Source of the DNA: Escherichia coli
Lineage (GTDB): Bacteria; Pseudomonadota; Gammaproteobacteria; Enterobacterales; Enterobacteriaceae
Direction: 5' to 3' (one strand)
Assembly: GCF_016903815.1 (NCBI RefSeq)
Contig: NZ_CP069973.1
Length of the DNA: 64,000 nucleotides
The notes beneath the pieces are model-generated. The model worked only from the letters and a program-made list of their open reading frames with translations. It searched no databases and had not been told where the DNA came from. Of this stretch, positions 1 to 64,000 are shown one piece after another. Every line of letters starts with the position of its first letter. Position 1 is the first letter of the stretch. Both the position numbers and the translations under genes were made by a program.

Positions 1-711
1 AGCGATATAAACAATACCTGCTAAACCAGTACCCAGCATGGTTGCCAGCGGAACGGTACGTTTCGGGTTTTTAACCATACCAGTACTTACAGCTGCGGAT
101 TCAACACCCACGAAGGCCCACAGGCAGAGCAGAATACTTTTAATGATCGCATGACCATCGGTGGTATCCGCAGTATTCCAGTTAGCAGCATAAGTCGCAG
201 CATCAAACCAATGCCAGCCAACAATAGCTGTCATTACCACAGGAATAAGAACCAGCACCAGACCAATAGTGGTTAAACGGCTTACCCAGGTACCGCCGAG
301 CATATTTACAAAGGTAAATACCCAGACGATAGCAATACAGGCGATACCCGCCGGAACAGGATCATTTAATACTGGGAAGAAGGTGGAAAGATAAGATACA
401 GCGGTAATACCAATCGCCAGGTTACCAATCCAGTTAGCATGGTAATAAAGAACACCTGTCTGAAAACCAAATGCAGGGGAAATTTCTCCGGCATAAGCAA
501 TTGGGCCACCTTGTTGCGGGTTTTTTGTTGCCAGTCGGGCATATACATACGCCAGCGACATTGCACCAATAATAGAGATAATCCAACCCCAGATAGCAAT
601 ACCACCGATACTTGCTAGGTTCGCAGGTAATAATGCAATACCGCTCCCCATCATATTACCGGCAACAACACCGGTACAGGCAAATAGCCCGATCTTCTTG
701 GCAGAACTCAT
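1..711 (-). CDS. cadB: Lysine/cadaverine antiporter CadB, N-terminal part (gene continues beyond window start)
   Basis: Minus-strand translation from ATG at 709..711 begins MSSAKKIGLFACTGVVAGNMMGSG, matching remembered CadB; sits downstream of cadC as in the cad locus. Confidence 0.93.
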   Translation of the reverse strand, partial: MSSAKKIGLFACTGVVAGNMMGSGIALLPANLASIGGIAIWGWIISIIGAMSLAYVYARLATKNPQQGGPIAYAGEISPAFGFQTGVLYYHANWIGNLAIGITAVSYLSTFFPVLNDPVPAGIACIAIVWVFTFVNMLGGTWVSRLTTIGLVLVLIPVVMTAIVGWHWFDAATYAANWNTADTTDGHAIIKSILLCLWAFVGVESAAVSTGMVKNPKRTVPLATMLGTGLAGIVYIA

Positions 712-1075
712 GCTCTTCTCCTAATTTCATTTTTGAATTTGGAGTCCGGGTCATGATGTATAACTATTTCCTGACCAGACCAAACTGGCGCTAAGAATAC
801 TCACAAAAAAGGATTAATCCTAAAGATTAGGTGAAATAACACAAAAGTTTCTGTAAGTGAGAACTTGAGGTTTTTTATTAACACATCAGGATCGCAAGTT
901 GATATCATGAAAAGATAAACATTCAATGTTTACAATGGATTGCGGGACATTTTCTGGTTAAATTTATGTAATAAAAATTATGCGGCAAATAAATTGCCGC
1001 AACATATTATACCAACAGGAACATACAAAAACTCAACAACAAATATTGCCGAGCATAAATCAACCCGGGAGTTAC
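712..1075 (-). promoter_or_regulatory. cadC-cadB intergenic region containing the Pcad promoter and CadC-binding region
   Basis: Position between cadC stop and cadB start; AT-rich; assignment from established knowledge of the cad locus, no sites mapped. Confidence 0.6.
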
Positions 1076-2614
1076 TTATTCTGAAGCGAGAAATTTGTCG
1101 AGATAAGGTACAACATAAGGAACAGAAGTCTGGAATATACCATTTTCAATCCAGTAAAGGGTGTTTGCCCCTGGGCGTAAATTAAAGGCGGTGAGATATG
1201 CATCAGCTGCTTCCCGGTTCATCCCCTTCATTTCATAAACCTTGCCAAGCAATACATAATTTAGCCAGGACATTTCAAGATCAATGCCAGTATTTATCGC
1301 CTGATAAGACTCATCTGTTTTACCTTTTACCAGAGCACTGACCGCTTTTATTTGATATATAATGGACAGGTTATTCAATTCCGGTAGTGTAACAATGTTA
1401 TCTATTTCTGTGTTCAGTGCTGCTAATTGTTTTTCATCTAAAGGATGTTGAGAATGGCGCACGATATCAACTAATGCTTTTTCTGCTCTCGCGTAGGTAA
1501 ATTCTGGGGATGATTGAACAATCTCACCTAATAATTCACTGGCACGGTTCAATGATTTATCATCGCCATGCAGTAAATAATCATGTGCCTGATAAAAATT
1601 AGTTAATAACGCACCACGATGAGGCAAAATTTGCTGGAGCATCTCCTGCATTCGTTGTGGCCACGGTTGGTTTAACGCTTTTGATAAACTCTCCAGTAAA
1701 TCATTTTGAATCGCCAGCTGATTACCGTTAGTGATGACATAACGTTTATCCAGCATGGTTGAACCATCTGCATTGTCTACCAATTTTACCGACATAAAGC
1801 ATTGTTGAGCACGGTATTGGCGCTGATTAACAAACGCAATAGATAATGTTTTACCGGAACTGCTCGGTTCATCAATGTTGTAGTTGATTTTGTCATGCAC
1901 CATAAAGGTGGAGAAGGTGTTAAGTGATGTCGCCACCAAATCACCCACGCCTATCGCGTAAGAGAGCTGATACGGGGAACTCCAGCTGTTACAACTTTTA
2001 TTTACCATATTAATGTCAATATCGCGTGGATTGAGCAAAATACGCGATTTGCTCATCGGAAGACGTGTATCAAGACTTGAAAACGCTACCAGTGCTACAC
2101 AGATACCTAACGACAACAGGAAAAAAAACCATACCCAAAAGGTAGTGAATCGTTTGCTTTTAACTGGGGATTGTTCAGGTGGCGTTGCGGTGTTTTGAAT
2201 GTTAAGACTGTGGGAGGGAGAATCTGTGTCAGGAACCGCCTCTGGTATAGGGGGAGGCGAAGATAGCATTATTTCCTCTCCCTCTTCTTCGCTGTACCAG
2301 ATAACCGGCACCATTAATTTATAGCCGCGCTTTGGTACAGTAGCGATATAGACAGGACTATCTTCATCATTATCTTTTAATGACTTACGTAGTTCTGAGA
2401 TACTCTGCGTCACAACGTGATTGGTGACAATACTTCTCTTCCAGACATTATCGATAAGTTCATCCCTGCTAAGTACTTCGCCACTGTGTTGAGCAAAGAA
2501 AACCAGAAGATCGATTAATCTCGGCTCAAGGGTAAGTTGACGCCCATTGCGGCTAATTTGGTTTATGGACGGAGTAACAAGCCATTCGCCAACGCGAACT
2601 ACAGGTTGTTGCAT
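1076..2614 (-). CDS. cadC: Transcriptional activator CadC (ToxR-like membrane-bound regulator), 512 aa
   Basis: ORF translation MQQPVVRVGEWLVTPSINQISRNGRQLTLEPRLIDLL... matches remembered E. coli CadC across its length. Confidence 0.97.
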   Translation of the reverse strand: MQQPVVRVGEWLVTPSINQISRNGRQLTLEPRLIDLLVFFAQHSGEVLSRDELIDNVWKRSIVTNHVVTQSISELRKSLKDNDEDSPVYIATVPKRGYKLMVPVIWYSEEEGEEIMLSSPPPIPEAVPDTDSPSHSLNIQNTATPPEQSPVKSKRFTTFWVWFFFLLSLGICVALVAFSSLDTRLPMSKSRILLNPRDIDINMVNKSCNSWSSPYQLSYAIGVGDLVATSLNTFSTFMVHDKINYNIDEPSSSGKTLSIAFVNQRQYRAQQCFMSVKLVDNADGSTMLDKRYVITNGNQLAIQNDLLESLSKALNQPWPQRMQEMLQQILPHRGALLTNFYQAHDYLLHGDDKSLNRASELLGEIVQSSPEFTYARAEKALVDIVRHSQHPLDEKQLAALNTEIDNIVTLPELNNLSIIYQIKAVSALVKGKTDESYQAINTGIDLEMSWLNYVLLGKVYEMKGMNREAADAYLTAFNLRPGANTLYWIENGIFQTSVPYVVPYLDKFLASE

Positions 2615-3189
2615 AATAGAAACTCATTCGAAAAGGGAATGATGCAATGATAATTGCCACAACCTATTTTTACCATCTATAGATGGTTTTATTTACATAT
2701 TATTGGTGAATGCAAGACGTTATTTTTACCAGCCATAAACTTCTTGATTACATAGTATTACGAAAGGATTTTACTGAGAACCAGAAGTAATATTCCTTAT
2801 CATCAAAATTCATCATCTTTGCCAAAGAAAAATGTTCAGAAAATAATCCATGGGAAATTGCCCGGCGCGCTTACTATTTTTATGGATTGTTAGTCTTTGC
2901 ATGAGCAAGCGGACTGATACATTTCTCTTTGTTCTCATTCAGAAAATCTCATCAGTCGGCGTTCAGACCGGTGTTGTGCTTTATGGATGCGTTACGCTCC
3001 TGATGACGTCATTTGACATTCAACAGCATCACGGGGTCGCACGACATTTCACGTCAGTCAGCGCTATAGCTCAGGAACAAATTTTCCCGAATTGGGATAT
3101 ACCCGCAAAATGCTGGTGTTGTGGGGAGAATTTGGTTGAGTTCGGTAGAAATGATTTTTAGGCAGAACGCTTAAATTGTGGCGTCCTGA

Positions 3190-3221
3190 AACGAAAAACG
3201 GACCTCCGTGGAGGTCCGTTT
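3190..3221 (-). terminator. Stem-loop (AAACGGACCTCC / GGAGGTCCGTTT) with T-rich tail on minus strand; likely the tRNA-Phe terminator
   Basis: Perfect 12-bp inverted repeat at 3196..3207 and 3210..3221 read directly from sequence. Confidence 0.5.
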
Positions 3222-3230
3222 ATATGAATT

Positions 3231-3252
3231 TGGTGCCGGACTCGGAATCGAA
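3231..3252 (-). repeat. 22-nt copy of the tRNA-Phe 3' end (island attachment-site direct repeat), not a full tRNA
   Basis: tggtgccggactcggaatcgaa is the reverse complement of the tRNA-Phe 3' end (GGTTCGATTCCGAGTCCGGGCACCA) with one C missing; homology stops after 22 nt. Confidence 0.7.
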
Positions 3253-3362
3253 AATTTCTTTTATCATATTGATATTAATCTGATTTGTTTGGTTTGATTA
3301 AAAATGTACCCTCAATTATACCCGCAGTCCCTTTTGATATCGAAAGGGAATCACACTCGGGA

Positions 3363-4205
3363 TCAGGCTGAGAGCACAGAAGGAAAGTGCCTGACTATTA
3401 TATCGTTAATTCTGTCAATCAGTTCCAGCCTTTTGAAAGTGATGTGTGCAGATCCCTTCTTAAAGTATTTAATGATAAACATTTCGTCTTCATAGTACTC
3501 TTTACCCTGAACAGACCGGATATGCTCATCCAGACGAATTATGATATTTTCCCGGTTGTCGGGAGTGGGGATGCCACTGAAGAGATGCAGCATCCTTTCC
3601 AGGTCGGCAACCCGGTCAGTCTGTGGTCCGGTGATAAGATGAAATCCCCACCGGCCCCATCTCACCAGATTGTTGACGATAATTTTACTGCCAAATTTAC
3701 AGGGAGAGTTGGTTTTATAATTCCAGCTCAGTCCCCTGAAGACGTTAATCACTCCCCGCTCAAACACCTCATCCTTATTCTGGTGCAGTTGTTCAAATGT
3801 GCTCATAATGTTCGCTTCACTGATTTCCGGAAAATTATCGTACTCCAGTGACCGGTACCATGTATCACGGGTCTGCGCATCCATTAATGACAGCATCCCG
3901 GAGCGTTGCATCAGGTCACGCCAGATTTCACGGTCAAGGTTGCGGGTAATGGCTTTCATTGCCGTTTCAGGTTTCTCCATGAGCCAGCAGCCGCAGCGAA
4001 AATCCTGTTTCATGGCCCAGTCCAGTGCGGTTTTACCGCCAATACTTTCTGTCATTGCTGAGATTTCAGCCAGTTGCCGGATAAGTATGTCGATTTGCAA
4101 CAGTGTACTCTTTCGTACAGCCAGAATGTGGCTGACTGAGGTTGAGCAGATAACGTCCGTATGTCCGTTGACCACTTCCGGACGGGAGACTGTGATTTCA
4201 GACAT
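3363..4205 (-). CDS. Hypothetical protein, DUF4942-like, last gene of the CP4-like module
   Basis: 280-aa ORF directly downstream of the YeeW-like gene; family assignment from memory only. Confidence 0.45.
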   Translation of the reverse strand: MSEITVSRPEVVNGHTDVICSTSVSHILAVRKSTLLQIDILIRQLAEISAMTESIGGKTALDWAMKQDFRCGCWLMEKPETAMKAITRNLDREIWRDLMQRSGMLSLMDAQTRDTWYRSLEYDNFPEISEANIMSTFEQLHQNKDEVFERGVINVFRGLSWNYKTNSPCKFGSKIIVNNLVRWGRWGFHLITGPQTDRVADLERMLHLFSGIPTPDNRENIIIRLDEHIRSVQGKEYYEDEMFIIKYFKKGSAHITFKRLELIDRINDIIVRHFPSVLSA

Positions 4206-4289
4206 AATCGTTTTTCCTTTTTGCAGATAAATGAAAACGCCAGCCCTGTTCAGGCTGGCGTCAGTGGAATGAAGTATGGTGAGTAATAT

Positions 4290-4712
4290 TTACCGGTTCT
4301 GGTGCAGAAGCTGCAGTTGGCGCAGGGTATGGATATCTTCCCTGGCCTGTTCAATGCAGGGCAACAGTGCTGCCGAATCCGTTTTATCCTCATCGTTGTC
4401 GAAGATAATCCCCGATTCGCAGTCGATATTGTCCTGCAGCCACACAATCAGAATATCCAGCGCCGTTTCTGTGGCTAATGGCATTACGCTCTGTATCACT
4501 GTATTGTCTTCCGGCAACTGATGAGGGCTGGCAGAGGTCGCCGGTGTTTCGGTAGTGACACGCTCATCCACCACGCGGAGTGAATAACCATTTTCCGCGA
4601 CTTTATTAAACAGTTCAGCGAGATTAACACCATCGACGTCAACGACAATGCGCCCCATGTTCAGTGCCTGCACGTTAATGCTGTCGGCTTCCAGCGTCAG
4701 GGCCAGTTTCAT
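4290..4712 (-). CDS. YeeW-like protein
   Basis: N-terminus [31 protein letters not shown] resembles YeeW; 4-bp overlap with the toxin gene. Confidence 0.6.
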
Positions 4713-5086
4713 TGTTTCGCCTCCGGATGCTTCCCCCGGGTAATGTTATTTACCGTTCTGTAGTTGCTGCGGGTCATCAGACCTGTTGCCCGGCGAGCCC
4801 GGAGAATATCAATGCTGTTGATTAACTGCGACGAGGCTCCTGCGCTGAATCCCGGCTGGTCAGTTCGTACCAGTGCGTATTTTTCCACGAGAAAGTTCAC
4901 TGCATCACACAGTGAAATGCCTGCCTCAATATGCTGCTCAATCACGCGTTCATCCACGAACGGTGTGTCATTCAGCGTAAGGCTGTAATGCTGGTCCAGT
5001 AACCGGGTGAGCAGTGTCTGCCAGATGGTGACGGGAGACGGGCAGCACGATACCTCCCGTACATGCGTGTCGGGTAATGTTTTCAT
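4709..5086 (-). CDS. CbtA/YeeV/YkfI-family toxin (type IV toxin-antitoxin)
   Basis: MKTLP...[42 protein letters not shown]... matches the CbtA family. Confidence 0.85.
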
Positions 5087-5175
5087 ACTGAAGATTTTCC
5101 TGATATGCAGAGATAAAAAATGGGACAGTGGTGTGGTGAAAACACCAGGCCGGAGCAGAAGGTTATTCTGGTGGT

Positions 5176-5544
5176 TTACTTTTTCGTTTCAGGTGTCGGA
5201 TAAACAGCCAGATAAACGTAACCACAGGAGCCGAGGGTGTCGGCTTCACAGGTCAGCCCCTTCGCATACAGTGTCACGGTATGCTGATGGCGGGGATTCA
5301 GTTCACCACTGGTGAGCATTAATTTCAGTTGTTTCATCAGCAGCGGAAAGGCCTGGTCCAGAGGGTACGCATCCGCATCTCTGAACCGGCCTCTGTTACC
5401 GGCACGGTCGGCAAGGTAATGCAACCGGTTACCCTCCTGCACCAGACGGGCGCCGAAACAGGGCGTCACTGTGCAGGGTAGTCCCCACCAGGGATGGTCG
5501 TGATTGTCATCGGGATGCGTTGTCCCGGAGAGTGTGTCTGACAC
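5176..5544 (-). CDS. CbeA/YeeU/YfjZ-family antitoxin; probable GTG start at 5544 (the in-frame ORF extends to 5652)
   Basis: [49 protein letters not shown]... matches the CbeA family. Confidence 0.8.
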
Positions 5545-5706
5545 GATAAAATCCTCACAGAAAATCGGTGAATGATAGTTTAACGATGACGGGTCAGCCG
5601 GCGCGCAGACCGGCTTCGGTAAAGGTGTATTCGTTGATGAGCAGGACCTCATCCACAGCGGCGTCTGAGCTCAGCCAGTCGTACTCGTTTTCCGGGTGAC
5701 GGAACA

Positions 5707-5928
5707 TCAGTTCAGGGTGACGCTCATCAGCCGGACATACGGACCAAAACTGTCCTTACGGCGTTCTGCAAACACGGCCAGCACACCGGGAATATCCTGC
5801 ACTTCACGACCGGTATACGCTTCAGCACTGCCGTGCCAGCGGTATTTGCCGGTACAGAACGGAAAAAGACGGGATGCCGGATGCTGACGGTGAATACGCA
5901 TGGCTTCGCCACGGGTGATGATTTTCAT
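5707..5928 (-). CDS. DUF987 protein (YeeT-like), 73 aa
   Basis: MKIITRGEAMRIHRQHPASRLFPFCTGKYRWHGSAEAYTGREVQDIPGVLAVFAERRKD matches YeeT; start at internal Met of the 109-aa ORF. Confidence 0.8.
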   Translation of the reverse strand: MKIITRGEAMRIHRQHPASRLFPFCTGKYRWHGSAEAYTGREVQDIPGVLAVFAERRKDSFGPYVRLMSVTLN

Positions 5929-5992
5929 AGTGGGATACCTCTGAAGACAGAAGATAAAAGTGAAAACAGGTGTGATGTGTGGTTGTGACGGG

Positions 5993-6469
5993 TTAAAGCA
6001 GACCATGTTCGGCAAAGGAGAAAACCTGGCTGCCACCGACTATCAGATGGTCCGGCACCCGGATATCCACCAGGCCCAGTGCCTGTACCAGACGTTCCGT
6101 GATAAGGCGGTCTGCCTTGCTGGGTGTGACTTCACCGGACGGGTGATTGTGTGCCAGCACCACAGCAGCGGCATTGTGATACAGGGCGCGTTTAATCACT
6201 TCCCGGGGATGGACTTCCGTGCGGTTGATGGTGCCGGTGAAGAGGGTTTCACCGGCAATCAGCTGATTCTGGTTATTCAGATACAGCACCCGGAATTCTT
6301 CACGCTCCAGTCCCGCCATGTTCAGAATCAGCCATTCCCGTGCCGCACGGGTGGAGGTGAAGGCCACGCCGGGTTCATGAAGATGGCGGTCCAGGGTTTT
6401 CAGGGCCCGCTGAATGAGACTGCGCTCGCCGGGCGTCATCGCTCCGGGCAGAAAGGAAATCTGTTGCAT
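5993..6469 (-). CDS. RadC-like JAB-domain protein (YkfG/YfjY/YeeS family)
   Basis: HNHPSGEVTPSKADRLITERL motif (JAMM/RadC). Confidence 0.85.
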   Translation of the reverse strand: MQQISFLPGAMTPGERSLIQRALKTLDRHLHEPGVAFTSTRAAREWLILNMAGLEREEFRVLYLNNQNQLIAGETLFTGTINRTEVHPREVIKRALYHNAAAVVLAHNHPSGEVTPSKADRLITERLVQALGLVDIRVPDHLIVGGSQVFSFAEHGLL

Positions 6470-6484
6470 TGTTCCTGCCCCCTT

Positions 6485-6964
6485 TCAGTCAATGATGCGC
6501 ATAATGGCGTCGTATTCCGGATGTTGCAGGGCGTAATCCCGCAGCCGGTAATAATGGACCGTCATGGCATAATTCTCCGTACGACAGGCATGATGACTGT
6601 ATGCCATCAGACAGGCTGCAATGCCGGCGGCTTCCGGACTCATTTCAGCGCGGTTACCGTTCATGGCATTGAACAGTACCCATGTTTCGTCATCATCGTC
6701 ATCCGGTTCGGGGGCCATAAATGCGCCACCGTTGTTCAGGGTGTACAGATTCCAGATGCCCCCGCAGTAGTCTTCGCACAGACGGTCCATCCAGCCGAAG
6801 ACACGGGGCTCCAGGGTCACCCACTGTGGAATGAGGCCAAAATGCTGCGGCCAGAAGCTGATACGTTGTTCATCAGGGACGGGAGTAGCAACCAGTTGGG
6901 GCTGGTTATTCCCTGGTGCTGTGGCTGAAGAAAGAGCAGTTGTGTTCTGAGAAACGATTTTCAT
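6485..6964 (-). CDS. Antirestriction protein, KlcA/ArdB family (YafX/YfjX-like)
   Basis: Acidic DDDDDE stretch and conserved C-terminus; start taken at internal Met (MKIVSQNTTAL). Confidence 0.75.
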   Translation of the reverse strand: MKIVSQNTTALSSATAPGNNQPQLVATPVPDEQRISFWPQHFGLIPQWVTLEPRVFGWMDRLCEDYCGGIWNLYTLNNGGAFMAPEPDDDDDETWVLFNAMNGNRAEMSPEAAGIAACLMAYSHHACRTENYAMTVHYYRLRDYALQHPEYDAIMRIID

Positions 6965-7229
6965 GAGTGAAATCCTTACAATGTGTATAAATGAGAGGAA
7001 ATAAAGGCCGGGGGCTGACAACATCACGTTCATCACTGACCGTGAGACCCGGCAATATCAGGGATGAATGATATTCGGCTGAAATTCCGGACAGCCGTAC
7101 GCGTAACCGTTCCGGTCACAGACGGATGGCCAGAAGATGCCATTGCCTGTACTCAGTCTGCACAGACTGAGTTCTCCGGGGCGTCGGGTGATTCTGGTGC
7201 CTGAATCACGCCTTCAGGGACAGATTGCA

Positions 7230-8048
7230 TCAGCGCAGGCTCTCCAGTAGCGTTTCTGCCATCACCCACAATGCGCGATTGAGCTTAATGTCGGTGTCGA
7301 TGCTGTGAATGGCACGGGTGTGGATACGTTTTCCTCTGGCACTGCGACCGGAAATTCCGCCTTTCAGCATATTCTCCTGGATGGTCTGATAAGTACTCCA
7401 CAGGTCCTTACCGTAATCCTCCCGGCGTCGTGGCGTCAGAATGTCGGTAGTGGTGACGGGCTGATGTTCATCACCATAACGGTAAGTCAGCGCCGCCTGT
7501 GCCAGCGCCTGGCGTGCCGGTGGCGGCAGGACCAGCGACTGCATGGCATCACGCTTTTCCTCAATCCGGTCAAACACGCCCACCACTTCGTAAGCACCTT
7601 CTATGACCCTGTCCACCACGTTTCCCCGGTGTGGCACCCGGACTTCTCCCAGCGACTGACCGCAGACCAGGCCATTGGTACAAATGGCACGAAAATATCC
7701 GGGTAACATCTGGTAGCTGGATGAACCGTCATGGGAGTTGAGCAGAATAATTTCAGGCACATGCTGACCGGTTATCTGTCCGGCCCGCCGCAGACGCAGC
7801 ATATGTTTGGTATATTCCCGGCGGCTCTGGTCGCGCACACGGGTCTGGCAGGCGAAGAACGGCTGAAAGCCTTCCCGCTGCAGATTTTCCAGGACGGTGA
7901 TGGTGGGAATGTACGCATACCGTTCACTGCGGGAGGTGTGCCGGTCTTCTCCAAAAATACTCGGGACGTGGTACATCAGTTCTTCGCGTGTCAGTGGGCG
8001 CTCCCGACGGATCTGATTTACATGACCAAAACGACTGGCTAATTGCAT
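7230..8048 (-). CDS. DUF932 protein (YafZ/YfjQ-like)
   Basis: 272 aa at the expected position in a CP4-like gene order. Confidence 0.7.
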   Translation of the reverse strand: MQLASRFGHVNQIRRERPLTREELMYHVPSIFGEDRHTSRSERYAYIPTITVLENLQREGFQPFFACQTRVRDQSRREYTKHMLRLRRAGQITGQHVPEIILLNSHDGSSSYQMLPGYFRAICTNGLVCGQSLGEVRVPHRGNVVDRVIEGAYEVVGVFDRIEEKRDAMQSLVLPPPARQALAQAALTYRYGDEHQPVTTTDILTPRRREDYGKDLWSTYQTIQENMLKGGISGRSARGKRIHTRAIHSIDTDIKLNRALWVMAETLLESLR

Positions 8049-8137
8049 ACTTTGCTCCTTATGAATGAATTAGCGGTATAAACGAAAAGGCCGCGTCTCC
8101 CGGAGAAGACGCGGCCTGATGGATGAAATGAAGACGT

Positions 8138-8371
8138 TTATTGCCTGAGAATTCCCTCACTGGCGAGGTACGAATTTAGCTGTTTTCCGGCGTCAGACTC
8201 AAAATTCCAGCACCGCCAGCGTAGCTGCCCTTCGGCATTGCGGATAACCAGCAGGAAATGCGTTCCATGGTCATCTTCAATAAGCACATTGCGGTAAGCT
8301 GTTGTGGCAGCCATTGCCTGTTTGCGTGAGAAAGGGCCTTCGGGCAATAAAACAGGGTGACAGTCCGACAT
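8138..8371 (-). CDS. Small hypothetical protein (77 aa)
   Basis: ORF in operon context between the lipoprotein and DUF932 genes. Confidence 0.45.
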
Positions 8372-8376
8372 ACCGG

Positions 8377-9054
8377 CTATTTTCCGATAAATTCAACGCT
8401 GGCACTGGTGGCATTACCGTCAGCACCAACCGTGACGGTCACTTTGTCGTACGCACGGTCTTCAGGATTGAATACTTCAAACTCAACCTTATTGCCTTTT
8501 ACTTCGTAAGAGCCAAAATCAGCGGTTTCTGTTGTTTCCTCGTCATATTCCCGGGCGTATGCCTGCCGGGCAGCCTGCAGGACGGAGTCTTTATTAATAG
8601 TGGTCGTCTGTTTCGGGGAAAAACCGGCAAGTGATGTGACAAATTTCGGACAGACCTTCAGCATATCACCGCGGGTGAATTCCATTCGTACACCAAATGC
8701 CTGTAAAACGGACACATCACGCTCTGCTATGGAGTGAACGGCTTTTTTGACCATTTCCGGCGCCTGTCCGATTTCCACCTCAACAGCCCTGAATCCCGTC
8801 TGCTGATTACACATTTGTGATGTGGGGATCAGGTTACCGTTAATACTGATACGGCTGCCCAGGAGCGTCTGTACGCCATTCGGGCATCCCTGCATCAGGC
8901 CGGTAATACCAATCGTGCCATTTTTCAGCATTACCAGCGCCTGACCATCTTCCGTCATGGTCTGACACCAGCCGTTTTTGACAGCCCAGTTGCCGGCGGA
9001 GGCGGAGAATGATGCCACAGTGAACAGCAGGGGAAAAAGAGCTCTGGTATTCAT
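8377..9054 (-). CDS. Putative lipoprotein (YafY/YfjS-like)
   Basis: Signal-peptide-like N-terminus [21 protein letters not shown] from internal Met; start codon at 9052..9054. Confidence 0.6.
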
Positions 9055-9201
9055 GACTGACCTCTGAAATGAACGTACGGTGTTATTGATAATGATGGAA
9101 GGTATGCAGTGACTGTTCAGGGAATGACGTAGCCGTATATTTAGTTTTCTGTTCAACATATTGTCTCCATACCTGTCGGGACGGCTTTGGCAGGCCGGCG
9201 A

Positions 9202-9882
9202 TCACAGGTTAAAGGTGTTGATAAGTTTATGGATGAAAGAGAAATGTGGCAGGGCGGAGATAAAACGCTCTTCAGCGACCAGACTGTGGATGTGGCCTCT
9301 CCGTTCAAACCGTTCTGATGTCAGGCTGACTGATTTGATATCTGCCAGAGGAAAGACCTGCAGTTTTCCCTTCTGTAACGCGATCAGATACCAGCTACCG
9401 CTGTAATAAATGAGCCGGCAGGGCTCCAGTGACGGATACCATCGCTCAGTCATCAGAGAGATGTGGATACACTGTCTTATTGCCAGGATGAGTTGCGAGA
9501 AACACTCGGGGAACGTTGCAGTGATATTCGGCGCCGGTAGCCAGATAAGGCAGGGAGAGGGCTCCTGGTTGTCGGTAAGACAGGTTATCAGTCGTCCGTT
9601 CCGGAGCGGAAGTATCCGTGCGATCCCGGTATTCTGTATAAAAGAAAGCATTTCAGGGATCGCACCTGGGCTGCTCTGTCGTCTGAGGCTGTACCTGCCA
9701 TTTCTGTACTCTAAATCCAGGTGAACCAGACGCTGATGAAAATCGCGCTGTAAAGTACGTTCTGTAACGCCAAATTCATCTGACAGTGCTTTTAGTGACA
9801 GAGATTCTCCGGCCATCAGTCGGCTGATAATGAGTGATAAGCGAACCGCCAGGCGATCATGCCGGGAACGATTATCAGACAT
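9202..9882 (-). CDS. HTH plus WYL-domain transcriptional regulator (YfjR-like)
   Basis: N-terminal HTH (LSLKALSDEFGVTERTLQRDF) and a C-terminal SWYLIA motif. Confidence 0.65.
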   Translation of the reverse strand: MSDNRSRHDRLAVRLSLIISRLMAGESLSLKALSDEFGVTERTLQRDFHQRLVHLDLEYRNGRYSLRRQSSPGAIPEMLSFIQNTGIARILPLRNGRLITCLTDNQEPSPCLIWLPAPNITATFPECFSQLILAIRQCIHISLMTERWYPSLEPCRLIYYSGSWYLIALQKGKLQVFPLADIKSVSLTSERFERRGHIHSLVAEERFISALPHFSFIHKLINTFNL

Positions 9883-10084
9883 AGATGTGCACTCCGTAAG
9901 AAAACATCTTTTATTTCATGATGTTATTATGCCTCATGGTGTTGAAAGGATGTGTCGTATCTGAATAATCAGGAATAAAATGCAGCAGAAAAAATATTCC
10001 TTTAATTATCTGATTTTTAATGATGATTTCATAAAAAGAAGAATACTCATTAATCCAGCGACACATCCTGTCGGCGTGAGTGTG

Positions 10085-10969
10085 TCAGAACAGACGATCC
10101 CACAGTGTTTCTAGCAGGCGGATAATGCGGTCCCGGGCTTTACGCAGAAGCTGTAACATCCAGACCGGAAAAGTGAACCGGGCAACGGCGTCGTCAAAAC
10201 TTTTCCCGATGGCGTCACCAAAAGTCTGTTGTGCGTGTTTCTGGGCCTGTTCAGAGCGGTTTTCCCCCCGGATATGTGAATAAACCGCACTGGTTGCCTG
10301 CGGTGGCAGGGCGTGGATCATCAGCGACACAAACGCCGGAAGATTCCAGCCGACAGGCGCAGCAACGGGGAGTACCGGAAATGATGACGGGAACAGGGTT
10401 GCCACCCTGGCTGTAACAGTTGCCAGTGAGAGTTCCTGGTGACGGGATGGGCATTTTTCTGTGGCATTCCATTCTTCAGCAGGAAACACGCGATCGGCAT
10501 GGCTGAGAACAAACAGAAAACGCGAGGGATCTGCACCTTCATTCAGTAAAAACTGATGCATGGCAATATCGGCAGCATACGCACGTTCATCAGCCCGCAG
10601 GATCCAGATAATCAGATCCAGTTCCGGCAGTAACTGACGGTAAAGCTCCCGGTATTCCTGATCATGCTGCGGTGTCTCACCAATGCCGGGCAGATCGACC
10701 AGCGTCATTCTGCGTTCACCAATCTGCAGGGTGAGGCGATGAGCCTGGCGGGTGCAGCCGTTCAGGGGATGCGTGGCGCAGATACGGGACTGAAAAATGG
10801 CATTACACAGACTGCTTTTGCCGGTGCCGGATTTACCCATAATGCCAATCACGGGCTCGTAATGAATAACACCGTGGAGATGTTCAAGGATTTTCTGGCG
10901 AATTTCTTCAGGAAGAAACGTCAGATATGATTTCACTTGCGCGGAGAGGGAAGAATTGCTGAATGGCAT
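10085..10969 (-). CDS. GTPase of the YeeP/YkfA/YfjP family
   Basis: P-loop GKSGTGKSS and DLPGIGE motifs. Confidence 0.85.
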   Translation of the reverse strand: MPFSNSSLSAQVKSYLTFLPEEIRQKILEHLHGVIHYEPVIGIMGKSGTGKSSLCNAIFQSRICATHPLNGCTRQAHRLTLQIGERRMTLVDLPGIGETPQHDQEYRELYRQLLPELDLIIWILRADERAYAADIAMHQFLLNEGADPSRFLFVLSHADRVFPAEEWNATEKCPSRHQELSLATVTARVATLFPSSFPVLPVAAPVGWNLPAFVSLMIHALPPQATSAVYSHIRGENRSEQAQKHAQQTFGDAIGKSFDDAVARFTFPVWMLQLLRKARDRIIRLLETLWDRLF

Positions 10970-11069
10970 ACCGGTATCCTGTTGATTTCACTGAACCGGA
11001 TCACACTAATCCGGTTTATCATTCAGGTAATATGGGTGTGAAAATTTTTCCATTGACGGGAAGAAGAGT

Positions 11070-12293
11070 ATGGCTAAAAACAAAGGTATCTGTCGGAATA
11101 AAAAATGCAGTAATCCTGTTTCAGAATTTGATGAGGCAAATGCCTTAAGGTTATGCGATGATCATTATAAGCTATGGAAGCGAAATAAAGAGAATCGTCG
11201 GGTCAGGAATATTTGTCGTATAATTAGTAGATATGACAAAAGTCTGGACTGGGAGATATTTTATAGAGTAAGAGATGCTGCAAAAAATAAAACGGGAAAG
11301 AGAATTATTGAGGACGCAAAAATATTACATCAATGGCGTGCTTCAAAGCAAGTAAGAAAAAGTTTTCACAAGGGTGTGCTTCGGTCACGGGAATGGCTTA
11401 ATACACAGGAGTTACTGAGCAGAAAACATATATCTGTTACAGGTGAACTATTTAAATTTTACATAAAAGATATTATCAGATTATATTGCTATAAGTTTCT
11501 CTACAGCAGAGAATATCTTAATGAAAACGCATACAAAAAACGATATCAGAGAGATATTCACCCCAGAAAAGTTAATGTTCCGATACTGCAACTTGAAGTT
11601 GCATGGATAAATAATAATTGCCGCTCAAGTGATTCAAGCACTGATATTATTATCCTTCCGAGGATGATAAGAAGAATGGTTGTATTTAATTATACGAAGA
11701 TAAATAAACAATTAGAGAAAGTGTTGGGGGGGATAGCACGAAAACAAACCTCAGAAAGAAATAAAGGCGGTCTCTATACCAGAATAAAAAAAGAAAGTGA
11801 CTTTCTTTCTATGGATAGATTTATGGTGGAAATAGAAAATATCATAAGACCTGAAAGGTTTCCTACATCAATTTATCCAGTCTTTTCACATTCATTTATT
11901 GAACGAGAGCTTCCGCTACTGAATCTTGCTCGATCACAGTATAAAAGAGCAATAAGTAAAAGAGTGGCGAATTCAATTTTTTATACTTTGCAAAAAACTA
12001 ACGTGGCATTATGGCTATATCTTGAAATGTTTGCTCTGGTGGCATTCATTAAACTGTATACAGGAAAAGGTTTTGAATTCATAAAGAACATGTGTGTATT
12101 TATCGATTATGAGAAAGGGATAATAAAATCCACACATGAAGAACTGCTGGGTGAAATTAAGCGTAACATTCAAGTGAATTTGAAGGTGAATCCTGATAAT
12201 TTTCCAGAGTTAATAGACATATACAATTCATGCTTTAGTGAAAATATATTGTCATATGATATTCAGGATGGTAATTTTAAATGGCGCTCATGA
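11070..12293 (+). CDS. Hypothetical 407-aa protein with Cys-rich N-terminus (C-x4-C ... C-x2-H), AT-rich gene
   Basis: Long uninterrupted ORF in a markedly AT-rich segment; no family recognised. Confidence 0.6.
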   Translation: MAKNKGICRNKKCSNPVSEFDEANALRLCDDHYKLWKRNKENRRVRNICRIISRYDKSLDWEIFYRVRDAAKNKTGKRIIEDAKILHQWRASKQVRKSFHKGVLRSREWLNTQELLSRKHISVTGELFKFYIKDIIRLYCYKFLYSREYLNENAYKKRYQRDIHPRKVNVPILQLEVAWINNNCRSSDSSTDIIILPRMIRRMVVFNYTKINKQLEKVLGGIARKQTSERNKGGLYTRIKKESDFLSMDRFMVEIENIIRPERFPTSIYPVFSHSFIERELPLLNLARSQYKRAISKRVANSIFYTLQKTNVALWLYLEMFALVAFIKLYTGKGFEFIKNMCVFIDYEKGIIKSTHEELLGEIKRNIQVNLKVNPDNFPELIDIYNSCFSENILSYDIQDGNFKWRS

Positions 12294-13455
12294 TGTAAAA
12301 ATATTAATTTCACATTACATATTAATTATTCACAAAAAACATATAATTAATTTCAATGAGTTACATATAAAAATGTTGATGATTAGCCAGCTTAGTATGG
12401 TTATGCAATGTGATGCTTAACGCTTACAGATAATAACACATTCATATGAGCTATATATCATAATATTCAATAATCATGATATGCTAATCTGATTATGGAT
12501 AAAAATTACTGAATGACGCCATATTATGATTGGCAGTGTTTCCTGTATACGATGACTTATCTCTCCCGCATCATATGGGGGCACGTTTCTTAGGAAAAGT
12601 GACGGGGTTACAGAAGCCAATTACGATAGTTTGTTGTAGAGTTATCACGAGTTTTTGTTGTTCTGAAGACGGAATCAAAAAAATAATTCCAGAGTAAACC
12701 TGTCTGTTTTTTGACCAGTAAAGATCCATGCTGGCCGTGAAAAACTGAAATCAACACTCAGTCTGCATGGATGTCTGAAGATATTGAGAATGTCGGGAAT
12801 GGTACTATATACGTATTATACAGACATATCTTCACTAAGTGTTATACACGCATTTTCATAGACAATCATACAAGTATTTTCATTAAGCATTGCTGTACAC
12901 ATTGCTTTGTCTGAAACACATCCAGTTTAGTAAATTTGTTAGTCCTTTTTTTACGATCGCTAAAATCAGTTAACCTCACTACAAAACCCTCTGTCCTGTT
13001 TAAGCAATCAAGATGATATTCGATTTTACTGAACCTGTGTTTAACCTTTTCTGAGTTTTCGTGTTTTAGTCGTTAACCTGAGAAAAGTATCTTTACGTAA
13101 AGCCCAGTGAATTAACTCAAATCCGATTGAGGTAACCTGATGCGATTTACTGTGAGTTTGCGATAACACTGTTAAATGGCTTATGGATGATTTTGTAACG
13201 GCGAGATTGATAAGGTGATTAACTGGCCCTGGTGTTTTTTCTCAGCGTAAGGTGATTATCTTCATCATAAGGCTCTTTTCAGAAAAAGTGTGATGATTGG
13301 TTGTGGTGTTTTGATTCAGATGAGGATCTGCCAATGATTATGATGTATTGTAAGAAATAACGCCTTCAGAATGTTGGAGCATGCACTTACACAAACTGTT
13401 TTTCTAAAATTAAGGGAACAGTTTAAAGAGTATAAACTGTTCATCTTCTTCAGGA

Positions 13456-13986
13456 TTAAGCTACATTGTTGTTATGACTGACAGGATTGTTTTCTTCCCC
13501 TGACTCTGGGCTTAACAGTCCCTGGCGTTGTAGATATTCACTGACTGACATTCCAGAACTACGGATCCTGTCAGAGATTTTACGAAATTGATCCTTCCAT
13601 TCTGCAGGTAATTTCTTAATTTGTCTGACTTTACAGGCTACACTGTACGGGGTTCGCCCTAGTTTCTCTGCTAGCCAGAAAAGGTGTTTACCAATTTCAT
13701 CGTCCGGTACATCCTCCAGAACATCTCGCAATAAACTCTCGTCTGCCTCATTCCATGCCACACCAGCATTTGGGAAACGAGGATCGATCTCTCTTTCCTT
13801 CTTCTCCTTCTTACTTTGCTCTTTTCGGGATGATACAGATACGACAGAACGTTCTTTTACCGCTGTAATTGCCATAACTGCATTGAGCAGAGATCTGCGC
13901 TCCACATCGTTCAGCATTTTTCCTTCACAGATCAAATCATTCAGGATGTCAATGACTAGATTCAGACTTTCTTCTGTTAGCTTCAT
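13456..13986 (-). CDS. Hypothetical 176-aa protein with Lys/Glu-rich linker
   Basis: ORF in AT-rich block; no family recognised. Confidence 0.5.
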   Translation of the reverse strand: MKLTEESLNLVIDILNDLICEGKMLNDVERRSLLNAVMAITAVKERSVVSVSSRKEQSKKEKKEREIDPRFPNAGVAWNEADESLLRDVLEDVPDDEIGKHLFWLAEKLGRTPYSVACKVRQIKKLPAEWKDQFRKISDRIRSSGMSVSEYLQRQGLLSPESGEENNPVSHNNNVA

Positions 13987-14655
13987 ATTTCAGACCTTGA
14001 AGTATGTAGATAATCAGCACAATTACTAATGTGATAAATATCAGAAGATAATTTACAGGTAAACCGGAAAATACATCTGAAGAATAAAGGCCTCAGCTTA
14101 ACGTTTCAGCCAGTTTGTGAGCTGATTGAGGTACGGCGATGACATTAACGGGAATTACTCCCCTATAGCTCTGAGCTTATTTTTCACCCTGGCAACATAT
14201 GGTGGCTACTGCGCATGGTTTTGGAGTAGATATCTTACTACTCGTAGAATTGTGCTTACTGGTCAGGCCAGCGCACAGGCATTCCGTGCAATCAATAGAA
14301 CACTGGTTTTTTAGTCTTCCGTTACCCATCAGGATGTTAGTGCAGATTCCGGTGTATTCGATCAGTTGTTCGGCGAATCAGCGATCGATCACGATGCGAT
14401 TTCGTATGTTAGGGATGCTGGTATGATTACTCGCTGAAAAATAATGTGAAAAGGCAGTTTTTCTTTAGACATTTAGCTCATTCATGCTGTTGTTTTACGT
14501 TTTGCTGTCGTGTGCAGGATTATCTTTTCGTTACGGGACGATTCATTCTGTTTTAATCAGGAGCCATTGGCGTTGCTCAATGGCGGGATGCCGTAAAGTT
14601 TTACCGCAGTGATTAATGATGTGAAGTCAATCCAAATCAACGGAGATCTCTCATC

Positions 14656-15387
14656 ATGAATCAACCAATACACAATGATTACTGGTTATCCCGTTTTGAA
14701 AGTATTCTCAACAGTGCCCTGGTGCAACACCGTGCCGTCTCGTTAATCCGGGTGGATTTACGTTTCCCTGAGTATATGCCTGTCACCATCATGGATCCCG
14801 ATCCGGATTCAGCGGTGATTTCCCGTTTTTTCGCATCCCTGAAAGCCAAAATTCAGGCTTACCAGCGGAAAAAAAGATGGGCCAATCAGCGTGTGCATGC
14901 AACCAGCCTGCGTTATTTCTGGTGCCGGGAGTTCGGCAAGATGTATGGCAGGAAACATTATCACGTGATATTACTGCTCAACAAAGATACCTGGTGCTCG
15001 CTCGGGGATTTCAGCGAACCGTCTTCGCTGGCGACGATGATCCAGGAGGCATGGTGCAGCGCCCTGCATCTTGAGCCCTGGCAAGGCGATGGCCTGGTCC
15101 ATTTTTCCAGGTGGACGCCTTCCCGTAAACCGACATCGTCTGATGCTCGCCCTTCTTCCGATGACACGCCTTTGTCGGGTGGATGTTCTGATACCAGGAA
15201 GGCTTCAGACAAAAAGCCAGGTGAAGCCGCTGTGCTCTGGATCAAGCGTGGTGATGTGGAAGCGCTGCAGAAAGCCCGGAACAGAGCCAGTTATCTCGTG
15301 AAATATGAGACGAAGCAGCATGACGGTTCCGGGCAACGTAATTATGGTTGCAGTCGTGGGCCGGGGCGTCTACTGGATGGCAGGTGA
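14656..15387 (+). CDS. YagK/YfjJ-family protein (Inovirus Gp2-like)
   Basis: N-terminal region resembles YfjJ/YagK of cryptic prophages; from memory. Confidence 0.5.
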   Translation: MNQPIHNDYWLSRFESILNSALVQHRAVSLIRVDLRFPEYMPVTIMDPDPDSAVISRFFASLKAKIQAYQRKKRWANQRVHATSLRYFWCREFGKMYGRKHYHVILLLNKDTWCSLGDFSEPSSLATMIQEAWCSALHLEPWQGDGLVHFSRWTPSRKPTSSDARPSSDDTPLSGGCSDTRKASDKKPGEAAVLWIKRGDVEALQKARNRASYLVKYETKQHDGSGQRNYGCSRGPGRLLDGR

Positions 15388-15907
15388 ACCCGGTAAAACA
15401 GCATCCGGTGCCTGAGCGTATACCACGGTCAGGACGTTGGCTGACGCCCTTAGCTCGTTTTCTGATAATCGCCCTGAAGTCATGAAACGGTATTTTTATC
15501 TGCTTCCATTCTCATGTTCATATTTCCCCTTACACTTTCACTGTCTGTCATTGGAAGTACCGATTTATTTTGGTGCTGCTCACTTACTGCCATTCACGGA
15601 AGAGGATAGTGGTGAACCGTACGATCCTGACTGCTGGCGAGGGAAGGTTCAGAACTGGTATGAGGTTTAGTGCTGGAAGATGACTTTGAATCCCGGACTG
15701 AGCAGTGAGGGGGCAGTGGGAGGATGCTCTGGTGTAACAGGCCTGGATTGCAAAATACAAAACCGGTTGTACACTCGTAACGGGCAAAAGGATACGGGCA
15801 ATAACACGTGGTACCCGGTGAGACAGGATCTTGTATCGCATTACCGGGAATATTCTGACAGGTGAAATGTTCTGATAAGAATCATCCTGAGGGAGGATAC
15901 AACGGAT

Positions 15908-16360
15908 ATGCACGTTATTAACAGCGGCATTCGTGATGTGAAATTTGGTGAAAATGTGAAAGTCGTCATGCCAGTAAACCTCTATGAATGTGAACTGGGG
16001 GATGATGTTTTTATCGGTCCCTTTGTGGAAATACAGAAGGGATGCATCATTGGCAAGCGGAGCCGAATTCAGTCCCACAGTTTCATCTGTGAGAACGTCA
16101 TTTTAGGTGATGGCTGTTTCATCGGTCATGGCGTAACTTTTGCTAATGATCTTTTTAAGTGTGGTGGTCCCGATGCCTCTGCAGAAAGCTGGATACGTAT
16201 CGTATTAGGTAACACTGTAACAGTGGGTAGCGGAGCGACTATTTTAACAACAGAAATTTGCAGTGGAGCAGTGATTGGGGCTGGTAGTGTGGTTACAAAG
16301 CCCGTGCTGGTAAAAGGCGTGTATGCCGGTAATCCAGCCAGACTTTTGAGAACGCTTTAA
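15908..16360 (+). CDS. Hexapeptide-repeat (left-handed beta-helix) acyl/acetyltransferase
   Basis: Repeated [LIV]G-x4 hexapeptide pattern (VILGDGCFIGHGVTF, IVLGNTVTVGSGATI). Confidence 0.75.
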   Translation: MHVINSGIRDVKFGENVKVVMPVNLYECELGDDVFIGPFVEIQKGCIIGKRSRIQSHSFICENVILGDGCFIGHGVTFANDLFKCGGPDASAESWIRIVLGNTVTVGSGATILTTEICSGAVIGAGSVVTKPVLVKGVYAGNPARLLRTL

Positions 16361-16895
16361 TTATTATATTTACAAATCGTAAGCCAGAATTGACTCCAGA
16401 CCATTATGTGTCTTATTCACCATGAGTGAAATGCGGGATGAGCCTGCAAGTTAAGAGGATATCGGAAACCAGCAACCAGGGCAGTGAGAGCGCTGTCGGG
16501 GTCATTGATATCTCCGAAGGGAAGCCCTGGTATAAGGTGTTTGCATAAAATTATTAAACAGGCTCATTTTTAGCGATCCTCATGAAATTCATCGTAACAT
16601 CCTGAATATCTTATGGTGTTTCCTGTCATCTCCGGTATTTATTCCGTTCATGCAAATAACCTGATGAAACAGGGCAACGCCATAAAACCGGATAAGGACA
16701 ACATGGATTAACGATAAAAATTGTGATCCTGTTTTCATTTTTCACTTTTTGATTCTGGACTGGTATTTACATTTCTAAAAACAGGCATAAAGTGAACACA
16801 TGTTTGATTTTGAATATATGTTCAACTCTATCTGCGTGGTCGAATAGAAATACAGATTTATTATTTTTGTGTTTTTAAATGTCAGGAGATGTGCC

Positions 16896-17831
16896 ATGTG
16901 TGATAAGGAATACATCATCACAATTGGCTCTGCCAATATAGATATAGCCGGATATTCGTATGCCTCCTTAAATTATGCTGATTCTAACCCGGGGAAGATT
17001 AAATTCACGCCCGGAGGTGTGGGGCGTAATATTGCACATAATCTTGCTCTGCTGGGTAAAAACTCATGGCTGATGTCAGCTGTGGGAGATGATTTCTACG
17101 GGCAATCATTATTAGCACAAACGACTCAGTCCGGCGTTAATGTTGATAAATGTCTGATTGTTAATGGAGAAAATACCTCAAGTTATTTATCACTTCTCGA
17201 TAAAACCGGTGAAATGTTGGTGGCAATAAATGACATGACGATTAGTGAACATATTTCAGCTGAGTTTTTATCACAGCATATTGATTTTATTCAGGGAGCG
17301 AAGGTTATTGTTGCAGACTGTAATATCAGTGAGTCAACACTTGTCTGGCTACTGAATAATGCAGGTAAGGTTCCGGTATTTGTTGACCCGGTATCTGCAT
17401 GGAAGTGTGTCAAAATTCGTGAACATTTAGCACAAATTCATACTCTCAAGCCCAACCGGCTTGAAGCAGAAACACTCAGTGGTATTTCGCTTTCAGATCG
17501 GAATGATGCTGAAAAAGTGGCGGTATGGTTCCATACACATGGTCTGAATCGCCTTGTGCTCAGCATGGGGGGGGATGGAGTTTATTACAGCGAACTGTAC
17601 GGAGCCAGCGGCTGGTCGCCGCCAGTAAAAACACAGGTGGTGAACGTTACGGGGGCAGGGGATGCCATGATGGCAGGGCTGGCTTCCTGCTGGGTTGATA
17701 ATATGCCATTTATTGATTCCATTCGATTTGCACAGGGGTGTTCATCAATGGCGCTGGCCAGTGAGTATACCAATAATCCTGAATTATCTGTTGCTAACGT
17801 TAAAAGCTTAGTGGAGAAACAGAATGTCTGA
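16896..17831 (+). CDS. psuK: PfkB-family kinase, pseudouridine kinase-like (YeiC/PsuK paralog)
   Basis: GGVGRNIAHNLALLG and GAGDAMMAG motifs; ATG at 16896 preceded by AGGAGA. Confidence 0.75.
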   Translation: MCDKEYIITIGSANIDIAGYSYASLNYADSNPGKIKFTPGGVGRNIAHNLALLGKNSWLMSAVGDDFYGQSLLAQTTQSGVNVDKCLIVNGENTSSYLSLLDKTGEMLVAINDMTISEHISAEFLSQHIDFIQGAKVIVADCNISESTLVWLLNNAGKVPVFVDPVSAWKCVKIREHLAQIHTLKPNRLEAETLSGISLSDRNDAEKVAVWFHTHGLNRLVLSMGGDGVYYSELYGASGWSPPVKTQVVNVTGAGDAMMAGLASCWVDNMPFIDSIRFAQGCSSMALASEYTNNPELSVANVKSLVEKQNV

Positions 17832-18759
17832 AATAACCATTTCTTCTGAATTACTGCAAATTTCACCGGAAGTACAGGATGCCATTAACAGTAAAAAACC
17901 TGTTGTTGCTCTCGAGTCAACAATTATCTCACATGGTATGCCTTTTCCTCAGAATGCTCAGACGGCTATTGAAGTCGAAGAAACTATACGTAAACACGGA
18001 GCAGTACCAGCCACCATTGCCGTTATTGGCGGTGTAATGAAAGTCGGGTTAAGTAAAGATGAGATTGAATTACTGGGTCGCGAAGGACATAACGTTACCA
18101 AAGTCAGTCGCCGGGATTTACCTTTCGTTATTGCTGAAGGAAAACATGGTGCAACAACGGTAGCTTCAACCATGATTATTGCTGCTCTTGCCGGAATTAA
18201 AGTTTTTGCCACAGGAGGAATTGGCGGCGTTCATCGCGGTGCAGAACACACTTTTGATATTTCAGCCGACCTACAGGAACTGGCACATACTAATGTCACC
18301 GTGGTTTGTGCAGGCGCGAAATCCATTCTCGATTTAGGGTTAACCACGGAATATTTAGAAACATTTGGTGTACCTTTAATTGGCTATCAGACAAGATCAT
18401 TGCCGGCATTTTTTTGCCGCACCAGTCCGTTTGAGGTCAGTATACGTCTGGACAGTGCAAAAGAGATTGCCCGCGCGATGGCAGTGAAATGGCAAACCGG
18501 CCTGAACGGTGGTCTGGTTGTTGCCAATCCGATTCCGGAAGCTTACGCCATGGCGGAAGAGAAAATTAATGCAGCAATTGACCAGGCCGTAAAAGAAGCG
18601 GAAGTGCAGGGCATTACCGGTAAAGAAAGCACACCGTTCCTGCTGGCACGGGTGGCAGAATTAACCGGTGGTGACAGTCTGAAATCAAATATTCAGCTGG
18701 TATTCAACAACGCAGTTCTGGCCTGTGAGATAGCAAAAGAATATCAACAAATTGTCTGA
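17824..18759 (+). CDS. psuG: Pseudouridine-5'-phosphate glycosidase-like (YeiN/PsuG paralog)
   Basis: 311 aa resembling YeiN; overlaps psuK stop by 8 bp. Confidence 0.75.
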   Translation: MSEITISSELLQISPEVQDAINSKKPVVALESTIISHGMPFPQNAQTAIEVEETIRKHGAVPATIAVIGGVMKVGLSKDEIELLGREGHNVTKVSRRDLPFVIAEGKHGATTVASTMIIAALAGIKVFATGGIGGVHRGAEHTFDISADLQELAHTNVTVVCAGAKSILDLGLTTEYLETFGVPLIGYQTRSLPAFFCRTSPFEVSIRLDSAKEIARAMAVKWQTGLNGGLVVANPIPEAYAMAEEKINAAIDQAVKEAEVQGITGKESTPFLLARVAELTGGDSLKSNIQLVFNNAVLACEIAKEYQQIV

Positions 18760-18842
18760 TATAAATGAACGGGCAGTGTGAGGTCGCCCGAAATTACCTG
18801 AACCAGATTCCGTGTCTGGTTCAGGTATAAGGGGAGAGCATT

Positions 18843-20093
18843 ATGGACATCATGAGAAGTATAGTGGGAATGGCAGTATTGCTGATAATTGCATTTCTAC
18901 TATCAGTGAATAAAAAACGTATCAGTTTACGTACCACAGGAGCTGCACTGGTTCTTCAAATCGCGATTGGTGGGATCATGCTCTATTTCCCCCCGGGGAA
19001 ATGGCTGGTTGAACAGGCTGCACTGGGCGTACATAAAATTATGTCTTACAGTGATGCGGGCAGTGCCTTTATTTTTGGCTCTCTGGTAGGGGACAAAATG
19101 GACGTACTGTTCGATGGGGCGGGTTTTATCTTCGCCTTCCGTGTACTTCCTGCCATCATTTTTGTTACAGCGCTTATCAGTCTGCTGTACTACATCAGAG
19201 TGATGGGGGGGCTTATCCGTATTCTGGGGGGGATTTTTCAGAAAGCTCTGAACATAAGTAAAGTTGAGTCATTTGTGGCAGTAACGACAATTTTCCTGGG
19301 GCAAAACGAGATCCCGGCAATTGTAAAACCGTTTATTAATCGTCTGAATCGTAATGAATTATTTACTGTCATCTGCAGTGGGATGGCTTCGATTGCCGGT
19401 TCAATGATGATCGGCTATGCCGGGATGGGGGTTCCGATTGACTATTTGCTGGCGGCGTCGTTGATGGCGATCCCGGGGGGGATCCTTTTTGCCCGTATTC
19501 TGAGTCCGGCCACAGAAGAATCAAAAGTCACTTTTGAAAATCTTTCTTTCACTGATACTCCTCCCAAAAGTGTTATTGAAGCAGTGGCCAGCGGGGCGAT
19601 GACCGGGTTGAAAATCGCTGTCGGAGTTGCAACGGTAGTGATGACCTTTGTTGCTATTATTGCTCTGATTAACGGTATAATCGGTGGTATCGGAGGCTGG
19701 TTTGGTTATGGTAATATTACCCTTGAGGGCATTTTCGGCTGGATTTTGGCTCCCCTTGCGTGGATCATGGGCGTTGACTGGGCGGATGCTTCACTGGCAG
19801 GAAGTCTGATTGGTCAGAAGCTGGCAATTAACGAATTTGTTGCTTATCTCAATCTTTCACCCTATTTACAGCCAGGCAGTACGCTTGATGTGAAAACCAC
19901 CGCAATTATTTCTTTTGCACTGTGTGGTTTTGCCAACTTTGGCTCCATTGGTGTGGTGGTGGGTGCCTTTTCAGCCATATCACCTCAGCGTGCACCTGAA
20001 ATTGCACAACTGGGCATGCGTGCACTGGCGGCGGCCACCCTGTCAAACCTGATGAGTGCGACTATCGCTGGTTTTTTCATTGGGCTGGCATAA
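18843..20093 (+). CDS. psuT: Concentrative nucleoside transporter (NupC family, PsuT-like)
   Basis: 416-aa polytopic membrane protein with NupC-like sequence. Confidence 0.75.
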   Translation: MDIMRSIVGMAVLLIIAFLLSVNKKRISLRTTGAALVLQIAIGGIMLYFPPGKWLVEQAALGVHKIMSYSDAGSAFIFGSLVGDKMDVLFDGAGFIFAFRVLPAIIFVTALISLLYYIRVMGGLIRILGGIFQKALNISKVESFVAVTTIFLGQNEIPAIVKPFINRLNRNELFTVICSGMASIAGSMMIGYAGMGVPIDYLLAASLMAIPGGILFARILSPATEESKVTFENLSFTDTPPKSVIEAVASGAMTGLKIAVGVATVVMTFVAIIALINGIIGGIGGWFGYGNITLEGIFGWILAPLAWIMGVDWADASLAGSLIGQKLAINEFVAYLNLSPYLQPGSTLDVKTTAIISFALCGFANFGSIGVVVGAFSAISPQRAPEIAQLGMRALAAATLSNLMSATIAGFFIGLA

Positions 20094-20102
20094 AAAATAC
20101 AA

Positions 20103-20130
20103 TCCCGGGTGTTACCCCCGGGATGTTTTT
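20103..20130. terminator. Bidirectional rho-independent terminator between convergent psuT and the regulator-kinase gene
   Basis: TCCCGGG-tgttacc-CCCGGGA hairpin flanked by an A-run and a T-run. Confidence 0.6.
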
Positions 20131-21206
20131 AACAGATATTGCGCGTTATTAACGGAAAGTGTTGGGTTATTGATGCTGGTGCTGGCACGTGACAGTGCTG
20201 CACATGCCATCGCAAAGTGAGCACTTTCCTGGAAACTACTTCCTTCCAGAAAACTGTAAAGCAGACCTGCCATAAAGCCATCATCTGCACCAAAGCTGTC
20301 CACAACGGCATGAACGGGCGGTGTGAGCAGAAATTGTTCTCCCTCTCTTTGGCTACAGAAAACGGATTCATCTCCCATCCAGACAAAAATCTGTTGCACA
20401 CCCTGCTGATGTAGTGCGTTCACTGCGGTGAGTAGATCGGTCTCATTGTTGACAGGGGAACCCCATAATATCTCCAGTTCTTTTTGTGTGGGTTTCAGGG
20501 TATGGATATGCGGAAGCCAGTTTTTTACATTAACAGCCTTAAATTTCGACACTGTATCAATAAAAACGGGAATGCCGTCAGCGACCGTAAAGATCCATTC
20601 AAGGGCGGCAGGTGTCAGATTACAGTCAGCCAGCACCACGCCAGCGTGACGGATTAACATACGTGAGGCGTCCAGCAACTGCGGCGTCAGTTGTTGCAGA
20701 ATATGGGTATCATTAATCGCCATCACTGTTTCTGCCTGTAGGTCGGCGATGGAGACATAAGTTGAAGTATTTTGTCCGTTCAGTCGAATACAATTGGTGA
20801 CATTAACGCCGGCCAGGCGGGTCTGCTCCAGTAATGTTTCGCCATAAAAATCATTGCCTACAGCAGATATCAGATGCACATTGCGGCCCAGAAGGGCGAG
20901 ATTATGGGCGATGTTGCGTCCGACACCTCCGGCAGAGCAGTAAATACTGCCCGGACTGGAGGATTTCTGTGGATAATGGATATCCGCCACCCCACGGATA
21001 TCCATGTTAATCGCCCCAAGAACAACACAGTATTCCTGTTCTGTCAGGATGTAGCCTTTCCCTTTAATCGCACCTTTGCGCATCAGATCCATAATGTGTG
21101 CAGCAACACGCGACCGACTGATTTGTAAAATCTCAGCAATTTCATTCTGCTGGATCAGTGGGTTGTGACGCAGGATCCTGAGTATCTCTTTTTCTCTGTT
21201 GTCCAT
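20112..21206 (-). CDS. HTH-domain fused to PfkB-family kinase (YeiI-like)
   Basis: N-terminal winged-helix (ILRILRHNPLIQQNEIAEILQISRSRV) plus GGVGRNIAHNLALLG kinase motif. Confidence 0.75.
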   Translation of the reverse strand: MDNREKEILRILRHNPLIQQNEIAEILQISRSRVAAHIMDLMRKGAIKGKGYILTEQEYCVVLGAINMDIRGVADIHYPQKSSSPGSIYCSAGGVGRNIAHNLALLGRNVHLISAVGNDFYGETLLEQTRLAGVNVTNCIRLNGQNTSTYVSIADLQAETVMAINDTHILQQLTPQLLDASRMLIRHAGVVLADCNLTPAALEWIFTVADGIPVFIDTVSKFKAVNVKNWLPHIHTLKPTQKELEILWGSPVNNETDLLTAVNALHQQGVQQIFVWMGDESVFCSQREGEQFLLTPPVHAVVDSFGADDGFMAGLLYSFLEGSSFQESAHFAMACAALSRASTSINNPTLSVNNAQYLLKTSRG

Positions 21207-21643
21207 GATTATGCAACTGCCTGTTCGGTTTTTCGTCAGCGATCATCAAAGTAAATAGCTTCGTTTTTCCCGGTGAACGTGAAGCTAGGGGAGATTATAC
21301 TTCCAGATGTTCATTCAGGGCAGAAGAATAATACATCAGTTAATTTTCTGTTAGTACTTTGTAGTCGAATGTTTGGGGAGTGTGTCTGAATGACAGCCAG
21401 ATGGAATGACTTTTTGTAGCCAGGTCATGACTACGACTCATACGCTATTCTTAATTCTTATTTCTTTCCATTATACGCAAGTATTTTTAATTTAGGTTTA
21501 TTACTATAATTATATTCACTTTGTCTTTATTCACTCTGTTTTTACTTACTCTCTATCTTTACTCATTCCATTACTCTGACCCTCACCCGATTATACTTAC
21601 TCCCTTCCTTGTCTAATCTTCATTGCCACCATTATCATGGTAT

Positions 21644-21697
21644 CCACCTTCTCCACCTTCTCCACCTTCTCCACCTTCTCCACCTTCTCCACCTTCT
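21644..21697. repeat. Tandem repeat, 9-bp unit CCACCTTCT x 6
   Basis: Counted directly in sequence; lies in a 1.3-kb AT-rich region without a convincing ORF. Confidence 0.9.
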
Positions 21698-22533
21698 CCT
21701 TCATTCAATCATAACTACTGTAATTCATACGATACTCAGATAAGTTATTTTACTACGTTGTTGCTAATATCTACCTGTTATCAGTCTTCACTGAAACAGC
21801 AATTGATTTTAGTCATTATCCATAATGAACTGTATTGACTTAACGATGATTGTTGTTGACCTGAAGTGTTTTAACTATTCTGGTAAATATCAATACTTCT
21901 GTCATCACTGATTAACTGGATGTTTACTCTTTGATAAGGTATCCATGATTTCGTCATGTTTAACAGCGCAGGATAAACAATGAAATTAACAGAGTGAATT
22001 CCTGATTATATTTGTTCGTTTCTGATTATCTTGTATGTTAAACAAAATGAAAATTATCCATCCATGGTATATTTTATTCTGGTGCCGTGTACCCGTTAAC
22101 GCTCATGTTTTGAAGTGAGTTGTTTTTAACAGATTAAATGAGAGTGTATGATTTTATCAGGTTACAGATATGTGTTGGCCTTGTACACGTTTTTGCAGAC
22201 TCACTGAGAGCAAGTTTGTAGTTTATGATGTGATTGGTCGCAATATGTTTCTTAATCTCCAGGTAGTGGGGTTTTAGCTCGTATTTTACAGTATTTCGTG
22301 ATGTTTTATTGAGTCTGTATTTTCTTTACTCCTCGTTTATCTCATCTCTTTAGCTAATACCATCAGATAATCCATTTCTTTCTGCATAATGCTGCGTATC
22401 GTTAATAACCCGTCGTATCCATTCTGCTACAGCATGCCTGATAAATACCATCTGTAAGTTATTACCGTTATGAGCGAAAGCATTAATTCGTTCACAGAGC
22501 TTAAAACATCATTAACTTTCAGGAGTCATCAAC

Positions 22534-23100
22534 ATGCCTAAATCTTACACACCAAACTGGTTTTTTACCGCTTTACTTGACAATCACATCAATCAAATGA
22601 TGGCACGCTATTCCTGCCTGCGGGCCTTACGGATGGATTTCTTCTACAGGAAAGATACGCCCGATTTCTTACAACCTGATCATCGCTGGCTTGAATTGCA
22701 GTTGCGTATGCTGCTGGAGCAGGTGGAACAATTTGAAAATATCGTTGGTTTCTTCTGGGTGATTGAATGGACGGCTGATCATGGTTTTCATGCGCATGCG
22801 GTTTTGTGGATCGATCGTCAGAGGGTTAAAAAAATATATCCCTTTGCGGAGCGGATTACGGAATGCTGGCGGTCTATTACACATAACAGCGGTTCGGCAC
22901 ACCGCTGTACATATCAGCCGCATTATACATACAACATCAACATTCCTGTGCGCCACAACGATCCTGAAAGCATCGATAATATTCGCGGTGCCCTGCATTA
23001 TCTGGCAAAAGAAGAGCAAAAAGACGGGCTGTGTGCCTATGGCTGCAATGAAGTTCCTGAACGTCCTGCTGCAGGGCGTCCTCGTAACCCTCACTTCTGA
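22534..23100 (+). CDS. YagK/YfjJ-family protein (Inovirus Gp2-like)
   Basis: 188-aa ORF with family resemblance; from memory. Confidence 0.5.
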   Translation: MPKSYTPNWFFTALLDNHINQMMARYSCLRALRMDFFYRKDTPDFLQPDHRWLELQLRMLLEQVEQFENIVGFFWVIEWTADHGFHAHAVLWIDRQRVKKIYPFAERITECWRSITHNSGSAHRCTYQPHYTYNINIPVRHNDPESIDNIRGALHYLAKEEQKDGLCAYGCNEVPERPAAGRPRNPHF

Positions 23101-23327
23101 AGCTTAAATCCTGAGCTTCCTGTCCTGGAAACATTCCGTCGGTAAAACCTTACCACCTTGCTTAATGATGTGAACTGAAGTCAACGGAGATCATTCACTC
23201 TTAACCACATCCGGTGTTCTGTCCCTTGTCGGTGACCTGATCTTCCCGTTCTGCTTCGGTTCTTCACTTATTCCATCAACCCCATCCGCAAGCTATAACA
23301 CGTCAGCTCATTCACGGGCAGGACGCA

Positions 23328-23933
23328 TTGTGGGCTGCGCATAACGGAGCATATCTTATGAATGCTATCCCTTATTTCGACTATAGCCTAGCACCCTTCT
23401 GGCCGTCTTATCAGAACAAAATCATCGGTGTCCTTGAGCGTGCGCTGCGTGAGCAGTCCGGCTCCCGGATACGACGGATCCTGCTTCGTCTGCCATGTGA
23501 ATATGACCGTACCTTCAGCAGCAGAAAGATCTGGTTCGGTATGGACTTTATCGAAACCGTCAGTGCGCTGATGAATGCAACACCTGGACGAGATCTCTGC
23601 TGGCTCCTGACCCGTCATCCTGAAAAGCCGGAATACCACGTGGTGCTGTGTGTCAGACAGGAGTATTTCGACGGCCCTGAACTGGACCGGCTGATTCTGG
23701 ATGCCTGGAGCAACGTACTGGGCTTCGCGTCACCGGGTGAAGCAAAGCAGTATCAGAAGCAGATCACCCGGGATGTGGTGCTGGACAGTCGTTCACCGGA
23801 CTGTGAAAACATCCTCAAAGAGTTGATATGGGCGTTCAGTGATTTCGCCCGCGATCGTCGTGGTGTGTGCGATCCGGAAGCCCGTTGCCTCGCCGGTAAT
23901 CCCGGCTATCCCGGATCTGCAGGACCGTTCTGA
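23328..23933 (+). CDS. Hypothetical protein, possibly a second YagK/YfjJ-like paralog; start may be the Met at 23358
   Basis: ORF adjacent to the YagK-like gene and AlpA. Confidence 0.45.
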   Translation: MWAAHNGAYLMNAIPYFDYSLAPFWPSYQNKIIGVLERALREQSGSRIRRILLRLPCEYDRTFSSRKIWFGMDFIETVSALMNATPGRDLCWLLTRHPEKPEYHVVLCVRQEYFDGPELDRLILDAWSNVLGFASPGEAKQYQKQITRDVVLDSRSPDCENILKELIWAFSDFARDRRGVCDPEARCLAGNPGYPGSAGPF

Positions 23934-24001
23934 AAGCTCGGTTCAGCATCTTTCCCTGCATTCGCACAAACTTCATAAATCTCACAAAGGACATTCTGAC
24001 C

Positions 24002-24235
24002 ATGTTGACCACAACAAGCCACGACAGCGTGTTACTGCGTGCCGACGATCCCCTGATCGACATGAACTACATCACCAGTTTCACCGGTATGACCGATAAA
24101 TGGTTTTACAAGCTGATCAGTGAAGGTCATTTCCCTAAACCCATCAAACTGGGGCGCAGCAGCCGCTGGTACAAAAGTGAAGTGGAGCAGTGGATGCAGC
24201 AGCGAATTGAGGAATCACGAGGAGCAGCAGCATGA
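24002..24235 (+). CDS. alpA: AlpA-family phage regulatory protein (MerR-like HTH)
   Basis: MNYITSFTGMTDKWFYKLISEGHFPKPIKLGRSSRWYKSEVEQW matches the AlpA pattern. Confidence 0.75.
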   Translation: MLTTTSHDSVLLRADDPLIDMNYITSFTGMTDKWFYKLISEGHFPKPIKLGRSSRWYKSEVEQWMQQRIEESRGAAA

Positions 24236-24357
24236 AACGTGTTGCAATGCCGGCGCTGGTATTGCGGAAATCAGCCCTGTCCCCGATGCTGGCGACACTC
24301 CCGCTCATCTTTCTGCTGACTCCTCTGGTCTGCCAACTGTTTGTCATCATTTCCTGA
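24232..24357 (+). CDS. Putative 41-aa hydrophobic peptide translationally coupled to alpA (ATGA overlap)
   Basis: ATG at 24232 overlaps the alpA stop; AGGAG-like motif upstream; below the ORF-track size cutoff. Confidence 0.3.
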   Translation: MKRVAMPALVLRKSALSPMLATLPLIFLLTPLVCQLFVIIS

Positions 24358-24526
24358 CTGATTCGTCATTCCCTTCGTCCCGCCAGTCACTGGTGTTTGT
24401 ATCGTACCGTCCGGTGTTGATGTGCGTTTTCCGTGTGTCTGCACCGGCTTAACAAAATTCAACAGGGTTTGAAAAGGAACATTTCGTGCAAATAACCGAA
24501 GCCTTAATTTCAGAGCCGGGAGACAT

Positions 24527-24891
24527 CCGGCGTTTTGTTCAGCAGGCGCTGGAGTTCTTTAATCTGCTTCATGGCAGCAGCAAGTTCAGAGGCAGGAACG
24601 ACCTGTTCTCCTGCGGCCACAGCAGTAAGACTTCCCTCCTGGTATTGCTTGCGCCAGAGAAATAACTGGCTGGCTGCCACACCGTGTTGCCGGGCAACAA
24701 GGGAGACCGTCATTCCCGGTTCAAAGCTCTGCTGAACAATAGCGATCTTTTCCTGTGTAGTACGCCGTCTGCGTTTCTCCGGTCCTAAGACATCAATCAT
24801 CTGTTCTCCAATGACTAGTCTAAAAACTAGTATTAAGACTATCACTTATTTAAGTGATATTGGTTGTCTGGAGATTCTGGGGGCTAGTCTA
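24527..24891 (-). mobile_element. IS2 fragment (left end with truncated insC)
   Basis: Near-identical to the IS2 left end seen intact at 53024; InsC translation diverges after LQRLL; terminal GGGGGCTAGTCTA. Confidence 0.85.
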
Positions 24892-24939
24892 GTTTTAAAA
24901 CGCCCCCTGCCGTATCAGAACTGGGGAATGCTACAGGGT

Positions 24940-26048
24940 TTGACCTGTTCCTCGAGGATCGTAGCGGAGCTGGCCATGAAAAAATGATCCAGGCCCGAAA
25001 TCAGCTTCTTGCTGAAGCGGCGAAAAGTCCAGCGTTAAACATGGTTCGTCCTAACGGCATGAACGATGAGCCTCAGTTCCAGATTCTGATTGATGACGAG
25101 AAAGTTCAGGCGCTTAAACTGAGCATGAGCGACGTCGACAACATAATGTCAGCAGCCTGGGGTTCGATGTATGTAAATGATTTTAACGATCGTGGACGGG
25201 TGAAAAAAGTCTATATTTAGGGCGAACCCGGCTCACGTATATCACCGCAGGATTTTGATAAATGGTATGTCCGTAACAGTGATGGCGACATGGTTTCCTT
25301 TGCCTCTTTTGCAACAGGCAAATGGATTTATGGCTCACCAAAACTGGAGCAATATAATGGTATCTCTGCTGTCGAAATCCTGGGGGAACCGGCACCAGGA
25401 TACAGTTCCGGGGATGCAATGAAAGCAATTGAGGATATTGCGGCAAGACTTCCCGAAGGTTTCCATATTTCCTGGACAGGTTTGTCTTTTGAGGAACGAC
25501 TTTCAGGTTCTCAGGCTCCTGCACTATATGCACTTTCACTGTTGATCGTCTTTCTGTGTCTGGCTGCACTGTATGAAAGCTGGAGCATTCCTTTCTCGGT
25601 CATGCTGGTTGTTCCGCTTGGTGTCCTGAGGGCTGTCTGTGCTACTTTGTTGCGCGGCCTTGGTAACGATGTCTTTTTCCAGGTCGGTTTATTAACAACA
25701 ATAGGGCTGTCTGCGAAAAATGCCATACTTATCGTGGAGTTTGCTCGTGAATTGCATGAGAAAGAAGGACTAAGCATTAAAGAGGCTGCTGTTGAAGCGG
25801 CGAGAGTGAGGTTAAGACCGATAATTATGACTTCGCTGGCATTTGTAATGGGGGTTATCCCACTGGCTGTCTCGACTGGAGCAAGTTCCGGAAGTAAACA
25901 TGCCATCGGTACTGGTGTGGTTGGAGGGATGATCACTGCTACGATACTGGCAATCTTTTATATTCCTCTCTTCTATATGTTAATTGCCGGGTTCTTCAGC
26001 CGCAGAAATAAGAAATCATCGGATAAGACTGAAGCTGAGCAATCATAA
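24940..26048 (+). pseudogene. RND efflux transporter (AcrB/MdtF family), 3' portion only, with in-frame TAG at 25218..25220
   Basis: Translation aligns to the C-terminal third of AcrB-like pumps in one frame across the stop; 5' end removed at the IS2 fragment. Confidence 0.8.
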
Positions 26049-26147
26049 GCATGAGTAAATATTCAGGTGCAGTAAACAACATACTGCGCCTGAGTAAATG
26101 GCTGTTGGGTTGGTACTAAATGCCCCAGAGATATTTCCTGAAATAAG

Positions 26148-26819
26148 ATGTCAATGGAGATTTCAACAGTGGTGCGGCACACAAAATTTGCAGCGGAAGA
26201 AACCCGCAAACAAATCCTGGATGCGGCAGAGTTCTGCTTTTGTGAGACGGGCTTTTCGAAGACGACACTGGAGATGATTGCGGTGCGCGCAGGTTGTACT
26301 CGGGGGGCCATATACTGGTATTTCAACGAAAAAAAAGATCTTCTGCGACAAGTCATCGAGCGGGTACCACTATCATTATTTGATGAGCTTACAGCCATCA
26401 AAAATGGGAGAGTTTCTGAACCGGTTAAAGCGATGTATCGTTGCTTATCACGTAGCCTGATTAAATTACAATATAATGTACACTTACGGAATGTAATTTA
26501 TATTGTGTTTTTTTGTGAAGAATGTCCGGATGATATAAGAATAAATTTCTTACAAAAAATGGTGGATGTCAATAATTTTGTGAAATTACTATGTTATATT
26601 TTCGAAAAAGGTAAGTTATATAGAGAAATATGTTCGGAAATTCGTAGTGAGGCTCTGGCGTTCCTGCTTTTTTCTTTGTTTACGGGGGTGGTGCGAAGTT
26701 GCATTCTGCAACCTGATAATAAATCCCTTTTCAGAGAGGGTTGCATAGTACTGGAGTTGACCCAATCAACCTTCACAGGCATCGATAAAAATGAACGCTA
26801 CTATAAAAAACAGCGCTGA
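26148..26819 (+). CDS. TetR-family transcriptional regulator
   Basis: N-terminal TetR HTH (RKQILDAAEFCFCETGFSKTTLEMIAVRAGCTRGAIYWYF). Confidence 0.75.
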   Translation: MSMEISTVVRHTKFAAEETRKQILDAAEFCFCETGFSKTTLEMIAVRAGCTRGAIYWYFNEKKDLLRQVIERVPLSLFDELTAIKNGRVSEPVKAMYRCLSRSLIKLQYNVHLRNVIYIVFFCEECPDDIRINFLQKMVDVNNFVKLLCYIFEKGKLYREICSEIRSEALAFLLFSLFTGVVRSCILQPDNKSLFREGCIVLELTQSTFTGIDKNERYYKKQR

Positions 26820-26937
26820 TATCAATGAGCTTGCTAAATGAATTGATGAAAATCTTGAGGTAGAACTCTCAATAAATATTGAGGCAAAAAAGCTGGATAT
26901 TCAAAATGGTATTTACAGAAATTGTTTAAACATATCA

Positions 26938-27135
26938 TTGGTATTTCTATTGGTAGGTATATTAATAAATGCAGCAGAAGAACTACGTTCTACTACTGAA
27001 TCGGTCACGACTATCACTTTTAAATATCAGTTTGATTTTCAGCAGACATTTACAAGGGCATTTACTCGCCGCTTTGGTATAGCTCCTATTGCATACCGAA
27101 AACTCGCTAAGGAAGAAGTGAGATGGAATAGTTAG
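26938..27135 (+). pseudogene. AraC-family regulator, C-terminal HTH fragment
   Basis: FTRAFTRRFGIAPIAYRK resembles the second AraC helix; upstream frame is broken. Confidence 0.45.
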
Positions 27136-27444
27136 TTATGTAAGCGTTATTTACTTAAGCGTGGATATATAAGAATGGTATTATCAATATGTTGCTCATG
27201 AGTTTTTAATAGCATATAGGCTTGTTAACATAGCCCAGCAATATAATTTGCAGTGGGAGCAGGTATGCATACAGAACAGTGGGCGAGGACGAGCGTCCCT
27301 TTTCGAACAAGGTAGCAAAAGAGGAAGAAGAAAGACAAATACAACTGGGCCTGAAAGGGTAGTGTTTAAGCCCCCTTTCAGGGGGCCGTGTCAAAGCCGC
27401 CCGCTATGCAGATGGTTTTTTACTTTATCTGTTAAGCAAAAAAA

Positions 27445-27474
27445 TGCCGCGATAAAGAAATTGTTATCGCGGCA
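27445..27474 (-). terminator. Rho-independent terminator ending the microcompartment operon
   Basis: 10-bp stem GCCGCGATAA/TTATCGCGGC followed by a T7 run on the minus strand. Confidence 0.65.
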
Positions 27475-27491
27475 GCGTCATAGCAATTTAC

Positions 27492-28037
27492 TTATTTTTT
27501 CTTGCCGCTGGAACGAGGACCTTTCTTTGCTGCCTCCTGCGGTACATCAGATTTTGTAGGTTTAGTGTTTTCTATTGAGGGTTTAACCGGTTGATGCTGC
27601 TCCATGGACTTCAGCGTTTCATCAGTGACATCCATACAGGATGCGCTGATTGACGTATCAAGGTTAACCACCGGGAATGTCTGTGAAGGCGCGTTTTCAG
27701 CCTGCAGTGTCGGTTGTGCAGCAGGCACTTCAGGTTGAGGTTCTGCGACGCCGGCGGTCACTTTAGAGTGAATAATCTGCTCGATATGCTGCGCGGTGCG
27801 GGCGATCACCTTATGGGCATACACCTCGCCAACCCGGCTTGCCGCGCTGATGGCTGCCGCTACCGCCGCGTTAATTGCGCCCACTTCCCCTTCCAGCTTC
27901 ACGGTCACCATCCCGCCGCCTTTCGTCAATTCATAGCCTACCAGACTAACGTTAGCGGATTTCATTGCGGCATCGGCGGCTTCTACCGCCGCAGACATCC
28001 CGACGGTTTCGATTAAGCCTAAACTTTTCCCAGACAT
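27492..28037 (-). CDS. BMC-H shell protein (PduA/EutM fold) with a long C-terminal extension (PduK-like)
   Basis: MSGKSLGLIETVGMSAAVEAADAAMKSANVSLVGYE... canonical BMC domain; start at internal Met with AGGAGA upstream. Confidence 0.85.
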   Translation of the reverse strand: MSGKSLGLIETVGMSAAVEAADAAMKSANVSLVGYELTKGGGMVTVKLEGEVGAINAAVAAAISAASRVGEVYAHKVIARTAQHIEQIIHSKVTAGVAEPQPEVPAAQPTLQAENAPSQTFPVVNLDTSISASCMDVTDETLKSMEQHQPVKPSIENTKPTKSDVPQEAAKKGPRSSGKKK

Positions 28038-28081
28038 AAATTTCTCCTGTAATAAATTCAACTGTGCTGCGCGTCGTCGGC

Positions 28082-29233
28082 TTAACGTCCAACGTCTTCG
28101 TATAATAGCGCCGCTTTGTCCGTAACTTCCCACGGAAAGCTGTCGCGACCAAAGTGACCATAGCAGGCTGTTTTACGATAGCGGGGGACCAGCAGATCAA
28201 GCGTAGTAATGATGCCGAACACGCTAAGATCGAAATGGCTGTTAACGCCTCTCAGCAACGCTTCAGATGACACTGTTTGTGTACCGAAGGTGTTAATCCT
28301 GACGGAAACAGGGCGGGGCAGGCCGATGGCCCATCCCAACTGGACTTCACAGCGTGAGGCAAGCCCAGCGGCGACGATGTTTTTCGCCACATAGCGAGCA
28401 GCGTAGGCGGCGGAACGATCGACTTTCGACGGATCTTTGCCTGAAAACGCGCCGCCGCCATGGCAAGCCGCGCCGCCATAGGTATCAACAATAATTTTAC
28501 GCCCCGTTAGCCCGCAGTCACCCACCGGCCCGCCAATCACAAAACTGCCTGCAGGGTTCACCAGAAAGCGGGTTTGTGGCGTGAGCCAGTGCGAAGGCAT
28601 CACAGGTTTAACAATTTCTTCGATGACCGCTTCCCGTAGCGCGTCCAGAGAAACGTCAGGGCTGTGTTGGGTAGACACCACAACGGTATCTACTGAATGA
28701 ACACGATTATCCTGATAGCGCAGGGTAACCTGGCTTTTGGCATCAGGGAGTAAAAATGGTAACCGTTGGGATTTACGCAACTGCGCCTGGCGCTCCATCA
28801 GACGATGGGCGTATACCAGCGTGGCGGGCATCAGTTCCGACGTTTCATCACAGGCGTAACCGAAGGTGATGCCCTGATCGCCCGCCCCCAGTTCTTCCAT
28901 CGAGTGGCCGCGAATGCCGTCAGCAATATTGGCGGACTGTTTGCCAAGGATATTTAATACACAGCAGGTATTGCCATCAAACCCCAATCGCGAATGGTCG
29001 TAACCAATCTCTTTTATGGTGTTGCGGACAATCTTCTCAATATCCACGGCGGCATGGGTAGATATTTCTCCGGCAACAATAGTGGCACCAGTTTTCACCA
29101 AGCATTCACAGGCAACCTTACCCCACGGGTCCTGTAGGAGTATCGCATCCAAAATGGCATCAGAAATTTGGTCCGCCATTTTATCGGGATGCCCTTCGGC
29201 AACGGATTCGGAGGTAAACAGGTAATCGTTCAA
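28082..29233 (-). CDS. S-adenosylmethionine synthetase (MetK paralog) embedded in the microcompartment locus
   Basis: [32 protein letters not shown]... and [19 protein letters not shown] motifs. Confidence 0.9.
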
Positions 29234-29361
29234 AGCGAGCCCACTTGTTTGGGAAGTTTATTCCTATCTTAGGATAGGAACCTGACAAGTGGGCGTAAAC
29301 TATCTTGCGGGCGTGTTGGACTATTTTGCTTTCATTATCGGGCCAATGCAAAATCACGCCA

Positions 29362-30417
29362 TCACCGTGTAATTCCCGGGGACACGACTTTTCGATAATC
29401 AGAGGGGGTCATGCCAGTATCTTTTTTGAAGATGCGGCAAAAATAGTTTGAATCCTGGTATGCCAGTTCCAGCGCAATGGTATTTACTTGTAAGTCACTG
29501 AACCGCAATAACGATTTGGCGATAGTAATTTTACGCGTGGCAATATAGTTCGAAAACCCGAACCCGGTAATTTTCTTAAAGGTACGGCTCAAATAGCAGG
29601 CACTGACAAACGATTTTGCTGCCACGTCATCGAGCGTCAAGTTTCTGAGAATATTTTTCTCAATATGGAATTTCGCTCGTTCGATAAAATCGATATTGCC
29701 TGTATAGCCTTTTAATGCGTAATCAAACAGTTCTTCGCTAATGGTCAGCAGGCTGATCATGATGCGGAAATAGCGGCTTTCCATCATGCCATACTGGTTG
29801 ATGTCTTTGATCAGCGCGGCGACTTTACGGTTAGTCGGCATTAACTTTTCCCCTTTGGCGGTCATATACTGGCTAACTATTTCCAGAAAATCGATCACGT
29901 CTTTGCGCTTATCCTCTTCTATCATATCCACCGGACAGGCACCGTTGATCGTGTCAAAAATAAAGTTGTGCCACTGGGTGTAATCGCAATCGTCTATCAT
30001 GGCGAACACTTTCTGTTTTAGGGCGCGGGATTTTTCATTTTCTCCTTCGTCGAATGCTAGGGTTTTTTTGATGGTGTCGGTCAAGATACATTTTTTCACT
30101 GGTTTGAGCAGATAATCATCCACTTTAAGGTTGTACATGCTGCGTACTATATCAAAGTCATCATTGGCCGTGATTACGATGATTTTAGTATCGCTGTTTT
30201 TTTTCTTCAGATATTCAATCACCTGTTTACCGTTCGGCAACGGAATATTAATATCCACTAAGATCATATTGATTTGACTCAGTTGGTCAATTAAGTGAAT
30301 CGCTTTTTTACCGGTTGAGGCTTCATGGATCGCAGCGTTTTCCACACACTGGGAGATAATCTGCCGCAGGGATTCTAATTCGATGGGCTCATCTTCAACG
30401 ATAACAATGGTAAACAT
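29362..30417 (-). CDS. Response regulator, REC domain plus AraC-type HTH output
   Basis: N-terminal receiver (IVIVEDEP ... LVDINIP) and C-terminal AraC HTH. Confidence 0.8.
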   Translation of the reverse strand: MFTIVIVEDEPIELESLRQIISQCVENAAIHEASTGKKAIHLIDQLSQINMILVDINIPLPNGKQVIEYLKKKNSDTKIIVITANDDFDIVRSMYNLKVDDYLLKPVKKCILTDTIKKTLAFDEGENEKSRALKQKVFAMIDDCDYTQWHNFIFDTINGACPVDMIEEDKRKDVIDFLEIVSQYMTAKGEKLMPTNRKVAALIKDINQYGMMESRYFRIMISLLTISEELFDYALKGYTGNIDFIERAKFHIEKNILRNLTLDDVAAKSFVSACYLSRTFKKITGFGFSNYIATRKITIAKSLLRFSDLQVNTIALELAYQDSNYFCRIFKKDTGMTPSDYRKVVSPGITR

Positions 30418-30433
30418 ATGTCTTTTTCCTGTA

Positions 30434-31696
30434 TCAGGCTTCCTGCATTGGGAACCGAAGTTTAATGGTTGTACCCATCCTGGGTTTGTTAGGGCTCATT
30501 ATTTCCAAGCCATAGCTCTCGCCAAATAACAACTTCAATCTATTTTTTATGTTGTTAATACCAATACTGCCTTTTTGCAATTTTTGGTCGCCTGATAAAA
30601 TGCGATTAATGGTATCTGGTGCGATGCCGTCGCCATTGTCAGTGACTTCAATAATCACGTTCAGGCCATCGTCCGTGGCACGGATCAGCAGATGACTATT
30701 GCTATCCCTTGGCTCCACTACGTAGTTAAAGAAGTTTTCCACCAGCGGTTGCAGGATCAAAAACGGGCAGACTACATCCAGATATTTTTCCGGGATATCG
30801 CACAGGTAATCGAAACGGTCTCTCATACGCACTTTTTGGATCGACATATAGTTGTTGACGTAATTTATTTCATTACGCAGAGTAATCAGGCCGTGACTAT
30901 TTTTACGTAACAAATAGCGCATCATGTCAGAGAAATCGTGCACCATTGTTTCGGTACGCTGCGCATCTTCAAGAAAAGCTAACCGGCCAATGGTATTTAA
31001 TACGTTAAATAAAAAGTGCGGATTTATCTGATAAGAGAGCGCTTTAAATTCAGCTTCATGTAGTGAGCGTTCTATCTCTACACGTTTTCTTAACTCATTA
31101 GCCAGTGCAAGATCCTTTTTACGAAGTTCGCGTTGGATATTATTGGTGTGCGCTTGTTCGACCAGATAAGACGATACGTGTAGTAACGTCGAGGCAGTAG
31201 ACTCAAAACGCTCATACGGCATGCGACGTGTATTCTGGTGCAAATTAATTAACCAAGGATTATCTTTCCAGACGTCATTATTATTCAGAATATAGGAAAT
31301 GCTCTGTTCTTTCTCTTCTTCGACTTTTACCTGACCGGAAATAAAAGCACCGAGATAATGATCGTTAATCATGATTGGGACAGCGAATTCGACAAAACCG
31401 CAGTGGCAGCGATAAACCACCGGTTTGCGAGCGTGCATCGCGGCACGGCCACCAGCGTTGTCGCTTTCATAACAGTGGTGCGCCAGTGTCGGGTTGAGAC
31501 GCGAACGCATGCAGAAGTCTGAAAAACCGCTGGGCTTAGTGACCGGGATACCATTCTCATCCACAACCACGAGCGCGATCATCATTGATTTTGAAAAGTT
31601 GTCCTGCAGGGTCTGAAGGCGTTTTACATCCAAAAACTCATTTAATTTGTATTTATTCTTCATACTTTCAGCCTGCATTTTTAAAAACATAATCAT
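30434..31696 (-). CDS. Sensor histidine kinase with PocR-like sensory domain; start may be a downstream Met (about 31663)
   Basis: His-kinase motifs ([13 protein letters not shown]) and HATPase region; N-terminal domain resembles PocR. Confidence 0.75.
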
Positions 31697-31965
31697 ATAT
31701 TTATAAATAATTTGTCACGAAAAAATTGAAATGGATCACAGCAACAAAAACAGCTCCGGCTCTGAAAGTAATGCTTCGGTTATTTGCAAGGGATACTCCT
31801 TTTCAAACCTTGCTGAACCAGTGCAGATACACAGGGAAACGTATACCAGAACTGCCACAATACAAACGCCAGTTACTGGCGATACGAATGGAATGACGAG
31901 GCAGTCTGTCAGAAAGCCCCACATGAACGATCACCACCTACATAGGAGGTGTTTTAAAATTGATC

Positions 31966-33769
31966 GAGTAGGAGGCGGGATCACTCCCGCCGTCCTCTCA
32001 CACCACCGTACGTGCGGTTCCGCATACGGCGGTTCATGTTAACTCTGGAACTGCCTCTACTGTTCCAGCAGTGATATCAGACCCTGCCTCCTGAACCATG
32101 CATTCTTTATCGCCTGATTCATATGGCTTGACCCTGAGTTCCACCATGGCCCGTGGTTGTTGTACGCAGAGATCATTGCCCTGTCCTTACTCAGTCCTGC
32201 TCTTTGCAGATTCTTTGCCCGGGTTCGCGGTCTCTTCCACTGCCGCTACAACAAGCAACGCAGTTTCCGTTTGATCCAGCCATCCAGCTCCTCCAGCACT
32301 CCTCTGACTTCCGTCAGCCTGAAGTAGCTTATCCATCCACACAGCACTGGTGTCAGAGCATTGATTGTCGCTTTCACTGATTTGCTCCGGTTTCCCGTCG
32401 TCAGACTGTGGACTTTCTCCTTCAGCCTGTTCACGCTCGTCAGGGCTATCTTCAGCTTCGCCTGTTTGTGCCATGTCACACTGTACCCGAGGAACTTCCG
32501 ATCCCACGGGCGCGCCACCGCGCTCTTCTTCTCATTCACCTTCAGTTTGTTCTCCACGAACGCCCTGATGTTCTTCAGCAGATGGTCGCCCGCTTTCCGG
32601 CTGCTTACGTAGATGTTGCAGTCGTCTGCGTAGCGGCAGAAGCTGTGTCCACGACGCTCTAGTTCTTTATCCAGTTCATCCAGCAGGATGTTCGACAGTA
32701 ACGGCGACAGTGGGCCGCCCTGCAGCATGCCCGCCTGCCGTTTCTCCCTTTGCCCGTCTTTAACCATTTCCACTTTCAGGTAGCGGCGTATCAGTCACAG
32801 CACCCGCCTGTCCTTTATCGTTCTGGCCAGACGCGTCATCAGGAGTCTGTGATCCACCCGGTCGAAGAACTTCTCCAGATCCATATCCACCACCCACCGT
32901 TTGCCACCCCGTATGTAACGCTGTGCCTGTTGCACCGCCTGCTGGATAAGCCTGTCCACCACCGTCGGGATGCCTGAGGTTCTCACGCCGCCATCCGGCT
33001 TCGGGATATCCATCCGGCGTATTGCCCGCGGCTGGTAGTTTCCGTCAATCAATGCCTGCCTGACGCTGCGCCAGTTCTTCTTCAGCCACGGTTTCAACTC
33101 CGCCACGCTGAGGTTATCCACCCCCGCCGTGCCTTTGTTTTCCAGCACGCGCTGATAAGCCAGCATCAGGTTTTCTCTCGTTATCACCGCTTCCATCGTC
33201 AGCGGCACTTCCGCTTTCGTTTGCCCACCCGCCGCCGTGCTGATTTCAGCGCCATCATGCAGCCCTGACGGATACTGTCCGTCTCCTCTGCCGCTGGTCG
33301 CAGTTGCCTGCGCTTGTGCTTCATTAATCATCATCGGGTTCGGATGTCCTAATCACAGTTAATCATGTTCGGCCCTTCATGCTGCCGGTTTTGCAGCACT
33401 ACTACGGCGTCGGCTGACTTCTGCCGCCCCATCCCGGCGCCTCACGGCGCCGGTAGCACACTGGCAGGGCGACAGATCTCCCGGGGTAATTCACGTGACT
33501 TTCCTGCTTATGCCTGTCGGCTTTACGTCACAGCGTTCCGTGTGAGTATCGGGCTTTGGTGATTTGTGCCACCTTACCCTGCTGCGCCGCCTTAACCGCT
33601 TCCTGTTCGTCAGGCCAGCATTTTGCATCCAGCTTCCTTCAGATTTCACCTCGCGATGAACACCCTTGCCTTCCGCTAACACTTCCCCTCACCGGGTGTG
33701 TGGAGGACTTTCACCTCTTAGTCGTTCTTCTGCCACCACAGTTGAAGAACAGCGCCAGTCACGGCGCAC
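31966..33769 (-). mobile_element. Degenerate group II intron (class C-like) inserted after a terminator hairpin
   Basis: 5' end GTGCGCC immediately after hairpin 33771..33810; domain V-like CCGTATGCGGAACCGCACGTACGG near 32000; disrupted RT ORF inside. Confidence 0.65.
32246..33334 (-). pseudogene. Group II intron reverse transcriptase, disrupted (in-frame stop, internal deletion, C-terminal truncation)
   Basis: Two abutting ORFs (179 and 175 aa) with RT motifs FCRYADDCNIY and GGPLSPLLSNILLDELD. Confidence 0.8.
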
Positions 33770-33770
33770 A

Positions 33771-33810
33771 TAACAAAAAGCCAGCAGGCAGACACTGCTG
33801 GCTTTTTGTT
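33771..33810 (-). terminator. Rho-independent terminator after the membrane-protein gene
   Basis: AAAAAGCCAGCAG...CTGCTGGCTTTTTGTT hairpin. Confidence 0.7.
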
Positions 33811-33819
33811 ATGGCGGGA

Positions 33820-34725
33820 TTAAAACAGGGGAACCAAGGTAAATAATCCAATGGTCGCCAACAGATTAATCATCGTGGTCATAATGGTGATGACCATCGC
33901 CGGCGGGTCAATATGTGTATCGCCGTGGATCAGGAAGATACGCGACATCAGTTCACCCAATATCGCGCAAATTATGCCAACGATAGCAGCCCAAATCAGG
34001 CTACCTGATGGCACCGCTACCAACGCGGCAGGCAGCGAAATATGATGTGACACCGGTACCTGAGTATTGAAATGCAGGAAAATCAGTGAGAACGCGGAAA
34101 TACCAAACGCCAGCAGCGCGCCGTTGCCGCCAAACTTCAGGCCTAAAAAGCCTGCCATCAAGCCAATACCCAAGCCCAGCACGGAAAGCTGCGGAATGCG
34201 GCTATGGTAAGGTATCCAGCACTTATCCTGCGGCGGATAGCAGTGACGAATTCCCTGCTCCGGTTTTCCAAACAGGCCAGTTTTACCGAAAACCAGACGC
34301 GAGACCACGCCAGAAATCACCACGGTTAGTGCCACGGTATCGGTCCAAGCATTGCCGGACGGGAAGGCCGGAATCTGGTTCAACCCCCAGGCGATGATGT
34401 AACCAACCGCCCCAAAAACCCCGCCTACCAGCAGCACATCGTAAGCCGCCAGACCGCTCAACCCGGCAGTGATATCACGCCCGGAACCCAGCTTGCCTTT
34501 CTTCGCTGCATACGCCGTCGCCGCAACCCCAGCGGCAAAGCCGCCGGTGTGCGGGCCAAACAGTCCAAACGGAAAAGTAATAAAGTCCGATGATGCTCCG
34601 GTAATAATTTGCACTACCGTCATGGCGATAACCAGAAGCCCAACGAATTCAAACGCCGCCAGCGCGCCAACAGCCGCACCAAATATGCCGCCGCCGAAGG
34701 CAACTACAATATCTAAGCTATTCAT
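33820..34725 (-). CDS. Integral membrane protein (putative substrate transporter of the locus)
   Basis: 301-aa highly hydrophobic, Gly/Ala-rich ORF. Confidence 0.6.
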   Translation of the reverse strand: MNSLDIVVAFGGGIFGAAVGALAAFEFVGLLVIAMTVVQIITGASSDFITFPFGLFGPHTGGFAAGVAATAYAAKKGKLGSGRDITAGLSGLAAYDVLLVGGVFGAVGYIIAWGLNQIPAFPSGNAWTDTVALTVVISGVVSRLVFGKTGLFGKPEQGIRHCYPPQDKCWIPYHSRIPQLSVLGLGIGLMAGFLGLKFGGNGALLAFGISAFSLIFLHFNTQVPVSHHISLPAALVAVPSGSLIWAAIVGIICAILGELMSRIFLIHGDTHIDPPAMVITIMTTMINLLATIGLFTLVPLF

Positions 34726-34861
34726 CTAGCTTACCTCTGTAATTAAATCAAATGACAATATAAGTAATGCAGATTGCTCTATATTTTTAAAATTGAAATA
34801 GTATTCATGCGTAACAAATAAACAAGTGCAGCATTTTTTCGCACTCTTATTACATCTTTTA

Positions 34862-35779
34862 TTAACCGCCGATATGGCAGTTAAAACCTAAGGATTCAAC
34901 CATTGCTTTTAACTCTGCCATTTGGGCTTCTTCGATACTTTTTGTATCGCCCATCGGATACTGGCGACCAAGCAGATTATATTTATTTTCACCGAAGCTG
35001 TGATAAGGCAATAAGTGAATGGTATCGACGTTCTGCATCAGGCGGGCGAACTCCGCAATATTATGGATTTCCTGCGAATTGTCATTCACTCCTGGGATCA
35101 CAGGAATACGCACAACCACTTTGGTTAAAAAGGAGATGCGCAGCAGATTCTCCAGAATCACTCTGTTATTCACGCCGGTGTTGCGCTCATGGATTTCCGG
35201 ATCGATGGCTTTAATATCGGTCAGAGCAAGATCGACATAGGGAAATACCTCATCAATCACCGCTTTGGTGGTGAAGCCGCTTGTTTCAATAGCGGTGTGC
35301 CAGCCTTTGGCTTTACAGGCTTTAAGCAACTCGCGGGCAAATTCCGGCTGCGCCAGCGGTTCACCACCGGACAGGGTAATCCCGCCGCCTGAACGCCGGT
35401 ATAAATTCTCTTCTTTTTCCAGTTCGCGCATCACTGCCGTTACCGACATACGCTTGCCCTTCATTTCCAGCGCACGGGTAGGGCAAATCTCAGTACATTT
35501 CCCACACTGAATACAGCGGTCGCGATTGATAAACCAGGCATTAGTAATGGAAAGAGCCTGTTGTGGGCAAGCATCAATACATTTTCCACAGCGGATGCAA
35601 TCATTCTTTTTAAATAATAACTCTGGGCTGTGACGTTGTGATTCAGGATTACTACACCATTTGCAGGACAGCGGGCAGCCTTTAAAAAAAGGAATGGTTC
35701 GAATGCCTGGACCATCATGCAAAGAATAGCGTTGAATATTAAATATGACGCCTTCGGTTTCGTATTCAACTTTATTCAT
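34862..35779 (-). CDS. Glycyl-radical enzyme activating enzyme (radical SAM, with ferredoxin-like insert)
   Basis: CPLSCKWCSNPE radical-SAM motif plus CIRCGKCIDACP and CIQCGKCTEICP clusters. Confidence 0.9.
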   Translation of the reverse strand: MNKVEYETEGVIFNIQRYSLHDGPGIRTIPFFKGCPLSCKWCSNPESQRHSPELLFKKNDCIRCGKCIDACPQQALSITNAWFINRDRCIQCGKCTEICPTRALEMKGKRMSVTAVMRELEKEENLYRRSGGGITLSGGEPLAQPEFARELLKACKAKGWHTAIETSGFTTKAVIDEVFPYVDLALTDIKAIDPEIHERNTGVNNRVILENLLRISFLTKVVVRIPVIPGVNDNSQEIHNIAEFARLMQNVDTIHLLPYHSFGENKYNLLGRQYPMGDTKSIEEAQMAELKAMVESLGFNCHIGG

Positions 35780-35887
35780 AACATCACTCTATATTTACCA
35801 GATGAATTACCTTTTCAGATAAAAGTAACAACCAGAAGTCGTGGAGAAAGTAACGGGCTATATATTGATACATAGCCCGTCTGGTAT

Positions 35888-38440
35888 TTACGACAGTTGT
35901 TGCTCAGTACGGCTGATTATGTCGTCCTGAACTTCTTTCGCTAAAACTACCCACTGGGCGCTATAGCCCGCAACGCGTACCACCAGATCCTGATGTTGCT
36001 CAGGATTTTTCTGGGCTTCGATCAAAGTGTTGCGGTCGATAACGTTAAATTGAACGTGCATCCCTTTCTTATCGAAGTAGTGACGTATCAGGCCGCTGAA
36101 GTTGCGCAGACCGTTCTCGCCAGCCAAAGAAGACGGCAGGAATTTCTGATTATAGAGCGTACCGTTGGAGGCGATAAAGTGATCCAGTTTGGCAACTGAG
36201 TTGGCTGCGGCGGTTGGGCCAAGGGTGTCTTTACCCTGACGTGGAGATACGCCATCCGCCAACGGCTCTTTCGCCAGACGGCCATCCGGCAGTGCGGCAA
36301 CGTCTTTACCAAACAGCACGTTCGCAGACACCGGATAGATACCAGCCTGGAACTGGCCACCGCGCGGGTTGGTATATTTCTCAACTTCCTGGCAGTAGAT
36401 CAGCGCACATTTACGCGCTACTAAATCCACGTCATCGATGTCGTTACCGAAGCACGGTGTGTTTTCCAGAATACGACGGATCTCCTCGTGACGGGACATA
36501 GTGCCGGATTGCACCGGTGCTGCACTGCCGGAAGTCAGCTGGCGATAAACTTCGTTTTTAATCGCTGCCGGATCCAGAGCGCCATGCTGTTCAATGATGC
36601 GTTTCACCACATCGTAGATATCCTGCTCGTTGAGCGAGGATTTCGCCGCTGGAGTGTGCGGGTTCGCACCCACCGGATAACCGAAGTTGGCGTCCAGTGC
36701 GCTTTTCAGTTCGCTCAAAGACAGTTTACGATCTTCGAATACCTGTTTCTGGATGGCATAGACGGAGTCGCCGGTATCGGCTACGCCGAATGCTTGCGGC
36801 CCAGTAAAGTTGTAAATCGCCCCGCCTTCCTGGAGAGATTTACCACGGCCGATACAGTCGTCGACCAGTGCTGATAGGAACGGCAGCGGGCAGCGTTCGC
36901 CGTGGGCAATATCCACGCTGTTACAGGCTTCAACCAGTTGATGAACGAAGTGCGCCATCTGTTTCTGGAACGCGGTGTAGAAGTCCTCCATGCTGGTGAA
37001 CTGAGTCAGTTCGCCAGTCACTGGGCCTAGCTGTTTATTGCCAACGCGACCGTTGTTCAGGGTGATTTCCAGCACTTTTGCAACGTTAAAGAACGCGGCG
37101 TCATGCCAGCCCTCGGTGCGATGCGGTGCCTGCGGCTCTACGCAGCCGATGATACAGTAATCACGCGCATCACGCAGCGAAATGCCACGGTTCTGCAGCG
37201 CCGGGATGATTACTTCATCGTTGTACATTGCCGGAACGCCCAGGCCCATACGCACCAGCTCGCAAGCGCGATACAGAAACTCATCCGGAGTACCCTGCCA
37301 TACGCGGATTGAGAAGGATGGCTGCGGCAGACGCACATGGGCAGTCGCTTCCATACACATGTAGCTCAGATCGTTAGTTGCGTCGCGACCGTCTTCTGTC
37401 TGGCCGCCACAGCACAGGTTCTGGAACACTGCGTAACCGGCAAACGCCTGGGCAGAGACTTCGTCACGCGTTTTGTTAATGTCGTTAAGCTTGATCCAGC
37501 AGCAATCCACCAGTTCCTGCGCGAATTCACGCGAGATAGATTTGTCCGACTCCAGATACGGGTACATATACTGGTCGAAACGCCCCGGGGAGATAGAATG
37601 ACCGCTGGATTCAATCTGTAACATGCTCTGAATAAACCAGAATGTCTGGCATGCTTCCCAGAATGTGGTAGCACCGTATTCCGGCACGCGAGTACAGTTT
37701 TGAGCAATCTGCTCCAGTTCGCGTTTACGGGTCGGATTGCTCTCCTGCTGCGCCAGACGGGATGCTTCTTCAGCGTAACGATGGGCGAAACGGATCGCTG
37801 CGTTATAACTGATCAGCACCGCATTATAGAACTGTTCTTTCTTTATATATCCTGGTTCAGTGCGATCTAATGATTCCAAGGCACGGCTAACTTCATTAAT
37901 GATACCACGGAAACCAATTTTCAGCACTTTACCGTAGTCAACACTGACATGACCGACGCCCCCGAAGAAGTAGTTACCAACAGTGAATACACCGCTCGCC
38001 ATACTCTCTTTAGTGCCTTCTGACATGTAAGATGCCGCCAGAGCACTGGTAGTTTTACCCGGCCAGTATTTAAATGCTTCATGAAGCTCCTGAGCAGTCT
38101 TTTTCGGGATAACAAACGGGTCGGCAATACGGTGTTCCATAGTCTCAAACTCTTTTTCCACCCAGTCGTAGGAGAACTCAGGGCAGATTTCAGTTGAGCG
38201 AGGATTAATAGTTACCGCTCCAACGATTAATTCGTCTGGGCGAATTGTTACCGGTAATTGGTTAAAGATTTTTTCCACCACTTTAGCACGACGCATAATC
38301 GCGGGCAGTTGTTCTGTTTCTTTATATGCTTCGGTTGCTAACACCGCGCGTTCTGATTCCACATACGGCTTCGCCGTCAGGATCATATTTCTCAGTCTTA
38401 CAACACGGTCTGTCGGATTAGAAAAGCCTTTCTCTAACAT
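35888..38440 (-). CDS. Glycyl radical enzyme (PFL-like), 850 aa, probable 1,2-propanediol dehydratase-type
   Basis: C-terminal glycine-radical motif RVAGYSAQWV and catalytic loop GCVEP; substrate is inferred from locus type. Confidence 0.85.
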   Translation of the reverse strand: MLEKGFSNPTDRVVRLRNMILTAKPYVESERAVLATEAYKETEQLPAIMRRAKVVEKIFNQLPVTIRPDELIVGAVTINPRSTEICPEFSYDWVEKEFETMEHRIADPFVIPKKTAQELHEAFKYWPGKTTSALAASYMSEGTKESMASGVFTVGNYFFGGVGHVSVDYGKVLKIGFRGIINEVSRALESLDRTEPGYIKKEQFYNAVLISYNAAIRFAHRYAEEASRLAQQESNPTRKRELEQIAQNCTRVPEYGATTFWEACQTFWFIQSMLQIESSGHSISPGRFDQYMYPYLESDKSISREFAQELVDCCWIKLNDINKTRDEVSAQAFAGYAVFQNLCCGGQTEDGRDATNDLSYMCMEATAHVRLPQPSFSIRVWQGTPDEFLYRACELVRMGLGVPAMYNDEVIIPALQNRGISLRDARDYCIIGCVEPQAPHRTEGWHDAAFFNVAKVLEITLNNGRVGNKQLGPVTGELTQFTSMEDFYTAFQKQMAHFVHQLVEACNSVDIAHGERCPLPFLSALVDDCIGRGKSLQEGGAIYNFTGPQAFGVADTGDSVYAIQKQVFEDRKLSLSELKSALDANFGYPVGANPHTPAAKSSLNEQDIYDVVKRIIEQHGALDPAAIKNEVYRQLTSGSAAPVQSGTMSRHEEIRRILENTPCFGNDIDDVDLVARKCALIYCQEVEKYTNPRGGQFQAGIYPVSANVLFGKDVAALPDGRLAKEPLADGVSPRQGKDTLGPTAAANSVAKLDHFIASNGTLYNQKFLPSSLAGENGLRNFSGLIRHYFDKKGMHVQFNVIDRNTLIEAQKNPEQHQDLVVRVAGYSAQWVVLAKEVQDDIISRTEQQLS

Positions 38441-38488
38441 ATAAAACTCCCGAATATATTTTGTTAACCTTGCGGAGATGCCAGGGTA

Positions 38489-39064
38489 TTAATGAATAAT
38501 GCTAGTGCCCATTTGAGTAATAAAGTGACGTAATATTGCTGGATGCCCCATCCAGGTAGTCGCGGTTATTAAATTACCATCCACAATGGCTTCATCATCT
38601 GCGGCAGTGACCCACTGGCCACCCGCCATTTCCACTTCCGGTTTTACCGTAAAATATCCCGTCAGTTTCCGGCCTTTTAATACCCCAGCAGCGGCCAGAA
38701 TTTGTGGGCCATGACAAATTGCAGCAACAGGTAATGTTAAATTCATCGCGTAATGCACGATATCCAATACTGACTTATTTAATCGCAAGTATTCCGATGA
38801 ACGCCCACCAGAAATATAAACACCACTATATTCCTGTAACCTTATGTCATCAAATGATGCAGTTAATCTAAAAAGATGTCCGGGTTTTTCGGTGTAGGTC
38901 TGATCACCTTCAAAATCATGAATCGCGGTTTTAATAAACTCGCCGGTACGTTTTCCCGGACACACTACATCCACTCTGAAACCTAACATGTTTAATGCCT
39001 GCCATGGCACCATGACTTCATAGTCTTCAGAGAAATCGCCTGTGATAAGTAATATCTTCTTCAT
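38489..39064 (-). CDS. DJ-1/PfpI-family protein
   Basis: Nucleophile-elbow motif AICHGPQIL; start at internal Met MKKILLITGD. Confidence 0.7.
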   Translation of the reverse strand: MKKILLITGDFSEDYEVMVPWQALNMLGFRVDVVCPGKRTGEFIKTAIHDFEGDQTYTEKPGHLFRLTASFDDIRLQEYSGVYISGGRSSEYLRLNKSVLDIVHYAMNLTLPVAAICHGPQILAAAGVLKGRKLTGYFTVKPEVEMAGGQWVTAADDEAIVDGNLITATTWMGHPAILRHFITQMGTSIIH

Positions 39065-39074
39065 AAGCGGACTC

Positions 39075-39374
39075 TCAAAACTGGTTATCGTCTTCCTCAA
39101 TGATTCGCATGGCTTCATGCACCGCCGCGACTTCGCCAAAAATGGCCAATGTGGTGATATGCTGAGGGCAACTGCCAAAGATTTCTGATACCACCACATT
39201 GGCGCTTTTACTGGCTACGTCGGCATAAAAATAGAGATCCGGAACCGGCAGTATTAACAAACCAATGGCGTCGATGCGAATCAAATCCAAACGCGAACGA
39301 AACTCCCCGGGCATACGCCGTTTCAACATAGCCAAAATATCCGGGGTCGGTGCGTTTATGATTCGTTTTTTCAT
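39075..39374 (-). CDS. EutS/PduU-type permuted BMC shell protein, GrpU-like, with GSCPQ motif
   Basis: Permuted BMC pattern similar to EutS; GxCPQ motif associated with Fe-S binding in GrpU. Confidence 0.7.
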   Translation of the reverse strand: MKKRIINAPTPDILAMLKRRMPGEFRSRLDLIRIDAIGLLILPVPDLYFYADVASKSANVVVSEIFGSCPQHITTLAIFGEVAAVHEAMRIIEEDDNQF

Positions 39375-39397
39375 CTTTAAGTCACCCTTCGCGATAG

Positions 39398-40915
39398 TTA
39401 GCGAATATTCAGCGCTTCAACCATTACACAGCGACGACGGCGTGCAAACGAACGCGCTGACGTAAGTCCCTCGCCGGTCGGTCCGGCAATCGTAAAGGTG
39501 GCATGCCCTTCACCGCCCACCCCCAGCCCTGCATAAGAGGGACCATTTTTAACAAAGATGGTGGTCTGGATCAGGCGCGCCATTTTGGTCAGCTTTTCGA
39601 CGTTGGTGGAGTGCATAACCGCGGTATGACGATTGCCGTGCTCCACTTTCACCGCCAGCTCAATGGCTTCATCAACATTGTCTACGCGCACCACCGGCAG
39701 GACCGGCATCATCAGCTCATGCACCACAAACGGATGTGTTTTCTCAGCCTCAATTAAGATGACTTTGATATCGTCGCCAACCTGGATTCCCAGTTGTTGC
39801 AGGATATAGCGCGCATCTTTGCCGACAAAGGCGGTATTCGGCCCAGTGCCTTTTTCATTAAGCACCAACGATTGCAGTTGTTGACTTAACTTCTTATCGC
39901 ACAACAGATAGGCACCGCTTTTCTTCATGCAGTGAATCAGATAGTCCGCTACCTGGTTCACAACAATCACCTCTTTTTCCGCCACGCACGGCAGGTTGTT
40001 GTCGAAGCTACAGCCCTTAATGATGTCGCGGGCTGCTTTTTCGATATCCGCCGTTTCATCTACCACAGCTGGCGGGTTACCTGCGCCTGCACCAATCGCT
40101 TTTTTACCTGATGACATCACGGTTTTCACGATGGCTGGACCGCCAGTCGCTACCAGCATGTTGATACGTGGGTCGTTGATCAGGACGTTGGTATTGTCGA
40201 TGGACGGTTTGGTCACCGTTACCACCATGTTAGCCGGTGCGCCCAACTGGGCAAGCTTGTTGTTGATCAGCTCAACCGCGTACAGCGACACTTTGCGCGA
40301 GCGCGGATGTGGACTGAACACCACAGTGTTGCCTGCCGCCAGCATGCCTATGCTGTTGTTGATAATGGTTTCGGTCGGGTTAGTCGTTGGTGTAATCGAA
40401 CCAATCACTCCGAACGCAGAGTATTCGATCAACGTTAAACCCCCGTCTCCGGAAACCGCGCTGGTGGTCAGATCTTCGATACCTGGCGTTTTCAGCGCTG
40501 CGACGCGGTTTTTGATCAGTTTGTCCTCGTAATTCCCCATGCCGGTCTCTTCCACCGCCATACGGGAAAGGGCACACAGCACATCTTCCTGCAGGAAGAC
40601 ATCGCGAATGCCATTGATAAACGAGGCGCGGTCTTGCATAGAACAGTGGCGATACTGCACTTGTGCCAAGACGGCGGCGGAAATCGCCTCATCCATGGTA
40701 TCGAATGCTCCAGTGCTAGCATTCGCTACCTTCGCTACCTGAGAGATCGCACTGGCGTCGCGCACGGAAGAGTGCTGCGCCAACGCCTTAGCGACAATTT
40801 CATCCAACCCGTCGACCCGCGCTGCTTCTGACGTGGCGGGAGCTTCATCCGGTGTTGCTTTGGTGAATTTGCTCAGAATGGTCGAGACAGCCTGAGCGAT
40901 TTCAATATCATTCAT
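39398..40915 (-). CDS. CoA-acylating aldehyde dehydrogenase (PduP/EutE family)
   Basis: 505-aa aldehyde dehydrogenase-like sequence with N-terminal extension typical of encapsulation peptides. Confidence 0.85.
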   Translation of the reverse strand: MNDIEIAQAVSTILSKFTKATPDEAPATSEAARVDGLDEIVAKALAQHSSVRDASAISQVAKVANASTGAFDTMDEAISAAVLAQVQYRHCSMQDRASFINGIRDVFLQEDVLCALSRMAVEETGMGNYEDKLIKNRVAALKTPGIEDLTTSAVSGDGGLTLIEYSAFGVIGSITPTTNPTETIINNSIGMLAAGNTVVFSPHPRSRKVSLYAVELINNKLAQLGAPANMVVTVTKPSIDNTNVLINDPRINMLVATGGPAIVKTVMSSGKKAIGAGAGNPPAVVDETADIEKAARDIIKGCSFDNNLPCVAEKEVIVVNQVADYLIHCMKKSGAYLLCDKKLSQQLQSLVLNEKGTGPNTAFVGKDARYILQQLGIQVGDDIKVILIEAEKTHPFVVHELMMPVLPVVRVDNVDEAIELAVKVEHGNRHTAVMHSTNVEKLTKMARLIQTTIFVKNGPSYAGLGVGGEGHATFTIAGPTGEGLTSARSFARRRRCVMVEALNIR

Positions 40916-40975
40916 CTTTAAATTCCTTACTACTCTTCATCTGCCGACCGCGCCGCGTGCATCGTCATCAGATGC

Positions 40976-41761
40976 TTAGATATATGGCGTCGTGGTGGAT
41001 TTAATTTCCACCGGATCTAACGTGGAGAGCAGTTGTAGACCGACTTCACGCGCGGCAATCACCGCCTGACGTACTGCACCGGAATCACCGGAGAAGGTGA
41101 AGATCACTTCGTTACTAAAGCTGGTGCCTTGCGACGGGCTGGCATAACCCACCGGGTCAATCACGGCGGATTTCGCCGCAGCGTCGGCAATCACCAGGCC
41201 AATCGCCGCAGGCGAGGCACAGGTCATCCCGAAGGATTTACCAATCGGCGCACCCAGCGCTTTATTCAGCGCGTAGCTGGCACGAGCGGTGTACTGGAAT
41301 TCAAGATGTCCGGCTGACGAGCCATAAACGTCACCCATGGTGCGTTCAATTTCAGACAGCGCCACTTCAACCGCACGCCTGACGTCGGAAACATCAGACG
41401 CACCGAAAATAATTAAGCAACCGTGTCCGCCACCTCCTTCGGTATCGCGGGCCAGCTCAATAGAAATAATTTCGCTGTTGGTTGCTTTAATCGCTTCGTC
41501 AGCCGCAAAAATTTGCGGGCCTGCGCCAGTACGTGCGCCAAGAATACCGATAGAGCGATATTTCTTGTCGATATTCATGACTTCATGCAATTGATTATCA
41601 ACATTGGCAATCACTAGGCCGATAGTGTGGCCCAACGCAGTGCCGACAAATTCCGTAATACCGCAACCAGCGAAATTCGCTGCTGTTTTAGCTTCCGGTG
41701 AGATATCGGTTTGTTTATTCATTACGTCAGATATAATCTGCTCAACAAGATTATCTCTCAT
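40976..41761 (-). CDS. Tandem-BMC-domain shell protein (BMC-T, PduB-like)
   Basis: 261-aa protein with PduB-like N-terminus MRDNLVEQIISDV. Confidence 0.75.
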   Translation of the reverse strand: MRDNLVEQIISDVMNKQTDISPEAKTAANFAGCGITEFVGTALGHTIGLVIANVDNQLHEVMNIDKKYRSIGILGARTGAGPQIFAADEAIKATNSEIISIELARDTEGGGGHGCLIIFGASDVSDVRRAVEVALSEIERTMGDVYGSSAGHLEFQYTARASYALNKALGAPIGKSFGMTCASPAAIGLVIADAAAKSAVIDPVGYASPSQGTSFSNEVIFTFSGDSGAVRQAVIAAREVGLQLLSTLDPVEIKSTTTPYI

Positions 41762-41782
41762 GATCAGTATCCTTTATTGTTA

Positions 41783-42064
41783 TTAACCGATAGCCTTCGG
41801 TAGAATTTTTTCCACCTCAATGTGTGGGCGTGGAATAACATGTACGGAGACCAGTTCTCCCACTTTACTCGCAGCAGCGGAGCCCGCATCTGTCGCGGCT
41901 TTCACTGCGCCAACGTCGCCGCGAACCATCACAGTCACCAAGCCGGAGCCGATTTTTTCATAACCCACTAGGGTCACGTTGGCAGATTTCACCATGGTAT
42001 CTGCAGCTTCAATTGCAGAAACCAGACCTTTCGTTTCAACCATTCCTAATGCTTCTTGTTGCAT
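41783..42064 (-). CDS. BMC-H shell protein (PduA/PduJ-like)
   Basis: [45 protein letters not shown] canonical BMC domain; start at internal Met. Confidence 0.9.
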
Positions 42065-42348
42065 AACGACCTCAATATTTCCGATAGAAAGAAAACGTGC
42101 ACAGAGGAATAGCAATCTACGGATTCACCCATGTGCATTAATTATTTAATTATCATAATGCTAAGGTTATTCAGACAAAATGTTTTGCGCGTCAGTGGGA
42201 CTATCTTGCTTTTGCATTCCCGCAATTGACAATAAAATCCACCCGAGGTTTGTAATAAAAGATCTGCGTTTAAACTTCCTTGCAAAATAGCCCCGCTCTG
42301 AATAGCGATCATAATTACTGTTAAAACTGTCGTATTTTTGCCAATTAG

Positions 42349-43545
42349 TTATGCCGTGCGGGCAATCTCCGCTGCATCTATAGCAATCATTTTTTCTTCA
42401 TTGGTTGGGATGACCGCAATCTTCGTGGTGTCGGTTTTAGAAATCAGTCCGCTACGTCCGCCGAACAGCTGCTGGTTACGTTCTTTATCCAGTTCCAATC
42501 CCAGCGCCTGAAGGCGTTGCACGGTAAGTTCTCGAATTAACGCCGAGTTTTCGCCAATTCCACCGGTGAAAATCAGCGCATCGAAGCGTTTAAGCGAGGT
42601 CACGTGGCCGCCGATATGTCGTGCGAGACGATGTACTAACACGTCGATGGCTAACGCTGCCCGTTCGTGGCCCTCATCACGCGCCTGCTGAAGGGTGCGG
42701 CAATCGCTGGATAAGCCGGAAATCCCCATTAGGCCGGACTGGTTATTGAGCATTTTGTACAGCGTGTCGAATGTTTGACCTGTGCGTTTCGCCAGATATG
42801 CGACGACACCAAAATCAAGATCCCCGCAGCGCGTGCCCATTACCAGCCCTTCCAGCGGGGTCATACCCATTGAGGTGTCAATGCTCGTGCCGTTTTGCAC
42901 CGCACATAGCGATGAACCGTTGCCCAAGTGGGCAATCACGATGCCATGATCCGCCGGGTCGAGATCTAGTGATGCAAGCGCTTCTGCGGCAATATAGCGG
43001 TGAGATGTTCCGTGAAAGCCGTAACGTCGCACCATATAATCTTGCTGGAACTCCAGCGGGATCGCATAGGTGTAAGCAGCCGGAGACAAGGTCTGGTGGA
43101 ACGCAGTATCGAACACCGCAATATGCGGCAACGCGGGCAACAGAGCCCGAGCCGCTTCAATACCAATCAGGTTGGCAGGGTTATGCAAAGGGGCCAGCAC
43201 CGACAGCGCGCGGACTTTTTCGATCACATCATCGGTAACCAGTACTGATCTTTTGAAGTCGCTGCCGCCATGAGCCACGCGGTGCCCAACGGCGTTGATG
43301 GCTTCCAACAGTTGCTGTTCGTCGAGCTTCGCGAAGAGCACTTTGAGCGCATGCTGATGGCTGGCGTCATCCAGCGCGACAGTGGATTTATGGCCGTCTC
43401 GGTCTTTAAACGTTATGACAGCATGATCAATACCCAGTCGTTCCGCTAGGCCCGACAGCAACGGCTGATCTGCATCCTGAGGAATGACGGAGAATTTCAT
43501 TGATGAGGAACCACAATTAATCACTAATACACAAGCTAAAGACAT
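42349..43545 (-). CDS. Acetate/propionate kinase (AckA/PduW family)
   Basis: VLVINCGSSSMKFSV N-terminal motif; start codon at 43543..43545. Confidence 0.85.
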   Translation of the reverse strand: MSLACVLVINCGSSSMKFSVIPQDADQPLLSGLAERLGIDHAVITFKDRDGHKSTVALDDASHQHALKVLFAKLDEQQLLEAINAVGHRVAHGGSDFKRSVLVTDDVIEKVRALSVLAPLHNPANLIGIEAARALLPALPHIAVFDTAFHQTLSPAAYTYAIPLEFQQDYMVRRYGFHGTSHRYIAAEALASLDLDPADHGIVIAHLGNGSSLCAVQNGTSIDTSMGMTPLEGLVMGTRCGDLDFGVVAYLAKRTGQTFDTLYKMLNNQSGLMGISGLSSDCRTLQQARDEGHERAALAIDVLVHRLARHIGGHVTSLKRFDALIFTGGIGENSALIRELTVQRLQALGLELDKERNQQLFGGRSGLISKTDTTKIAVIPTNEEKMIAIDAAEIARTA

Positions 43546-43573
43546 GATGCCCCCTGAAATGGACTGCAAAAAA

Positions 43574-44071
43574 TTAACGGGTTGTTGTGAGGGGATAACG
43601 CAGAACGCTAAACTGCGCCATCGCCTGGCGGGCGATGAGCATATCTTCCTCAACACTGCCGCCGCTGATGCCGATGCCGCCTAGTAAGCGCCTGCCCGAC
43701 CAGCAGGGAAAACCACCGCCGAAGCAGCAGATATCTTTTTCTTTCTCAAGGCCGTACAAATCACCACCCGGCTGTACCAGCGTTGCCAGTTCGTGAGTTG
43801 GCATTTTGAGAGCTACCGCGGTCCAGGCCTTTTGTGGTGCCAAGGTATGGCTGACCAGCAGGGCGTTATCCATGCTGAAGAAAAAACGCTGCTGACCGCA
43901 GGCATCCACTAGGCTAAAAACGATCGATACATTGCTGGACTGTGCCATTTCCCGGGCCAACTTTGCCAGCAGTTCACTGTCCTCCAGGCTCAGCGACATC
44001 CGGAGTTCCGGTAACTGCGTGGCAATAGCCTCATTAATCCAGTTGTCGAGTGAAGCCTCATTCGCAGACAT
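43574..44071 (-). CDS. GlcG/HbpS-like (DUF336, PduO C-terminal domain-like) protein
   Basis: 165-aa ORF with GGIGISGG motif. Confidence 0.6.
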   Translation of the reverse strand: MSANEASLDNWINEAIATQLPELRMSLSLEDSELLAKLAREMAQSSNVSIVFSLVDACGQQRFFFSMDNALLVSHTLAPQKAWTAVALKMPTHELATLVQPGGDLYGLEKEKDICCFGGGFPCWSGRRLLGGIGISGGSVEEDMLIARQAMAQFSVLRYPLTTTR

Positions 44072-44098
44072 AAGTATTCCTCAGCGTACGCGCCGCTA

Positions 44099-44368
44099 TT
44101 AACCGTTAAGTTCGAGCGTGTCGACGATACCCACCACGGCAGCGTCAATCACCGAGTGATCTTTGTTGTTGCTCATACGCGCCGAACTGCCGGTGGTGAT
44201 GATCACAATCTCTCCATTGCCCGCGCCGACAGTATCAACTGCCACCTGGGCATGGACAGTCGGCTGATAGTTTTCATCGAGCCGCGCCACTATCAGCAGT
44301 TTTGAGCCATTCAGCGAGGCGTGTTTGGTGGTGGAAACCAATGCGCCAGTAACTTTAGCGAGGTACAT
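44099..44368 (-). CDS. BMC vertex protein (BMC-P, EutN/PduN/CcmL family)
   Basis: MYLAKVTGALVSTTKHASLNGSKLLIV... matches the EutN/PduN pattern. Confidence 0.85.
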   Translation of the reverse strand: MYLAKVTGALVSTTKHASLNGSKLLIVARLDENYQPTVHAQVAVDTVGAGNGEIVIITTGSSARMSNNKDHSVIDAAVVGIVDTLELNG

Positions 44369-44379
44369 ATTTCCTCCGG

Positions 44380-45105
44380 TTAACCATGGATAACAGTGAG
44401 ATTACGCCGCTGGATTTCATCTCTGGCAGCAGGGGTAATCAGCGTGTCGCTCTCAATGCGCAGCACTGTGCCAATGGTCAGTAGGCGGATATCGCTCTGG
44501 GTGATTAAACGTTTTTTACCGGCTACTGTCAGGGTGGATTGGCTTCCTTGCACCGACTTGACATGGGCTGCACGTTTACCGAAAAGCGTAATGCCATAGC
44601 TCTCTAGGACCTGAGCGTAACCTTCCAGACAAGACAGCAGTGGCATCGGTAATTCGCTATCGACGCATTGTTGATGCAGCGTGGCGATAATCTGTTTACG
44701 GTGCTGTAACGCCTGAAATACAGTTTCACAGGCCAGATTATCGCGAATGCCCAGCGCAATTTTGCTCATGCTGTTGACAGAGAGCGCAGGCAGATAGAGC
44801 ACCTCATAGTGAGGCGGCGATCTGTCAAATCCAGCACGAGAACCACGCTGAATTAGCGCATCCATGCAGACAGATTTCAGCGCCGACTGGCTGGCGCTGT
44901 GAGAAAAATTTACCCACAACTGATAGCCCGCCAGCTCAAGCGCCTCAAGGCAGTTCAGCGTTTCCGGCAGCGAGGAGATATCCTCACCAGTCACCACTAC
45001 GCAGACATTTTTCTGCGCGACGGATTGTGCCAACACTTCAGCGATGACCCGGTCCAGCAGTTGCGATAAGGTTTGATTGTCCATTGATTTACCCCTGGTC
45101 CGCAT
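44380..45105 (-). CDS. Microcompartment-locus protein of unrecognised family (241 aa); alternative start at 45084
   Basis: ORF inside the operon between the eutJ-like and vertex genes; no motif recognised. Confidence 0.55.
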   Translation of the reverse strand: MRTRGKSMDNQTLSQLLDRVIAEVLAQSVAQKNVCVVVTGEDISSLPETLNCLEALELAGYQLWVNFSHSASQSALKSVCMDALIQRGSRAGFDRSPPHYEVLYLPALSVNSMSKIALGIRDNLACETVFQALQHRKQIIATLHQQCVDSELPMPLLSCLEGYAQVLESYGITLFGKRAAHVKSVQGSQSTLTVAGKKRLITQSDIRLLTIGTVLRIESDTLITPAARDEIQRRNLTVIHG

Positions 45106-45909
45106 TCATGGCGATGCCTAATGGTGTGACCAATAGTGGCTCTGCCGAAGGAATCACATTTTTACCGGTTTGTTTACTGAACACGTTGGCAAACTGGCTG
45201 AAGCTGCTCGCGCCACCTACCAAATAAATATTTTTTACCTGCTGGGTAGCGAACCATCCCGACACCAAGCTGGCCATTTTCTGGGCCACCGGTAGCACCA
45301 GGGTAAAGACCTGCGCTTCCTGCCCGTTTTTTTTCATTTCTTCCGCCTCGGCATAAGGCAAGCCCAGCGCGCCAGCGATCACCAACTTCATATGGCTTCC
45401 ACCGGTGGGCTCATCGGCACTGAACGTCACTTTACCGCTTTTCAAAATGCTCATGCCGGTGGTGCCTCCTCCGACATCCACCACCGCCCCGTTTTTAATA
45501 TTCAGCGCGCTGGCAGCGGCTACCGGTTCATCTAGTACTTGGGTCACGATAAAACCCGCCAACTCCACTACGTTGACGATCACTTTTGTGTTGCCTTCAG
45601 AGATCCCCGGTGGGACTGCGATCGCCGCGCGCTCCAGCGTGCAGCCCTGTTTCTGTTCAAGAATTTGTTTGAGACGTGCTACTACCCGGCTGGCGGTCAG
45701 GTAATCCACCACCACGCCGTCTTTCACCACATTGGAGGGATACATTACCCCTGCCACCGGCTGGTTATCTTCATCCAGCACCACGATTGCGATATTGGCG
45801 GTACCGAGATCCCCCCCACCTTCAACGCGCCGGAGTAGGGCCGACATTCGCCGCTGTCAATCAGCGCGGCCAATTCGTGAAATCGGCAGTTTTCGGGGCT
45901 GTTAGCCAT
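45089..45909 (-). CDS. EutJ-like actin-fold (Hsp70-type) protein with an apparent frameshift at a 7-nt C run (45811..45817)
   Basis: ORF from 45847 starts at the DLGT phosphate-binding motif; an ATG at 45909 in another frame encodes ...ALKVGG, which would precede DLGT after a 1-nt shift. Confidence 0.6.
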
Positions 45910-46588
45910 GGCGCGCAGCCTGTTTTATGCCGCGAACGGTATCGCCATTACGCAGACCGACGCCGTTAGCTTCTTCCATATCAATATGCAGTTCCAGCAC
46001 TGCATCCGCCGTGACGCGTACCACTACATGGCTGAGCACACCACCGCGCGGACCGTTTGTTTGCACATCGATTTCCATTCCGTCATGCAGGCCGTGCAAT
46101 TCGGCTTCTTCGGGCGAGATATGGATATGGCGCCAGGCGACAATCATGCCGTTGTGTTTCACCACCCGCCCTTTCGGACCGATGATTTCAATGCCCGGCG
46201 AATCCAGCAGATCCCCCGACATGCGCACCGGAGCTTTAGTGCCCAGCGCAAAGCCGTCGGCCACAGAGATTTCCACCTGCGTGGCATTACGCAGTGGCCC
46301 TAACACGCGCACTTTGTTGAGCTCGCCTTTTGGCCCGCGCAGCGTCACCATCTCTTCGGCGGCATACTGACCGGGCTGTTTCAACGCTTTAGAACGGGTT
46401 AGCGTAGAGCCGTAGCCAAACAGAATGTCCATATCTTCACGGCACAGATGAACATGGCGGTTGGACACGCCCACCGGAATATTCAGCGCGACGGGCGCGG
46501 CAGCAGGCGCTGCCGTTTTTTTACTGGTGGCAAGTTCCTGCAAAATTTGTTGGGTAATCCACTCGGCTTGTTGTTCGGTGTAATTCAT
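45902..46588 (-). CDS. Phosphotransacylase, PduL type
   Basis: GVSNRHVHL ... ALKQPGQYAAEE ... AWRHIHISPEEA motifs. Confidence 0.85.
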   Translation of the reverse strand: MNYTEQQAEWITQQILQELATSKKTAAPAAAPVALNIPVGVSNRHVHLCREDMDILFGYGSTLTRSKALKQPGQYAAEEMVTLRGPKGELNKVRVLGPLRNATQVEISVADGFALGTKAPVRMSGDLLDSPGIEIIGPKGRVVKHNGMIVAWRHIHISPEEAELHGLHDGMEIDVQTNGPRGGVLSHVVVRVTADAVLELHIDMEEANGVGLRNGDTVRGIKQAARHG

Positions 46589-46727
46589 AATGGGTACGAC
46601 CTGATTATTGGGTTATCTTATGGGTAATGGGCGTCTAACGATCAGGATAGGGAGTAACGACGCCCGGTTTTTGTTTATCAGCAGGACTTTTTTGACTGCT
46701 TCACGGAGGCTGAACAAAGTTATCCAG

Positions 46728-47846
46728 CTAGCCGGTAATCAGGTCGATCAACCCTTCGACATCATGCGTCGTCACCTGCCGCGGGTTCGACGCGGTACAA
46801 CCGTCGGCCAGCGTCGAATTCACCAGTGCGCTGCGCAACTCGATGATTTTTGCACGGTCGATACCCAGTTCGCTGAGAGTGACGGGGATGCAGAAATGGC
46901 GATTGATCTGGCGGATCTCCTGAGTCATCAGCGCGATGGCCTGCTCCGGTACCGCATGGTCAATGCCTATGATTTGCGCGCAACGGTGATAGCGATCGCG
47001 GGTTTCAGTGCTGGCCCGTTTGCTGTTGAAGTCGATGACAATCGGCAGCAGCATGGCGTTAATTTTGCCATGAGGAATATGCAGCATCCCGCCGATGGCG
47101 TGTGCCATGCCGTGTACCAACCCCAGCCCGGCGGAGTTAAATGCCATGCCTGCCATACAGGAGGCATTGTGCATGTGGGTGCGCGCCGCAATGTCTTTTT
47201 CGTCGTTAAACACCTGCGGCAGATAGCGCCAGGTCAACGCGATGGCTTTTTCCGCCAGCGCATCGCTAAAGTCATTTGAGCCAGTAGAGACAAAGGCTTC
47301 AATGGCATGGGTCAGCACGTCCATGCCGGTATCTACCGCGACATGACGCGGCGCGGTTAACACTAGGTTAGGATCGAGAATGGCGATTTCCGGCACCAGT
47401 TGCCCGGAGATCAACGGATATTTGCGGCCATTTTGCGGATCAGAGATGATCGCGTAGGACGTCACTTCAGAGCCGGATCCGCTGGTTGTGGGAATAGCAA
47501 TGAGATCGATTTGATGATCTCCAAAATACTCTTCCAATGTGACTTTAATTCCTTTCGCAGCGTCCAGCGACGAGCCGCCGCCGAGGGCGATAATAACGTC
47601 GGGCTTAAAGGCTTTAAAACGCGCCGCGCCGGAAGTCAGAATATCAATATCTGGATCCGGAGTAACCTCGCCGAAAATGCATACCGATGCCTCAGGCATA
47701 TGGCTTATTAAATAACGAGTTTTACCTGATGACATCATAAAATCATCGGTGACAATACCGACTCGTTTATTATTAAATTGGCATAGAGAGGTTATTGCCT
47801 CTTCACCAAAATAAATTTTGGGGCACGAAAAATAATAGCGGGCCAT
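46728..47846 (-). CDS. Iron-containing alcohol dehydrogenase (PduQ/EutG-like), first gene of the operon
   Basis: GGGSSLDAAK and His-rich metal site (HGMAHAIGGMLHIPHG). Confidence 0.85.
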   Translation of the reverse strand: MARYYFSCPKIYFGEEAITSLCQFNNKRVGIVTDDFMMSSGKTRYLISHMPEASVCIFGEVTPDPDIDILTSGAARFKAFKPDVIIALGGGSSLDAAKGIKVTLEEYFGDHQIDLIAIPTTSGSGSEVTSYAIISDPQNGRKYPLISGQLVPEIAILDPNLVLTAPRHVAVDTGMDVLTHAIEAFVSTGSNDFSDALAEKAIALTWRYLPQVFNDEKDIAARTHMHNASCMAGMAFNSAGLGLVHGMAHAIGGMLHIPHGKINAMLLPIVIDFNSKRASTETRDRYHRCAQIIGIDHAVPEQAIALMTQEIRQINRHFCIPVTLSELGIDRAKIIELRSALVNSTLADGCTASNPRQVTTHDVEGLIDLITG

Positions 47847-48064
47847 GTGTAACTACCTTAATCATGGTAAACGACCAAATTTGATGTCGTTAACCTAACA
47901 TGGCGATTTTTTTAATGGACTGAGGATGTTTGTGCAGGTGAAGGATTATTTTGCGGTATTGTTTTGCCTTGAGCAAAAAAGTCCTTTTCTAGGAAATACC
48001 TAAAATCTGATACAGTCAAACTCAATATTTATTGTCAGAGAATGAATAAAAGCGGGGTGTTTTT

Positions 48065-48703
48065 TTGCCGCTGCACTGCTTCAGGAATGTATTCACCCCT
48101 CATAAAGGCTTCAATGACTCTCCGCCATGGCAAACATGCCATAGGGGGAGATTTTCAGATAATGATAATAATGTTCGCCCACATCCGATTGTAAATGGAT
48201 CAGAAAAACGGCCGCGTATTGCCCTGCTGAATGTGGATTACGTCACCAGTTTTGAACTGCCTTTTCGCTTGCTGCTTACCCGGACACCACAACTGATTGC
48301 CGCGCTGCGTGAAGAATGGGGCATCAGCCAGAAAAATGTGGTGTTTAACGATAAACGGTTTGGTTGCGTGTACAGCCTGAAGGCCAGCCTTTCTGGTGTG
48401 CCGGATACATTCCGGTATCATCTGTCTCACCGTATTCGTCGCGTGGTTGGGAATGAAAACACATCATTGCCATATCAGCAGGTTGCCCGGGAAGTGAAAG
48501 CGCCCCGTGAACGGCTGAAGTATGCACTGGAGGCGGGTTTACTGGTGACTGCACTGGACGGCCTGTTCTGGTTTGGCAGTCAGCGTATTGCGGCTGATGT
48601 TCTGAGGCTGAGAAAGGCCGGAATGCCGGTGGTGACCACGACCGTGGAGGTGCACGATAACCTGACAGGAACAACCCGCAAAGTACCGGCATACCATCTC
48701 TGA
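48065..48703 (+). CDS. Hypothetical protein (start uncertain)
   Basis: 212-aa ORF, no family recognised. Confidence 0.4.
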   Translation: MPLHCFRNVFTPHKGFNDSPPWQTCHRGRFSDNDNNVRPHPIVNGSEKRPRIALLNVDYVTSFELPFRLLLTRTPQLIAALREEWGISQKNVVFNDKRFGCVYSLKASLSGVPDTFRYHLSHRIRRVVGNENTSLPYQQVAREVKAPRERLKYALEAGLLVTALDGLFWFGSQRIAADVLRLRKAGMPVVTTTVEVHDNLTGTTRKVPAYHL

Positions 48704-48798
48704 TACAACCATCAAGGGGAATATTGCTCTGGCAGCAGCAGTACGACATTCTTTATACTTTATCCCCGTGCCTGAAAATATGTGCTAAGGAAACGGGA

Positions 48799-49032
48799 AT
48801 GGCAAGGTCCGATTATGATATTATTAATCTGTCTCTGAAACATGAACTGAATGAGTGGCTGACAGAGAGAGGTTATGCCGGACTGGCGGATAACCGGAAC
48901 CGCTTGGCAGAGGTGGTTACCCGGAAATTGCAGGACAGCTTTTATATAAACGTTTCCTGGGATGCGCTGAACACGGCATACAGTGAACACCCTGAGTGGT
49001 TTTCAGGGCTTGTCTCCGGAGATGAGAATTAA
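48799..49032 (+). CDS. Small hypothetical protein (77 aa from the Met with AAGGA Shine-Dalgarno; ORF extends to 48724)
   Basis: ORF with plausible ribosome-binding site. Confidence 0.4.
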   Translation: MARSDYDIINLSLKHELNEWLTERGYAGLADNRNRLAEVVTRKLQDSFYINVSWDALNTAYSEHPEWFSGLVSGDEN

Positions 49033-49084
49033 TAAGTGGATTATGCTGCCATCAGGCAGTGTGATTGCCGGCAGGGATTTCGTT

Positions 49085-49276
49085 TTATTCTGTTTCTTCC
49101 CGGGGGGCGGGTTTGAATTTTCCCAGAAAGTTGTACATCGGTCGCATGCAGGGATGCGGATAGCCGTCCCGCATAAACACCACCCGGGTTTCCTCAACAC
49201 TGGTCACGGTGACAAGCGCACCATGATCGTCTTTGTATCGCTGATTGACTTTCGGTAATGGAACATCTTCTGACAT
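49085..49276 (-). CDS. Small hypothetical protein (63 aa)
   Basis: ORF only. Confidence 0.35.
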   Translation of the reverse strand: MSEDVPLPKVNQRYKDDHGALVTVTSVEETRVVFMRDGYPHPCMRPMYNFLGKFKPAPREETE

Positions 49277-49906
49277 AAATTTTAGTACGGTAACAGTTAA
49301 CTAAATTTTCATGTGGTAGCACTGAATCAGGAGACTGCGTTTCCTGATGTGCGCTGTTAATTTTCTGTTTTTACGAAACATTTTCCCCTTCTTCCTGTAT
49401 ATTTTATTGCGCTCCTCCTTTCATGTCCTTCCCATATCCTGAAACTCACTTAAATGCTGTTGAATCGTCATGCATTGCAATTTTCAATGACTGAAATCAA
49501 AAATTGCTATTTTTTTAGCTAACCAACTGTATTAAAAGCATTCAGTGGAATAATTTTCTGCACTTTTCCATTAATTATGGTTATAAATTTTGCAATGTGC
49601 TGTTTTTGCGATATATGGCAGAATAAAGAACTGTTCATTTGTGTTATATCGATCGATAAATCTGTCACATTGCTGTAGTTCAGATCATTATTCTATAATG
49701 ATCAAAAATAAGTCAGCTAAAAATTGGCAGATTTATTGCTCAGCATTCTGGTACCGGTTGATGCGGGTAAATACCGGAAGGGCGGTAGCGTGCCATCGCA
49801 AAACATGGTGGGAGGTATCGTCAGGAGGCTGGTGATTGTTGGTATGACATGAATAAAAGGTTTTTCGTTTGACTGGAAAATTATGTTGCAGGAACGAGAG
49901 GGCTGA

Positions 49907-50257
<351 letters not shown>

Positions 50258-50357
50258 CCACTTCAGTTTTTTTATTTCTGAATAAAGCGACATCCACGAT
50301 ATAACGTCGTGGGTGTCGGTGATGATTCTTTTTTTGTTCGCAGATTAAGGTGCGTTT

Positions 50358-52145
<1,788 letters not shown>

Positions 52146-52538
52146 TACCGGACCATTTCTTTATTCCGGACTTTCCCCATACTGTTATTATCAGGTTTAT
52201 TTAATTCGCCATGAACCCGTTATTTAACGATATTCAGATGCGTCTTTTTCATCTGAACCACTCGCCGTACTCCTGGTACTGGAATGTAAGATTCATACCT
52301 CTGGAAGCCGTGTATATTGGCAACGATACCTGTCATATCACCATTACCTGTAATCAGTCCGGTTTTCACTGAGCGTTATATCAGAAACCTTAATGAGCTG
52401 TTACCGGTTCTGAAACGGCGGTGGGATGTGACACCGGCAATCATCTGCGCAGTGGAATACCTTTCCTGGGTAACGGTATCGCACTGACTCTCTCCCTATA
52501 ATTAACAATGGTTTAATACCTAAACACTGAATCTGCCG

Positions 52539-52979
52539 ATGACTTCTGAAGTGAAACTGAAAACCGGTGGTGACCCCCGGTCATTACCGGATTATGCTGC
52601 CCTGCGCGATGAAATCAGCAAACTGACCCACCCGGCACGCCCTGATGTGGACTGGCGTTACGTGGAAACGCTCTGCCTGCGTCTGTATGAACACAATGGC
52701 GTGGAATTACAGACGGCATCCTGGTACACCATTGCCCGGATGCATACAACAGGGTTAAGTGGTCTGAATGAAGGGCTGGCTCTGATTGCTGCGCTGACCC
52801 GGCATCACTGGTCAGTGATGTGGCCGCTGAATACACACTCCCGGCTGGAAATTATTACCGGTCTGTTCAACCGTCTGCAAAAAACGCTCCGGGCCATGCC
52901 TCCGGATAACCGTGACAACCTGCCCCTGCTGTATCAGACCGAAACATTCCTGAAGACACTGAGTGATCTCCTTCCATGA
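52539..52979 (+). CDS. ImpA_N-domain protein (T6SS-associated TssA/VasL-like N-terminal domain)
   Basis: [40 protein letters not shown] fits the remembered ImpA_N pattern. Confidence 0.45.
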
Positions 52980-53114
52980 AAATACGCAGGCTTGGCACGA
53001 ACTTAAACAGAGCAGTAAAGTGGTAGACTGGCCCCCTGAATCTCCAGACAACCAATATCACTTAAATAAGTGATAGTCTTAATACTAGTTTTTAGACTAG
53101 TCATTGGAGAACAG

Positions 53115-53480
53115 ATGATTGATGTCTTAGGGCCGGAGAAACGCAGACGGCGTACCACACAGGAAAAGATCGCAATTGTTCAGCAGAGCTTTGAACCGGG
53201 GATGACGGTCTCCCTCGTTGCCCGGCAACATGGTGTAGCAGCCAGCCAGTTATTTCTCTGGCGTAAGCAATACCAGGAAGGAAGTCTTACTGCTGTCGCC
53301 GCCGGAGAACAGGTTGTTCCTGCCTCTGAACTTGCTGCTGCCATGAAGCAGATTAAAGAACTCCAGCGCCTGCTCGGCAAGAAAACGATGGAAAATGAAC
53401 TCCTCAAAGAAGCCGTTGAATATGGACGGGCAAAAAAGTGGATAGCGCACGCGCCCTTATTGCCCGGGGATGGGGAGTAA
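53115..53480 (+). CDS. insC: IS2 transposase InsC (orfA)
   Basis: [56 protein letters not shown]. Confidence 0.95.
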
Positions 53481-54343
53481 GCTTAGTCAGCCGTTGTCTC
53501 CGGGTGTCGCGTGCGCAGTTGCACGTCATTCTCAGACGAACCGATGACTGGATGGATGGCCGCCGCAGTCGTCACACTGATGATACGGATGTGCTTCTCC
53601 GTATACACCATGTTATCGGAGAGCTGCCCACGTATGGTTATCGTCGGGTATGGGCGCTGCTTCGCAGACAGGCAGAACTTGATGGTATGCCTGCGATCAA
53701 TGCCAAACGTGTTTACCGGATCATGCGCCAGAATGCGCTGTTGCTTGAGCGAAAACCTGCTGTACCGCCATCGAAACGGGCACATACAGGCAGAGTGGCC
53801 GTGAAAGAAAGCAATCAGCGATGGTGCTCTGACGGGTTCGAGTTCTGCTGTGATAACGGAGAGAGACTGCGTGTCACGTTCGCGCTGGACTGCTGTGATC
53901 GTGAGGCACTGCACTGGGCGGTCACTACCGGCGGCTTCAACAGTGAAACAGTACAGGACGTCATGCTGGGAGCGGTGGAACGCCGCTTCGGCAACGATCT
54001 TCCGTCGTCTCCAGTGGAGTGGCTGACGGATAATGGTTCATGCTACCGGGCTAATGAAACACGCCAGTTCGCCCGGATGTTGGGACTTGAACCGAAGAAC
54101 ACGGCGGTGCGGAGTCCGGAGAGTAACGGAATAGCAGAGAGCTTCGTGAAAACGATAAAGCGTGACTACATCAGTATCATGCCCAAACCAGACGGGTTAA
54201 CGGCAGCAAAGAACCTTGCAGAGGCGTTCGAGCATTATAACGAATGGCATCCGCATAGTGCGCTGGGTTATCGCTCGCCACGGGAATATCTGCGGCAGCG
54301 GGCTTGTAATGGGTTAAGTGATAACAGATGTCTGGAAATATAG
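53438..54343 (+). CDS. insD: IS2 transposase InsD (orfB)
   Basis: 301-aa ORF with the IS3-family DDE core; overlaps insC in the frameshift arrangement. Confidence 0.95.
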
Positions 54344-54355
54344 GGGCAAATCCAA

Positions 54356-55084
54356 GTGGCTTTACCGGAAGCCATGGTGAAGGGATATATCACCCGCCTG
54401 GAGAACCAGCCTGTGCAGGGGGAAGTATCGTCTCCGGTAACGCTACTGGCGCAGGCACTCAGGCTTGAAGCTCCGGATGTGCAGGAACATCAGACCCTGC
54501 CGCACTCCCGTCTGGTGTATGTTGTTTCTGAAACAAAAACAGAGCCCACACTCTTCCTTCAAAAATCCCCGCTCACGTTTCTGAAAACGTTTGTTACAGG
54601 TGTCTGTACGGCATTGCTGGCGGTCTGCGTGGCCATTCCGGGATGGCAGTTTCTGACACAGCCATCACCGGCGGAGCAGCAACTCAGGGCGCTGCTGACA
54701 CCCTCACCGGATGTGCTTTCAGCAGACCAGATGATGCAGCTCAGCAGAACACTGTTAAATCATGCGTCAGAGTGGATAACCCTTTCCGGTCAGCAGATAA
54801 CGCGACTGACAGAATTCCCCCCGGCATACAACCTGCAACGCAGTGTGCAATTGCTGCAGCAACTGATGGTACTTTTCCCCGACAATCCTCGTGTTCAGGA
54901 AATGGTGGATAACTGGCAGAAGAGTGCAAGGAGTCGTGCGCTCCCGGAAGAGGCGATGACTGGCTGGAACGAAGGCATGACCCGCTTACAGCTGTTGGCT
55001 GAGCGCCTGAACCGTCCGGATGAACAGCGGGGAAAATACATGACGGTCAGTGAGCTGAAAACGGAGGTGTCTGGCATCATGTAG
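54356..55084 (+). pseudogene. Membrane protein gene split by IS2 (5' 60 bp at 52964..53023, remainder here); possible VasL-like C-terminal part
   Basis: Reading frame is continuous across the IS2 target duplication; contains a transmembrane segment. Confidence 0.55.
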
Positions 55085-55275
55085 GCTTTTAACCGGCATA
55101 TCCTGGCAGAAGAACAGTTGTGTCACTATGGTGAAGTCCGCAACCAGAATGGAAGCGAGCAGCAGCAAAAACAAATGAAAGATGCATTTGTTAAGCTGAT
55201 TCACGTTTACTGTTTTATATAAAGCCTTTAGGATGTGGGGGAAGGGGAGTGTTGCAATTTATTCGGTGAGATAGT

Positions 55276-55983
55276 TTGTTTGTGGAGTGTTTAAGCGCTT
55301 TTGGATGTTCGTCTGTTGTTTCGAATAGTATGGTGAATATGAATGGTAAATATAATGTCAGGAGTGAATTGTTAGCTCGTTGTATCGGAACTGGTAGATT
55401 GAAAGGAGATGTGAGAAGTGATTTTATTGGGTTTAATGGTAGTAAACAGGTAGGTTATGTTTTATTAACTTTGTTCTTAACGAAAGTAATAAATTCTGAT
55501 TTGCTCTCTCATTATCGTATATTTAATCGTTTTTTGCATTATGAGAGAAAAGTTATGGACATATATAATTCTTTGAGTGATATAGAAGTTGATTGTATTT
55601 GCCAGGAAGTGATGGCTATATATGAACATACTCAGCGATGCTGCAACGAAAAGAAAATCACAACTATCCAGTTAGGCAGGAAACTTAATGGCAGGTATGC
55701 AGATACGATTGCTGAGTTAAAAGAAACAGCAGAGATAAGAGGGGAGGATGTGATTTCTTTTGAGATGGATATATTGAATTCTTTTAATGATGCGGATGAA
55801 TATCACGGACGTGTTAAACTGGAGTTGGATATACCTGCTTCAGATATATTATATTGCCATGATTTTATTGATTCAAAACATGTAAACTCCTGGTTGGTTG
55901 AACCACATGAGTGGGTGGTTATAAATCGTTCTCTCAATGGGATTGTTACAGTGCCAGTATCATCAATAAAGATTCTTTATTGA
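55276..55983 (+). CDS. Hypothetical protein, AT-rich gene (start uncertain)
   Basis: ORF only. Confidence 0.45.
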   Translation: MFVECLSAFGCSSVVSNSMVNMNGKYNVRSELLARCIGTGRLKGDVRSDFIGFNGSKQVGYVLLTLFLTKVINSDLLSHYRIFNRFLHYERKVMDIYNSLSDIEVDCICQEVMAIYEHTQRCCNEKKITTIQLGRKLNGRYADTIAELKETAEIRGEDVISFEMDILNSFNDADEYHGRVKLELDIPASDILYCHDFIDSKHVNSWLVEPHEWVVINRSLNGIVTVPVSSIKILY

Positions 55984-56123
55984 TAAATATGTTTGTAATA
56001 TGTTTTATATGTTCATCAGGATGAAAGTAAGCAATTTTAGTAGTGGCTAATTAAACGTCATTTAATGTTTGTTGCTATATGTTGAAAGCATAAACAGGTT
56101 TCTTTTGCATAAAGTAAAAATAA

Positions 56124-57356
56124 ATGAATGATAATTTTTTAACGGAGAAAGTCCTTACTGGAGAGAATGTTCTGCGTGCAGCAATTGCTCGTATTGAGTG
56201 GATTTTTGAAATATTTCCATCAGTTTGTCTCTCTTTTTCCGGTGGTAAAGATTCCACCGTGCTTTTCCATCTTGTGGCTGATGTGGCCCGCAGGAAAAGA
56301 CGTCGTTTCTCTGTACTGTTCATTGACTGGGAGGCTCAGTACCAGTGCACCATTGAACATATTCAGAAGATGCGGGAAATGTACCATGATGTGACGGAAA
56401 CCTTTTACTGGGTGGCGCTTCCCCTGACCACGGTAAACGGTGTCTCGCAGTTTCAACCGGAGTGGATATGCTGGGAGCCTCGTGTGACCTGGGTTCGCCA
56501 GCCACCGGAAGAGGCCATTACGGATATGGCGTATTTTCCCTTTTACCGGTATGCCATGACGTTTGAAGAATTTGTTCCGGCATTTTCTTCCTGGTTTGCT
56601 GGCAACCGGTGTGGAGTGGCAGTGCTGACCGGTGTCCGGGCGGATGAATCCCTCAACCGCTTTATGGGACTGGTGTCCCAGCGCAAACTGAGATATGCCG
56701 ATGATAAGCCTTGGACCACGGCATCGCCTGAAGGGTTTTACTACACTATGTATCCGCTGTATGACTGGAAAACTCGTGATATCTGGATATATCACACCAG
56801 AACCCGTGCCATCTACAATCCCCTGTATGATCTGATGTACCGTGCCGGCGTACCGTTACGCAACATGCGTGTCTGTGAACCTTTTGGTCCTGAACAACGT
56901 AAGGGACTGTGGCTTTACCATGTTCTGGAACCGGAAACCTGGGCCAGGATGTGTGAGCGGGTGTCAGGGGCTGCCAGCGGGGCACTTTATGCCAATGAAA
57001 GCGGGGCTTATTTTGCCCTGCGTAAGCGCATATCAAAACCAGCCCATCATACCTGGCGCAGCTATGCGATGTTTCTGCTGGATGTGATGCCGGAAAGAAC
57101 GGCAGAACATTACCGCAACAAGATAGCTGTCTATCTGCGCTGGTATCAGACGCGGGGCTTCCCGGATGACATCCCGGATGAACAGGAGAATGACCTGGGG
57201 AGCCGGGATATTCCGTCCTGGCGACGTATCTGTAAGACTCTCATAAAGAATGATTTCTGGTGCCGTACCCTCTCCTTCAGTCCGAACAAACCCCGGCACT
57301 ATGAACGTTATCTGCAGCGTATGAAAGAAAGGAGGAAGGAATGGGGGATTCTGTGA
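56124..57356 (+). CDS. PAPS-reductase-family PP-loop protein with C-terminal extension (IbrA/YbdN-like)
   Basis: PP-loop motif SFSGGKDST; 410 aa; followed by an overlapping ParB-like gene. Confidence 0.75.
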   Translation: MNDNFLTEKVLTGENVLRAAIARIEWIFEIFPSVCLSFSGGKDSTVLFHLVADVARRKRRRFSVLFIDWEAQYQCTIEHIQKMREMYHDVTETFYWVALPLTTVNGVSQFQPEWICWEPRVTWVRQPPEEAITDMAYFPFYRYAMTFEEFVPAFSSWFAGNRCGVAVLTGVRADESLNRFMGLVSQRKLRYADDKPWTTASPEGFYYTMYPLYDWKTRDIWIYHTRTRAIYNPLYDLMYRAGVPLRNMRVCEPFGPEQRKGLWLYHVLEPETWARMCERVSGAASGALYANESGAYFALRKRISKPAHHTWRSYAMFLLDVMPERTAEHYRNKIAVYLRWYQTRGFPDDIPDEQENDLGSRDIPSWRRICKTLIKNDFWCRTLSFSPNKPRHYERYLQRMKERRKEWGIL

Positions 57357-57979
57357 CACCGGAGATACTGAGCAACATGATTCGTCAGTACTTCAGCCAG
57401 GAACGACCAGAAGAAGAGGCCATACAGGCCCTGAATCATCTGCGCAGGGTGCTTCATGAGGTCAGTCCATTTGCACAGGAGCCTGTGGACTGTGTGCTGT
57501 GGGTGAAAGCAGATGAGGTGGTGGCCAACGATTATAACCCCAATGTCATGGCGCCGGGTGAGAAGAAACTGCTGAAACATTCACTGGAGCAGGATGGGTT
57601 CACGCAGCCTGTGGTTGTCTCGGAAGAGAAGGAGCATTATCTGGTCGTGGATGGTTTTCATCGTCAATTACTGGGCAGGGAAGCAGGTACGGGAAAACGC
57701 CTGAAGGGCTGGTTGCCAGTGACCTGTATTAATCCGGAAAGAAAGGGACAGGCCTCACGTATTGCTGCAACCATTAGACATAACCGGGCCAGGGGGAAGC
57801 ACCAGATAACTTCAATGTCTGATATTGTCAGGGACCTGTCGCGGCTGGGCTGGACGGATGAACGTATTGGTACGGAGCTGGGTATGGACCAGGATGAAGT
57901 TCTCAGGTTGAAACAGATTAGCGGGCTGACGGAGCTGTTTCTGGAAGAGGATTTCAGTCCGGCATGGACGATTCGCTGA
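57341..57979 (+). CDS. ParB-like nuclease-domain protein (IbrB/YbdM-like)
   Basis: ParB/Srx-type motif VVDGFHRQ; 16-bp overlap with the upstream gene. Confidence 0.7.
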   Translation: MGDSVTPEILSNMIRQYFSQERPEEEAIQALNHLRRVLHEVSPFAQEPVDCVLWVKADEVVANDYNPNVMAPGEKKLLKHSLEQDGFTQPVVVSEEKEHYLVVDGFHRQLLGREAGTGKRLKGWLPVTCINPERKGQASRIAATIRHNRARGKHQITSMSDIVRDLSRLGWTDERIGTELGMDQDEVLRLKQISGLTELFLEEDFSPAWTIR

Positions 57980-58018
57980 GACCGTCATATATGTATATTA
58001 TTTCAGTGAGTTAATGTT

Positions 58019-58327
58019 TTGAGCAGGAAAAAGAGTACCCCGGAAGTCGTGGAATACATGGTTGCACAGAAGCTGGAGGCTGCGGGTTGCTGGCGCAGAG
58101 CTTCCGCCCGCTGGCTTTTTGTTATGGGAAATGTTGAATGTACAGAAGCACAACGGGAGTGGTTGTTGTTGCGCAGGAATTATTGCCTGGCGCAGATATC
58201 GTCCCCGCCGCTACCTGAAAAGCTGGATATCAGCGAAGTGGCGAAAGCTGCAGATGCCACGCTGAGGCGAATGGGGATTGCCAGTCCGTCCGGGGAGGTA
58301 TTCAGAAAAGGTACACCGGTCTGTTGA
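58019..58327 (+). CDS. PerC-family transcriptional regulator-like small protein; start uncertain (TTG 58019 or ATG 58058)
   Basis: KLEAAGCWRRASARW resembles the conserved PerC-family core; from memory. Confidence 0.5.
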   Translation: MSRKKSTPEVVEYMVAQKLEAAGCWRRASARWLFVMGNVECTEAQREWLLLRRNYCLAQISSPPLPEKLDISEVAKAADATLRRMGIASPSGEVFRKGTPVC

Positions 58328-58347
58328 TATTCAGGTAACAGGTATTA

Positions 58348-58992
58348 ATGATGAAGAAAGGAATGGCAAACAGTATATCAATGACATGGCAACTTTTATG
58401 CGATGATCATGGTTTTACCCGGGAGCACTACAATCAGCTGAAGAAATTCAGCCCGGAGGCATTACGTGAAATTATTGCTGAAATAGCCTGCTGCCATCCG
58501 TCAACCAGTATATTGCTCAGGAATAAGTGGCTGACACTGCCGGAGGATATTCCGGAGCAGGTTACCCGTGAATACGAACGAAGAATACAGAACTGTCCAT
58601 CTTTCAGGAGCGAGAAAGAGGCGGAATCCTGGCTAAATGAACTGTTTTTTGCTGTGATTGCGCCGCTATACCGGGTTGTCCCCGGACAATCAGAACAGGT
58701 TGAATCCTTTGTTCTGCAGCTTATTGCCGAACAGGAGCGGGTTTGGGAGCTTATTCTAACCAATGATGGTTATTCATGGCATTGCGCACTTTATGATATA
58801 TTATTTCATCTGGTTTTACGAAATATGGAAGACCAGCCTGAACATCAGAGACAGCGAATAACAAAAATACTTAATGAGTCCGATACAAGGCGGGTTGCAG
58901 AAGAGATTAAATTCCGGATTCAATATCTTCAGGATGAAGAACAAAAGAGAGTTTTAAGTGAGTTGGTAAATGTCCTGATTTCAAAAAGATAA
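58348..58992 (+). CDS. Hypothetical protein (214 aa)
   Basis: ORF in the same-strand cluster. Confidence 0.5.
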   Translation: MMKKGMANSISMTWQLLCDDHGFTREHYNQLKKFSPEALREIIAEIACCHPSTSILLRNKWLTLPEDIPEQVTREYERRIQNCPSFRSEKEAESWLNELFFAVIAPLYRVVPGQSEQVESFVLQLIAEQERVWELILTNDGYSWHCALYDILFHLVLRNMEDQPEHQRQRITKILNESDTRRVAEEIKFRIQYLQDEEQKRVLSELVNVLISKR

Positions 58993-59056
58993 AACATGTC
59001 GGAGTAATTTTTCTATATATTAAAAAAACAGGTTTGTATTACCATAAAGGAGATCG

Positions 59057-59380
59057 GTGAATAACCGTTATTGGATGATCTCCTTCCATAAAAATACGCG
59101 CAATCTAACGGTTCGCTCTGTGCCAAAAAAAGACATTGCTCACAATATCGAGTTAATCATTCGGCCGTTGAACATTCCCATTGAAAAATTTCTCAGTATA
59201 GAATATACCAATGTTGAGGGCATTCCTCTTACATCTCGAAGGATAACTATCATGGGTCTAAAACCAGGTCCAAAACCAATTGCTAAGTCAACAGGAAAAC
59301 CGGATCAACGCCGACGCGATAATAAAGATACTCCTGGCAATACTCCGGGATTAAAGCCAAGTAAGTCCACAGGTAAGTAA
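59057..59380 (+). CDS. Hypothetical small protein with Lys/Pro-rich C-terminus; start uncertain (GTG 59057, ATG 59075 or ATG 59252)
   Basis: ORF only. Confidence 0.3.
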   Translation: MNNRYWMISFHKNTRNLTVRSVPKKDIAHNIELIIRPLNIPIEKFLSIEYTNVEGIPLTSRRITIMGLKPGPKPIAKSTGKPDQRRRDNKDTPGNTPGLKPSKSTGK

Positions 59381-59388
59381 AAAATAAG

Positions 59389-59412
59389 GGTATAAATACT
59401 TATTTATACCCT
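59389..59412 (-). terminator. Rho-independent terminator (perfect 11-bp stem GGGTATAAATA / TATTTATACCC) with T-run on the minus strand
   Basis: Hairpin read directly from sequence. Confidence 0.65.
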
Positions 59413-59427
59413 GACTACATATCCAGT

Positions 59428-60210
59428 CTACTGAAGGTGTTTCTGCAGCCAGATGCACGTTCCTTCTATATCATACGCCTGTGCCCCATACCCTTTAGCA
59501 AGCAAAGTCTCTGGTAAATACTCGTCATATTTATCCAGATACTTGTCGGGAACAACTGCAGCAAGCTCAAACTCTGAAGGTAGCCCCGACAATAGCATTT
59601 TCTTAAGTGCACGCTGGACAGAGGCAACGCCTGAGTCCTCTACCTCTATCACACCTGCAAATGAACTGGCTTTAAAGCCACAACGTATAATCAGGGACGT
59701 AATTGTATTGACAATTTTATCCCCCATCCACGGGATCACGTAGCAGTTCTGACCACTGGCAATAAAACAGTCATTTTGTAGATTGTAGCGTTGGAAGTTG
59801 TCACTTCCTTCCGCGAAGAGGCTTCTGGCTGCGGCATCAGCATAATCGACTCTCTTGTTGCCTACCGCGATACGGTAATCATTTTCCCTGTAGATAGTGA
59901 GCATTTCCTGGCGAACAACATCATGAACAGACATCCCGGTACCACTGAATAGTGGCGGCTGACCGCCTTTAGTCGTCTCAACATAGATAACCTTTTTTTC
60001 AACCTCGATCTCTGTCACTTTCCAGCGCCGTCCGCCGAAGATGATGTGCTGCTCCGGCAAAAGTGGGGAGTCTACAGGCACTGTGCCAAGAGTTCGGTTT
60101 CCCGTTACAATGCGAAACTCCTCAGGTGTATTGAATACGGCATAAAACGTGTAGTGATTAGTCAGCTTCTCCCCCTCAGCCCCGACAACTATTTCACCGC
60201 TGGTTAGTTG
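59428..60210 (-). pseudogene. 3' remnant of a gene truncated by the IS629-like element; function unknown
   Basis: The ORF's first ~14 codons are read from IS sequence, so the native 5' end is missing. Confidence 0.5.
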
Positions 60211-60604
60211 AGTGAGCAGTACGGGGTCGGACCGGTATGCAGCGAACTGCATATTGCCCCGTCAACGTATTACCATTGTCAGCAACAGCGACATCATCCG
60301 GATAAACGCAGTGCCCGTGTGCAGCACGATGACTGGCTGAAGAGAGAGATACAGCGCGTATACGATGAAAATCATCAGGTGTACGGTGTGCGTAAAGTCT
60401 GGCGTCAGTTGTTACGGGAAGGAATCAGGGTGGCCAGATGTACAGTGGCGCGCCTCATGGCGGTTATGGGACTTGCCGGTGTTCTCCGGGGTAAAAAGGT
60501 CCGTACGACCATCAGCCGGAAAGCCGTTGCCGCAGGCGACCGCGTAAACCGTCAGTTCGTGGCAGAACGTCCTGACCAGTTGTGGGTGGCTGATTTTACT
60601 TACG

Positions 60605-63344
<2,740 letters not shown>

Positions 63345-63389
63345 TGAGTTCACAGATAAAACACTCTCCAGGAAACCCGGGGCGGTTCA

Positions 63390-63532
63390 TTCCTAAAAAG
63401 ACATGTCTTGCCCAATATACTCAACATGAACTAGATCTGGTTGCTGCTCAGCTAAACAACAGACCGAGAAAGACACTGAAATTCAAAACACCGAAAGAGA
63501 TAATTGAAAGGGGTGTTGCATTGACAGATTGA
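63390..63532 (+). pseudogene. IS30-family transposase, C-terminal fragment
   Basis: Translation ...[29 protein letters not shown] matches the IS30-family C-terminal motif. Confidence 0.6.
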
Positions 63533-63538
63533 ATCTAC

Positions 63539-63874
63539 AGTAGCCTTTTTTAATATTTCATTCTCCATTTCAATGCGTTGTAGCTTTTTCCTCAGCTTAC
63601 GTATTTCGATTTGTTCTGGTGTTATCGGAGAGGCTTTTGGTGTTTTGCCCTGATGCTCATCACGCAGTTGTTTGACCCATCTTGTCATTGTGGAAAGGCC
63701 AACATCCATAGCTTTGGCGGCATCTGCCACCGTGTATTTCTGGTCAACAACCAGTTGAGCGGATTCGCGTTTAAACTCTGCGCTAAAATTTCTTTTTTTC
63801 ATTGGAGCACCTGTGTTGTTCTGAGGTGAGCATATCACCTCTGTTCAGGTGGCCAAATTCAGTGTGCCACTTCA
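63539..63874 (-). mobile_element. IS911 fragment (left inverted repeat and 5' part of orfA)
   Basis: [49 protein letters not shown] matches IS911 OrfA, diverging after ILKKAT; terminal ...AGTGTGCCACTTCA. Confidence 0.8.
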
Positions 63875-64000
63875 AGCCGGGAGCGGCGTCAGCCAGTCTC
63901 CCTTTACCCGCGCTTTTTCGGAAAGCCCACCCCAATGTTTTTCTCCTACACCCCAGCCGGTCAGCAGGACCTTATCCCCGGTCTGATATTCAGGATGTGA

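Follow-up and report, generated by a model that had tools for sequence, protein, structure and literature searches.

The window, a 64,000-nucleotide stretch of the Escherichia coli chromosome with cadC at its start, carries a block of 12 minus-strand open reading frames (ORFs) between positions 3363 and 10969, all confirmed in position. A GTPase gene lies at one end, followed by a separate unit encoding an HTH-WYL regulator, a secreted cysteine-containing protein and a DUF905 protein. Genes for DUF932, KlcA/ArdB antirestriction, RadC-like JAB-domain and DUF987 proteins then lie upstream of a toxin-antitoxin pair, and a DUF4942 gene occupies the island edge. Pfam and K-12 BLASTP matches agree with the families named in the initial annotation, and its reading of the block as a module of the CP4-44/CP4-57/CP4-6 type that includes a CbtA/CbeA pair and an HTH-WYL regulator is borne out by both family scans and K-12 BLASTP. 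At the level of sequence matches, the identity of the block is unambiguous.

That reading turned on the similarity of two products to the CbtA and CbeA families, which proved decisive. The toxin (4709-5086, 125 aa) covers the whole Pfam CbtA_toxin model (E = 1.6e-60), is 84% identical to K-12 CbtA by BLASTP, conserves F65 and has Cys15 as in YkfI and YpjF; for homologues, inhibition of FtsZ and of MreB is reported to be separable via F65 and R15 (PMC5624674). The CbeA/YeeU-family antitoxin (5176-5544, 122 aa, within ORF 5176-5652) matches Pfam CbeA_antitoxin (E = 7.6e-52) and is 89% identical to K-12 CbeA by BLASTP, with PDB relatives that include 2H28 (YeeU; E = 3.9e-74). The GTG start of the antitoxin gene had been singled out; the codon at 5544-5542 is indeed GTG and the PGAP start is identical, but there is nothing peculiar in it, as K-12 cbeA also starts with GTG behind the same GAGGA ribosome-binding site and such a start is the family norm. 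cbeA lies upstream of an intact cbtA, with a spacer of 89 nt versus 88 nt in K-12. By analogy with the K-12 homologues, the toxin would block assembly of FtsZ and MreB, and the antitoxin would counteract it without binding it (type IV). Toxicity has been reported for YkfI and YpjF, with YafW and YfjZ neutralizing them; what CbtA-type pairs do physiologically is a matter of debate, with oxidative-stress and biofilm effects among the reported phenotypes (PMC5371832).

The genes upstream of the pair belong to equally familiar families. A YeeT-like DUF987 protein (5707-5928, 73 aa, within ORF 5707-6036; Pfam E = 5e-40) is 97% identical to YeeT, and a RadC-like JAB-domain protein of the YeeS/YkfG/LfgB type (5993-6469, 158 aa; Pfam RadC E = 1.4e-44) is 99% identical to YeeS and 78% to LfgB (YfjY). 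The KlcA/ArdB-type antirestriction protein (6485-6964, 159 aa, within ORF 6485-7036) matches Pfam Antirestrict (E = 1.2e-35) and the PHROG ‘anti-restriction protein’ (E = 2.2e-62), and shares 69% identity with YafX and YfjX. The DUF932 protein (7230-8048, 272 aa; Pfam E = 1.6e-49) is 74% identical to YfjQ and YafZ, and the YkfF-like DUF905 protein (8138-8371, 77 aa; Pfam E = 9.4e-27) is 56% identical to YkfF.

Between the DUF905 gene and the regulator gene lies an ORF for a 225-aa secreted protein (8377-9054). It had been labelled a lipoprotein, an identity that we reject: the sequence lacks a lipobox, its signal peptide ends ASA|GN, and searches of Pfam, NCBIfam, PADLOC, PHROG and PDB sequences returned no match. 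Four cysteines (C30, C57, C82 and C135) are invariant among its relatives, which were found only in Enterobacteriaceae, and an AF2 model (pLDDT 78) gave no significant PDB fold match. The regulator itself (9202-9882, 226 aa) is an HTH-WYL protein of the YfjR/YafY family with Pfam HTH_11 and WYL domains (WYL, 23.7 bits against a cut-off of 21.8), a match to the PADLOC WYL profile (E = 2.4e-18), and 43% BLASTP identity to YfjR and 66% to the ykfK pseudogene fragment. The gene is present as annotated, but the remark that some islands have none at this place was given too much weight: K-12 has counterparts in YfjR and the ykfK pseudogene, and presence varies ordinarily among islands (absent in Klebsiella locus L007, present in Citrobacter locus L009). 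Upstream of the regulator gene (9944-10073, minus strand), two inverted copies of GACA-N5-TGTC (10059-10073 and 9944-9957), found as inverted repeat I23, flank an AT-rich promoter region. They are the only matches in the window with zero or one mismatch, and both copies are conserved together with a CATAAT box in the diverged loci L009 and L012, marking the pair as a putative operator. Judging by gene content and layout, these two sites are probably where the WYL regulator binds to repress the three-gene unit to which it belongs. ChIP-exo saw no DNA binding by K-12 YfjR (PMC8464067), so the role of the regulator is still only predicted.

The GTPase (10085-10969, 294 aa) is of the YeeP/YkfA/YfjP type (Pfam MMR_HSR1 E = 4.5e-15, Dynamin_N E = 1.7e-10) and 35% identical to YfjP by BLASTP. 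The PADLOC LeoBC profile gives a weak match to its C-terminus (E = 4e-7), which bears on whether the main role of the block is defence against phages, with CbtA/CbeA causing abortive infection and the GTPase serving as a dynamin-like defence component. The CRISPR association of the PADLOC WYL profiles and the presence of anti-phage or toxin-antitoxin systems (abpAB, rnlAB) among the neighbouring genes in CP4-57 point the same way. PADLOC, however, returned no match for the toxin, antitoxin, DUF932, RadC, DUF905, DUF987, DUF4942 or secreted proteins, and a counter-defence gene, the antirestriction gene, is more in keeping with an invading element than with a host defence island; we regard a primarily defensive role as unlikely.

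At the other end of the block, the ORF whose start overlaps the cbtA stop by 4 nt (4290-4712, 140 aa) had been called YeeW-like. Its N-terminal part does belong to DUF5983 (YeeW), with the match to Pfam DUF5983_N confined to residues 4-57 (E = 1.3e-28), but the ORF as a whole is an in-frame fusion to DUF957: alignment with the intact O6 island L006 indicates that a deletion of ~280 bp removed the DUF5983 C-domain. PGAP splits this stretch into a DUF5983 pseudogene and a gene for a 64-aa DUF957 protein. The last gene of the island encodes a DUF4942 protein (3363-4205, 280 aa; Pfam E = 9.4e-64) that is 56% identical to the product of the same-position gene in Citrobacter, matches the N-terminal half of a phage DNA methyltransferase family in PHROG (E = 1.2e-13) and has no solved relative in the PDB. 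A terminator scan placed an intrinsic terminator on the minus strand at 4236-4262 (11-bp stem, 7 G-C pairs), closing the DUF932-to-toxin unit and conserved in sequence in L006, and another at 8088-8117 (13-bp stem, 9 G-C pairs), closing the unit of regulator, secreted protein and DUF905; these strong terminators suggest that the block comprises four transcription units.

The island boundary is a distal att repeat at 3233-3254 (no strand assigned), TGGTGCCGGACTCGGAATCGAA, read directly from the window and compared with the pheU sequence of an essentially identical genome; its 22 bp equal the 3′ end of pheU (tRNA-Phe) minus one C. On the minus strand the repeat is directly followed by the native pheU terminator hairpin (3196-3221; 11-bp stem, then a T-run), which lies on the chromosomal side, outside the island. 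From their positions in the essentially identical genome, pheU and a P4-type integrase lie ~14 kb past the window end and ~75 kb from the distal repeat. The window itself equals strain 7/2 except for a difference of ~36 bp at a 9-bp tandem repeat. A genuine, possibly inducible, P4-like satellite prophage would account for the integrase, which is 36% identical to IntA, for the AlpA and YagK/YfjJ homologues in the island and for the ‘CP4’ name in K-12 nomenclature. Yet the PGAP annotation of the 75 kb includes no capsid, tail, terminase, P4 alpha primase or Psu/Delta/Sid gene, and the cargo is metabolic (pseudouridine utilization, a glycyl-radical propanediol microcompartment and an amino-acid decarboxylase/antiporter set), making such a prophage very improbable. 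‘Cryptic prophage’, the term used in the initial annotation, is a historical K-12 name; because no phage structural gene is annotated in the whole island, ‘integrase-type genomic island’ is the better label.

Among the K-12 islands, the distal segment of CP4-44 (yeeP ... yeeS-yeeT-cbeA-cbtA-yeeW) is closest by sequence in YeeS, YeeT, CbeA and CbtA, and shares with the window the cbeA start and ribosome-binding site, the cbeA-cbtA spacing, the 4-nt cbtA/yeeW overlap and a truncated YeeW. In CP4-44, by contrast, flu (Ag43) and yeeR separate the GTPase remnant from yeeS, the integrase has been lost, and there are no genes for a WYL regulator, DUF905, DUF932, antirestriction or DUF4942 (PMC5371832); the copy in the window is thus more complete. 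CP4-57 (yfjP-yfjQ-yfjR ... lfgA-lfgB-ypjJ-yfjZ-ypjF) and CP4-6 (ykfA-yafZ ... yafX-ykfG-ykfH-yafW-ykfI) share with it the GTPase, DUF932, HTH-WYL regulator (YfjR or the ykfK remnant), DUF905, antirestriction, RadC, DUF987, antitoxin and toxin families, and likewise have the block at the integrase-distal island end, adjoining an att repeat. The families are therefore those of the CP4 islands, as proposed, but the order is not identical: DUF932 directly follows the GTPase in CP4-57 and CP4-6, whereas in the window it follows DUF905. In these two islands the slot of the unrelated 225-aa secreted protein holds the lipoprotein YfjS/YafY plus YfjT/YkfB, the toxin-antitoxin spacer is 20 nt, the toxin and antitoxin are only 60-66% identical to those of the window, and DUF957 and DUF4942 are lacking.

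Parts of the island may be decaying, because the DUF5983 gene is truncated and PGAP annotates many IS fragments, pseudogenes and partial genes throughout. Together with the loss of several members to pseudogenes in K-12 (yeeP, ykfK, ykfL, ypjI), this could suggest that the block is an inert relic, intact only through recent island acquisition and contributing nothing to island or host fitness. However, 11 of the 12 ORFs are full length against Pfam family models, Citrobacter and Klebsiella retain the same gene order and intact frames with measured protein identities of ~56-70%, which implies purifying selection, and non-coding elements (terminator, operator-like repeats) are conserved as well. 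A relic is accordingly improbable.

We consider it highly likely that the block is the conserved distal arm of a ~75 kb P4-integrase-type (‘CP4-like’) island inserted at the pheU 3′ end next to cadC, with the roles proposed here. Gene content and layout suggest that it is the island, not the host, that the block serves: the toxin-antitoxin pair would penalize island loss, and after transfer to a new cell the antirestriction protein, with its companions, would help the element to become established. Antirestriction genes cluster with toxin-antitoxin genes in the establishment regions of transferable elements, and the anti-defence islands in the leading regions of conjugative plasmids likewise combine a KlcA/ArdB-type gene, a toxin-antitoxin pair and small genes of uncharacterized function in one orientation (Samuel et al. 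2024, PMC11541004). In contrast to those regions, the block lies within an integrase-type island of the chromosome, and oriT, relaxase, ssb and psiB were not seen here; the likeness is one of working logic, by analogy, not of family membership. Because neither a transfer origin nor a relaxase or conjugation gene was identified, ‘establishment after transfer’ is drawn from the plasmid analogy.

The block is a real but ordinary example of a well-known, widely shared module common at the distal end of many E. coli genomic islands: 1,436 of 5,426 complete E. coli genomes hold at least 80% of it in one place. PGAP already annotates it in complete E. coli genomes, and identically in the essentially identical genome. 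Beyond the interval originally delimited, divergent from the GTPase gene, a plus-strand gene (11070-12293) encodes a 407-aa orphan-family protein with invariant C8, C13, C29 and H32. Family scans returned no match and a profile search only 43 relatives. This gene adjoins the GTPase gene in L007, L009, L011 and L012 and, in loci further removed, genes for AlpA or WYL proteins; on these adjacencies, it is a conserved backbone neighbour of the block.

The block at 3363-10969 (12 ORFs, all on the minus strand) is, judged by its sequence, a member of the module family found in the K-12 islands CP4-44 (yeeP to yeeW), CP4-57 (yfjP to ypjF) and CP4-6 (ykfA to ykfI). Every ORF listed in the initial annotation exists on the minus strand and carries the family named for it, save for the label given to 8377-9054 and a partial DUF5983. 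Pfam recognizes an MMR_HSR1 GTPase (10085-10969), an HTH_11 plus WYL regulator (9202-9882), DUF905 (8138-8371), DUF932 (7230-8048), Antirestrict (6485-6964), RadC (5993-6469), DUF987 (5707-5928), CbeA_antitoxin (5176-5544), CbtA_toxin (4709-5086), DUF5983_N (4290-4712) and DUF4942 (3363-4205). In BLASTP of the module products against proteins taken from NC_000913.3, identities were 99% to YeeS, 97% to YeeT, 74% to YfjQ/YafZ, 69% to YafX/YfjX, 56% to YkfF and 35% to YfjP. CP4-44 is closest in sequence and CP4-57 closest in gene content. The gene order proposed as that of the three K-12 islands fits the same module family, but the position of DUF932 does not: in CP4-57 and CP4-6 it directly follows the GTPase, whereas in the window, as in a Citrobacter locus (L009), the WYL gene follows the GTPase and the antirestriction gene has DUF932 directly upstream of it. 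The product of that antirestriction gene matches the full PF03230 model (E 1.2e-35) and a PHROG anti-restriction family (E 2.2e-62), as expected of a KlcA/ArdB family member, with activity against type I restriction a prediction only. What is probably a decayed small gene persists in the spacer that separates DUF932 from this gene: a fragment (7070-7183, minus strand) 50% identical over 38 amino acids to an 86-aa gene in the same position in the Citrobacter locus. The block is already known, being annotated by PGAP and containing a toxin-antitoxin pair studied in K-12. As a discovery it matters little; its re-examination corrects labels that would otherwise be copied forward, namely a 'lipoprotein', a GTG start treated as unusual and a supposedly intact YeeW.

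The CbtA/CbeA pair was confirmed, the products of 4709-5086 and 5176-5544 both showing similarity to their K-12 family members in BLASTP. The toxin covers positions 1-112 of the 112-position model PF06755 (E 1.6e-60) and is 84% identical to K-12 CbtA; the antitoxin matches PF06154 (E 7.6e-52), is 89% identical to K-12 CbeA and matches the solved structures of YeeU (2H28) and YfjZ in a PDB search. The antitoxin gene lies directly upstream of the toxin gene on the same strand, with an 89-nt spacer. Separable contacts, with FtsZ through F65 and with MreB through R15, let CbtA block both division and elongation of the cell (PMC5624674). F65, which is needed for FtsZ binding (Heller et al. 2017; PMC5624674), is invariant in alignment A1. 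At position 15 the toxin has Cys and K-12 CbtA has Arg, and a natural R15C variant with MreB binding lost was considered. This reading was dropped, as YkfI, YpjF and the homologue in the intact O6 island share Cys15. Because YkfI and YpjF have Cys too, the aligned residues indicate that Arg15 of K-12 CbtA is the exception and that Cys15 here is without special meaning. YkfI and YpjF are toxic and are neutralized by YafW and YfjZ (PMC5371832). The codon at 5544 is indeed GTG, and PGAP uses it as the antitoxin start; its description as a peculiarity does not stand, since K-12 cbeA and the O6 homologue share both this GTG and the (A/G)AGGA ribosome-binding site in front of it, which makes a GTG start the family norm.

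Downstream of the toxin gene, the 140-aa ORF at 4290-4712 had been called YeeW-like. DUF5983_N does match, but the ORF is not intact and its C-domain is missing. Alignment with the intact serX island L006, where the protein has 162 aa, reveals a ~280-bp deletion that takes out the DUF5983 C-domain, so that the first ~50 codons of DUF5983 run in frame into a DUF957 ORF; over the same stretch, PGAP annotates a DUF5983 pseudogene and a 64-aa DUF957 protein. The short DUF5983 form occurs in several lineages, and K-12 yeeW is similarly truncated.

The label 'lipoprotein', attached to an ORF at 8377-9159, fails. PGAP places the start at 9054, giving a 225-aa protein whose signal peptide ends ASA|GN (signal region, then |GNW), with no lipobox ([LVI][ASTVI][GAS]C) at that end; the first Cys occurs in the context NGWC. 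The protein has no similarity to YfjS or YafY in BLASTP and no match in Pfam, NCBIfam, PADLOC, PHROGs or a PDB sequence search. Its relatives are confined to the Enterobacteriaceae, with at least 55% identity for full-length members and four invariant cysteines. Its AlphaFold2 (AF2) model is of reasonable confidence (pLDDT 78), and Foldseek of the model against the PDB had no hit at E ≤ 0.001; short local matches of NTF2/cystatin type in the C-terminal part were all that it returned. The same slot in the Citrobacter locus (L009, 6788-8083) encodes a 431-aa protein headed by a related N-terminal domain.

The regulator at 9202-9882 scores 22.1 bits for HTH_11, below the cut-off of 25, and 23.7 bits for WYL, above the cut-off of 21.8, and matches PADLOC WYL profiles at E 2.4e-18 and 3.7e-6. 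In BLASTP it aligns along its whole length with YfjR at 43% identity, and it is 66% identical to the ykfK pseudogene fragment; combining HTH and WYL domains as YafY/YfjR-type regulators do, it is identified by similarity as a YfjR homologue. The remark that some islands lack the regulator is true but describes ordinary variation: the gene is present in L009 and in a further related locus, L012, and missing from a Klebsiella locus (L007) and CP4-44. In the AT-rich 202-bp spacer upstream of the regulator gene, the GACA-N5-TGTC palindrome GACAGG(A/T)TGTGTC occurs twice, as inverted copies at 10059-10073 and 9944-9957. Nothing else in the window matches it with 0 or 1 mismatch, and both copies, together with a CATAAT box, are kept in the diverged loci L009 and L012. 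We read the pair as a putative operator of the regulator. For K-12 YfjR, a ChIP-exo study detected no sites of binding (PMC8464067). Apart from this operator-like pair, a repeat search inside the module gave nothing notable, and no Rfam family matched there.

A terminator scan places strong intrinsic terminators at 8088-8117 and 4236-4262 (minus strand), which suggest four transcription units: the GTPase; the regulator, secreted protein and DUF905; DUF932 through the toxin to the DUF5983::DUF957 fusion; and DUF4942. A consensus promoter scan returned 8 sites compared with 10.4 expected in shuffled sequence, so the scan does not locate the promoters. Sequence settles what the block is; how it works is drawn from K-12 homologues and analogy. 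From the K-12 homologues, the toxin would inhibit growth and affect cell shape, and the antitoxin would neutralize it via the toxin's targets rather than the toxin itself. In the early-entering regions of conjugative plasmids, antirestriction genes of the KlcA/ArdB type are found clustered with toxin-antitoxin genes (PMC11541004), and by analogy the block may help the island to establish after transfer and may penalize its loss. The analysis identified no transfer functions, which makes establishment after transfer an inferred step. The block could instead be mainly a defence locus, and PADLOC does give hits to WYL profiles and, at the C-terminus of the GTPase, a weak LeoBC-like one; these are its only matches among the module proteins, and so nearly empty a result argues against defence as the main role.

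The block marks the far boundary of a ~75-kb pheU island with metabolic cargo. The first full-length gene of the window is cadC (1076-2614, minus strand; Pfam domains CadC_C1 and Trans_reg_C). Searched by megablast against 5426 complete E. coli genomes, 2600-11100 had many matches at 100%, one of them in strain 7/2 (NZ_CP023820.1), whose chromosome contains the entire window except for a ~36-bp difference. This sole length difference falls at 21643-21699, in a perfect 9-bp tandem repeat (TCCACCTTC, 6.3 copies) that is probably a variable-number repeat. In strain 7/2 the order is cadA-cadB-cadC, the block, ~70 kb of accessory DNA, a tyrosine integrase by tRNA-Phe, then dicD and dsbD. No tRNA genes were found within the window, and an exact 25-nt pattern search for the pheU 3' end had no match, because the repeat carries a 1-nt deletion: read from the sequence and compared with pheU, the 22 bp at 3233-3254 (TGGTGCCGGACTCGGAATCGAA) are the pheU 3' end minus one C. 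A terminator hairpin (3196-3221, terminator scan) lies on the chromosomal side of this att repeat. The repeat and the hairpin therefore place the block at the far end of a ~75-kb island integrated at pheU.

The integrase, which adjoins tRNA-Phe in this essentially identical genome and outside the window, is of the P4 family and 36% identical to CP4-57 IntA (E 1e-78). The window also encodes a YagK_YfjJ_C protein (14656-15387, plus strand; Pfam E 9.4e-36), a second YagK/YfjJ-family gene (~22530-23100, plus strand) and an AlpA homologue (~24044-24226, plus strand). Two YagK/YfjJ genes with one AlpA suggest that the pheU island combines more than one P4-integrase-type element or is internally rearranged. 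An integrase by a tRNA, a tRNA-3'-end repeat, and AlpA and YagK/YfjJ genes together characterize a CP4-type (P4-integrase) tRNA island, and all are present. Membership of the strict prophage class (P4-like satellites) is not supported, since PGAP annotates no phage or satellite replication, capsid-size or packaging genes across the whole 75 kb, a check that depends on annotation. Of the complete E. coli genomes, 26% have at least 80% of the block in a single place, and four places match at least part of it in the median complete genome, which puts the block among the most often repeated accessory segments in E. coli.

Outside the interval originally described, a low-GC ORF at 11070-12293 (plus strand) encodes a 407-aa protein of no known family in Pfam, NCBIfam, PADLOC or PHROG, and its distant members are without a Pfam domain. 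A profile search of 1.84 billion cluster representatives retrieved 43 relatives at E ≤ 0.001, and C8, C13, C29 and H32 are invariant in the family. In Klebsiella michiganensis, Citrobacter and a metagenome contig, homologues with 32-37% identity take the same position, divergent from the GTPase gene and followed by AlpA and YagK/YfjJ. Counting the window, five close loci were compared: the gene adjoins the GTPase gene in all five and the two diverge in four; one more distant member is co-directional with the adjoining GTPase gene, and still more distant ones adjoin AlpA/DUF3987/DUF932 genes, a WYL gene or an integrase. The AF2 model (pLDDT 56) is too poor to use. The gene sits where CP4-57 has abpAB and rnlAB; variable defence cargo was considered and largely rejected as a description, given homologues in the same backbone position in other genera, and the gene is best described as an uncharacterized backbone gene of these islands. 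Its product could serve a core function of P4-integrase islands, for example excision, replication or transfer control. A broader proposal, that the island backbone is larger and more regulated than annotated, with the 407-aa protein as an unrecognized core function and signal-responsive HTH-WYL control through the GACA-N5-TGTC pair, is tentative and in our estimate rather unlikely.

Between the 407-aa gene and the first YagK/YfjJ gene lies a low-GC gene for a 176-aa hypothetical protein (13456-13986, minus strand), which matches nothing in Pfam, NCBIfam or PADLOC. AlpA holds this position in related islands, and the gene may be inserted cargo. Further into the island are pseudouridine kinase and glycosidase genes with a nucleoside transporter (~16900-20100) and a complete glycyl-radical propanediol-utilization microcompartment cluster (~27500-47900; grpA-grpS in PGAP). 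Rfam detects group II intron elements at ~31960-33660 (minus strand) and ~61270-62880 (plus strand). A degenerate copy, its reverse-transcriptase ORF truncated, lies between grpP and grpO in the propanediol cluster, and the other element is directly downstream of an intact ltrA reverse-transcriptase/maturase gene.

Follow-up and report, generated by a model that had tools for sequence, protein, structure and literature searches.

Organization of the locus

An open reading frame of 407 codons lies on the plus strand of the window, the 64,000-nucleotide stretch of Escherichia coli DNA analysed here, next to a gene for a GTPase of the YfjP/YeeP family. The two genes point away from each other and are separated by a spacer of exactly 100 bp. 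This divergent position had been noticed in the first-pass annotation of the DNA, and the coordinates of the GTPase gene confirm it. Because the GTPase gene defines the position of the 407-codon gene, that position is referred to as the slot and its occupant as the slot gene. The locus contains the following features:

10085–10969, minus strand: gene for the YfjP/YeeP-family GTPase, conserved beside the slot and defining its position (annotation; Pfam domain MMR_HSR1 in all homolog loci; synteny table)
10996–11037, no strand assigned: control region that is possibly shared, an inverted repeat and a −10-like block in the 100-bp spacer
11045–12671, plus strand: variable cassette of an approximately 25-nt leader, the coding sequence and a class-specific 3′ flank of about 380 nt (blastn against the islands L021 and L023; A9)
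11070–12293, plus strand: coding sequence of the 407-residue protein with an ATG start, class A of the superfamily; identical to WP_001107219.1 and about 99% identical to Q1R2M8 of UTI89
11091–11168, plus strand: predicted N-terminal zinc ribbon, residues 8–33, C8-x4-C13 ... A23-N24-x2-R27-L-C29-x2-H32-Y33
11361–12290, plus strand: predicted core domain, residues 98–407, compact and mainly helical with two short beta elements
12563–12590, plus strand: terminator-like hairpin with a T-rich tail in the 3′ flank of the cassette (the consensus scan gave 3 sites against 1.0 expected)

The sequence at 11070–12293 is a real protein-coding gene under selection. At its own base composition, a stop codon is expected about every 12 codons, and a stop-free run of 407 codons has a chance of 2.3e-16. 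The other five frames of the same interval contain 17–51 stops. In the alignments, the homologs of the protein begin at the same methionine. Alleles of the gene that differ by 3–9% in nucleotides have a dN/dS of 0.26–0.27, which is comparable to the 0.12–0.22 of the adjacent GTPase gene. DNA of the slot gene is present in 975 of 5,426 complete E. coli genomes at a total of 1,068 places, all but one of them chromosomal, and in 967 of the 975 carriers at least 80% of its length lies in a single place. The listed E. coli matches are annotated as "hypothetical protein" throughout.

The gene has a GC content of 0.334 (0.287 at third codon positions), and its divergent GTPase neighbour has 0.533. 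In the sliding profile, GC drops to 0.31–0.34 across 11–12.5 kb from about 0.5 on either side. The encoded protein is basic, with a pI of 9.8 and 9.8% lysine, 9.1% arginine, 9.8% isoleucine, 7.4% asparagine and 4.9% tyrosine. The first-pass annotation described a long clean frame in an AT-rich segment and a product rich in lysine, arginine and tyrosine, and both descriptions hold. Its argument that the composition reveals a foreign origin does not. Every homolog measured has a GC content of 32–37%, in five genera and at identities down to 22%, and the GTPase genes of the three E. coli islands measured have 53–55%. The AT-richness of all homologs indicates that the low GC content is an old, maintained trait of the family and not the mark of a recent import into the island.

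Predicted zinc ribbon and core domain of the slot protein

The N-terminus of the protein, MAKNKGICRNKKCSNPVSEFDEANALRLCDDHY, includes the segment GICRNKKCSNP...LRLCDDHY, which provides the ligand pairs C8-x4-C13 and C29-x2-H32. This cluster, previously described as zinc-finger-like, is kept across the relatives. C8, C13, C29 and H32 are invariant in the first alignment of eight members (A1) and, together with R27, in the alignment of 12 ribbon sequences (A4) and in that of 13 members (A7). The four ligands are at least 90% conserved in the wider sets A2 and A8, which take in one truncated member and the ribbon-less class C described below. One subgroup of the family has C-x2-C in place of C-x4-C. 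The model of the ribbon has a block-mean pLDDT of 72 for residues 1–10 and 88–89 for residues 11–40, with strand-like residues at positions 7 and 16, and helices at 21–25 and from residue 30. The conserved Cys/His ligands are arranged as a knuckle and a helix start, and form a predicted zinc site of the zinc-ribbon type.

The ribbon appears to behave as an independent module. It is duplicated in tandem in the Salmonella member P0020, is followed by a second CxxC...CxxxH motif in P0033 and P0038, and is missing from class C of E. coli. A small N-terminal Cys-rich ribbon is also characteristic of the ClpX/ClpK-type short zinc ribbons and of the Ogr/Delta activators of P2 and P4. However, the remainder of the slot protein is unrelated to these proteins, and the ligand spacing of Ogr/Delta differs from that of the slot-protein ribbon. 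The best PDB match of the ribbon profile, 18 residues of the ClpK N-terminal fragment 8p66_B, contains the peptide LLCDDHY and is not significant (E 0.93).

Two ligand pairs, with Asn-x2-(R)LC-x2-H at the start of a helix, are also found in HNH proteins and Endonuclease VII, and the AN-x2-RLC-x2-H motif resembles the N-x2-LC-x2-CH sequence with which HNH motifs end. A few UniProt entries of the family, such as A0AAW5Z627 and A0AAU7N7V1, are labelled "HNH endonuclease". The slot gene could be imagined as an HNH-type homing endonuclease that keeps its place by cutting alleles without the gene, and a sharply bounded AT-rich cassette between conserved genes would agree with such a function. This explanation is very improbable. 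The ligand pairs of the ribbon are 15 residues apart, and none of the 12 ribbon sequences offers a conserved, potentially catalytic His or Asp between C13 and N24. No HNH motif bears the label out, the 407-residue protein has no Pfam HNH match at E≤10, and HNH families are absent from the per-member Pfam matches of the family at E≤0.1. The motif is dispensable, as class C shows, and the core has no conserved acidic cluster. Another database label, "Reverse transcriptase" on the UniRef entry of the Klebsiella michiganensis homolog, was rejected because neither reverse transcriptase motifs nor a palm/fingers domain of mixed alpha/beta fold were found and Pfam RVT profiles gave no match.

The structure of the protein was predicted with AlphaFold2 from the family alignment. 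The full-length model has a pLDDT of 76.5 and a pTM of 0.64, and the values of 80.3 and 0.81 for residues 98–407 indicate that this part forms one compact, mostly helical domain. The core carries the motifs SREWxNTQEL, YSREYL, LEV, P-x2-IRRMV, GG-L-Y, LPLFxLA-x2-Y-x-R, LE-x-FA and LYNSxFS. Across the whole superfamily, only W109, P197, Y236, P282 and L286 are invariant, a pattern that looks more like that of a scaffold or binding protein than that of an enzyme.

Relationship to known proteins and distribution

Pfam, NCBIfam and PADLOC contain no family that matches the 407-residue protein, and the single PHROGs match has an E-value of 0.08. Pfam was run on the single sequence, on the ribbon alone and on every member of a 15-sequence alignment, and neither the single sequence nor the ribbon gave a match at E≤10. 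Searches of PDB sequences with the protein, the family profile and the ribbon profile returned nothing significant. Foldseek, run on the predicted structure against AFDB50, returned the family itself and found no structural match beyond uncharacterised proteobacterial proteins. Profile and fold searches detected no DNA-binding fold, helix-turn-helix or ribbon-helix-helix in the protein. Homology to YfjH or YfjI of the K-12 island CP4-57, which occupy comparable control-region positions, was rejected at an hhalign probability below 1%. The earlier statement that the protein belongs to no recognisable family is thereby upheld, as is its nomination as a good candidate for an undescribed function. 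Judged from the models, the protein family and its fold appear to lie outside everything described.

An exhaustive phmmer search of 1.84 billion representative sequences gave 25 matches, about ten of them full length. Profile searches added a type of 383 residues that is common in Klebsiella pneumoniae, K. oxytoca, K. aerogenes, K. grimontii, Citrobacter freundii and Atlantibacter. All family members with a named source are from Enterobacterales. No relative was found by tblastn in 72,556 plasmids or in 50,697 phage genomes, nor by a scan of IMG/VR. A scan of GTDB representatives with a single peptide pattern, which underestimates the distribution, found one locus.

Gene neighbourhood of the slot

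In E. coli CE10, the region adjoins setC/yicL/nlpA and lies inside a block of CbtA/CbeA, RadC, antirestriction, DUF932, WYL and GTPase genes, in agreement with the earlier claim that the gene is embedded in an island. The GTPase gene is the first of a leftward operon with the order GTPase-WYL-hyp260-DUF905-DUF932-antirestriction-RadC-...-CbeA/CbtA. The window also contains a second Rep gene at about 22531–23091 and an AlpA-like gene at about 24044–24223.

Outside E. coli, 11 distinct contexts of the homolog were fetched, and a YfjP-type GTPase gene adjoins it in 10 of them. The loci with a homolog directly beside the GTPase gene include those of Klebsiella michiganensis, Citrobacter, Salmonella, Atlantibacter, the K. 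pneumoniae group and two read assemblies. The only context without adjacency, L006, is cut by an IS. Adjacency was seen in loci L002, L004, L005, L007–L012 and L014–L023. By position, the slot gene is a backbone gene of CP4-57-like tRNA islands in Escherichia, Klebsiella, Citrobacter, Salmonella and Atlantibacter, which are marked by a P4 integrase, AlpA, the Gp2/YfjJ Rep and the YfjP GTPase. The divergent arrangement is usual, with spacers of 82–105 bp between the slot gene and the GTPase gene, and of 184 bp in class B, in the islands of these five genera. In locus L011, which has the order integrase, two small genes, homolog, GTPase, WYL and DUF932, the homolog is co-directional with the GTPase gene and still adjacent to it. 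Compact Klebsiella islands carry genes for CbtA, CbeA, DUF987, RadC, (antirestriction), DUF932, a 225-residue protein and the GTPase on the leftward side. On the rightward side, the homolog comes first and is followed by AlpA, a Gp2/YfjJ-like Rep and several small genes. In the Klebsiella, Citrobacter and related islands, the genes for the excision regulator AlpA and the Gp2/YfjJ-like rolling-circle Rep directly follow the slot gene on its own strand.

The position of the slot gene had been called typical of accessory or defence cargo. The neighbourhoods of the homologs support the island setting, but not the idea of freely moving cargo, because the slot is fixed beside the GTPase gene in the 10 of 11 contexts and no copies were found in the plasmid and phage collections searched. 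The defence models tell against the idea as well. PADLOC-DB v2, with 5,027 defence-protein models, gave 0 families at E≤1 for the 407-residue protein, and 0 for class B, class C and the Klebsiella type. The exception among the relatives is a chance-level match of 34 residues to LmuB in P0053 (E 8e-4). Given the hypervariability of the slot, the gene may still have a conflict-related role.

A preprint describes tRNA-integrating elements as composed of an integrase, AlpA, an HUH Rep, cargo and a RadC/ArdB/CbtA "moron" module, and leaves the 407-residue gene unmentioned (PMC12458937). The slot gene adjoins an ArdB/KlcA-type antirestriction gene and small genes of the "moron" type (PMC12458937), and its product evolves fast. 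It might, like the neighbouring antirestriction, RadC and CbtA proteins, be a counter-defence or host-manipulation effector that is expressed on island entry and has diversified against host targets. We regard this as quite unlikely, because the slot gene is transcribed away from the antirestriction operon and has no phage or plasmid homologs. Typical anti-defence proteins are small, and the 407 residues of the slot protein are much larger.

A hypervariable cassette with three classes of alleles

E. coli genomes contain 2,505 copies of the GTPase gene compared with 1,068 copies of class A, and for this reason islands without class A were inspected. The slot of E. coli islands holds one of three homologous classes, encoding proteins of 407 (A), 376 (B) and 316 (C) residues. 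The slot proteins are 17–22% identical across islands of classes A, B and C, whereas the GTPase proteins of these islands are 94–95% identical. The class B protein of island L021 matches the family profile with a probability of 99.5% (E 4.5e-22) at 15% identity in the hhalign alignment, and has the same zinc ribbon and LYNSFF motif. The class C protein of island L023 is ribbon-less and matches the profile with a probability of 94.5% (E 7.7e-8). It is accompanied by a convergent gene for a protein of 262 residues with a weak match to a RepA regulator, the C-terminus of which can be read as ribbon-helix-helix-like.

The borders of the variable segment are sharp. In blastn comparisons with the L021 and L023 islands, the window is 93–96% identical over 7196–11044 and then has no match. 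Homology resumes at 70–77% identity from about 12663/12680, and rises to 89–91% over the Gp2 gene. The break lies about 25 nt before the start codon and the return about 380 nt after the stop codon; in A9, the conserved block behind the cassette begins at about 12672. The cassette begins just past a −10-like element that is common to all classes, and its sharp edges match the exchange of a transcription unit.

The E. coli places of class A (1,068), class B (516) and class C (812) sum to 2,396, compared with the 2,505 GTPase copies, with adjacency of the two genes checked in sampled loci. The closeness of these numbers would fit a backbone function of the slot gene better than optional cargo. 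In comparisons across genera, 35 of 36 locus pairs show lower conservation of the slot protein than of the GTPase. The slot class does not predict the divergence of the GTPase: the GTPase beside the class A allele of L009 is 87% identical, and those of the class B and C islands are 94–95% identical.

The cassette edges and the homology of the alleles indicate that the slot gene is neither random cargo nor an ordinary backbone gene. The sequence comparisons show a discrete, recombinationally exchanged unit with homologous alleles whose divergence is almost saturated. By analogy, such a pattern is typical of specificity determinants, such as phage immunity repressors, SaPI Stl and the recognition subunits of conflict systems, and it points to a specificity or conflict role of the slot gene rather than to random cargo.

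This cassette behaviour at a fixed island position is new, in that it is contained in no description found in the literature searched. Searches with the accession, the names of the GTPase and the island gene set gave no description of the 407-residue gene. In the Shigella SRL island, orf42-45 lie beside a YfjP/YeeP-type GTPase gene and have been listed as having "no similarity" since 2001 (PMC6980539). They resemble the slot gene in this position and in being without annotation, a likeness taken from the published description. Neither this paper nor the preprint (PMC12458937) mentions a hypervariable cassette.

The extreme divergence of the slot beside a conserved partner may have its origin in an arms race with invaders. 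In this reading, the main rival of the switch proposed below, the slot protein would be the variable subunit for recognition in a system that acts against phages or plasmids or in exclusion, either alone or with the operon of the YfjP-type GTPase. The adjacency to the GTPase gene survives the change of orientation in L011, and the GTPase has a weak PADLOC match to LeoBC of the dynamin-like Eleos system (E 4e-7). In K-12, the island CP4-57 lacks a slot gene, and the defence genes abpAB and rnlAB occupy the equivalent place directly before yfjP. Islands of the CP4-57-like type have been described as carriers of defence payloads (PMC12458937). Such a sensor is nevertheless unlikely. Apart from the chance-level LmuB match, PADLOC recognises none of the classes, and the family was found neither in the plasmid and phage collections nor in IMG/VR, although defence genes usually travel on such elements as well. 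The protein has no nuclease, NTPase, TIR or other effector signature. The failure of the GTPase divergence to track the slot class argues weakly against an obligate co-evolving pair.

DNA elements of the spacer and the 3′ flank

The spacer between the GTPase gene and the slot gene contains the inverted repeat AACCGGAT-N7-ATCCGGTT at 10996–11018, followed by GGTAATATGG. The block GGTAATAT(G/A)G at 11027–11036 provides a −10-like hexamer on both strands (TAATAT / ATATTA). The element is kept in eight loci, from four named genera and one read assembly, with compensatory changes in the stem (A6). The window and the class C island agree at every base of the repeat and the −10-like block, and class B differs at one base just outside them. 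A role of the repeat as a class-specific operator was rejected, since all three classes have it in identical form and an inverted repeat also lies before yfjP of K-12, where no slot gene is present. The same spacer layout precedes the GTPase gene in L011, where the slot gene is co-directional. The layout in L011 and the inverted repeat before K-12 yfjP indicate that the element is part of the GTPase operon, and the slot gene possibly shares it.

On the downstream side, the hairpin at 12563–12590 is possibly the end of the transcript, as suggested by its sequence. About 380 nt downstream of the slot gene begins a conserved, gene-free stretch of approximately 650 bp with TTTTCACTAAG-like repeats in variable copy number. 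This repeat-bearing non-coding block is common to all slot classes. Searches for class-specific repeated sites in the 3′ flank or in the gaps of the homologs found only low-complexity AT-rich pairs, and no Rfam family matched 10800–14700 at E≤1. A conserved small open reading frame in the 3′ flank was rejected because a 55-codon frame that ends in KIIPE is broken in L010, L022 and L021. A remnant of alpA was not found in the gene-free stretch.

The gene-free repeats raise the prospect of a DNA-processing accessory, which would bind the origin or transfer region of the island and assist the Gp2/YfjJ-like rolling-circle initiator, with the classes corresponding to replicon or incompatibility groups. 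The position between the Rep/AlpA genes and the antirestriction operon resembles, by our own reasoning, a relaxase/oriT/leading-region layout, and a basic protein with a zinc ribbon would be suited to the task. We consider this function improbable, since the repeat block is common to all classes and does not co-vary with the protein. Neither sequence nor fold searches linked the slot protein to primases, relaxases or initiators, and it has no conserved acidic or HUH-type residues.

A possible island-specific switch

The explanation that we tentatively prefer, at a probability well short of even, is that the 407-residue protein is an island-specific switch of a regulatory or immunity type, comparable to Stl of SaPIs or CI of phages. 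The slot gene would then supply the component that varies from island to island within the control region of a CP4-57-like element integrated at a tRNA gene. Its product is a basic protein with a predicted N-terminal Cys3His zinc ribbon and a predicted helical core of about 310 residues with an undescribed fold. The zinc ribbon, or in class C the separate ribbon-helix-helix-like partner, may anchor the protein to nucleic acid, either close to the divergent promoters or within the AT-rich non-coding DNA that follows the gene. The helical core, which evolves fast, may bind a variable partner, such as a protein that a phage or plasmid brings into the cell or that a sister island encodes. Each class would then respond to a different signal or represent a different immunity group.

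The switch is favoured because the slot lies in a control region, between the leftward operon and the AlpA and Rep genes, and diverges from the operon across a short spacer. The dispensable and replaceable N-terminal zinc ribbon speaks for it as well, as does the lack of catalytic signatures, matches to defence families, and copies on plasmids or phages. The likeness to SaPI Stl and the lambdoid CI repressors is a functional analogy only. In these systems too, a single gene occupies a fixed position in the control region, diverges from the main operon across a short spacer, and has extremely diverged alleles in otherwise similar elements. The proteins likewise consist of a small N-terminal module of a nucleic-acid-binding type followed by a larger helical domain. 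However, the slot protein has no helix-turn-helix and no similarity to Stl or CI in sequence or fold, the conserved palindrome near the slot gene is constant among the classes, and class C is ribbon-less.

Some observations weigh against the switch. Searches detected no DNA-binding fold or helix-turn-helix in the slot protein. The inverted repeat of the spacer is invariant among the classes, the 3′ flank contains no convincing class-specific sites, and class C lacks the zinc ribbon. The hypervariability suits a sensor of defence or counter-defence equally well, and the abpAB and rnlAB genes upstream of yfjP in K-12 show that the neighbourhood can hold defence cargo.

A more specific form of the proposed switch is doubtful. 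In this form, the new-fold superfamily would be a hypervariable specificity determinant, through which a class-specific signal from a phage, a plasmid or a sister island would switch the GTPase-antirestriction-toxin operon, the excision and replication driven by AlpA and Rep, or both.

Significance for CP4-57-like islands

CP4-57-like islands, with their integrase, AlpA, Gp2-like Rep, YfjP GTPase, antirestriction, RadC and CbtA/CbeA genes, occupy tRNA genes in a large proportion of the genomes of E. coli and Klebsiella and carry virulence, metabolic and defence cargo. To our knowledge, nothing is known about how these islands are controlled or how several copies coexist in one cell. Whatever the function of the slot protein, the fold of its core of about 310 residues is predicted with confidence (pTM 0.81), and the core has neither a solved nor an annotated relative. 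A gene that is always in the same place, intact under selection and almost totally different among near-identical islands is a natural candidate for a control or specificity function. If the more specific form of the proposed switch is correct, the slot gene would provide the induction or immunity switch that has so far been missing for elements regarded for decades as "cryptic prophages".

N-terminal domains and gene partners of the slot proteins

Judged from the sequences of its members, the N-terminus of the slot-protein family is subject to domain shuffling. The zinc ribbon is tandemly duplicated in the Salmonella members P0020 and P0053 (L007:8587-9984), and the integrase-proximal subgroup formed by P0033 and P0038 (loci L006 and L011) carries a second motif, C-x2-C-x14-C-x3-H (KCNYCHKSL...YCSVEH). 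Genes convergent with the slot gene occur in class A and class C islands:

13456-13986, minus strand: gene of a 176-aa hypothetical protein, convergent with the 407-aa gene
L023:5160-5948, plus strand: 262-aa gene beside the class C slot gene, convergent with it and overlapping it by 4 bp

The 176-aa protein is 99% identical to WP_000778603.1, and in E. coli it accompanies class A islands. Its C-terminal half resembles a Myb/HTH-type DNA-binding segment, and its sole match is a weak one to the PHROG "transcriptional regulator, D5-like" (E 0.003). The convergent 262-aa gene is the partner of the zinc-ribbon-less class C allele in L023. The C-terminus of its product (INVKISPSAKSALDRLTRERKTTQQAILEQLIL) looks like a ribbon-helix-helix motif, and NCBIfam gives a weak match (E 0.027) of the protein to replication regulatory protein RepA. 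The 262-aa protein may supply a DNA-binding module in trans, in place of the ribbon absent from class C.

Spacer element and the GTPase gene

The spacer that separates the 407-aa gene from the GTPase gene contains an element that is conserved across loci:

10996-11037: inverted repeat AACCGGAT-N7-ATCCGGTT, followed by the block GGTAATAT(G/A)G

The repeat and block are kept in eight loci, which belong to four named genera and one further assembly. Changes in the stem of the repeat are compensatory, as in Citrobacter (TCCTGGC...GCCAGGA). Read toward the GTPase gene, the element consists of a -10-like hexamer, about 9 nt, the hairpin, about 25 nt, and the ATG; the hexamer is CATATT in the window, whereas it is TATATT in most loci. 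Because of this order, the element looks like the promoter of the GTPase operon together with a leader hairpin or operator. K-12 yfjP has a hairpin at the equivalent place, but it is a different one. In the YfjP-family GTPase itself (10085-10969, minus strand), residues 185-289 resemble LeoBC, which is the dynamin-like component of the Eleos defence system; the PADLOC match is weak (E 4e-7).

Conserved gene-free stretch downstream

Islands of classes A, B, and C have in common a gene-free stretch:

12672-13340: conserved stretch of approximately 650 bp

Its mean column identity across the three classes is 77%, and it contains long invariant blocks together with direct repeats like TTTTCACTAAG / ATACACGTATTTT, the copy number of which varies. 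The two halves of the stretch combine as a mosaic, independently of the slot class. The stretch contains neither an Rfam match nor an intact ORF. It may represent a gene that has decayed, an origin, or a group of binding sites.

A possible composite island and the compact Klebsiella islands

Farther to the right of the 407-aa gene, the window also contains:

14656-15387: first Gp2-family gene
about 16.9-21.2 kb: block of pseudouridine kinase, glycosidase, nucleoside transporter, and sugar kinase genes
22531-23091, plus strand: second Gp2/YfjJ-like Rep gene (55% identity with the Rep of the Klebsiella island)
24044-24223, plus strand: AlpA-like gene (about 70% identity)

Since the first two entries are interposed between the 407-aa gene and the second Rep and AlpA-like genes, the E. 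coli island looks like a composite or expanded version of the compact layout seen in Klebsiella. The compact island itself, about 8.4 kb long (CbtA ... GTPase / homolog-AlpA-Rep-three small genes), recurs in the Klebsiella loci L014-L017 in at least two chromosomal contexts: it is adjoined by ars genes in L014, L015, and L017, and by a CitMHS transporter gene in L016. In none of these four islands can an integrase be seen within 10 kb. Together, the multiple contexts and the lack of a nearby integrase suggest that the mobility or capture of the compact island is independent of an adjacent integrase.

What the first reader, a model, noticed from the sequence alone, without database searches (positions are those of the whole stretch)
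12294..14655. Two ~1-kb AT-rich stretches with no ORF of 60 aa or more, flanking a single unrecognised 176-aa gene
Roughly 12420..13455 and 13990..14655 lack convincing ORFs, which is unusually long for a bacterial intergenic region. Such stretches often hide small RNAs, gene remnants or H-NS-silenced regulatory DNA. The enclosed gene (13456..13986) has a charged KEQSKKEKKEREI linker and no recognised domain.
Basis: seen in the sequence. Interest (0 to 1): 0.45.

Follow-up and report, generated by a model that had tools for sequence, protein, structure and literature searches.

The report
Ordinary non-coding island DNA, regulator cassette
The two gene-free stretches are real but look like ordinary, roughly neutrally evolving spacer and leader DNA of a common mosaic E. 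coli genomic island, and the gene between them is a small DNA-binding protein carried on its own insertable cassette.

Summary
Window 12294-13455 (1162 bp, 34% GC) and 13987-14655 (669 bp, 42% GC) carry no credible gene. The window is an E. coli CP4-like island.

The region is a mosaic of five pieces:
- a 386-bp flank linked to the 407-aa gene;
- a ~650-bp non-coding "core" (12680-13325), found in 1865 of 5426 complete E. coli genomes and always upstream of an HUH Rep-like "inovirus Gp2" gene;
- a 1153-bp alternative block (13326-14478) carrying the 176-aa gene;
- a 177-bp Gp2 leader.

I found no Rfam match, no conserved RNA structure, no conserved ORF and no gene remnant. Core diversity (pi 0.17) is not below that of synonymous sites in the flanking genes (0.10-0.15), and invariant columns are not clustered. 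Only about 45 nt before the Gp2 start are constrained.

The 176-aa protein is real and under purifying selection. It has relatives in Klebsiella and Salmonella that NCBI names "DNA-binding protein". Its predicted C-terminal domain has a homeodomain-like fold.

Best reading: AT-rich junction and leader DNA, plausibly silenced by H-NS, plus an autonomous regulator cassette. An origin for the Rep-like protein, or a leader RNA, remain unproven minority readings. Interest is low.

The parts
11070..12293 (+). The 407-aa hypothetical gene. It is one allele of a fast-evolving gene family that always sits next to the island's GTPase gene; the other alleles are 376 aa, or 310 aa plus a 269-aa gene on the opposite strand.
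   Evidence: ORF. The alleles are distant homologues (25-30% identity over ~105 aa, E 1e-4). Conserved position. No Pfam, PHROG, NCBIfam or PADLOC match.
12294..12679 (.). AT-rich (about 29% GC) 3' flank that travels only with the 407-aa allele. It is less conserved than the coding sequence.
   Evidence: Homology to loci carrying other alleles begins only at query position ~370-387. Against locus L007 the flank is 66-76% identical and the CDS 91%. A weak terminator-like hairpin lies at 12563-12581.
12680..13325 (.). Shared non-coding 'core' of the island backbone. It is present in about a third of complete E. coli genomes and always lies upstream of the Gp2 gene. It has no conserved ORF, no conserved structure, and evolves at about the neutral rate.
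12784..12811 (+). Promoter-like element, read either as TTGAGA-N16-TATATA or as an extended -10 TGgTACTAT at 12800-12808. It points towards Gp2. This is an inference only.
   Evidence: Read directly from the sequence. The block is kept in all alleles of alignments A1 and A2, although AATGTC within it was part of the pattern used to collect loci L019 onwards. The consensus scan did not flag it.
12810..12925 (.). Degenerate direct-repeat array with ATACAC... and TTTTACTAAGTG motifs. Copy number varies among alleles, and the window carries a short version.
   Evidence: Indels are concentrated here. Tandem Repeats Finder reports period 12/25 with 5.2 copies in L003 but nothing in the window. Repeated 9-mers in the window core do not exceed shuffles.
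13326..14478 (.). A 1153-bp alternative block that replaces a ~290-bp spacer found in most islands. It carries the 176-aa gene.
   Evidence: 26 of 80 loci have the long block. 638 of 5426 complete genomes cover at least 80% of the whole 2362-bp query.
13416..13442 (.). 10-bp-stem hairpin just downstream of the 176-aa gene's stop codon. It is terminator-like on both strands.
13456..13986 (-). The 176-aa protein. It has an N-terminal helical hairpin, a disordered K/E-rich linker, and a C-terminal homeodomain-like DNA-binding domain.
14077..14096 (-). Terminator-like hairpin upstream of the 176-aa gene, which would insulate the cassette from leftward read-through.
   Evidence: Consensus match only.
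14479..14655 (+). Leader of the Gp2 gene, shared by 2470 of 5426 genomes. Only the last ~45 nt (14611-14655) are under clear constraint. That segment holds the ribosome-binding site GGAG inside the palindrome GAGATCTC.
   Evidence: Diversity is 0.0 for -40..-21 and 0.007 for -20..-1, and 0.006 for -30..-1 against about 0.07 across the gene.
14656..15387 (+). The 'inovirus Gp2 family' protein, a putative HUH rolling-circle Rep or relaxase-like protein. It carries an HYH motif (KHYHVILLL) and a two-tyrosine motif (YLVKYETK).
   Evidence: Pfam YagK_YfjJ_C at 5.8e-35 and REP_ORF2-G2P at 1.5e-7. PHROG replication-initiation families at 1e-5 to 6e-3. The motifs were read from the translation.

Best explanation
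Both stretches are genuine non-coding DNA belonging to the backbone of a horizontally acquired, mosaic CP4-like E. coli island. They are junction and leader DNA lying between exchangeable cassettes. From left to right they comprise:
- the private 3' flank of the 407-aa allele;
- a ~650-bp shared AT-rich core;
- an alternative 1.15-kb block;
- the leader of the HUH Rep-like Gp2 gene.

They do not hide a structured RNA gene or a decayed known gene.

Inferred mechanism (not shown): the AT-rich DNA separates the leftward GTPase-to-CbtA arm from the rightward Gp2 arm. It carries promoters and untranslated leader sequence, and is probably kept quiet by xenogeneic silencing (H-NS, with Rho terminating untranslated transcripts). 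Its conserved segments also act as homology anchors for swapping the neighbouring cassettes.

The 176-aa gene is a self-contained unit with its own ribosome-binding site and flanking terminator-like hairpins. It encodes a dimer-type DNA-binding regulator.
For: Shown:
- The locus architecture is the same in about 100 independent loci and in an identical annotated genome.
- Homology breakpoints define the mosaic pieces.
- No Rfam match. The consensus fold is weak with almost no covariation. No conserved helices on either strand. Folding z-scores are unremarkable.
- No conserved ORFs, and ORF content equals that of shuffled sequence.
- No family hit to six-frame translations and no remnants of island genes.
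- Core diversity is 0.17, against 0.098 and 0.151 at four-fold degenerate sites of the Gp2 and GTPase genes.
- Invariant columns are not clustered: the longest run is 8, P=0.26.
- Natural deletions and IS insertions are tolerated.
- Constraint appears only in the ~45 nt before the Gp2 start.
- The 176-aa protein is under purifying selection and has a DNA-binding fold. Only its coding sequence, not its flanks, is shared with Klebsiella.
- Distant relatives of the island also have a 400-1356-bp, 25-39% GC gap upstream of Gp2, with no sequence similarity to this one.

Inferred from general knowledge of H-NS and Rho silencing of AT-rich acquired DNA: the silencing role.
Against: - A gene-free region of 1.1-1.6 kb is retained, with core length 617-767 bp, across alleles that differ by up to 29%. 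This is longer than expected if the DNA had no function at all.
- A promoter-like block and a variable-copy repeat array are present in all alleles.
- The neutral-rate comparison is crude: it uses pairwise diversity, is not phylogeny-aware, and recombination is evident.
- No expression or H-NS binding data were available.
Confidence: 0.6

Rival explanations
1. The core, perhaps together with the Gp2 leader, is the cis-acting origin for the adjacent HUH Rep-like Gp2 protein. That could be a replication origin or a transfer origin (oriT-like). The variable-copy direct repeats would be protein-binding iterons and the AT-rich DNA would be the unwinding region. This would be analogous to the intergenic origin region next to gene II of filamentous phages.
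For: - Gp2 has HUH and two-tyrosine motifs and matches Pfam REP_ORF2-G2P and PHROG replication-initiation families.
- The core is always upstream of Gp2 and in the same orientation relative to it.
- Some alleles carry a significant repeat array: 9 copies of a 9-mer against a shuffle maximum of 6, and a TRF period of 12/25.
- A similar ACAC..TTTT motif is repeated three times upstream of the Brenneria homologue.
- The 41 nt before Gp2 are nearly invariant.
Against: - In the window itself the repeats do not exceed chance.
- The motif is absent upstream of four of five distant homologues, and it was chosen after seeing the data.
- There is no DnaA-box cluster and no conserved hairpin that could present a nick site.
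- Diversity is neutral-like and large natural deletions occur.
- The core has no similarity to plasmid or phage DNA.
- An opposite-strand gene cassette can sit between the core and Gp2.
Confidence: 0.12
2. The core is transcribed from the promoter-like element at about 12784-12811 into a long, largely unstructured leader or regulatory RNA. This RNA would control the Gp2 arm, conceptually like the leader and CI-RNA immunity region of satellite phage P4. In this window it would run antisense towards the 176-aa gene and end at the 13416-13442 hairpin.
For: - A promoter-like block is kept in all alleles.
- A hairpin that is terminator-like on both strands lies at 13416-13442.
- In a 5-bp stem at 12719-12762, one-sided substitutions are mostly compatible with G-U pairing on the plus strand.
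- Folding z is about -2 on the plus strand for 12654-12833.
Against: - No Rfam family matches.
- No compensatory changes support any helix.
- The promoter was not flagged by the consensus scan.
- The T-tail on the plus strand after the hairpin is poor.
- There is no sequence constraint.
- No expression data were available.
Confidence: 0.12
3. The stretches are the eroded remains of one or more genes that were inactivated before the island alleles diverged.
For: Neutral-like diversity with retained length would fit an old pseudogene. Distant relatives have a ~320-aa gene between the GTPase and Gp2 genes.
Against: - Six-frame translations match no NCBIfam family at E<=1.
- tblastn with the ~320-aa proteins and with all island proteins gives only chance hits at E>0.3.
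- PGAP does not mark a pseudogene there in the genomes listed.
- ORF lengths equal those of shuffled sequence.
Confidence: 0.05

Closest known systems
Backbone of E. coli CP4-type cryptic elements and tRNA-associated islands (CP4-57, CP4-6, CP4-44 of K-12)
   Same: The gene set and order match. There is a YfjP/YkfA-type GTPase, DUF932, an antirestriction protein, a RadC/JAB protein, DUF987 and the CbeA/CbtA toxin-antitoxin pair on one arm, and a YagK/YfjJ (inovirus Gp2 family) gene, with YfjI in many relatives, on the other arm.
   Different: K-12 lacks this core, this 243-aa Gp2 subfamily and the 176-aa gene: local blastn against CP4-57 and CP4-6 found nothing. In CP4-57 yfjJ follows yfjI after about 150 bp, with no kilobase-scale leader.
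Xenogeneically silenced AT-rich intergenic DNA of acquired islands (H-NS binding, Rho termination of untranslated transcripts)
   Same: GC content of 29-42% against about 50% for the host, long untranslated DNA, island context, and no sequence constraint.
   Different: Binding of H-NS and action of Rho were not and could not be tested here. This is an inference from general knowledge.
Intergenic origin region next to the gene II replication initiator of filamentous phages, and double-strand origins of rolling-circle replicons
   Same: A long non-coding region lies immediately upstream of a gene for an HUH-type initiator-like protein.
   Different: There are no conserved hairpins and no recognisable nick site. 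The repeats are not above chance in the window, and there is no similarity to phage or plasmid DNA.
Phage 'morons' (autonomous cassettes of promoter, gene and terminator inserted between backbone genes)
   Same: The 176-aa gene lies in a presence/absence block. It combines freely with different neighbouring alleles, is flanked by terminator-like hairpins, and only its coding sequence is shared with relatives in other genera.
   Different: The block is 1153 bp, of which about 380 bp (14100-14478) are unexplained and highly variable. The promoter has not been mapped.
Homeodomain-like three-helix DNA-binding domains (homeodomains, Myb/SANT, RAP1, GcrA DNA-binding domain)
   Different: There is no Pfam match to Myb or homeodomain families. 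Multi-repeat proteins hit by the profile are not Myb proteins according to Pfam. The family is small: 57 clusters among 1.84 billion representatives.

Membership tests
Any curated RNA family (Rfam 15) | Covariance-model match at or near the family's gathering score | tested here: not met
   No match up to E=1 in 10500-16500. The gathering-threshold scan of the whole window found only group II intron pieces elsewhere.
Structured non-coding RNA (uncurated) | Conserved secondary structure supported by compensatory base changes and by folding energy below that of shuffles | tested here: not met
   RNAalifold gave -27.3 kcal/mol over about 700 nt, with 3 of 75 pairs compensatory. No helix longer than 7 bp on either strand. 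Mean folding z-score -0.25.
Pseudogene or decayed known gene | Translated similarity to a protein family or to a syntenic gene in relatives | tested here: not met
   No pseudogene is annotated under the homologous DNA in the genomes listed.
Iteron-type or rolling-circle origin | Adjacent gene for an initiator protein | tested here: met
   The Gp2 gene lies downstream in every locus with enough flank. It matches Pfam REP_ORF2-G2P at 1.5e-7, and HUH and tyrosine motifs are visible in its sequence.
Iteron-type or rolling-circle origin | Several regularly spaced direct repeats, above chance | tested here: inconclusive
   Above chance in allele L003 (9 copies against a shuffle maximum of 6; TRF period 12/25) but not in the window core (4 against a shuffle maximum of 4).
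Iteron-type or rolling-circle origin | Conserved hairpin presenting a nick site, or a DnaA-box cluster | tested here: not met
   No conserved helix. No DnaA box within 12680-13325.
Iteron-type or rolling-circle origin | Initiator-dependent nicking or replication | not testable with these tools
   Needs biochemistry or copy-number assays.
H-NS-silenced acquired DNA | AT content well above the host average | tested here: met
   34% and 42% GC, with local minima of 29%.
H-NS-silenced acquired DNA | H-NS occupancy and derepression in hns or rho mutants | not testable with these tools
   No ChIP or RNA-seq data were available.
HUH endonuclease superfamily (for the neighbouring Gp2 protein) | HUH motif followed by catalytic tyrosine motif(s) | tested here: met
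   KHYHVILLL and YLVKYETK appear in the translation. Pfam matches. Catalytic activity was not tested.
Myb/SANT or homeodomain DNA-binding proteins (for the 176-aa protein) | Sequence-profile match to the family | tested here: not met
   No Pfam hit at E<=0.001 in any of 20 family members. The PDB profile search found nothing.
Myb/SANT or homeodomain DNA-binding proteins (for the 176-aa protein) | Three-helix homeodomain-like fold | tested here: met
NikA-like ribbon-helix-helix relaxosome proteins (for the 176-aa protein) | Pfam NikA-like match and an N-terminal beta-strand | tested here: not met
   i-Evalue 0.025 only, over 26 residues. The model is all-helical.

The most novel reading that the evidence does not exclude
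These CP4-like islands could be rolling-circle replicating or mobilisable elements. Their HUH Gp2 protein would act on the long upstream non-coding region, made up of the core with its variable-copy repeats plus the invariant 41-nt block before the gene. The 176-aa homeodomain-like protein would be an optional regulator of that origin or promoter.
Probability: 0.1. Interest if true: 0.55.

Novelty: new member of a known kind. Interest (0 to 1): 0.2.

Why it matters
The main value is negative. A conspicuous 2.4-kb stretch of low gene density, present in about a third of complete E. coli genomes, does not need a hidden RNA gene or pseudogene to explain it. It can be annotated as island backbone spacer and leader DNA. 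Three smaller points add some value:
- The region is resolved into exchangeable cassettes bounded by shared segments.
- The 176-aa "hypothetical" protein can be described as a small homeodomain-like DNA-binding protein that is shared with Klebsiella plasmids and chromosomes.
- The neighbouring "inovirus Gp2 family" gene carries intact HUH and tyrosine motifs, and has a nearly invariant 41-nt block immediately upstream of its start codon. That block is the obvious place to look if anyone tests whether these islands replicate or are mobilised.

Tried and rejected
**RNA hypotheses, rejected**
- Rfam scans found nothing relevant.
- The consensus fold on 33 non-redundant copies was weak.
- An exhaustive helix and covariation scan on both strands found nothing.
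- Sliding-window folding z-scores were unremarkable.

**Coding hypotheses, rejected**
- No conserved ORFs in the core, in the short spacers or in the right gap.
- Six-frame translations gave no NCBIfam match.
- tblastn found no remnants of island genes or of the ~320-aa gene of distant relatives.

**Searches for relatives**
- The K-12 elements CP4-57 and CP4-6 have no homologous DNA.
- The phage collection gave no match, and the plasmid collection gave only three E. coli records.
- The genome-contig scan with Gp2 peptides returned only 2 loci.
- The viral-contig scan returned 6 loci, of which only L016 contains the core.

**Origin hypothesis**
- The DnaA-box search was negative.
- The ACAC..TTTT motif appears in E. 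coli and Brenneria only, and was chosen after seeing the data.
- The repeat test in the window did not exceed chance.
- The inverted repeat in the Gp2 leader is not maintained by compensatory changes.

**The 176-aa protein**
- Foldseek with the full-length model gave nothing significant.
- The weak Pfam NikA-like hit and the weak PHROG "D5-like regulator" hit were not corroborated.
- The Myb idea was not supported by sequence profiles.

**Literature**
- Searches on YfjJ/YagK, CP4 elements and pheV islands gave nothing about this non-coding region.

**Caveat**
- Loci L019 onwards were collected with a pattern from the core (AAAATAAYTCMAGAGTAAA-N~90-AATGTC). Invariance of those 25 positions is therefore by construction.
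Full report
**Where the window comes from.** The 2362-bp region is 100% identical to many complete E. coli chromosomes. In strain M217 it lies in an island adjacent to the gsp/yghD type II secretion operon. The island has two arms.
- A leftward arm is typical of CP4-like elements: GTPase, a helix-turn-helix regulator, DUF905, DUF932, an antirestriction protein, a JAB/RadC protein, DUF987, a YeeU-type antitoxin, a CbtA toxin and DUF4942.
- A rightward arm starts with an "inovirus Gp2 family" gene at window 14656-15387.

**The observation.**
- The left stretch (12294-13455) is 1162 bp at 34% GC. The right stretch (13987-14655) is 669 bp at 42% GC.
- The longest internal ORFs are 55 aa and 75 aa. 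These values are indistinguishable from shuffled sequence of the same composition, where the median longest ORF is 58-59 aa.
- The 62-aa and 75-aa ORFs in the right stretch are disrupted in close variants and show no codon-position bias.
- The stretches are therefore truly gene-free.

**Anatomy from comparison.** blastn against 5426 complete E. coli genomes, followed by local alignments, splits the region into modules.
- 12294-12679 is found only in loci that carry the 407-aa allele.
- 12680-13325 (the "core") is alignable at 70-100% identity in 1865 genomes and almost never has an annotated feature.
- 13326-14478 is an alternative block. Most islands have an unrelated spacer of about 290 bp here instead.
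- 14479-14655 is shared by 2470 genomes.

I collected about 100 loci: E. coli genomes, one viral contig, and a metagenome scan with a core-derived pattern.
- The order is always the same: GTPase (minus strand), then a variable gene, then the allele-specific flank, the core, the spacer, and Gp2 (plus strand).
- Gp2 lies 413-487 bp after the core in 53 loci, 226 bp after it in one, and 1205-1314 bp after it in 26.
- The variable gene comes as a 407-aa form, a 376-aa form, or a 310-aa form accompanied by a 269-aa gene on the opposite strand. The first three are distant homologues of each other.
- The 176-aa block combines freely with all of them.

The region is thus a mosaic of cassettes bounded by shared segments.

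**Is there an RNA gene?**
- A permissive Rfam scan found nothing.
- I aligned 33 core sequences that are non-redundant at 96% identity, with a minimum pairwise identity of 71%.
- On that alignment RNAalifold gave only -27 kcal/mol for about 700 nt, and 3 of 75 predicted pairs showed double-sided changes.
- A scan of my own for any helix of 5 bp or more kept in at least 90% of sequences found nothing longer than 7 bp on either strand, which is normal for AT-rich DNA.
- Sliding 120-nt folding z-scores averaged -0.25 on both strands.
- One short stem (12719-12762) shows mostly G-U-compatible one-sided changes. This rests on about five events and is not significant.

**Is there a gene or a gene remnant?**
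- No ORF is conserved in position or frame in the core or in the short spacers.
- Six-frame translations match no NCBIfam family at E<=1.
- tblastn found no trace of the island's own proteins, nor of the ~320-aa gene that occupies the equivalent position in Providencia, Morganellaceae and Brenneria relatives.

**Is the core under selection?** This was the key test.
- In 34 loci that have complete flanking genes, pairwise diversity is 0.17 in the core.
- The same measure is 0.098 at four-fold degenerate sites of Gp2 and 0.151 at those of the GTPase gene.
- Invariant columns make up 42% of the alignment and are no more clustered than in column shuffles: the longest run is 8, P=0.26. The longest runs also partly coincide with the pattern I used to collect loci.
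- Natural deletions inside the core, IS insertions and IS-mediated truncation all occur.
- The wide "conservation" therefore reflects relatedness of the islands, not detectable constraint.
- The exception is the DNA immediately upstream of Gp2. Positions -40 to -21 are invariant in 54 distinct alleles, and diversity over -30 to -1 is 0.006, against about 0.07 across the gene.
- This block holds the ribosome-binding site GGAG within the palindrome GAGATCTC. It looks like an ordinary but tightly conserved translation-initiation or operator region.

**Repeats and origin-like features.**
- The central part of the core is a degenerate array of ATACAC... and TTTTACTAAGTG motifs with variable copy number.
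- Tandem Repeats Finder detects it in a long allele (period 12/25), and repeated 9-mers there exceed shuffles. In the window's short allele they do not.
- A similar ACAC..TTTT motif is tripled upstream of the Brenneria Gp2 homologue but absent from four other distant loci. I defined the motif after seeing the data.
- There is no DnaA-box cluster and no conserved hairpin.
- The neighbouring Gp2 protein does look like an HUH initiator. It matches Pfam YagK_YfjJ_C at 5.8e-35 and REP_ORF2-G2P at 1.5e-7, it hits PHROG replication-initiation families, and it carries the motifs KHYHVILLL and YLVKYETK.
- An origin function for the upstream DNA is therefore conceivable, but this evidence does not support it.

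**The 176-aa protein.**
- It is a real gene. Variable sites fall 8/10/20 by codon position.
- Homologues at 51-63% identity occur in Klebsiella spp. and Salmonella, and NCBI names them "DNA-binding protein".
- They are found in a chromosomal islet next to folD, and on plasmids near KfrA and a TacA/T toxin-antitoxin pair.
- Only the coding sequence is shared with those loci, not the flanks.
- Pfam recognises nothing above threshold.
- AlphaFold2 predicts an N-terminal helical hairpin (residues 5-51), a disordered K/E-rich linker, and a confident five-helix C-terminal domain with pLDDT 88.9.
- The family is small: 57 clusters among 1.84 billion representatives.
- The gene is preceded by an AAGG ribosome-binding site. 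A terminator-like hairpin follows its stop codon at 13416-13442, and another lies upstream at 14077-14096.
- Together with its presence/absence behaviour, this makes it look like an autonomous, moron-like regulator cassette.

**Relatives outside E. coli.**
- The 243-aa Gp2 subfamily is confined to E. coli at 84% identity or more. The next relatives are 35-43% identical.
- Their loci keep the same plan: a GTPase or a ~320-aa gene on the minus strand, an AT-rich gap, then Gp2 and AlpA on the plus strand, followed by defence-like cargo.
- Their gaps are 400-1356 bp at 25-39% GC and have no similarity to the core.
- Within the window, a second gene-free stretch (21207-22533, 35.6% GC) precedes a second YagK/YfjJ-family gene.
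- A long AT-rich upstream region thus recurs in this gene family, but its sequence is not conserved. That fits promoter, leader or silenced DNA better than a specific RNA or an origin with a conserved recognition sequence.

**Verdict.** The finding is a correct observation of unusually long gene-free DNA, but what is there is ordinary.
- It is mosaic, AT-rich, neutrally evolving junction and leader DNA of a very common E. coli island, plus a small DNA-binding regulator cassette.
- The silencing mechanism is inferred from general knowledge, not shown.
- The origin and leader-RNA readings are kept as minority rivals, and they can be tested by the experiments listed under next steps.

Noticed in passing
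window 14611-14655: About 45 nt immediately upstream of the Gp2 start codon are nearly invariant across 54 alleles (diversity 0.006 for -30..-1). The rest of the leader and the gene itself vary. The block contains the ribosome-binding site GGAG inside the 8-bp palindrome GAGATCTC, which includes a Dam GATC site.
   Followed up: partly
window 14656-15387: The 'inovirus Gp2 family' protein carries an HUH-type motif (KHYHVILLL) and a two-tyrosine motif (YLVKYETK), and matches Pfam REP_ORF2-G2P. These islands may therefore encode an active rolling-circle initiator or relaxase.
   Followed up: partly
window 11070-12293; L002 2458-3588; L003 1711-2643: The 407-aa, 376-aa and 310-aa genes next to the GTPase gene are highly diverged alleles of one family (25-30% identity over ~105 aa). 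They match no family in Pfam, PHROGs, NCBIfam or PADLOC.
   Followed up: partly
L008 about 4236-4330 and equivalent positions in other short-spacer loci (not in the window): Short-spacer alleles begin with a possible ORF of 30-42 aa encoding a basic N-terminus followed by a hydrophobic helix (VLKSNVFRIRKSILMLVVFVLVAGL...). It resembles small membrane or type I toxin peptides. The start codon is GTG or TTG, and the C-terminus falls in a poorly conserved segment.
   Followed up: no
window 21207-22533: A second gene-free AT-rich stretch (35.6% GC, 1.3 kb) lies upstream of a second YagK/YfjJ-family gene (22534-23100). It has no sequence similarity to the first stretch.
   Followed up: partly
window 31963-33660 (-) and 62788-62874 (+): Rfam matches at gathering score to group II intron domains: D1-D4 pieces and domain V/VI.
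   Followed up: no
NZ_CP195442.1 and two other genomes (hits H1-H3); L126 2288-3000: Insertion sequences are tolerated in this DNA. An IS5-like ISEc35 sits inside the left stretch in three genomes. In strain PI24, IS1 abuts the DNA 41-56 nt upstream of Gp2 and replaces everything further upstream.
   Followed up: partly
L117-L125: Distant relatives of the island in Providencia, Morganellaceae, Brenneria and unnamed contigs keep the Gp2-AlpA pair. It is followed by defence-like cargo: NACHT, KAP NTPase plus QatB, TIR, WYL, or a type I restriction enzyme. This suggests a defence hotspot downstream of Gp2/AlpA.
   Followed up: no
window 14126-14478: The part of the 176-aa block nearest the Gp2 leader is far more variable among otherwise near-identical blocks than the rest: 41% of sites vary, against 8-11% elsewhere. 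One variant carries a ~110-bp deletion here.
   Followed up: no

Follow-up and report, generated by a model that had tools for sequence, protein, structure and literature searches.

A probable horizontally acquired, additional pseudouridine utilisation module on a tRNA-Phe island of Escherichia coli

The occurrence of pseudouridine utilisation genes within a genomic island of Escherichia coli raises the question of whether such a cluster is the native yei locus of the strain or an additional copy, and of whether it serves the same substrate. We addressed this question in a stretch of 64,000 nucleotides (the window; GCF_016903815.1, NZ_CP069973.1). A first-pass annotation had placed genes for PsuK, PsuG, a NupC-family transporter and a convergent HTH-PfkB protein at positions 16896-21206, and all four open reading frames were found there, coinciding with RefSeq coding sequences (CDSs) of a 100%-identical genome (NZ_CP023820.1):

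16884-16888: ribosome-binding site of psuK, AGGAG
16896-17831, plus strand: psuK-like gene, pseudouridine kinase (PsuK/YeiC), 311 aa; RefSeq CDS, pseudouridine kinase
17824-18759, plus strand: psuG-like gene, pseudouridine-5'-phosphate glycosidase (PsuG/YeiN), 311 aa; RefSeq CDS, pseudouridine-5'-phosphate glycosidase
18843-20093, plus strand: psuT-like concentrative nucleoside transporter (CNT) gene, 416 aa; RefSeq CDS, NupC/NupG CNT transporter
20112-21206, minus strand: yeiI-like gene, winged HTH plus PfkB, 364 aa; RefSeq CDS, sugar kinase

The psuK and psuG genes overlap by 8 nt. The family assignments of the four genes are far above chance. The island PsuK scored 648.3 bits against the NCBIfam equivalog NF007355 (cut-off, 540), with residues 10-319 of the long open reading frame aligned to positions 1-310 of the 313 in the model. 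No match was found for PsuG among NCBIfam models; this protein matched Pfam Indigoidine_A over its full length (PF04227, positions 1-291 of 291, E=2.9e-133), as well as the solved structure of E. coli YeiN (4GIJ, E=6.7e-180). The transporter matched TIGR00804 (nupC) with 507 bits (cut-off, 442) and is nearer to K-12 PsuT (90.1% identity), annotated as a 'putative pseudouridine transporter', than to NupX (83.7%). Finally, the YeiI-like protein matched equivalog NF007416 over positions 1-361 of 362 (732 bits; cut-off, 561), and Pfam resolved it into a winged HTH (HTH_24, residues 1-48) and a PfkB domain (residues 58-348).

Analysis of the surroundings revealed that cadC and pheU, separated by ca. 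620 bp in K-12, where cadC-yjdQ'-pheU is an empty site with no island insert, lie ca. 75 kb apart in the island-bearing genome. The left end of this pheU island is marked by a repeat:

3231-3252, minus strand: distal att repeat, a partial 22-nt copy of the tRNA-Phe 3' end with one base deleted

The 81 bp around this repeat (3173-3252) duplicate pheU-adjacent sequence of the same genome with 93.8% identity (blastn-short), and an integrase and an intact full tRNA-Phe are located just past the window end (locus L004, 26696-28234). The region thus combines insertion at a tRNA 3' end, an adjacent tyrosine recombinase, a distal copy of that end and an empty reference site, which are the marks of a tRNA-Phe island. 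The integrase, the att repeat and the CP4-type cargo bear out the proposed complete four-gene unit within a genomic island. A matching island in strain M217 adjoins yghD/gsp, which we take to be the pheV position. Other cargo on the pheU/pheV island includes a grp microcompartment and toxin-antitoxin genes.

The location and the sequence of the cluster make it practically impossible that it is just the strain's own yei locus, in spite of the shared gene families and the similar annotations. Two stretches of the window (1-6000 and 16800-21300) were compared with strain 7/2, and both matched at 100%. Between nfo and fruA, elsewhere on the same chromosome, this strain carries the complete native set yeiI-nupX-rihB-yeiL-psuT-psuG-psuK, whereas the cluster studied here sits between cadC and pheU in an integrase-bearing island. 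The retention of the native locus in the same genome means that the island copy is additional, as had been predicted. Near-identity to the core yei genes together with a native location was looked for and not found: protein identities between island and native copies are 79% (PsuK), 89.7% (PsuG), 90.1% (PsuT) and 75% (YeiI), and DNA identities are only 71-77%, both native allele classes having been compared (76% at the DNA level). The GC content of the module is 45.7%, vs 49.7-51.8% for the native K-12 genes. Among 5426 complete E. coli genomes, native psuKGT was present in 5391 and the island copy in 385.

To delimit the unit and its origin, window positions 14000-24000 were compared by blastn, which outlined the following segment:

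16711-21355, no strand assigned: transferable psu module

The chromosomal psu loci of Citrobacter and its relatives (L005, L007, L016, L018, L023, L035 and L058) are homologous over 16711-21231, an accessory copy of Salmonella enterica (L084, L085) is homologous over 16716-21355, and the flanks on both sides are island-specific sequence. The compact gene order is typical of Citrobacter, Klebsiella, Enterobacter and E. albertii. The identity and phylogeny check proposed against the K-12 genes was carried out; it gave 75-90% protein identity and placed the island copy, in a concatenated tree, as sister of the C. amalonaticus/C. sedlakii group, its nearest relatives (PsuK 86%, PsuG 94%, CNT 94%, YeiI 82%). 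The chromosomal loci of this group, which came out nearest in a comparison with 100,044 species representatives, show the identical psuK-psuG-psuT> <yeiI arrangement. However, their DNA identity to the island is ca. 81%, with saturated dS (0.9-1.5), and GC3 values are 0.37-0.48 in the island vs 0.48-0.70 in the group, indicating that the group was not the direct donor; no close donor was found among the 100,044 representatives. On these sequence comparisons, the island cluster is a foreign copy (xenolog) from another enterobacterial lineage.

The island copy occurs at pheU or pheV in ca. 7% of complete E. coli genomes, and its sequence is nearly always identical. Around 300 genomes carry a base-perfect copy of 4521 bp, which implies that the open reading frames are intact. 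A 93.5% allele was found in 11 E. coli genomes, with psuK frameshifted in the one copy inspected, and Salmonella enterica has an allele at 85%. In one genome, an IS66 element was inserted within the module.

The suggestion that the island enzymes might act on a different, modified nucleoside found no support at the active sites. All 16 substrate, metal and catalytic residues of EcPsuK are identical in the island PsuK in an ungapped alignment, both those for recognition (N14, D16, S30', G41, V42, N45, Y97, M114, N143, V166, S167 and K170) and the catalytic or metal-binding ones (D164, N187, E190 and D256) (list from PMC9247573). Among them, Ser30, Asn143 and Lys170 serve to read the base of pseudouridine (PMC9247573, PMC9061257). 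Likewise, PsuG keeps 7 of 7 functional residues (E31, K93, R97, T130, D145, S147 and K166), among them Thr130, the catalytic pair Glu31 and Lys166, Asp145 as Mn ligand, and Arg97 and Ser147 as phosphate binders (PMC10761123; the last three positions mapped as Arabidopsis numbering minus 19). Every published PsuK and PsuG residue for pseudouridine binding or catalysis is therefore kept, and the island proteins are unremarkable orthologs of those encoded in the chromosomal psu loci of other Enterobacteriaceae.

Divergence of the island paralog toward another C-nucleoside or a modified nucleoside, such as N1-methylpseudouridine, might be read from its branch, longer than those of sister taxa, from dN values to C. 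amalonaticus of 0.092 (PsuK) and 0.106 (YeiI), in comparison with only 0.061 and 0.042 between two Citrobacter species, and from the 68 substitutions that separate island and K-12 PsuK. We regard it as very improbable, since none of these substitutions falls on the functional residues, the scores exceed the equivalog cut-offs, the divergence is that expected between genera, and dN/dS (0.03-0.08, with saturated dS) is in the range of ordinary ortholog pairs. The value for the psuT-like gene vs Citrobacter is 0.03. Judged by these ratios, the island genes are under strong purifying selection, and the shared substrate pseudouridine is the preferred reading.

Alignment of psuK upstream regions, a consensus scan and a terminator scan on both strands delineated the control elements of the island operon:

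16722-16737, plus strand: CRP-like site TGTGATCCTGTTTTCA, from the alignment of psuK upstream regions
16766-16793, plus strand: predicted sigma-70-type psuK promoter, TTTACA, 16-nt spacer, TAAAGT, from the consensus scan
16795-16822, plus strand: putative operator of two AACAnnTGTT palindromic boxes, directly 3' of the -10 element
20102-20124, no strand assigned: bidirectional intrinsic terminator, from the terminator scan and direct reading of the sequence

The TGTGA half of the CRP-like site is invariant across 21 aligned loci, and in relatives its centre lies ca. 71 bp ahead of the inferred start of transcription (manual count). CRP would bind at 16722-16737. The island site has 2 bases more than that of relatives (TGTGAttctgtTCATA), so that its second half-site is degraded. 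Both promoter hexamers coincide with blocks conserved in Enterobacteriaceae, TTTAC[T/A]TT and TAnnAT. The putative operator, comprising AACACATGTT at 16795-16804 and AATATATGTT at 16813-16822 (starts 18 bp apart), contains the only exact AACAnnTGTT within the 64 kb window, and the same pair, equally spaced, precedes psuK in 31 of the 36 Enterobacteriaceae-type loci examined (L005-L037, L057, L058, L060 and L062). The terminator, with an 8-bp stem of 6 GC pairs, an A-run on one side and a T-run on the other, lies between the convergent genes and reaches into the final codons of the yeiI-like gene. According to this architecture, psuK-psuG-psuT would form a single operon extending from the sigma-70 promoter, with its upstream CRP-like site, to the bidirectional terminator. 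Promoter, CRP-like site and box pair are conserved across genera and present in the island; given the 2-bp insertion and an island -10 element and second box weaker than those of relatives, the island operon may be poorly or differently expressed.

The YeiI-like protein keeps 12 of the 13 PsuK residues that contact pseudouridine (M114 being replaced by T), and the winged HTH at its N terminus has been retained from Pasteurellaceae to Escherichia. Two changes in PsuK numbering, N187T in the NXXE motif and G255D in the GAGD motif, were found in 10 of 10 aligned YeiI orthologs (island plus 9 others) and in none of the PsuK or HTH-PsuK fusion sequences compared. Outside Enterobacteriaceae, Serratia, Yersinia, Hafnia and Photorhabdus have instead a single HTH-PsuK fusion with intact motifs, encoded by the first gene of the operon with the box pair ahead; the pair was present upstream of most of 24 such fusion genes. 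The kept contact residues, the altered catalytic motifs and the fusions behind the same boxes indicate that the YeiI-like protein is probably the pseudouridine-sensing transcription factor of the pathway. Judging by co-occurrence only, YeiI would bind the two AACAnnTGTT boxes overlapping the transcription start; at two YeiI-bearing loci (Entomohabitans and Affinibrenneria) no recognisable boxes were found within 200 bp. The recognition helix is identical in island and native YeiI, so cross-talk between both loci is expected. The nfo gene, 4-31 bp ahead of yeiI in the chromosomal loci whose retrieved sequence includes both genes, has been lost upstream of the island yeiI, and a scan of that upstream region found no consensus promoter.

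It could also be argued that the YeiI-like protein works not mainly as a transcription factor but as a second, active nucleoside kinase with another substrate or a moonlighting function. It retains catalytic Asp256, Glu190 and Asp164 and the GG motif, its NCBI family is named 'sugar kinase', and machine-learning tools predict a pseudouridine kinase (PMC12506659). We consider this rather unlikely. In every YeiI, but in no PsuK or HTH-PsuK fusion, the two substitutions change the NXXE motif, which binds Mg/phosphate, and the anion hole of GAGD, the HTH is conserved, and a K-12 psuK mutant cannot use pseudouridine (PMC12506659, citing Preumont 2008), so that YeiI is no substitute for PsuK.

With YeiI as the probable regulator, the module would operate as its orthologs do. 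The PsuT-like CNT symporter would import pseudouridine, PsuK, with its conserved active site, would phosphorylate the 5'-OH with ATP, and the Mn2+-dependent PsuG, through a Schiff base at Lys166, would cleave the C-C glycosidic bond to yield uracil and ribose-5-phosphate. The net effect would be more, or differently regulated, pseudouridine scavenging with no new substrate specificity, that is, an ordinary gene-dosage acquisition rather than a new pathway; the probable regulator YeiI, a by-product of the analysis, is of more interest than the extra copy itself.

Pseudouridine is a waste nucleoside of RNA, abundant in urine and gut contents. YeiN was among the most induced proteins in UPEC grown in urine (PMC9149909), yeiC and yeiN were up-regulated in a bladder-adapted re-isolate (PMC2928814), and in the mouse gut selection has acted repeatedly on the psuK/fruA intergenic region (PMC9509342). 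The urine induction and the repeated selection of the native psuK promoter region argue against a neutral passenger that encodes working enzymes, is redundant with the native locus and hitch-hikes on the pheU/pheV island. So does the recurrence of the four-gene module with the same boundary as accessory DNA in three diverged alleles (window, 93.5% E. coli and 85% Salmonella), which suggests repeated retention. On the other side, the native locus is nearly universal, the island promoter elements are the weaker ones, and the carrier copies are nearly clonal, with no time to decay, so that little can be concluded from their intactness about selection within E. coli; the frameshifted psuK and the IS66 insertion indicate that selection for the module is not universal. 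On balance, a neutral passenger seems to us the less plausible outcome, though one to be taken seriously. Altogether, the data make it likely that an intact, extra module for pseudouridine uptake and catabolism (a xenolog) was acquired here by horizontal transfer, as part of the cargo on a tRNA-Phe (pheU/pheV) integrative island.

In comparison with the psuK-psuG-psuT (yeiC-yeiN-yeiM) operon and yeiI of K-12, the island copy shares the four families, operon order, psuK/psuG overlap, active-site residues, promoter architecture and box pair. It differs in its location in the pheU/pheV island rather than between nfo and fruA, in its lower GC content, in a yeiI gene that is not downstream of nfo, and in the absence of the nupX-rihB-yeiL segment that parts yeiI from psuT in E. 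coli. The 93.5% E. coli and 85% Salmonella modules have the same four genes and left boundary (ca. 16716) and lie in accessory DNA rich in IS elements and toxin-antitoxin genes, not beside nfo; one neighbours an intact RND efflux system, and the other a pyrimidine-nucleoside phosphorylase, an IF-2B-family gene and ParE/RelB. As for YeiI, enzyme-derived or bifunctional repressors include BirA and NadR (enzyme plus HTH) and the ROK-family NagC and Mlc. YeiI has a PfkB/ribokinase fold unlike theirs, and the analogy is functional, with no family membership. What they would have in common is a DNA-binding domain joined to a small-molecule kinase or ligase fold that recognises a metabolite of the pathway: BirA and NadR are the parallel for the HTH-PsuK fusions, and NagC and Mlc for YeiI, whose catalytic motifs are altered.

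The four open reading frames that the first-pass annotation had placed at 16896-21206 were recovered at exactly the same coordinates in a six-frame ORF list, and they coincide with RefSeq coding sequences of Escherichia coli strain 7/2 (NZ_CP023820.1), whose genome was 100% identical to the window over both stretches compared (1-6000 and 16800-21300). The module is composed of the following features.

16896-17831, plus strand: pseudouridine kinase, psuK (RefSeq, strain 7/2; NCBIfam PsuK equivalog, 648 bits against a cut-off of 540)
17824-18759, plus strand: pseudouridine-5'-phosphate glycosidase, psuG (RefSeq; full-length Indigoidine_A domain; match to the solved YeiN structure, E=7e-180)
18843-20093, plus strand: NupC/NupG CNT transporter (RefSeq; TIGR00804, 507 bits against a cut-off of 442)
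20102-20124, both strands: strong bidirectional terminator between the convergent psuT-like and yeiI-like genes (terminator scan)
20112-21206, minus strand: YeiI-like protein, named sugar kinase in RefSeq (NCBIfam YeiI equivalog, 732 bits against a cut-off of 561)

The glycosidase had no match in NCBIfam, and its identity was settled by Pfam and PDB. The psuK and psuG genes overlap by 8 nt, likewise in K-12. A domain search revealed that the YeiI-like protein consists of a winged helix-turn-helix (HTH; residues 1-48) followed by a PfkB domain (58-348).

Analysis of the surrounding region bore out that this complete unit lies inside a genomic island. The cadB/cadC genes occupy window positions 1-2614, and pheU, found within ~620 bp of cadC in K-12, is separated from it by ~75 kb in the carrier. 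A tyrosine recombinase and an intact tRNA-Phe gene were located past the window end in the matching genome; ARAGORN detected no tRNA in the window itself. The distal end of the island is marked by a short repeat.

3231-3252: 22-nt copy of the tRNA-Phe 3' end

Strain M217 has the same 38 kb, at 99.65% identity, next to yghD/gsp, a neighbourhood that we take to be the pheV position, indicating that both identical tRNA-Phe genes are used by the island.

The island cargo comprises CP4-type genes (CbtA/YeeU, antirestriction, DUF932 and others), the psu cluster, a decayed RND efflux gene, IS fragments and a complete glycyl-radical propanediol-utilisation microcompartment locus (grpA-grpS, 27528-47882, minus strand), in which reverse-transcriptase and maturase fragments (32282-33370) break the run of genes between grpP and grpO. 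On both sides of the psu module lie genes of the YagK/YfjJ ('inovirus Gp2') family, three in all (14656-15387, 22570-23136 and 23394-23969), and a small hexapeptide-type acyltransferase gene (15908-16360) is found beside it; none of them showed homology to genes that adjoin psu loci in chromosomes. Downstream of the module, a TetR regulator gene and a pseudogene for an RND efflux permease occupy 24939-26855; the pseudogene lacks its N-terminal part and has an internal stop. In the island of an E. coli accessory variant whose psu module is 93.5% identical (L084, 18434-24207), the adaptor, the permease and two TetR genes are all intact, so the window version is what decay has left of a larger block. 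A 9-bp unit, TCCACCTTC, is repeated perfectly in tandem 6.3 times at 21643-21699. This repeat lies inside an annotated hypothetical ORF of 47 aa (21597-21740, minus strand), at a distance of ~440 bp upstream from the yeiI-like gene; a looser 15-bp repeat occurs at 21513-21565. Past the window end, the island carries an Orn/Lys/Arg decarboxylase gene between two basic amino acid/polyamine antiporter genes (L004, 15820-21337), which make up an additional module of acid-resistance type, not far from the native cad locus.

The island unit is additional to the chromosomal yei locus, as the first-pass annotation had supposed. Strain 7/2 keeps the full yeiI-nupX-rihB-yeiL-psuT-psuG-psuK set between nfo and fruA, and native psuKGT was present in 5391 of the 5426 complete E. 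coli genomes, with the island module in 385. Near-identity to the native genes was not observed: DNA identity to K-12 was only 71-77%, with the same values against the carrier's own native genes. The identities of the island proteins to those of K-12 were:

PsuK: 79%
PsuG: 90%
Transporter: 90% to PsuT, 84% to NupX
YeiI: 75%

The native locus is itself strongly dimorphic. In around 1190 of the 5426 genomes, psuKGT is represented by an allele whose DNA identity to K-12 is only ~87% (protein identity is 88% for PsuK and 86% for YeiI), far above the usual divergence of core genes; in strain U14A, whose locus (L083, 4891-11294) was compared with that of K-12 (L002, 3701-11297), only a remnant of nupX is left. 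Derivation of the island copy from this divergent, B2-type allele was rejected, as its DNA identity was 76% to both native allele classes.

It had been proposed that the island copy might act on a different substrate. The pseudouridine contacts of E. coli PsuK (N14, D16, S30', G41, V42, N45, Y97, M114, N143, V166, S167 and K170) and its catalytic and metal residues (D164, N187, E190 and D256) have been described (PMC9247573; PMC9061257), and the island PsuK was identical at 16 of these 16 positions. Similarly, the island PsuG keeps the seven residues E31, K93, R97, T130, D145, S147 and the Schiff-base K166 (residue list from PMC10761123). Values of dN/dS for the module genes against Citrobacter were 0.03-0.08, as in ordinary ortholog pairs. 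These data do not bear out a different substrate, and on the basis of this conservation the island PsuK and PsuG are predicted to share pseudouridine as substrate.

Alignment of 21 psuK upstream regions revealed a conserved architecture that is kept in the island.

16722-16737: CRP-like site, TGTGA-N6-TCATA in relatives; in the island it has a 2-bp insertion and a degraded second half
16766-16771: -35 element of the psuK promoter, TTTACA
16788-16793: -10 element of the psuK promoter, TAAAGT
16795-16804 and 16813-16822: two AACAnnTGTT palindromes (boxes), with starts 18 bp apart, directly downstream of the -10 element

The TTTACA/TAAAGT pair was the only plus-strand promoter-like site found upstream of psuK in a promoter scan, and the exact AACAnnTGTT sequence had a single occurrence in the 64 kb window, at the psuK promoter. 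In the K-12 yei region it was likewise found nowhere except at that promoter. Upstream of the island yeiI, neither the palindrome, which would be a sign of autoregulation, nor a consensus promoter was detected, the latter by promoter scan.

No function for YeiI, an orphan y-gene of K-12, was described in the literature searched. In an alignment of YeiI orthologs from Escherichia, Citrobacter, Klebsiella, Enterobacter and the island with PsuK, the pseudouridine-contact residues are kept except for M114T, and in every YeiI ortholog examined the NXXE Mg/phosphate motif is changed by N187T and the GAGD anion-hole motif by G255D. A separate yeiI is absent from Serratia, Yersinia, Hafnia and Photorhabdus (L039 6842-7945, L043, L041 and L038), where the first operon gene encodes a winged HTH, as in YeiI, joined to a PsuK with intact motifs; precomputed Pfam architectures confirmed the HTH_24 plus PfkB combination in these four genera and extended it to Xenorhabdus and Pasteurellaceae. 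These fusions are 362-372 aa long, and an AACnnnTGTT pair lies 5-30 nt upstream of their start codon. In most such loci the two boxes, again with starts 18 bp apart, stand just upstream of the fusion gene, and the fusion protein is probably both a kinase and an autoregulator. Two loci with YeiI have no recognisable boxes. Wherever a chromosomal locus was captured with both genes, yeiI starts 4-31 bp after nfo, mostly 6 bp; the island yeiI has no nfo, and it shares ~125 bp of upstream sequence only with a cassette of Salmonella enterica.

Altogether, we propose tentatively, at a little less than an even chance, that YeiI is a pseudouridine-responsive regulator of psuKGT descended from an ancestral HTH-kinase, with the boxes as its target and the island module as a self-regulated mobile cassette. 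The ancestor would have been a bifunctional HTH-pseudouridine kinase, surviving in Yersiniaceae, Hafniaceae, Morganellaceae and Pasteurellaceae, whose gene would have undergone duplication and subfunctionalisation in Enterobacteriaceae. PsuK would have lost the HTH and taken the enzyme role; YeiI would have retained both the HTH and the pocket for pseudouridine, with altered NXXE and GAGD motifs, and become a sensor-regulator acting on the conserved AACAnnTGTT pair at the psuK transcription start. We infer both the regulatory role and the duplication from one line of sequence evidence, the co-occurrence with the boxes. The recognition helix, ISRSRVAAHIMDLMRKG, is the same in native and island proteins, so cross-regulation between the two loci is to be expected. 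Under this proposal the island module would constitute a self-contained sensor-transporter-enzyme cassette, moving between Escherichia and Salmonella and adding pseudouridine-scavenging capacity in urine and gut.

Regarding the origin of the module, the chromosomal psu loci in other members of the Enterobacteriaceae showed homology only to 16711-21231. In a neighbour-joining tree of the four concatenated proteins, the island copy was sister, on a long branch, to the C. amalonaticus/C. sedlakii group. The best identities of the island proteins were 86% (PsuK), 94% (PsuG), 94% (transporter) and 82% (YeiI). These relatives were ruled out as the donor because dS was saturated (0.9-1.5) and GC3 was lower in the island (0.37-0.48 vs 0.48-0.70). 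A donor scan outside E. coli, with each species represented by one genome, gave at best 86%, in C. amalonaticus, and a search of 5.8 billion proteins gave at best 89%, for a Salmonella enterica protein that is itself accessory. The same four-gene module occurs in accessory DNA of that species, with 85% DNA identity over 16716-21355. There (GCA_010633625.1; L085, 7156-14260) it stands beside genes for a pyrimidine-nucleoside phosphorylase and an IF-2B-family (ribose-phosphate isomerase-like) protein, followed by a ParE/RelB pair, and the whole may form a larger accessory block for nucleoside salvage. In 11 E. coli genomes a third allele was found, 93.5% identical and with the same left boundary as the window module; in the single example inspected it adjoins the intact RND efflux system, and psuK is frameshifted. 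The existence of three alleles indicates that the psu module is a recurrent mobile cassette forming its own lineage.

Within E. coli, 376 genomes carry a copy at least 99% identical, and about 300 base-perfect 4521-bp copies were estimated from an even sample of 60 of the 721 matching records, in which every row from 2 to 26 reached the maximal score. Carriers represent ~7% of complete E. coli genomes, are mostly human clinical isolates, and vary in genome size and insertion position. In one genome, strain 23CRST050 (NZ_AP045825.1, 5135205-5142436), an IS66-family element lies inside the module, and the match is in two pieces spanning 7.2 kb. This insertion and the frameshifted psuK allele indicate that the island module is dispensable.

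Mammals excrete pseudouridine unmetabolised. In urine, YeiN ranked among the five proteins that uropathogenic E. coli UTI89 up-regulated most strongly (PMC9149909), and yeiC and yeiN were up-regulated in a bladder-adapted re-isolate (PMC2928814). In the mouse gut, adaptive mutations recur in the native psuK promoter region: 71% of invader populations had mutations in the psuK/fruA intergenic region (PMC9509342). In the light of this urine induction and these gut mutations, a dosage or regulatory gain from the second copy is plausible. The mobile copy is a plausible, modest niche-fitness trait and a possible marker of the pheU/pheV island lineage. No description of a second, island-borne psu cluster was found in the literature searched, and a 2024 paper on the pheV island makes no mention of nucleoside genes or psu genes. 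The main by-product of the analysis is a testable role for YeiI as a pseudouridine-sensing regulator, with a candidate operator, which would be valid for the native E. coli locus too; PsuK and YeiI would then exemplify the splitting of a bifunctional enzyme-regulator into an enzyme and a regulator.

The island feature is an extra, xenologous copy of an operon that is already well characterised, and it adds no new pathway; routine annotation already names its genes correctly in hundreds of genomes. Its arrangement, psuK-psuG-psuT with convergent yeiI, is the usual order in Citrobacter, Klebsiella, Enterobacter, Buttiauxella, Kosakonia and E. albertii, whereas the native locus of E. coli and those of a few other taxa hold nupX-rihB-yeiL between psuT and yeiI, genes that the island copy lacks.

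Follow-up and report, generated by a model that had tools for sequence, protein, structure and literature searches.

A copy-number-variable 9-bp tandem array in the non-coding spacer ahead of a predicted HUH Rep-like gene on an Escherichia coli genomic island

Short direct repeats outside coding regions have been described in several settings. In repeat-controlled contingency promoters the repeats lie upstream of the gene; examples are Haemophilus influenzae hmw1A/hmw2A, with 7-bp repeats, and Neisseria nadA, with a TAAA tract. Rep-binding iterons are found beside HUH nick sites and include the pMV158 bind locus, the geminivirus iterons, the AAV RBE (GCTC repeats) and the ACCA repeats of MVM. 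VNTR/MLVA-type loci are used in the typing of E. coli, and 9-nt loops escape MutS-dependent mismatch repair. Reported here is a perfect 9-bp array on an accessory island of E. coli, which is compared with each of these systems and with the rut tracts of leaders. The array probably has a slight function at most, or none: it is best read as a near-neutral, lineage-specific and hypermutable slippage VNTR within a non-coding spacer, and we give this reading a probability of about 0.6.

The window, the whole 64-kb stretch of DNA that was analysed, is an E. coli genomic island. The region is identical in E. coli chromosomes such as NZ_CP103521.1, one end of the island adjoins cadC/cadB, and a search for tRNA genes in the 64 kb of the window found none. 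The array lies in a gap of 1,327 bp (21207–22533) with 35.6% G+C, compared with 48.0% in the window, and the longest open reading frame inside the gap is 71 aa. To the left is a cargo block consisting of a pseudouridine kinase, a pseudouridine glycosidase, a NupC-type transporter and a divergent YeiI-type sugar kinase. To the right is a conserved module with a YagK/YfjJ-family gene, a 191-aa hypothetical gene and an AlpA-family HTH gene. Eight sister versions of the region were aligned with the window, giving nine versions, and the following features are distinguished.

20112–21206, minus strand: YeiI-type sugar kinase gene (NCBIfam PRK09954, 732 bits).
21207–21486, minus strand: 5′ flank of the sugar kinase gene on the cargo side, common only to islands with the same pseudouridine-type cargo.
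21487–21512, plus strand: conserved AT-rich box TTAATTTAGGTTTATTACTATAATTA, the left edge of the module in all sister versions, found also in other genera.
21513–21642, plus strand: G-depleted pyrimidine-rich zone (C 39, G 8 of 130), of hypervariable length among sister versions.
21597–21704, minus strand: open reading frame made by the stop-free repeat (MKEKVEKV...), judged spurious and missing from sister versions.
21643–21699, no strand: perfect 9-bp tandem array, TCCACCTTC x 6.3, or CCACCTTCT x 6 in the register first read, from exact matching and TRF.
21700–22199, plus strand: AT-rich non-coding stretch in which conservation among sister versions is 79–86% and indel lengths are not divisible by three.
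22200–22533, plus strand: proximal non-coding stretch, the last ~235 nt of which are 96% conserved among sister versions.
22534–23100, plus strand: YagK/YfjJ-family gene, 188 aa, predicted HUH Rep-like, with HxH at H86/H88 and YxxK at Y156/K159.
23358–23933, plus strand: hypothetical protein of 191 aa in the same module, with no family match.
24002–24235, plus strand: AlpA-family helix-turn-helix protein of 77 aa in the same module.

An earlier, sequence-only reading had described a 1.3-kb AT-rich region without open reading frames, and there is indeed no credible gene in the 1,327 bp. The left 280 bp of this region go with the sugar kinase cargo block and not with the YagK module. Across versions, 21207–21486 is identical in one (L003) and unrelated in two others (L004, L005). 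Elsewhere in the window, ~32246–33334 and ~61276–62784 hold two short reverse-transcriptase-domain genes, in the grp locus between grpO and grpP, and a group II intron ltrA gene near the right end; the grp locus is a glycyl-radical propanediol microcompartment locus.

Exact matches to CCACCTTCT begin at 21644, 21653, 21662, 21671, 21680 and 21689, and the six perfect units at 21644–21697 that the sequence-only reading reported are thereby confirmed. TRF calls the array at 21643–21699 with a period of 9, 6.3 copies joined head to tail, 100% matches and a score of 114, the top score in the window (the runner-up array scores 53). The 45 consecutive matching bases are presumably beyond what chance would give in 64 kb. 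The plus strand of the array is free of G. The unit is not dispersed in the window, where 13 further matches at one mismatch or fewer compare with ~12 expected.

The gap is matched over at least 80% of its length in 376 of 5,426 complete E. coli genomes, and carriers of the exact region number ~370 of 5,426 (~7%). Gap match lengths among carriers fall in 9-bp steps (1300, 1309, 1318, 1327, 1336, 1345, 1363 and 1372). Twelve arrays were read by sequence and all are perfect, with 3, 3, 3, 4, 5, 6, 6, 6, 7, 8, 10 and 11 units. Among carrier strains, IAI39 has 7 units and NCTC86 has 3. Copy number on conserved flanks thus differs between strains, from 3 to 11 units; it had been proposed that copy number varies among related genomes, and the comparison bears this out, the number not being identical in all strains. 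In an even-step sample of 25 out of the ~370 carriers, about two thirds have 3 units (3 units in 16 genomes, 4 in two, 5 in two, 6 in one, 7 in one, 8 in two and 10 in one). Since 16 of these 25 have 3 units, the 6-unit allele of the window is a minority allele. A metagenome scan for three units gave at least 120 loci; among the 120 listed, 115 are unrelated arrays in long open frames and 5 are the E. coli locus; the five contigs sharing its flanks have 6, 7, 6, 3 and 3 units.

Arrays on the haplotype with zero SNPs relative to the window (3.1 kb of flanks) have 6, 8, 10 or 11 units, and a second flank haplotype (3 SNPs over 3.1 kb) is found with 3, 4, 5, 6 and 7 units. Since identical 3.1-kb flanks carry 6, 8, 10 or 11 units, the array outpaces point mutation; its copy number is homoplasic and evolves far faster than the surrounding sequence acquires substitutions. 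Despite this fast change the array is not wildly unstable. Copy number is uniform within sets of epidemiologically related isolates, namely five strains at 852894–854221, three WCHEC strains, the pair KN12-1 and KN13-4, and the strains E118, E597 and E686.

Over 1,000 further genomes share solely the right part of the gap, at 79–90% identity, and the module of ~1 kb of conserved non-coding DNA plus the Rep-like gene is present in more than 1,500 complete E. coli genomes. All sister versions share the module from the AT box through to the gene, and the box is a sharp left boundary in all E. coli versions. The sequence left of the box varies with the cargo, which can be the pseudouridine cluster, dsdCXA, IS remnants or a YfjI-family gene. 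At the site of the array the sister versions read ...ATATCCACTTCCT..., that is, they carry one diverged unit (CCACTTCCT). This is the single-copy precursor state, and the array is therefore a lineage-specific amplification.

The zone between box and array is itself variable. The distance from the box to AATCATAAC ranges from 59 to 196 nt across versions, and degenerate repeats in the zone, of 11, 15, 18 or 23 bp, are particular to each sister version. The window has degenerate 15-bp repeats at 21513–21565. In E. coli GF43 (L150 345–453) an independent 50-bp tandem duplication, in 2.2 copies, directly follows the AT box. The O157:H7 version is without nearly all of the zone, and its downstream gene is intact. 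The O157:H7 loss, the version-specific repeats and the GF43 duplication indicate that the zone is prone to tandem duplication and tolerant of length. A 12-bp deletion (TTTTAGATCTGA) after 22467, ~65 bp before the start codon, is found in the window lineage only; all eight sister versions keep the 12 bp.

These comparisons suggest how the array may have arisen. One CCAC(T)TCCT-like unit, still present in sister modules, would have been amplified into the array, and replication slippage between perfect 9-bp units would now add and remove copies. The escape of 9-nt loops from MutS-dependent repair explains why such an array is unstable in a repair-proficient species. The spacer around the array, situated between the AT box and the long conserved non-coding DNA ahead of the Rep-like, hypothetical and AlpA module, appears to tolerate anything from complete deletion to 250 nt. 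Copy number would at most lengthen the tract, and strand composition rather than sequence would be what matters. We infer near-neutrality from dispensability.

The 188-aa protein encoded at 22534–23100 falls slightly short of the threshold for Pfam REP_ORF2-G2P and YagK_YfjJ_C. The HxH (H86, H88) and YxxK (Y156, K159) motifs are invariant in an alignment that took in K-12 YfjJ and the second family member of the window. An AlphaFold model has a pLDDT of 85.5; a PDB sequence search with the protein gave no match, and the fold is taken from the prediction. By motifs and model, the product is predicted to be an HUH Rep-like nuclease. An AGGAG Shine-Dalgarno sequence is present at 22520–22524, ahead of the gene. 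Gp2-like proteins are listed in a preprint among the likely core genes of one class of intY/alpA islands in Pseudomonas (10.1101/2024.08.29.610337). The gene is frameshifted in strain 405 (L024 5346–5911) and in one further version (L018), and it is cut by ISEcp1-blaCTX-M-15 in E. coli CMZE123 (L025 5310–8282); these interruptions show that it is dispensable. In CMZE123 the site of the gene has been able to acquire a resistance gene. The second member of the family, at 14656–15387 on the plus strand, is more typical (243 aa, Pfam YagK_YfjJ_C 123.7 bits); it has a non-coding gap of ~670 bp upstream, from which the AT box is absent. The yfjI–yfjJ gap of K-12, considered as a possible homologue, is 152 bp long and shows no homology, and K-12 data sets are for this reason not transferable.

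A scan of species-representative genomes found YagK-like genes, 49–53% identical, in Citrobacter, Enterobacter, Salmonella enterica subsp. diarizonae and Mixta. In most of these relatives a near-identical AT box lies ~150 bp ahead of the gene, the Salmonella copy being more diverged. The box is enclosed there by a 7-bp inverted repeat, GGGAGTG/CACTCCC (DNA fold z = −3.4), and after it comes a stretch rich in C and poor in G, including a poly-C run whose length varies. The E. coli type has ~850 bp extra between box and gene relative to the other genera, and the inverted repeat around the box of the window is degenerate (DNA fold z = −0.3). The box is 100% identical in many genomes with diverged neighbouring sequence; it was absent from a viral contig collection in which it was looked for. 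It is a candidate nick site, origin or promoter. A conserved 197-aa open reading frame with no Pfam match precedes the box in the other genera (L007–L012, ~210–810 bp before the Rep-like gene), and the window has no counterpart of it.

The strand composition of the zone is unusual. Positions 21516–21715 hold 75 C and 8 G in 200 nt, the most extreme C over G stretch on either strand of the 64 kb. The depletion of G downstream of the AT box is found in all nine E. coli versions, at 3–6% G on the plus strand, despite turnover of the sequence; relatives from other genera show a weaker bias, with ~35% C and 14% G. A strand-specific constraint thus seems to act on the entire zone, and G-free units in tandem could contribute to whatever function this constraint has. 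The plus strand across the array is predicted to be unstructured. A C-rich, G-poor tract of at least ~80 nt without predicted structure, as a rut site would have, is thus present, and its C over G excess ranks top among all 200-nt stretches on both strands. The second most extreme skew of the window, with (C−G)/200 = 0.275, is at ~55232–55431 on the minus strand; this stretch is intergenic, between a hypothetical gene and a VasL-domain remnant.

Homologues of the non-coding stretch occur only in E. coli, on chromosomes and on a few plasmids. The plasmid matches to the gap comprise 12 E. coli records, none of which is annotated at the site, and a phage collection searched for gap homologues gave no match. 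An origin of the stretch as a pseudogene was considered and rejected, there being no annotated CDS beneath any homologous match. An Rfam scan of 20000–25000 at E ≤ 1 found no family; one sub-threshold match to a eukaryotic snoRNA is taken as chance. For the 830-nt non-coding stretch, RNAalifold run with seven versions gave a covariation term of 0.03, which leaves a conserved RNA structure unsupported. Among the open frames in 21700–22533, none is kept in all versions except one of 28 aa at 21825–21911, plus strand (MNCIDLTMIVVDLKCFNYSGKYQYFCHH), which is open in all nine, lacks a Shine-Dalgarno sequence and shows many non-synonymous differences. A 33-aa open reading frame on the minus strand (MVFIRHAVAEWIRRVINDTQ..., 22350–22451) lies in the best-conserved proximal stretch and is intact in six of the nine versions, broken or deleted in the other three.

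Other explanations of the array assign it a role in a protein, in expression or in replication. One such reading is a small protein of variable length, either (EKV)n, read on the minus strand from an ATG at 21704, or (PPS)n, read from a plus-strand TTG. This would be consistent with a 9-bp unit, which preserves the reading frame, and with the same 27-mer occurring elsewhere in metagenomes mostly within long open frames. The sequence-only reading took a TTG-started Pro/Ser frame to be the sole one across the array. This was wrong, as four open reading frames cross it, one of them ATG-started on the minus strand (21597–21704, MKEKVEKVEKV..., 35 aa). NCBI annotates this frame as a hypothetical protein solely in strains with at least 8 units (WP_258228948.1, WP_157908324.1 and WP_181876825.1 derive from such long arrays), because the stop-free frame is then long enough to be called. 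The ATG, however, has no Shine-Dalgarno sequence, the 35-aa frame exists only through the stop-free repeat, and annotation that begins past a length threshold argues against a gene. None of the crossing frames is a conserved one with a start signal; they have no significant family match and are missing from all sister versions, and flanking indels are not multiples of three. The doubt already expressed about coding was well placed: the array is non-coding, and a protein-coding role is hardly credible. The main rival proposal is that copy number tunes the Rep-like/AlpA operon. Transcription would run rightward from the AT box region or from 21609–21638, and the repeat RNA would form part of a long, for example rut-like, leader; the AlpA-family protein of the module could act as an antiterminator, by analogy with Pseudomonas AlpA, for which antitermination has been shown (PMC7969949, PMC9371919). 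The C over G extreme and the predicted lack of structure agree with this, as does the retention of the skew in all E. coli versions and, in weaker form, in other genera, where the box lies at a promoter-like distance from the gene. A promoter-like match, TTGTCT-18-TATCAT, ends 5 bp before the array. Such matches are nevertheless at background, with 4 found and 6.0 expected from shuffled sequence, and the one at 21609–21638 is not conserved in three sister versions (L006, L014, L018). The array ends 835 bp before the start codon, and its placement in the promoter or leader of the YagK-like gene, as first suggested, is conjectural; the 235 nt next to the gene, judged by their conservation, are the likelier place for the promoter and 5′ UTR. 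One unit suffices in sister modules, the O157:H7 version does without the zone, and pseudogene forms of the gene are common. Within sets of related isolates copy number is uniform, where classical contingency loci would vary among very close relatives. Tuning of expression by copy number is on this evidence rather doubtful.

Alternatively, the HUH Rep-like protein could use the AT box as its nick site or origin and bind the 9-bp units, with CCACC as their core, in double-stranded form. The adjoining gene is predicted to encode a protein with the HUH Rep fold and motifs, the box of other genera sits in the loop of an inverted repeat, and in every version the box is followed by direct repeats in tandem of one sort or another. 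Iterons would be expected to recur in homologous origins served by a matching Rep, but in sister modules, with a protein 97–98% identical, the unit is single and diverged and the repeats differ. The zone is missing from the O157:H7 version. The inverted repeat is degenerate in the window, the 9-mer occurs elsewhere in the island no more often than by chance, and the array is 130 bp away from the box. A role as Rep-binding repeats is accordingly very unlikely. The broader proposal, that the G-depleted repeat zone including the array is a working cis-element of the HUH Rep/AlpA module, either as Rep-binding repeats at a nick site or as a length-tunable Rho-loading tract, with copy number setting Rep-like/AlpA expression and hence replication or excision of the island, is improbable as well. 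The slippage VNTR in a non-coding spacer remains the preferred reading.

As a VNTR, the array is of practical value as a quickly changing marker with which the carriers of the island, ~7% of E. coli, can be sub-typed; these carriers include extraintestinal clinical isolates from blood and urine. A literature search for the 18-mer of the array found no paper containing the sequence, and a search for the 9-mer gave unrelated primer matches alone; judged by the 18-mer search rather than by typing-scheme tables, the array seems not to have been described as a typing locus. Of more use is its setting, a conserved non-coding module ahead of an uncharacterised HUH Rep-like gene. If the module does replicate or mobilise islands, the box and repeat zone would be the obvious cis-elements.

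Compared with contingency-locus promoters, the array is likewise intergenic, upstream of a gene and polymorphic in copy number. It differs in lying 835 bp from the start codon with no supported promoter attached, in its constant copy number among close isolates, and in the existence of homologous modules without the array. It resembles the iterons of HUH Reps in being made of direct repeats near a candidate nick box, upstream of a predicted HUH Rep-like gene; unlike iterons, the unit is single-copy or absent beside a near-identical Rep-like protein, and no hairpin surrounds the box of the window. As in the rut tracts of leaders, there is a long run of sequence rich in C and poor in G for which no structure is predicted; transcription and Rho dependence of it would be hypothetical. 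VNTR/MLVA-type loci of E. coli typing differ from it in that this array sits on an accessory island found in a small fraction of complete genomes. The array is like them in its perfect head-to-tail short unit, for which slippage is presumed, in strains that differ in copy number on identical flanks, and in its stability within outbreak-scale sets.
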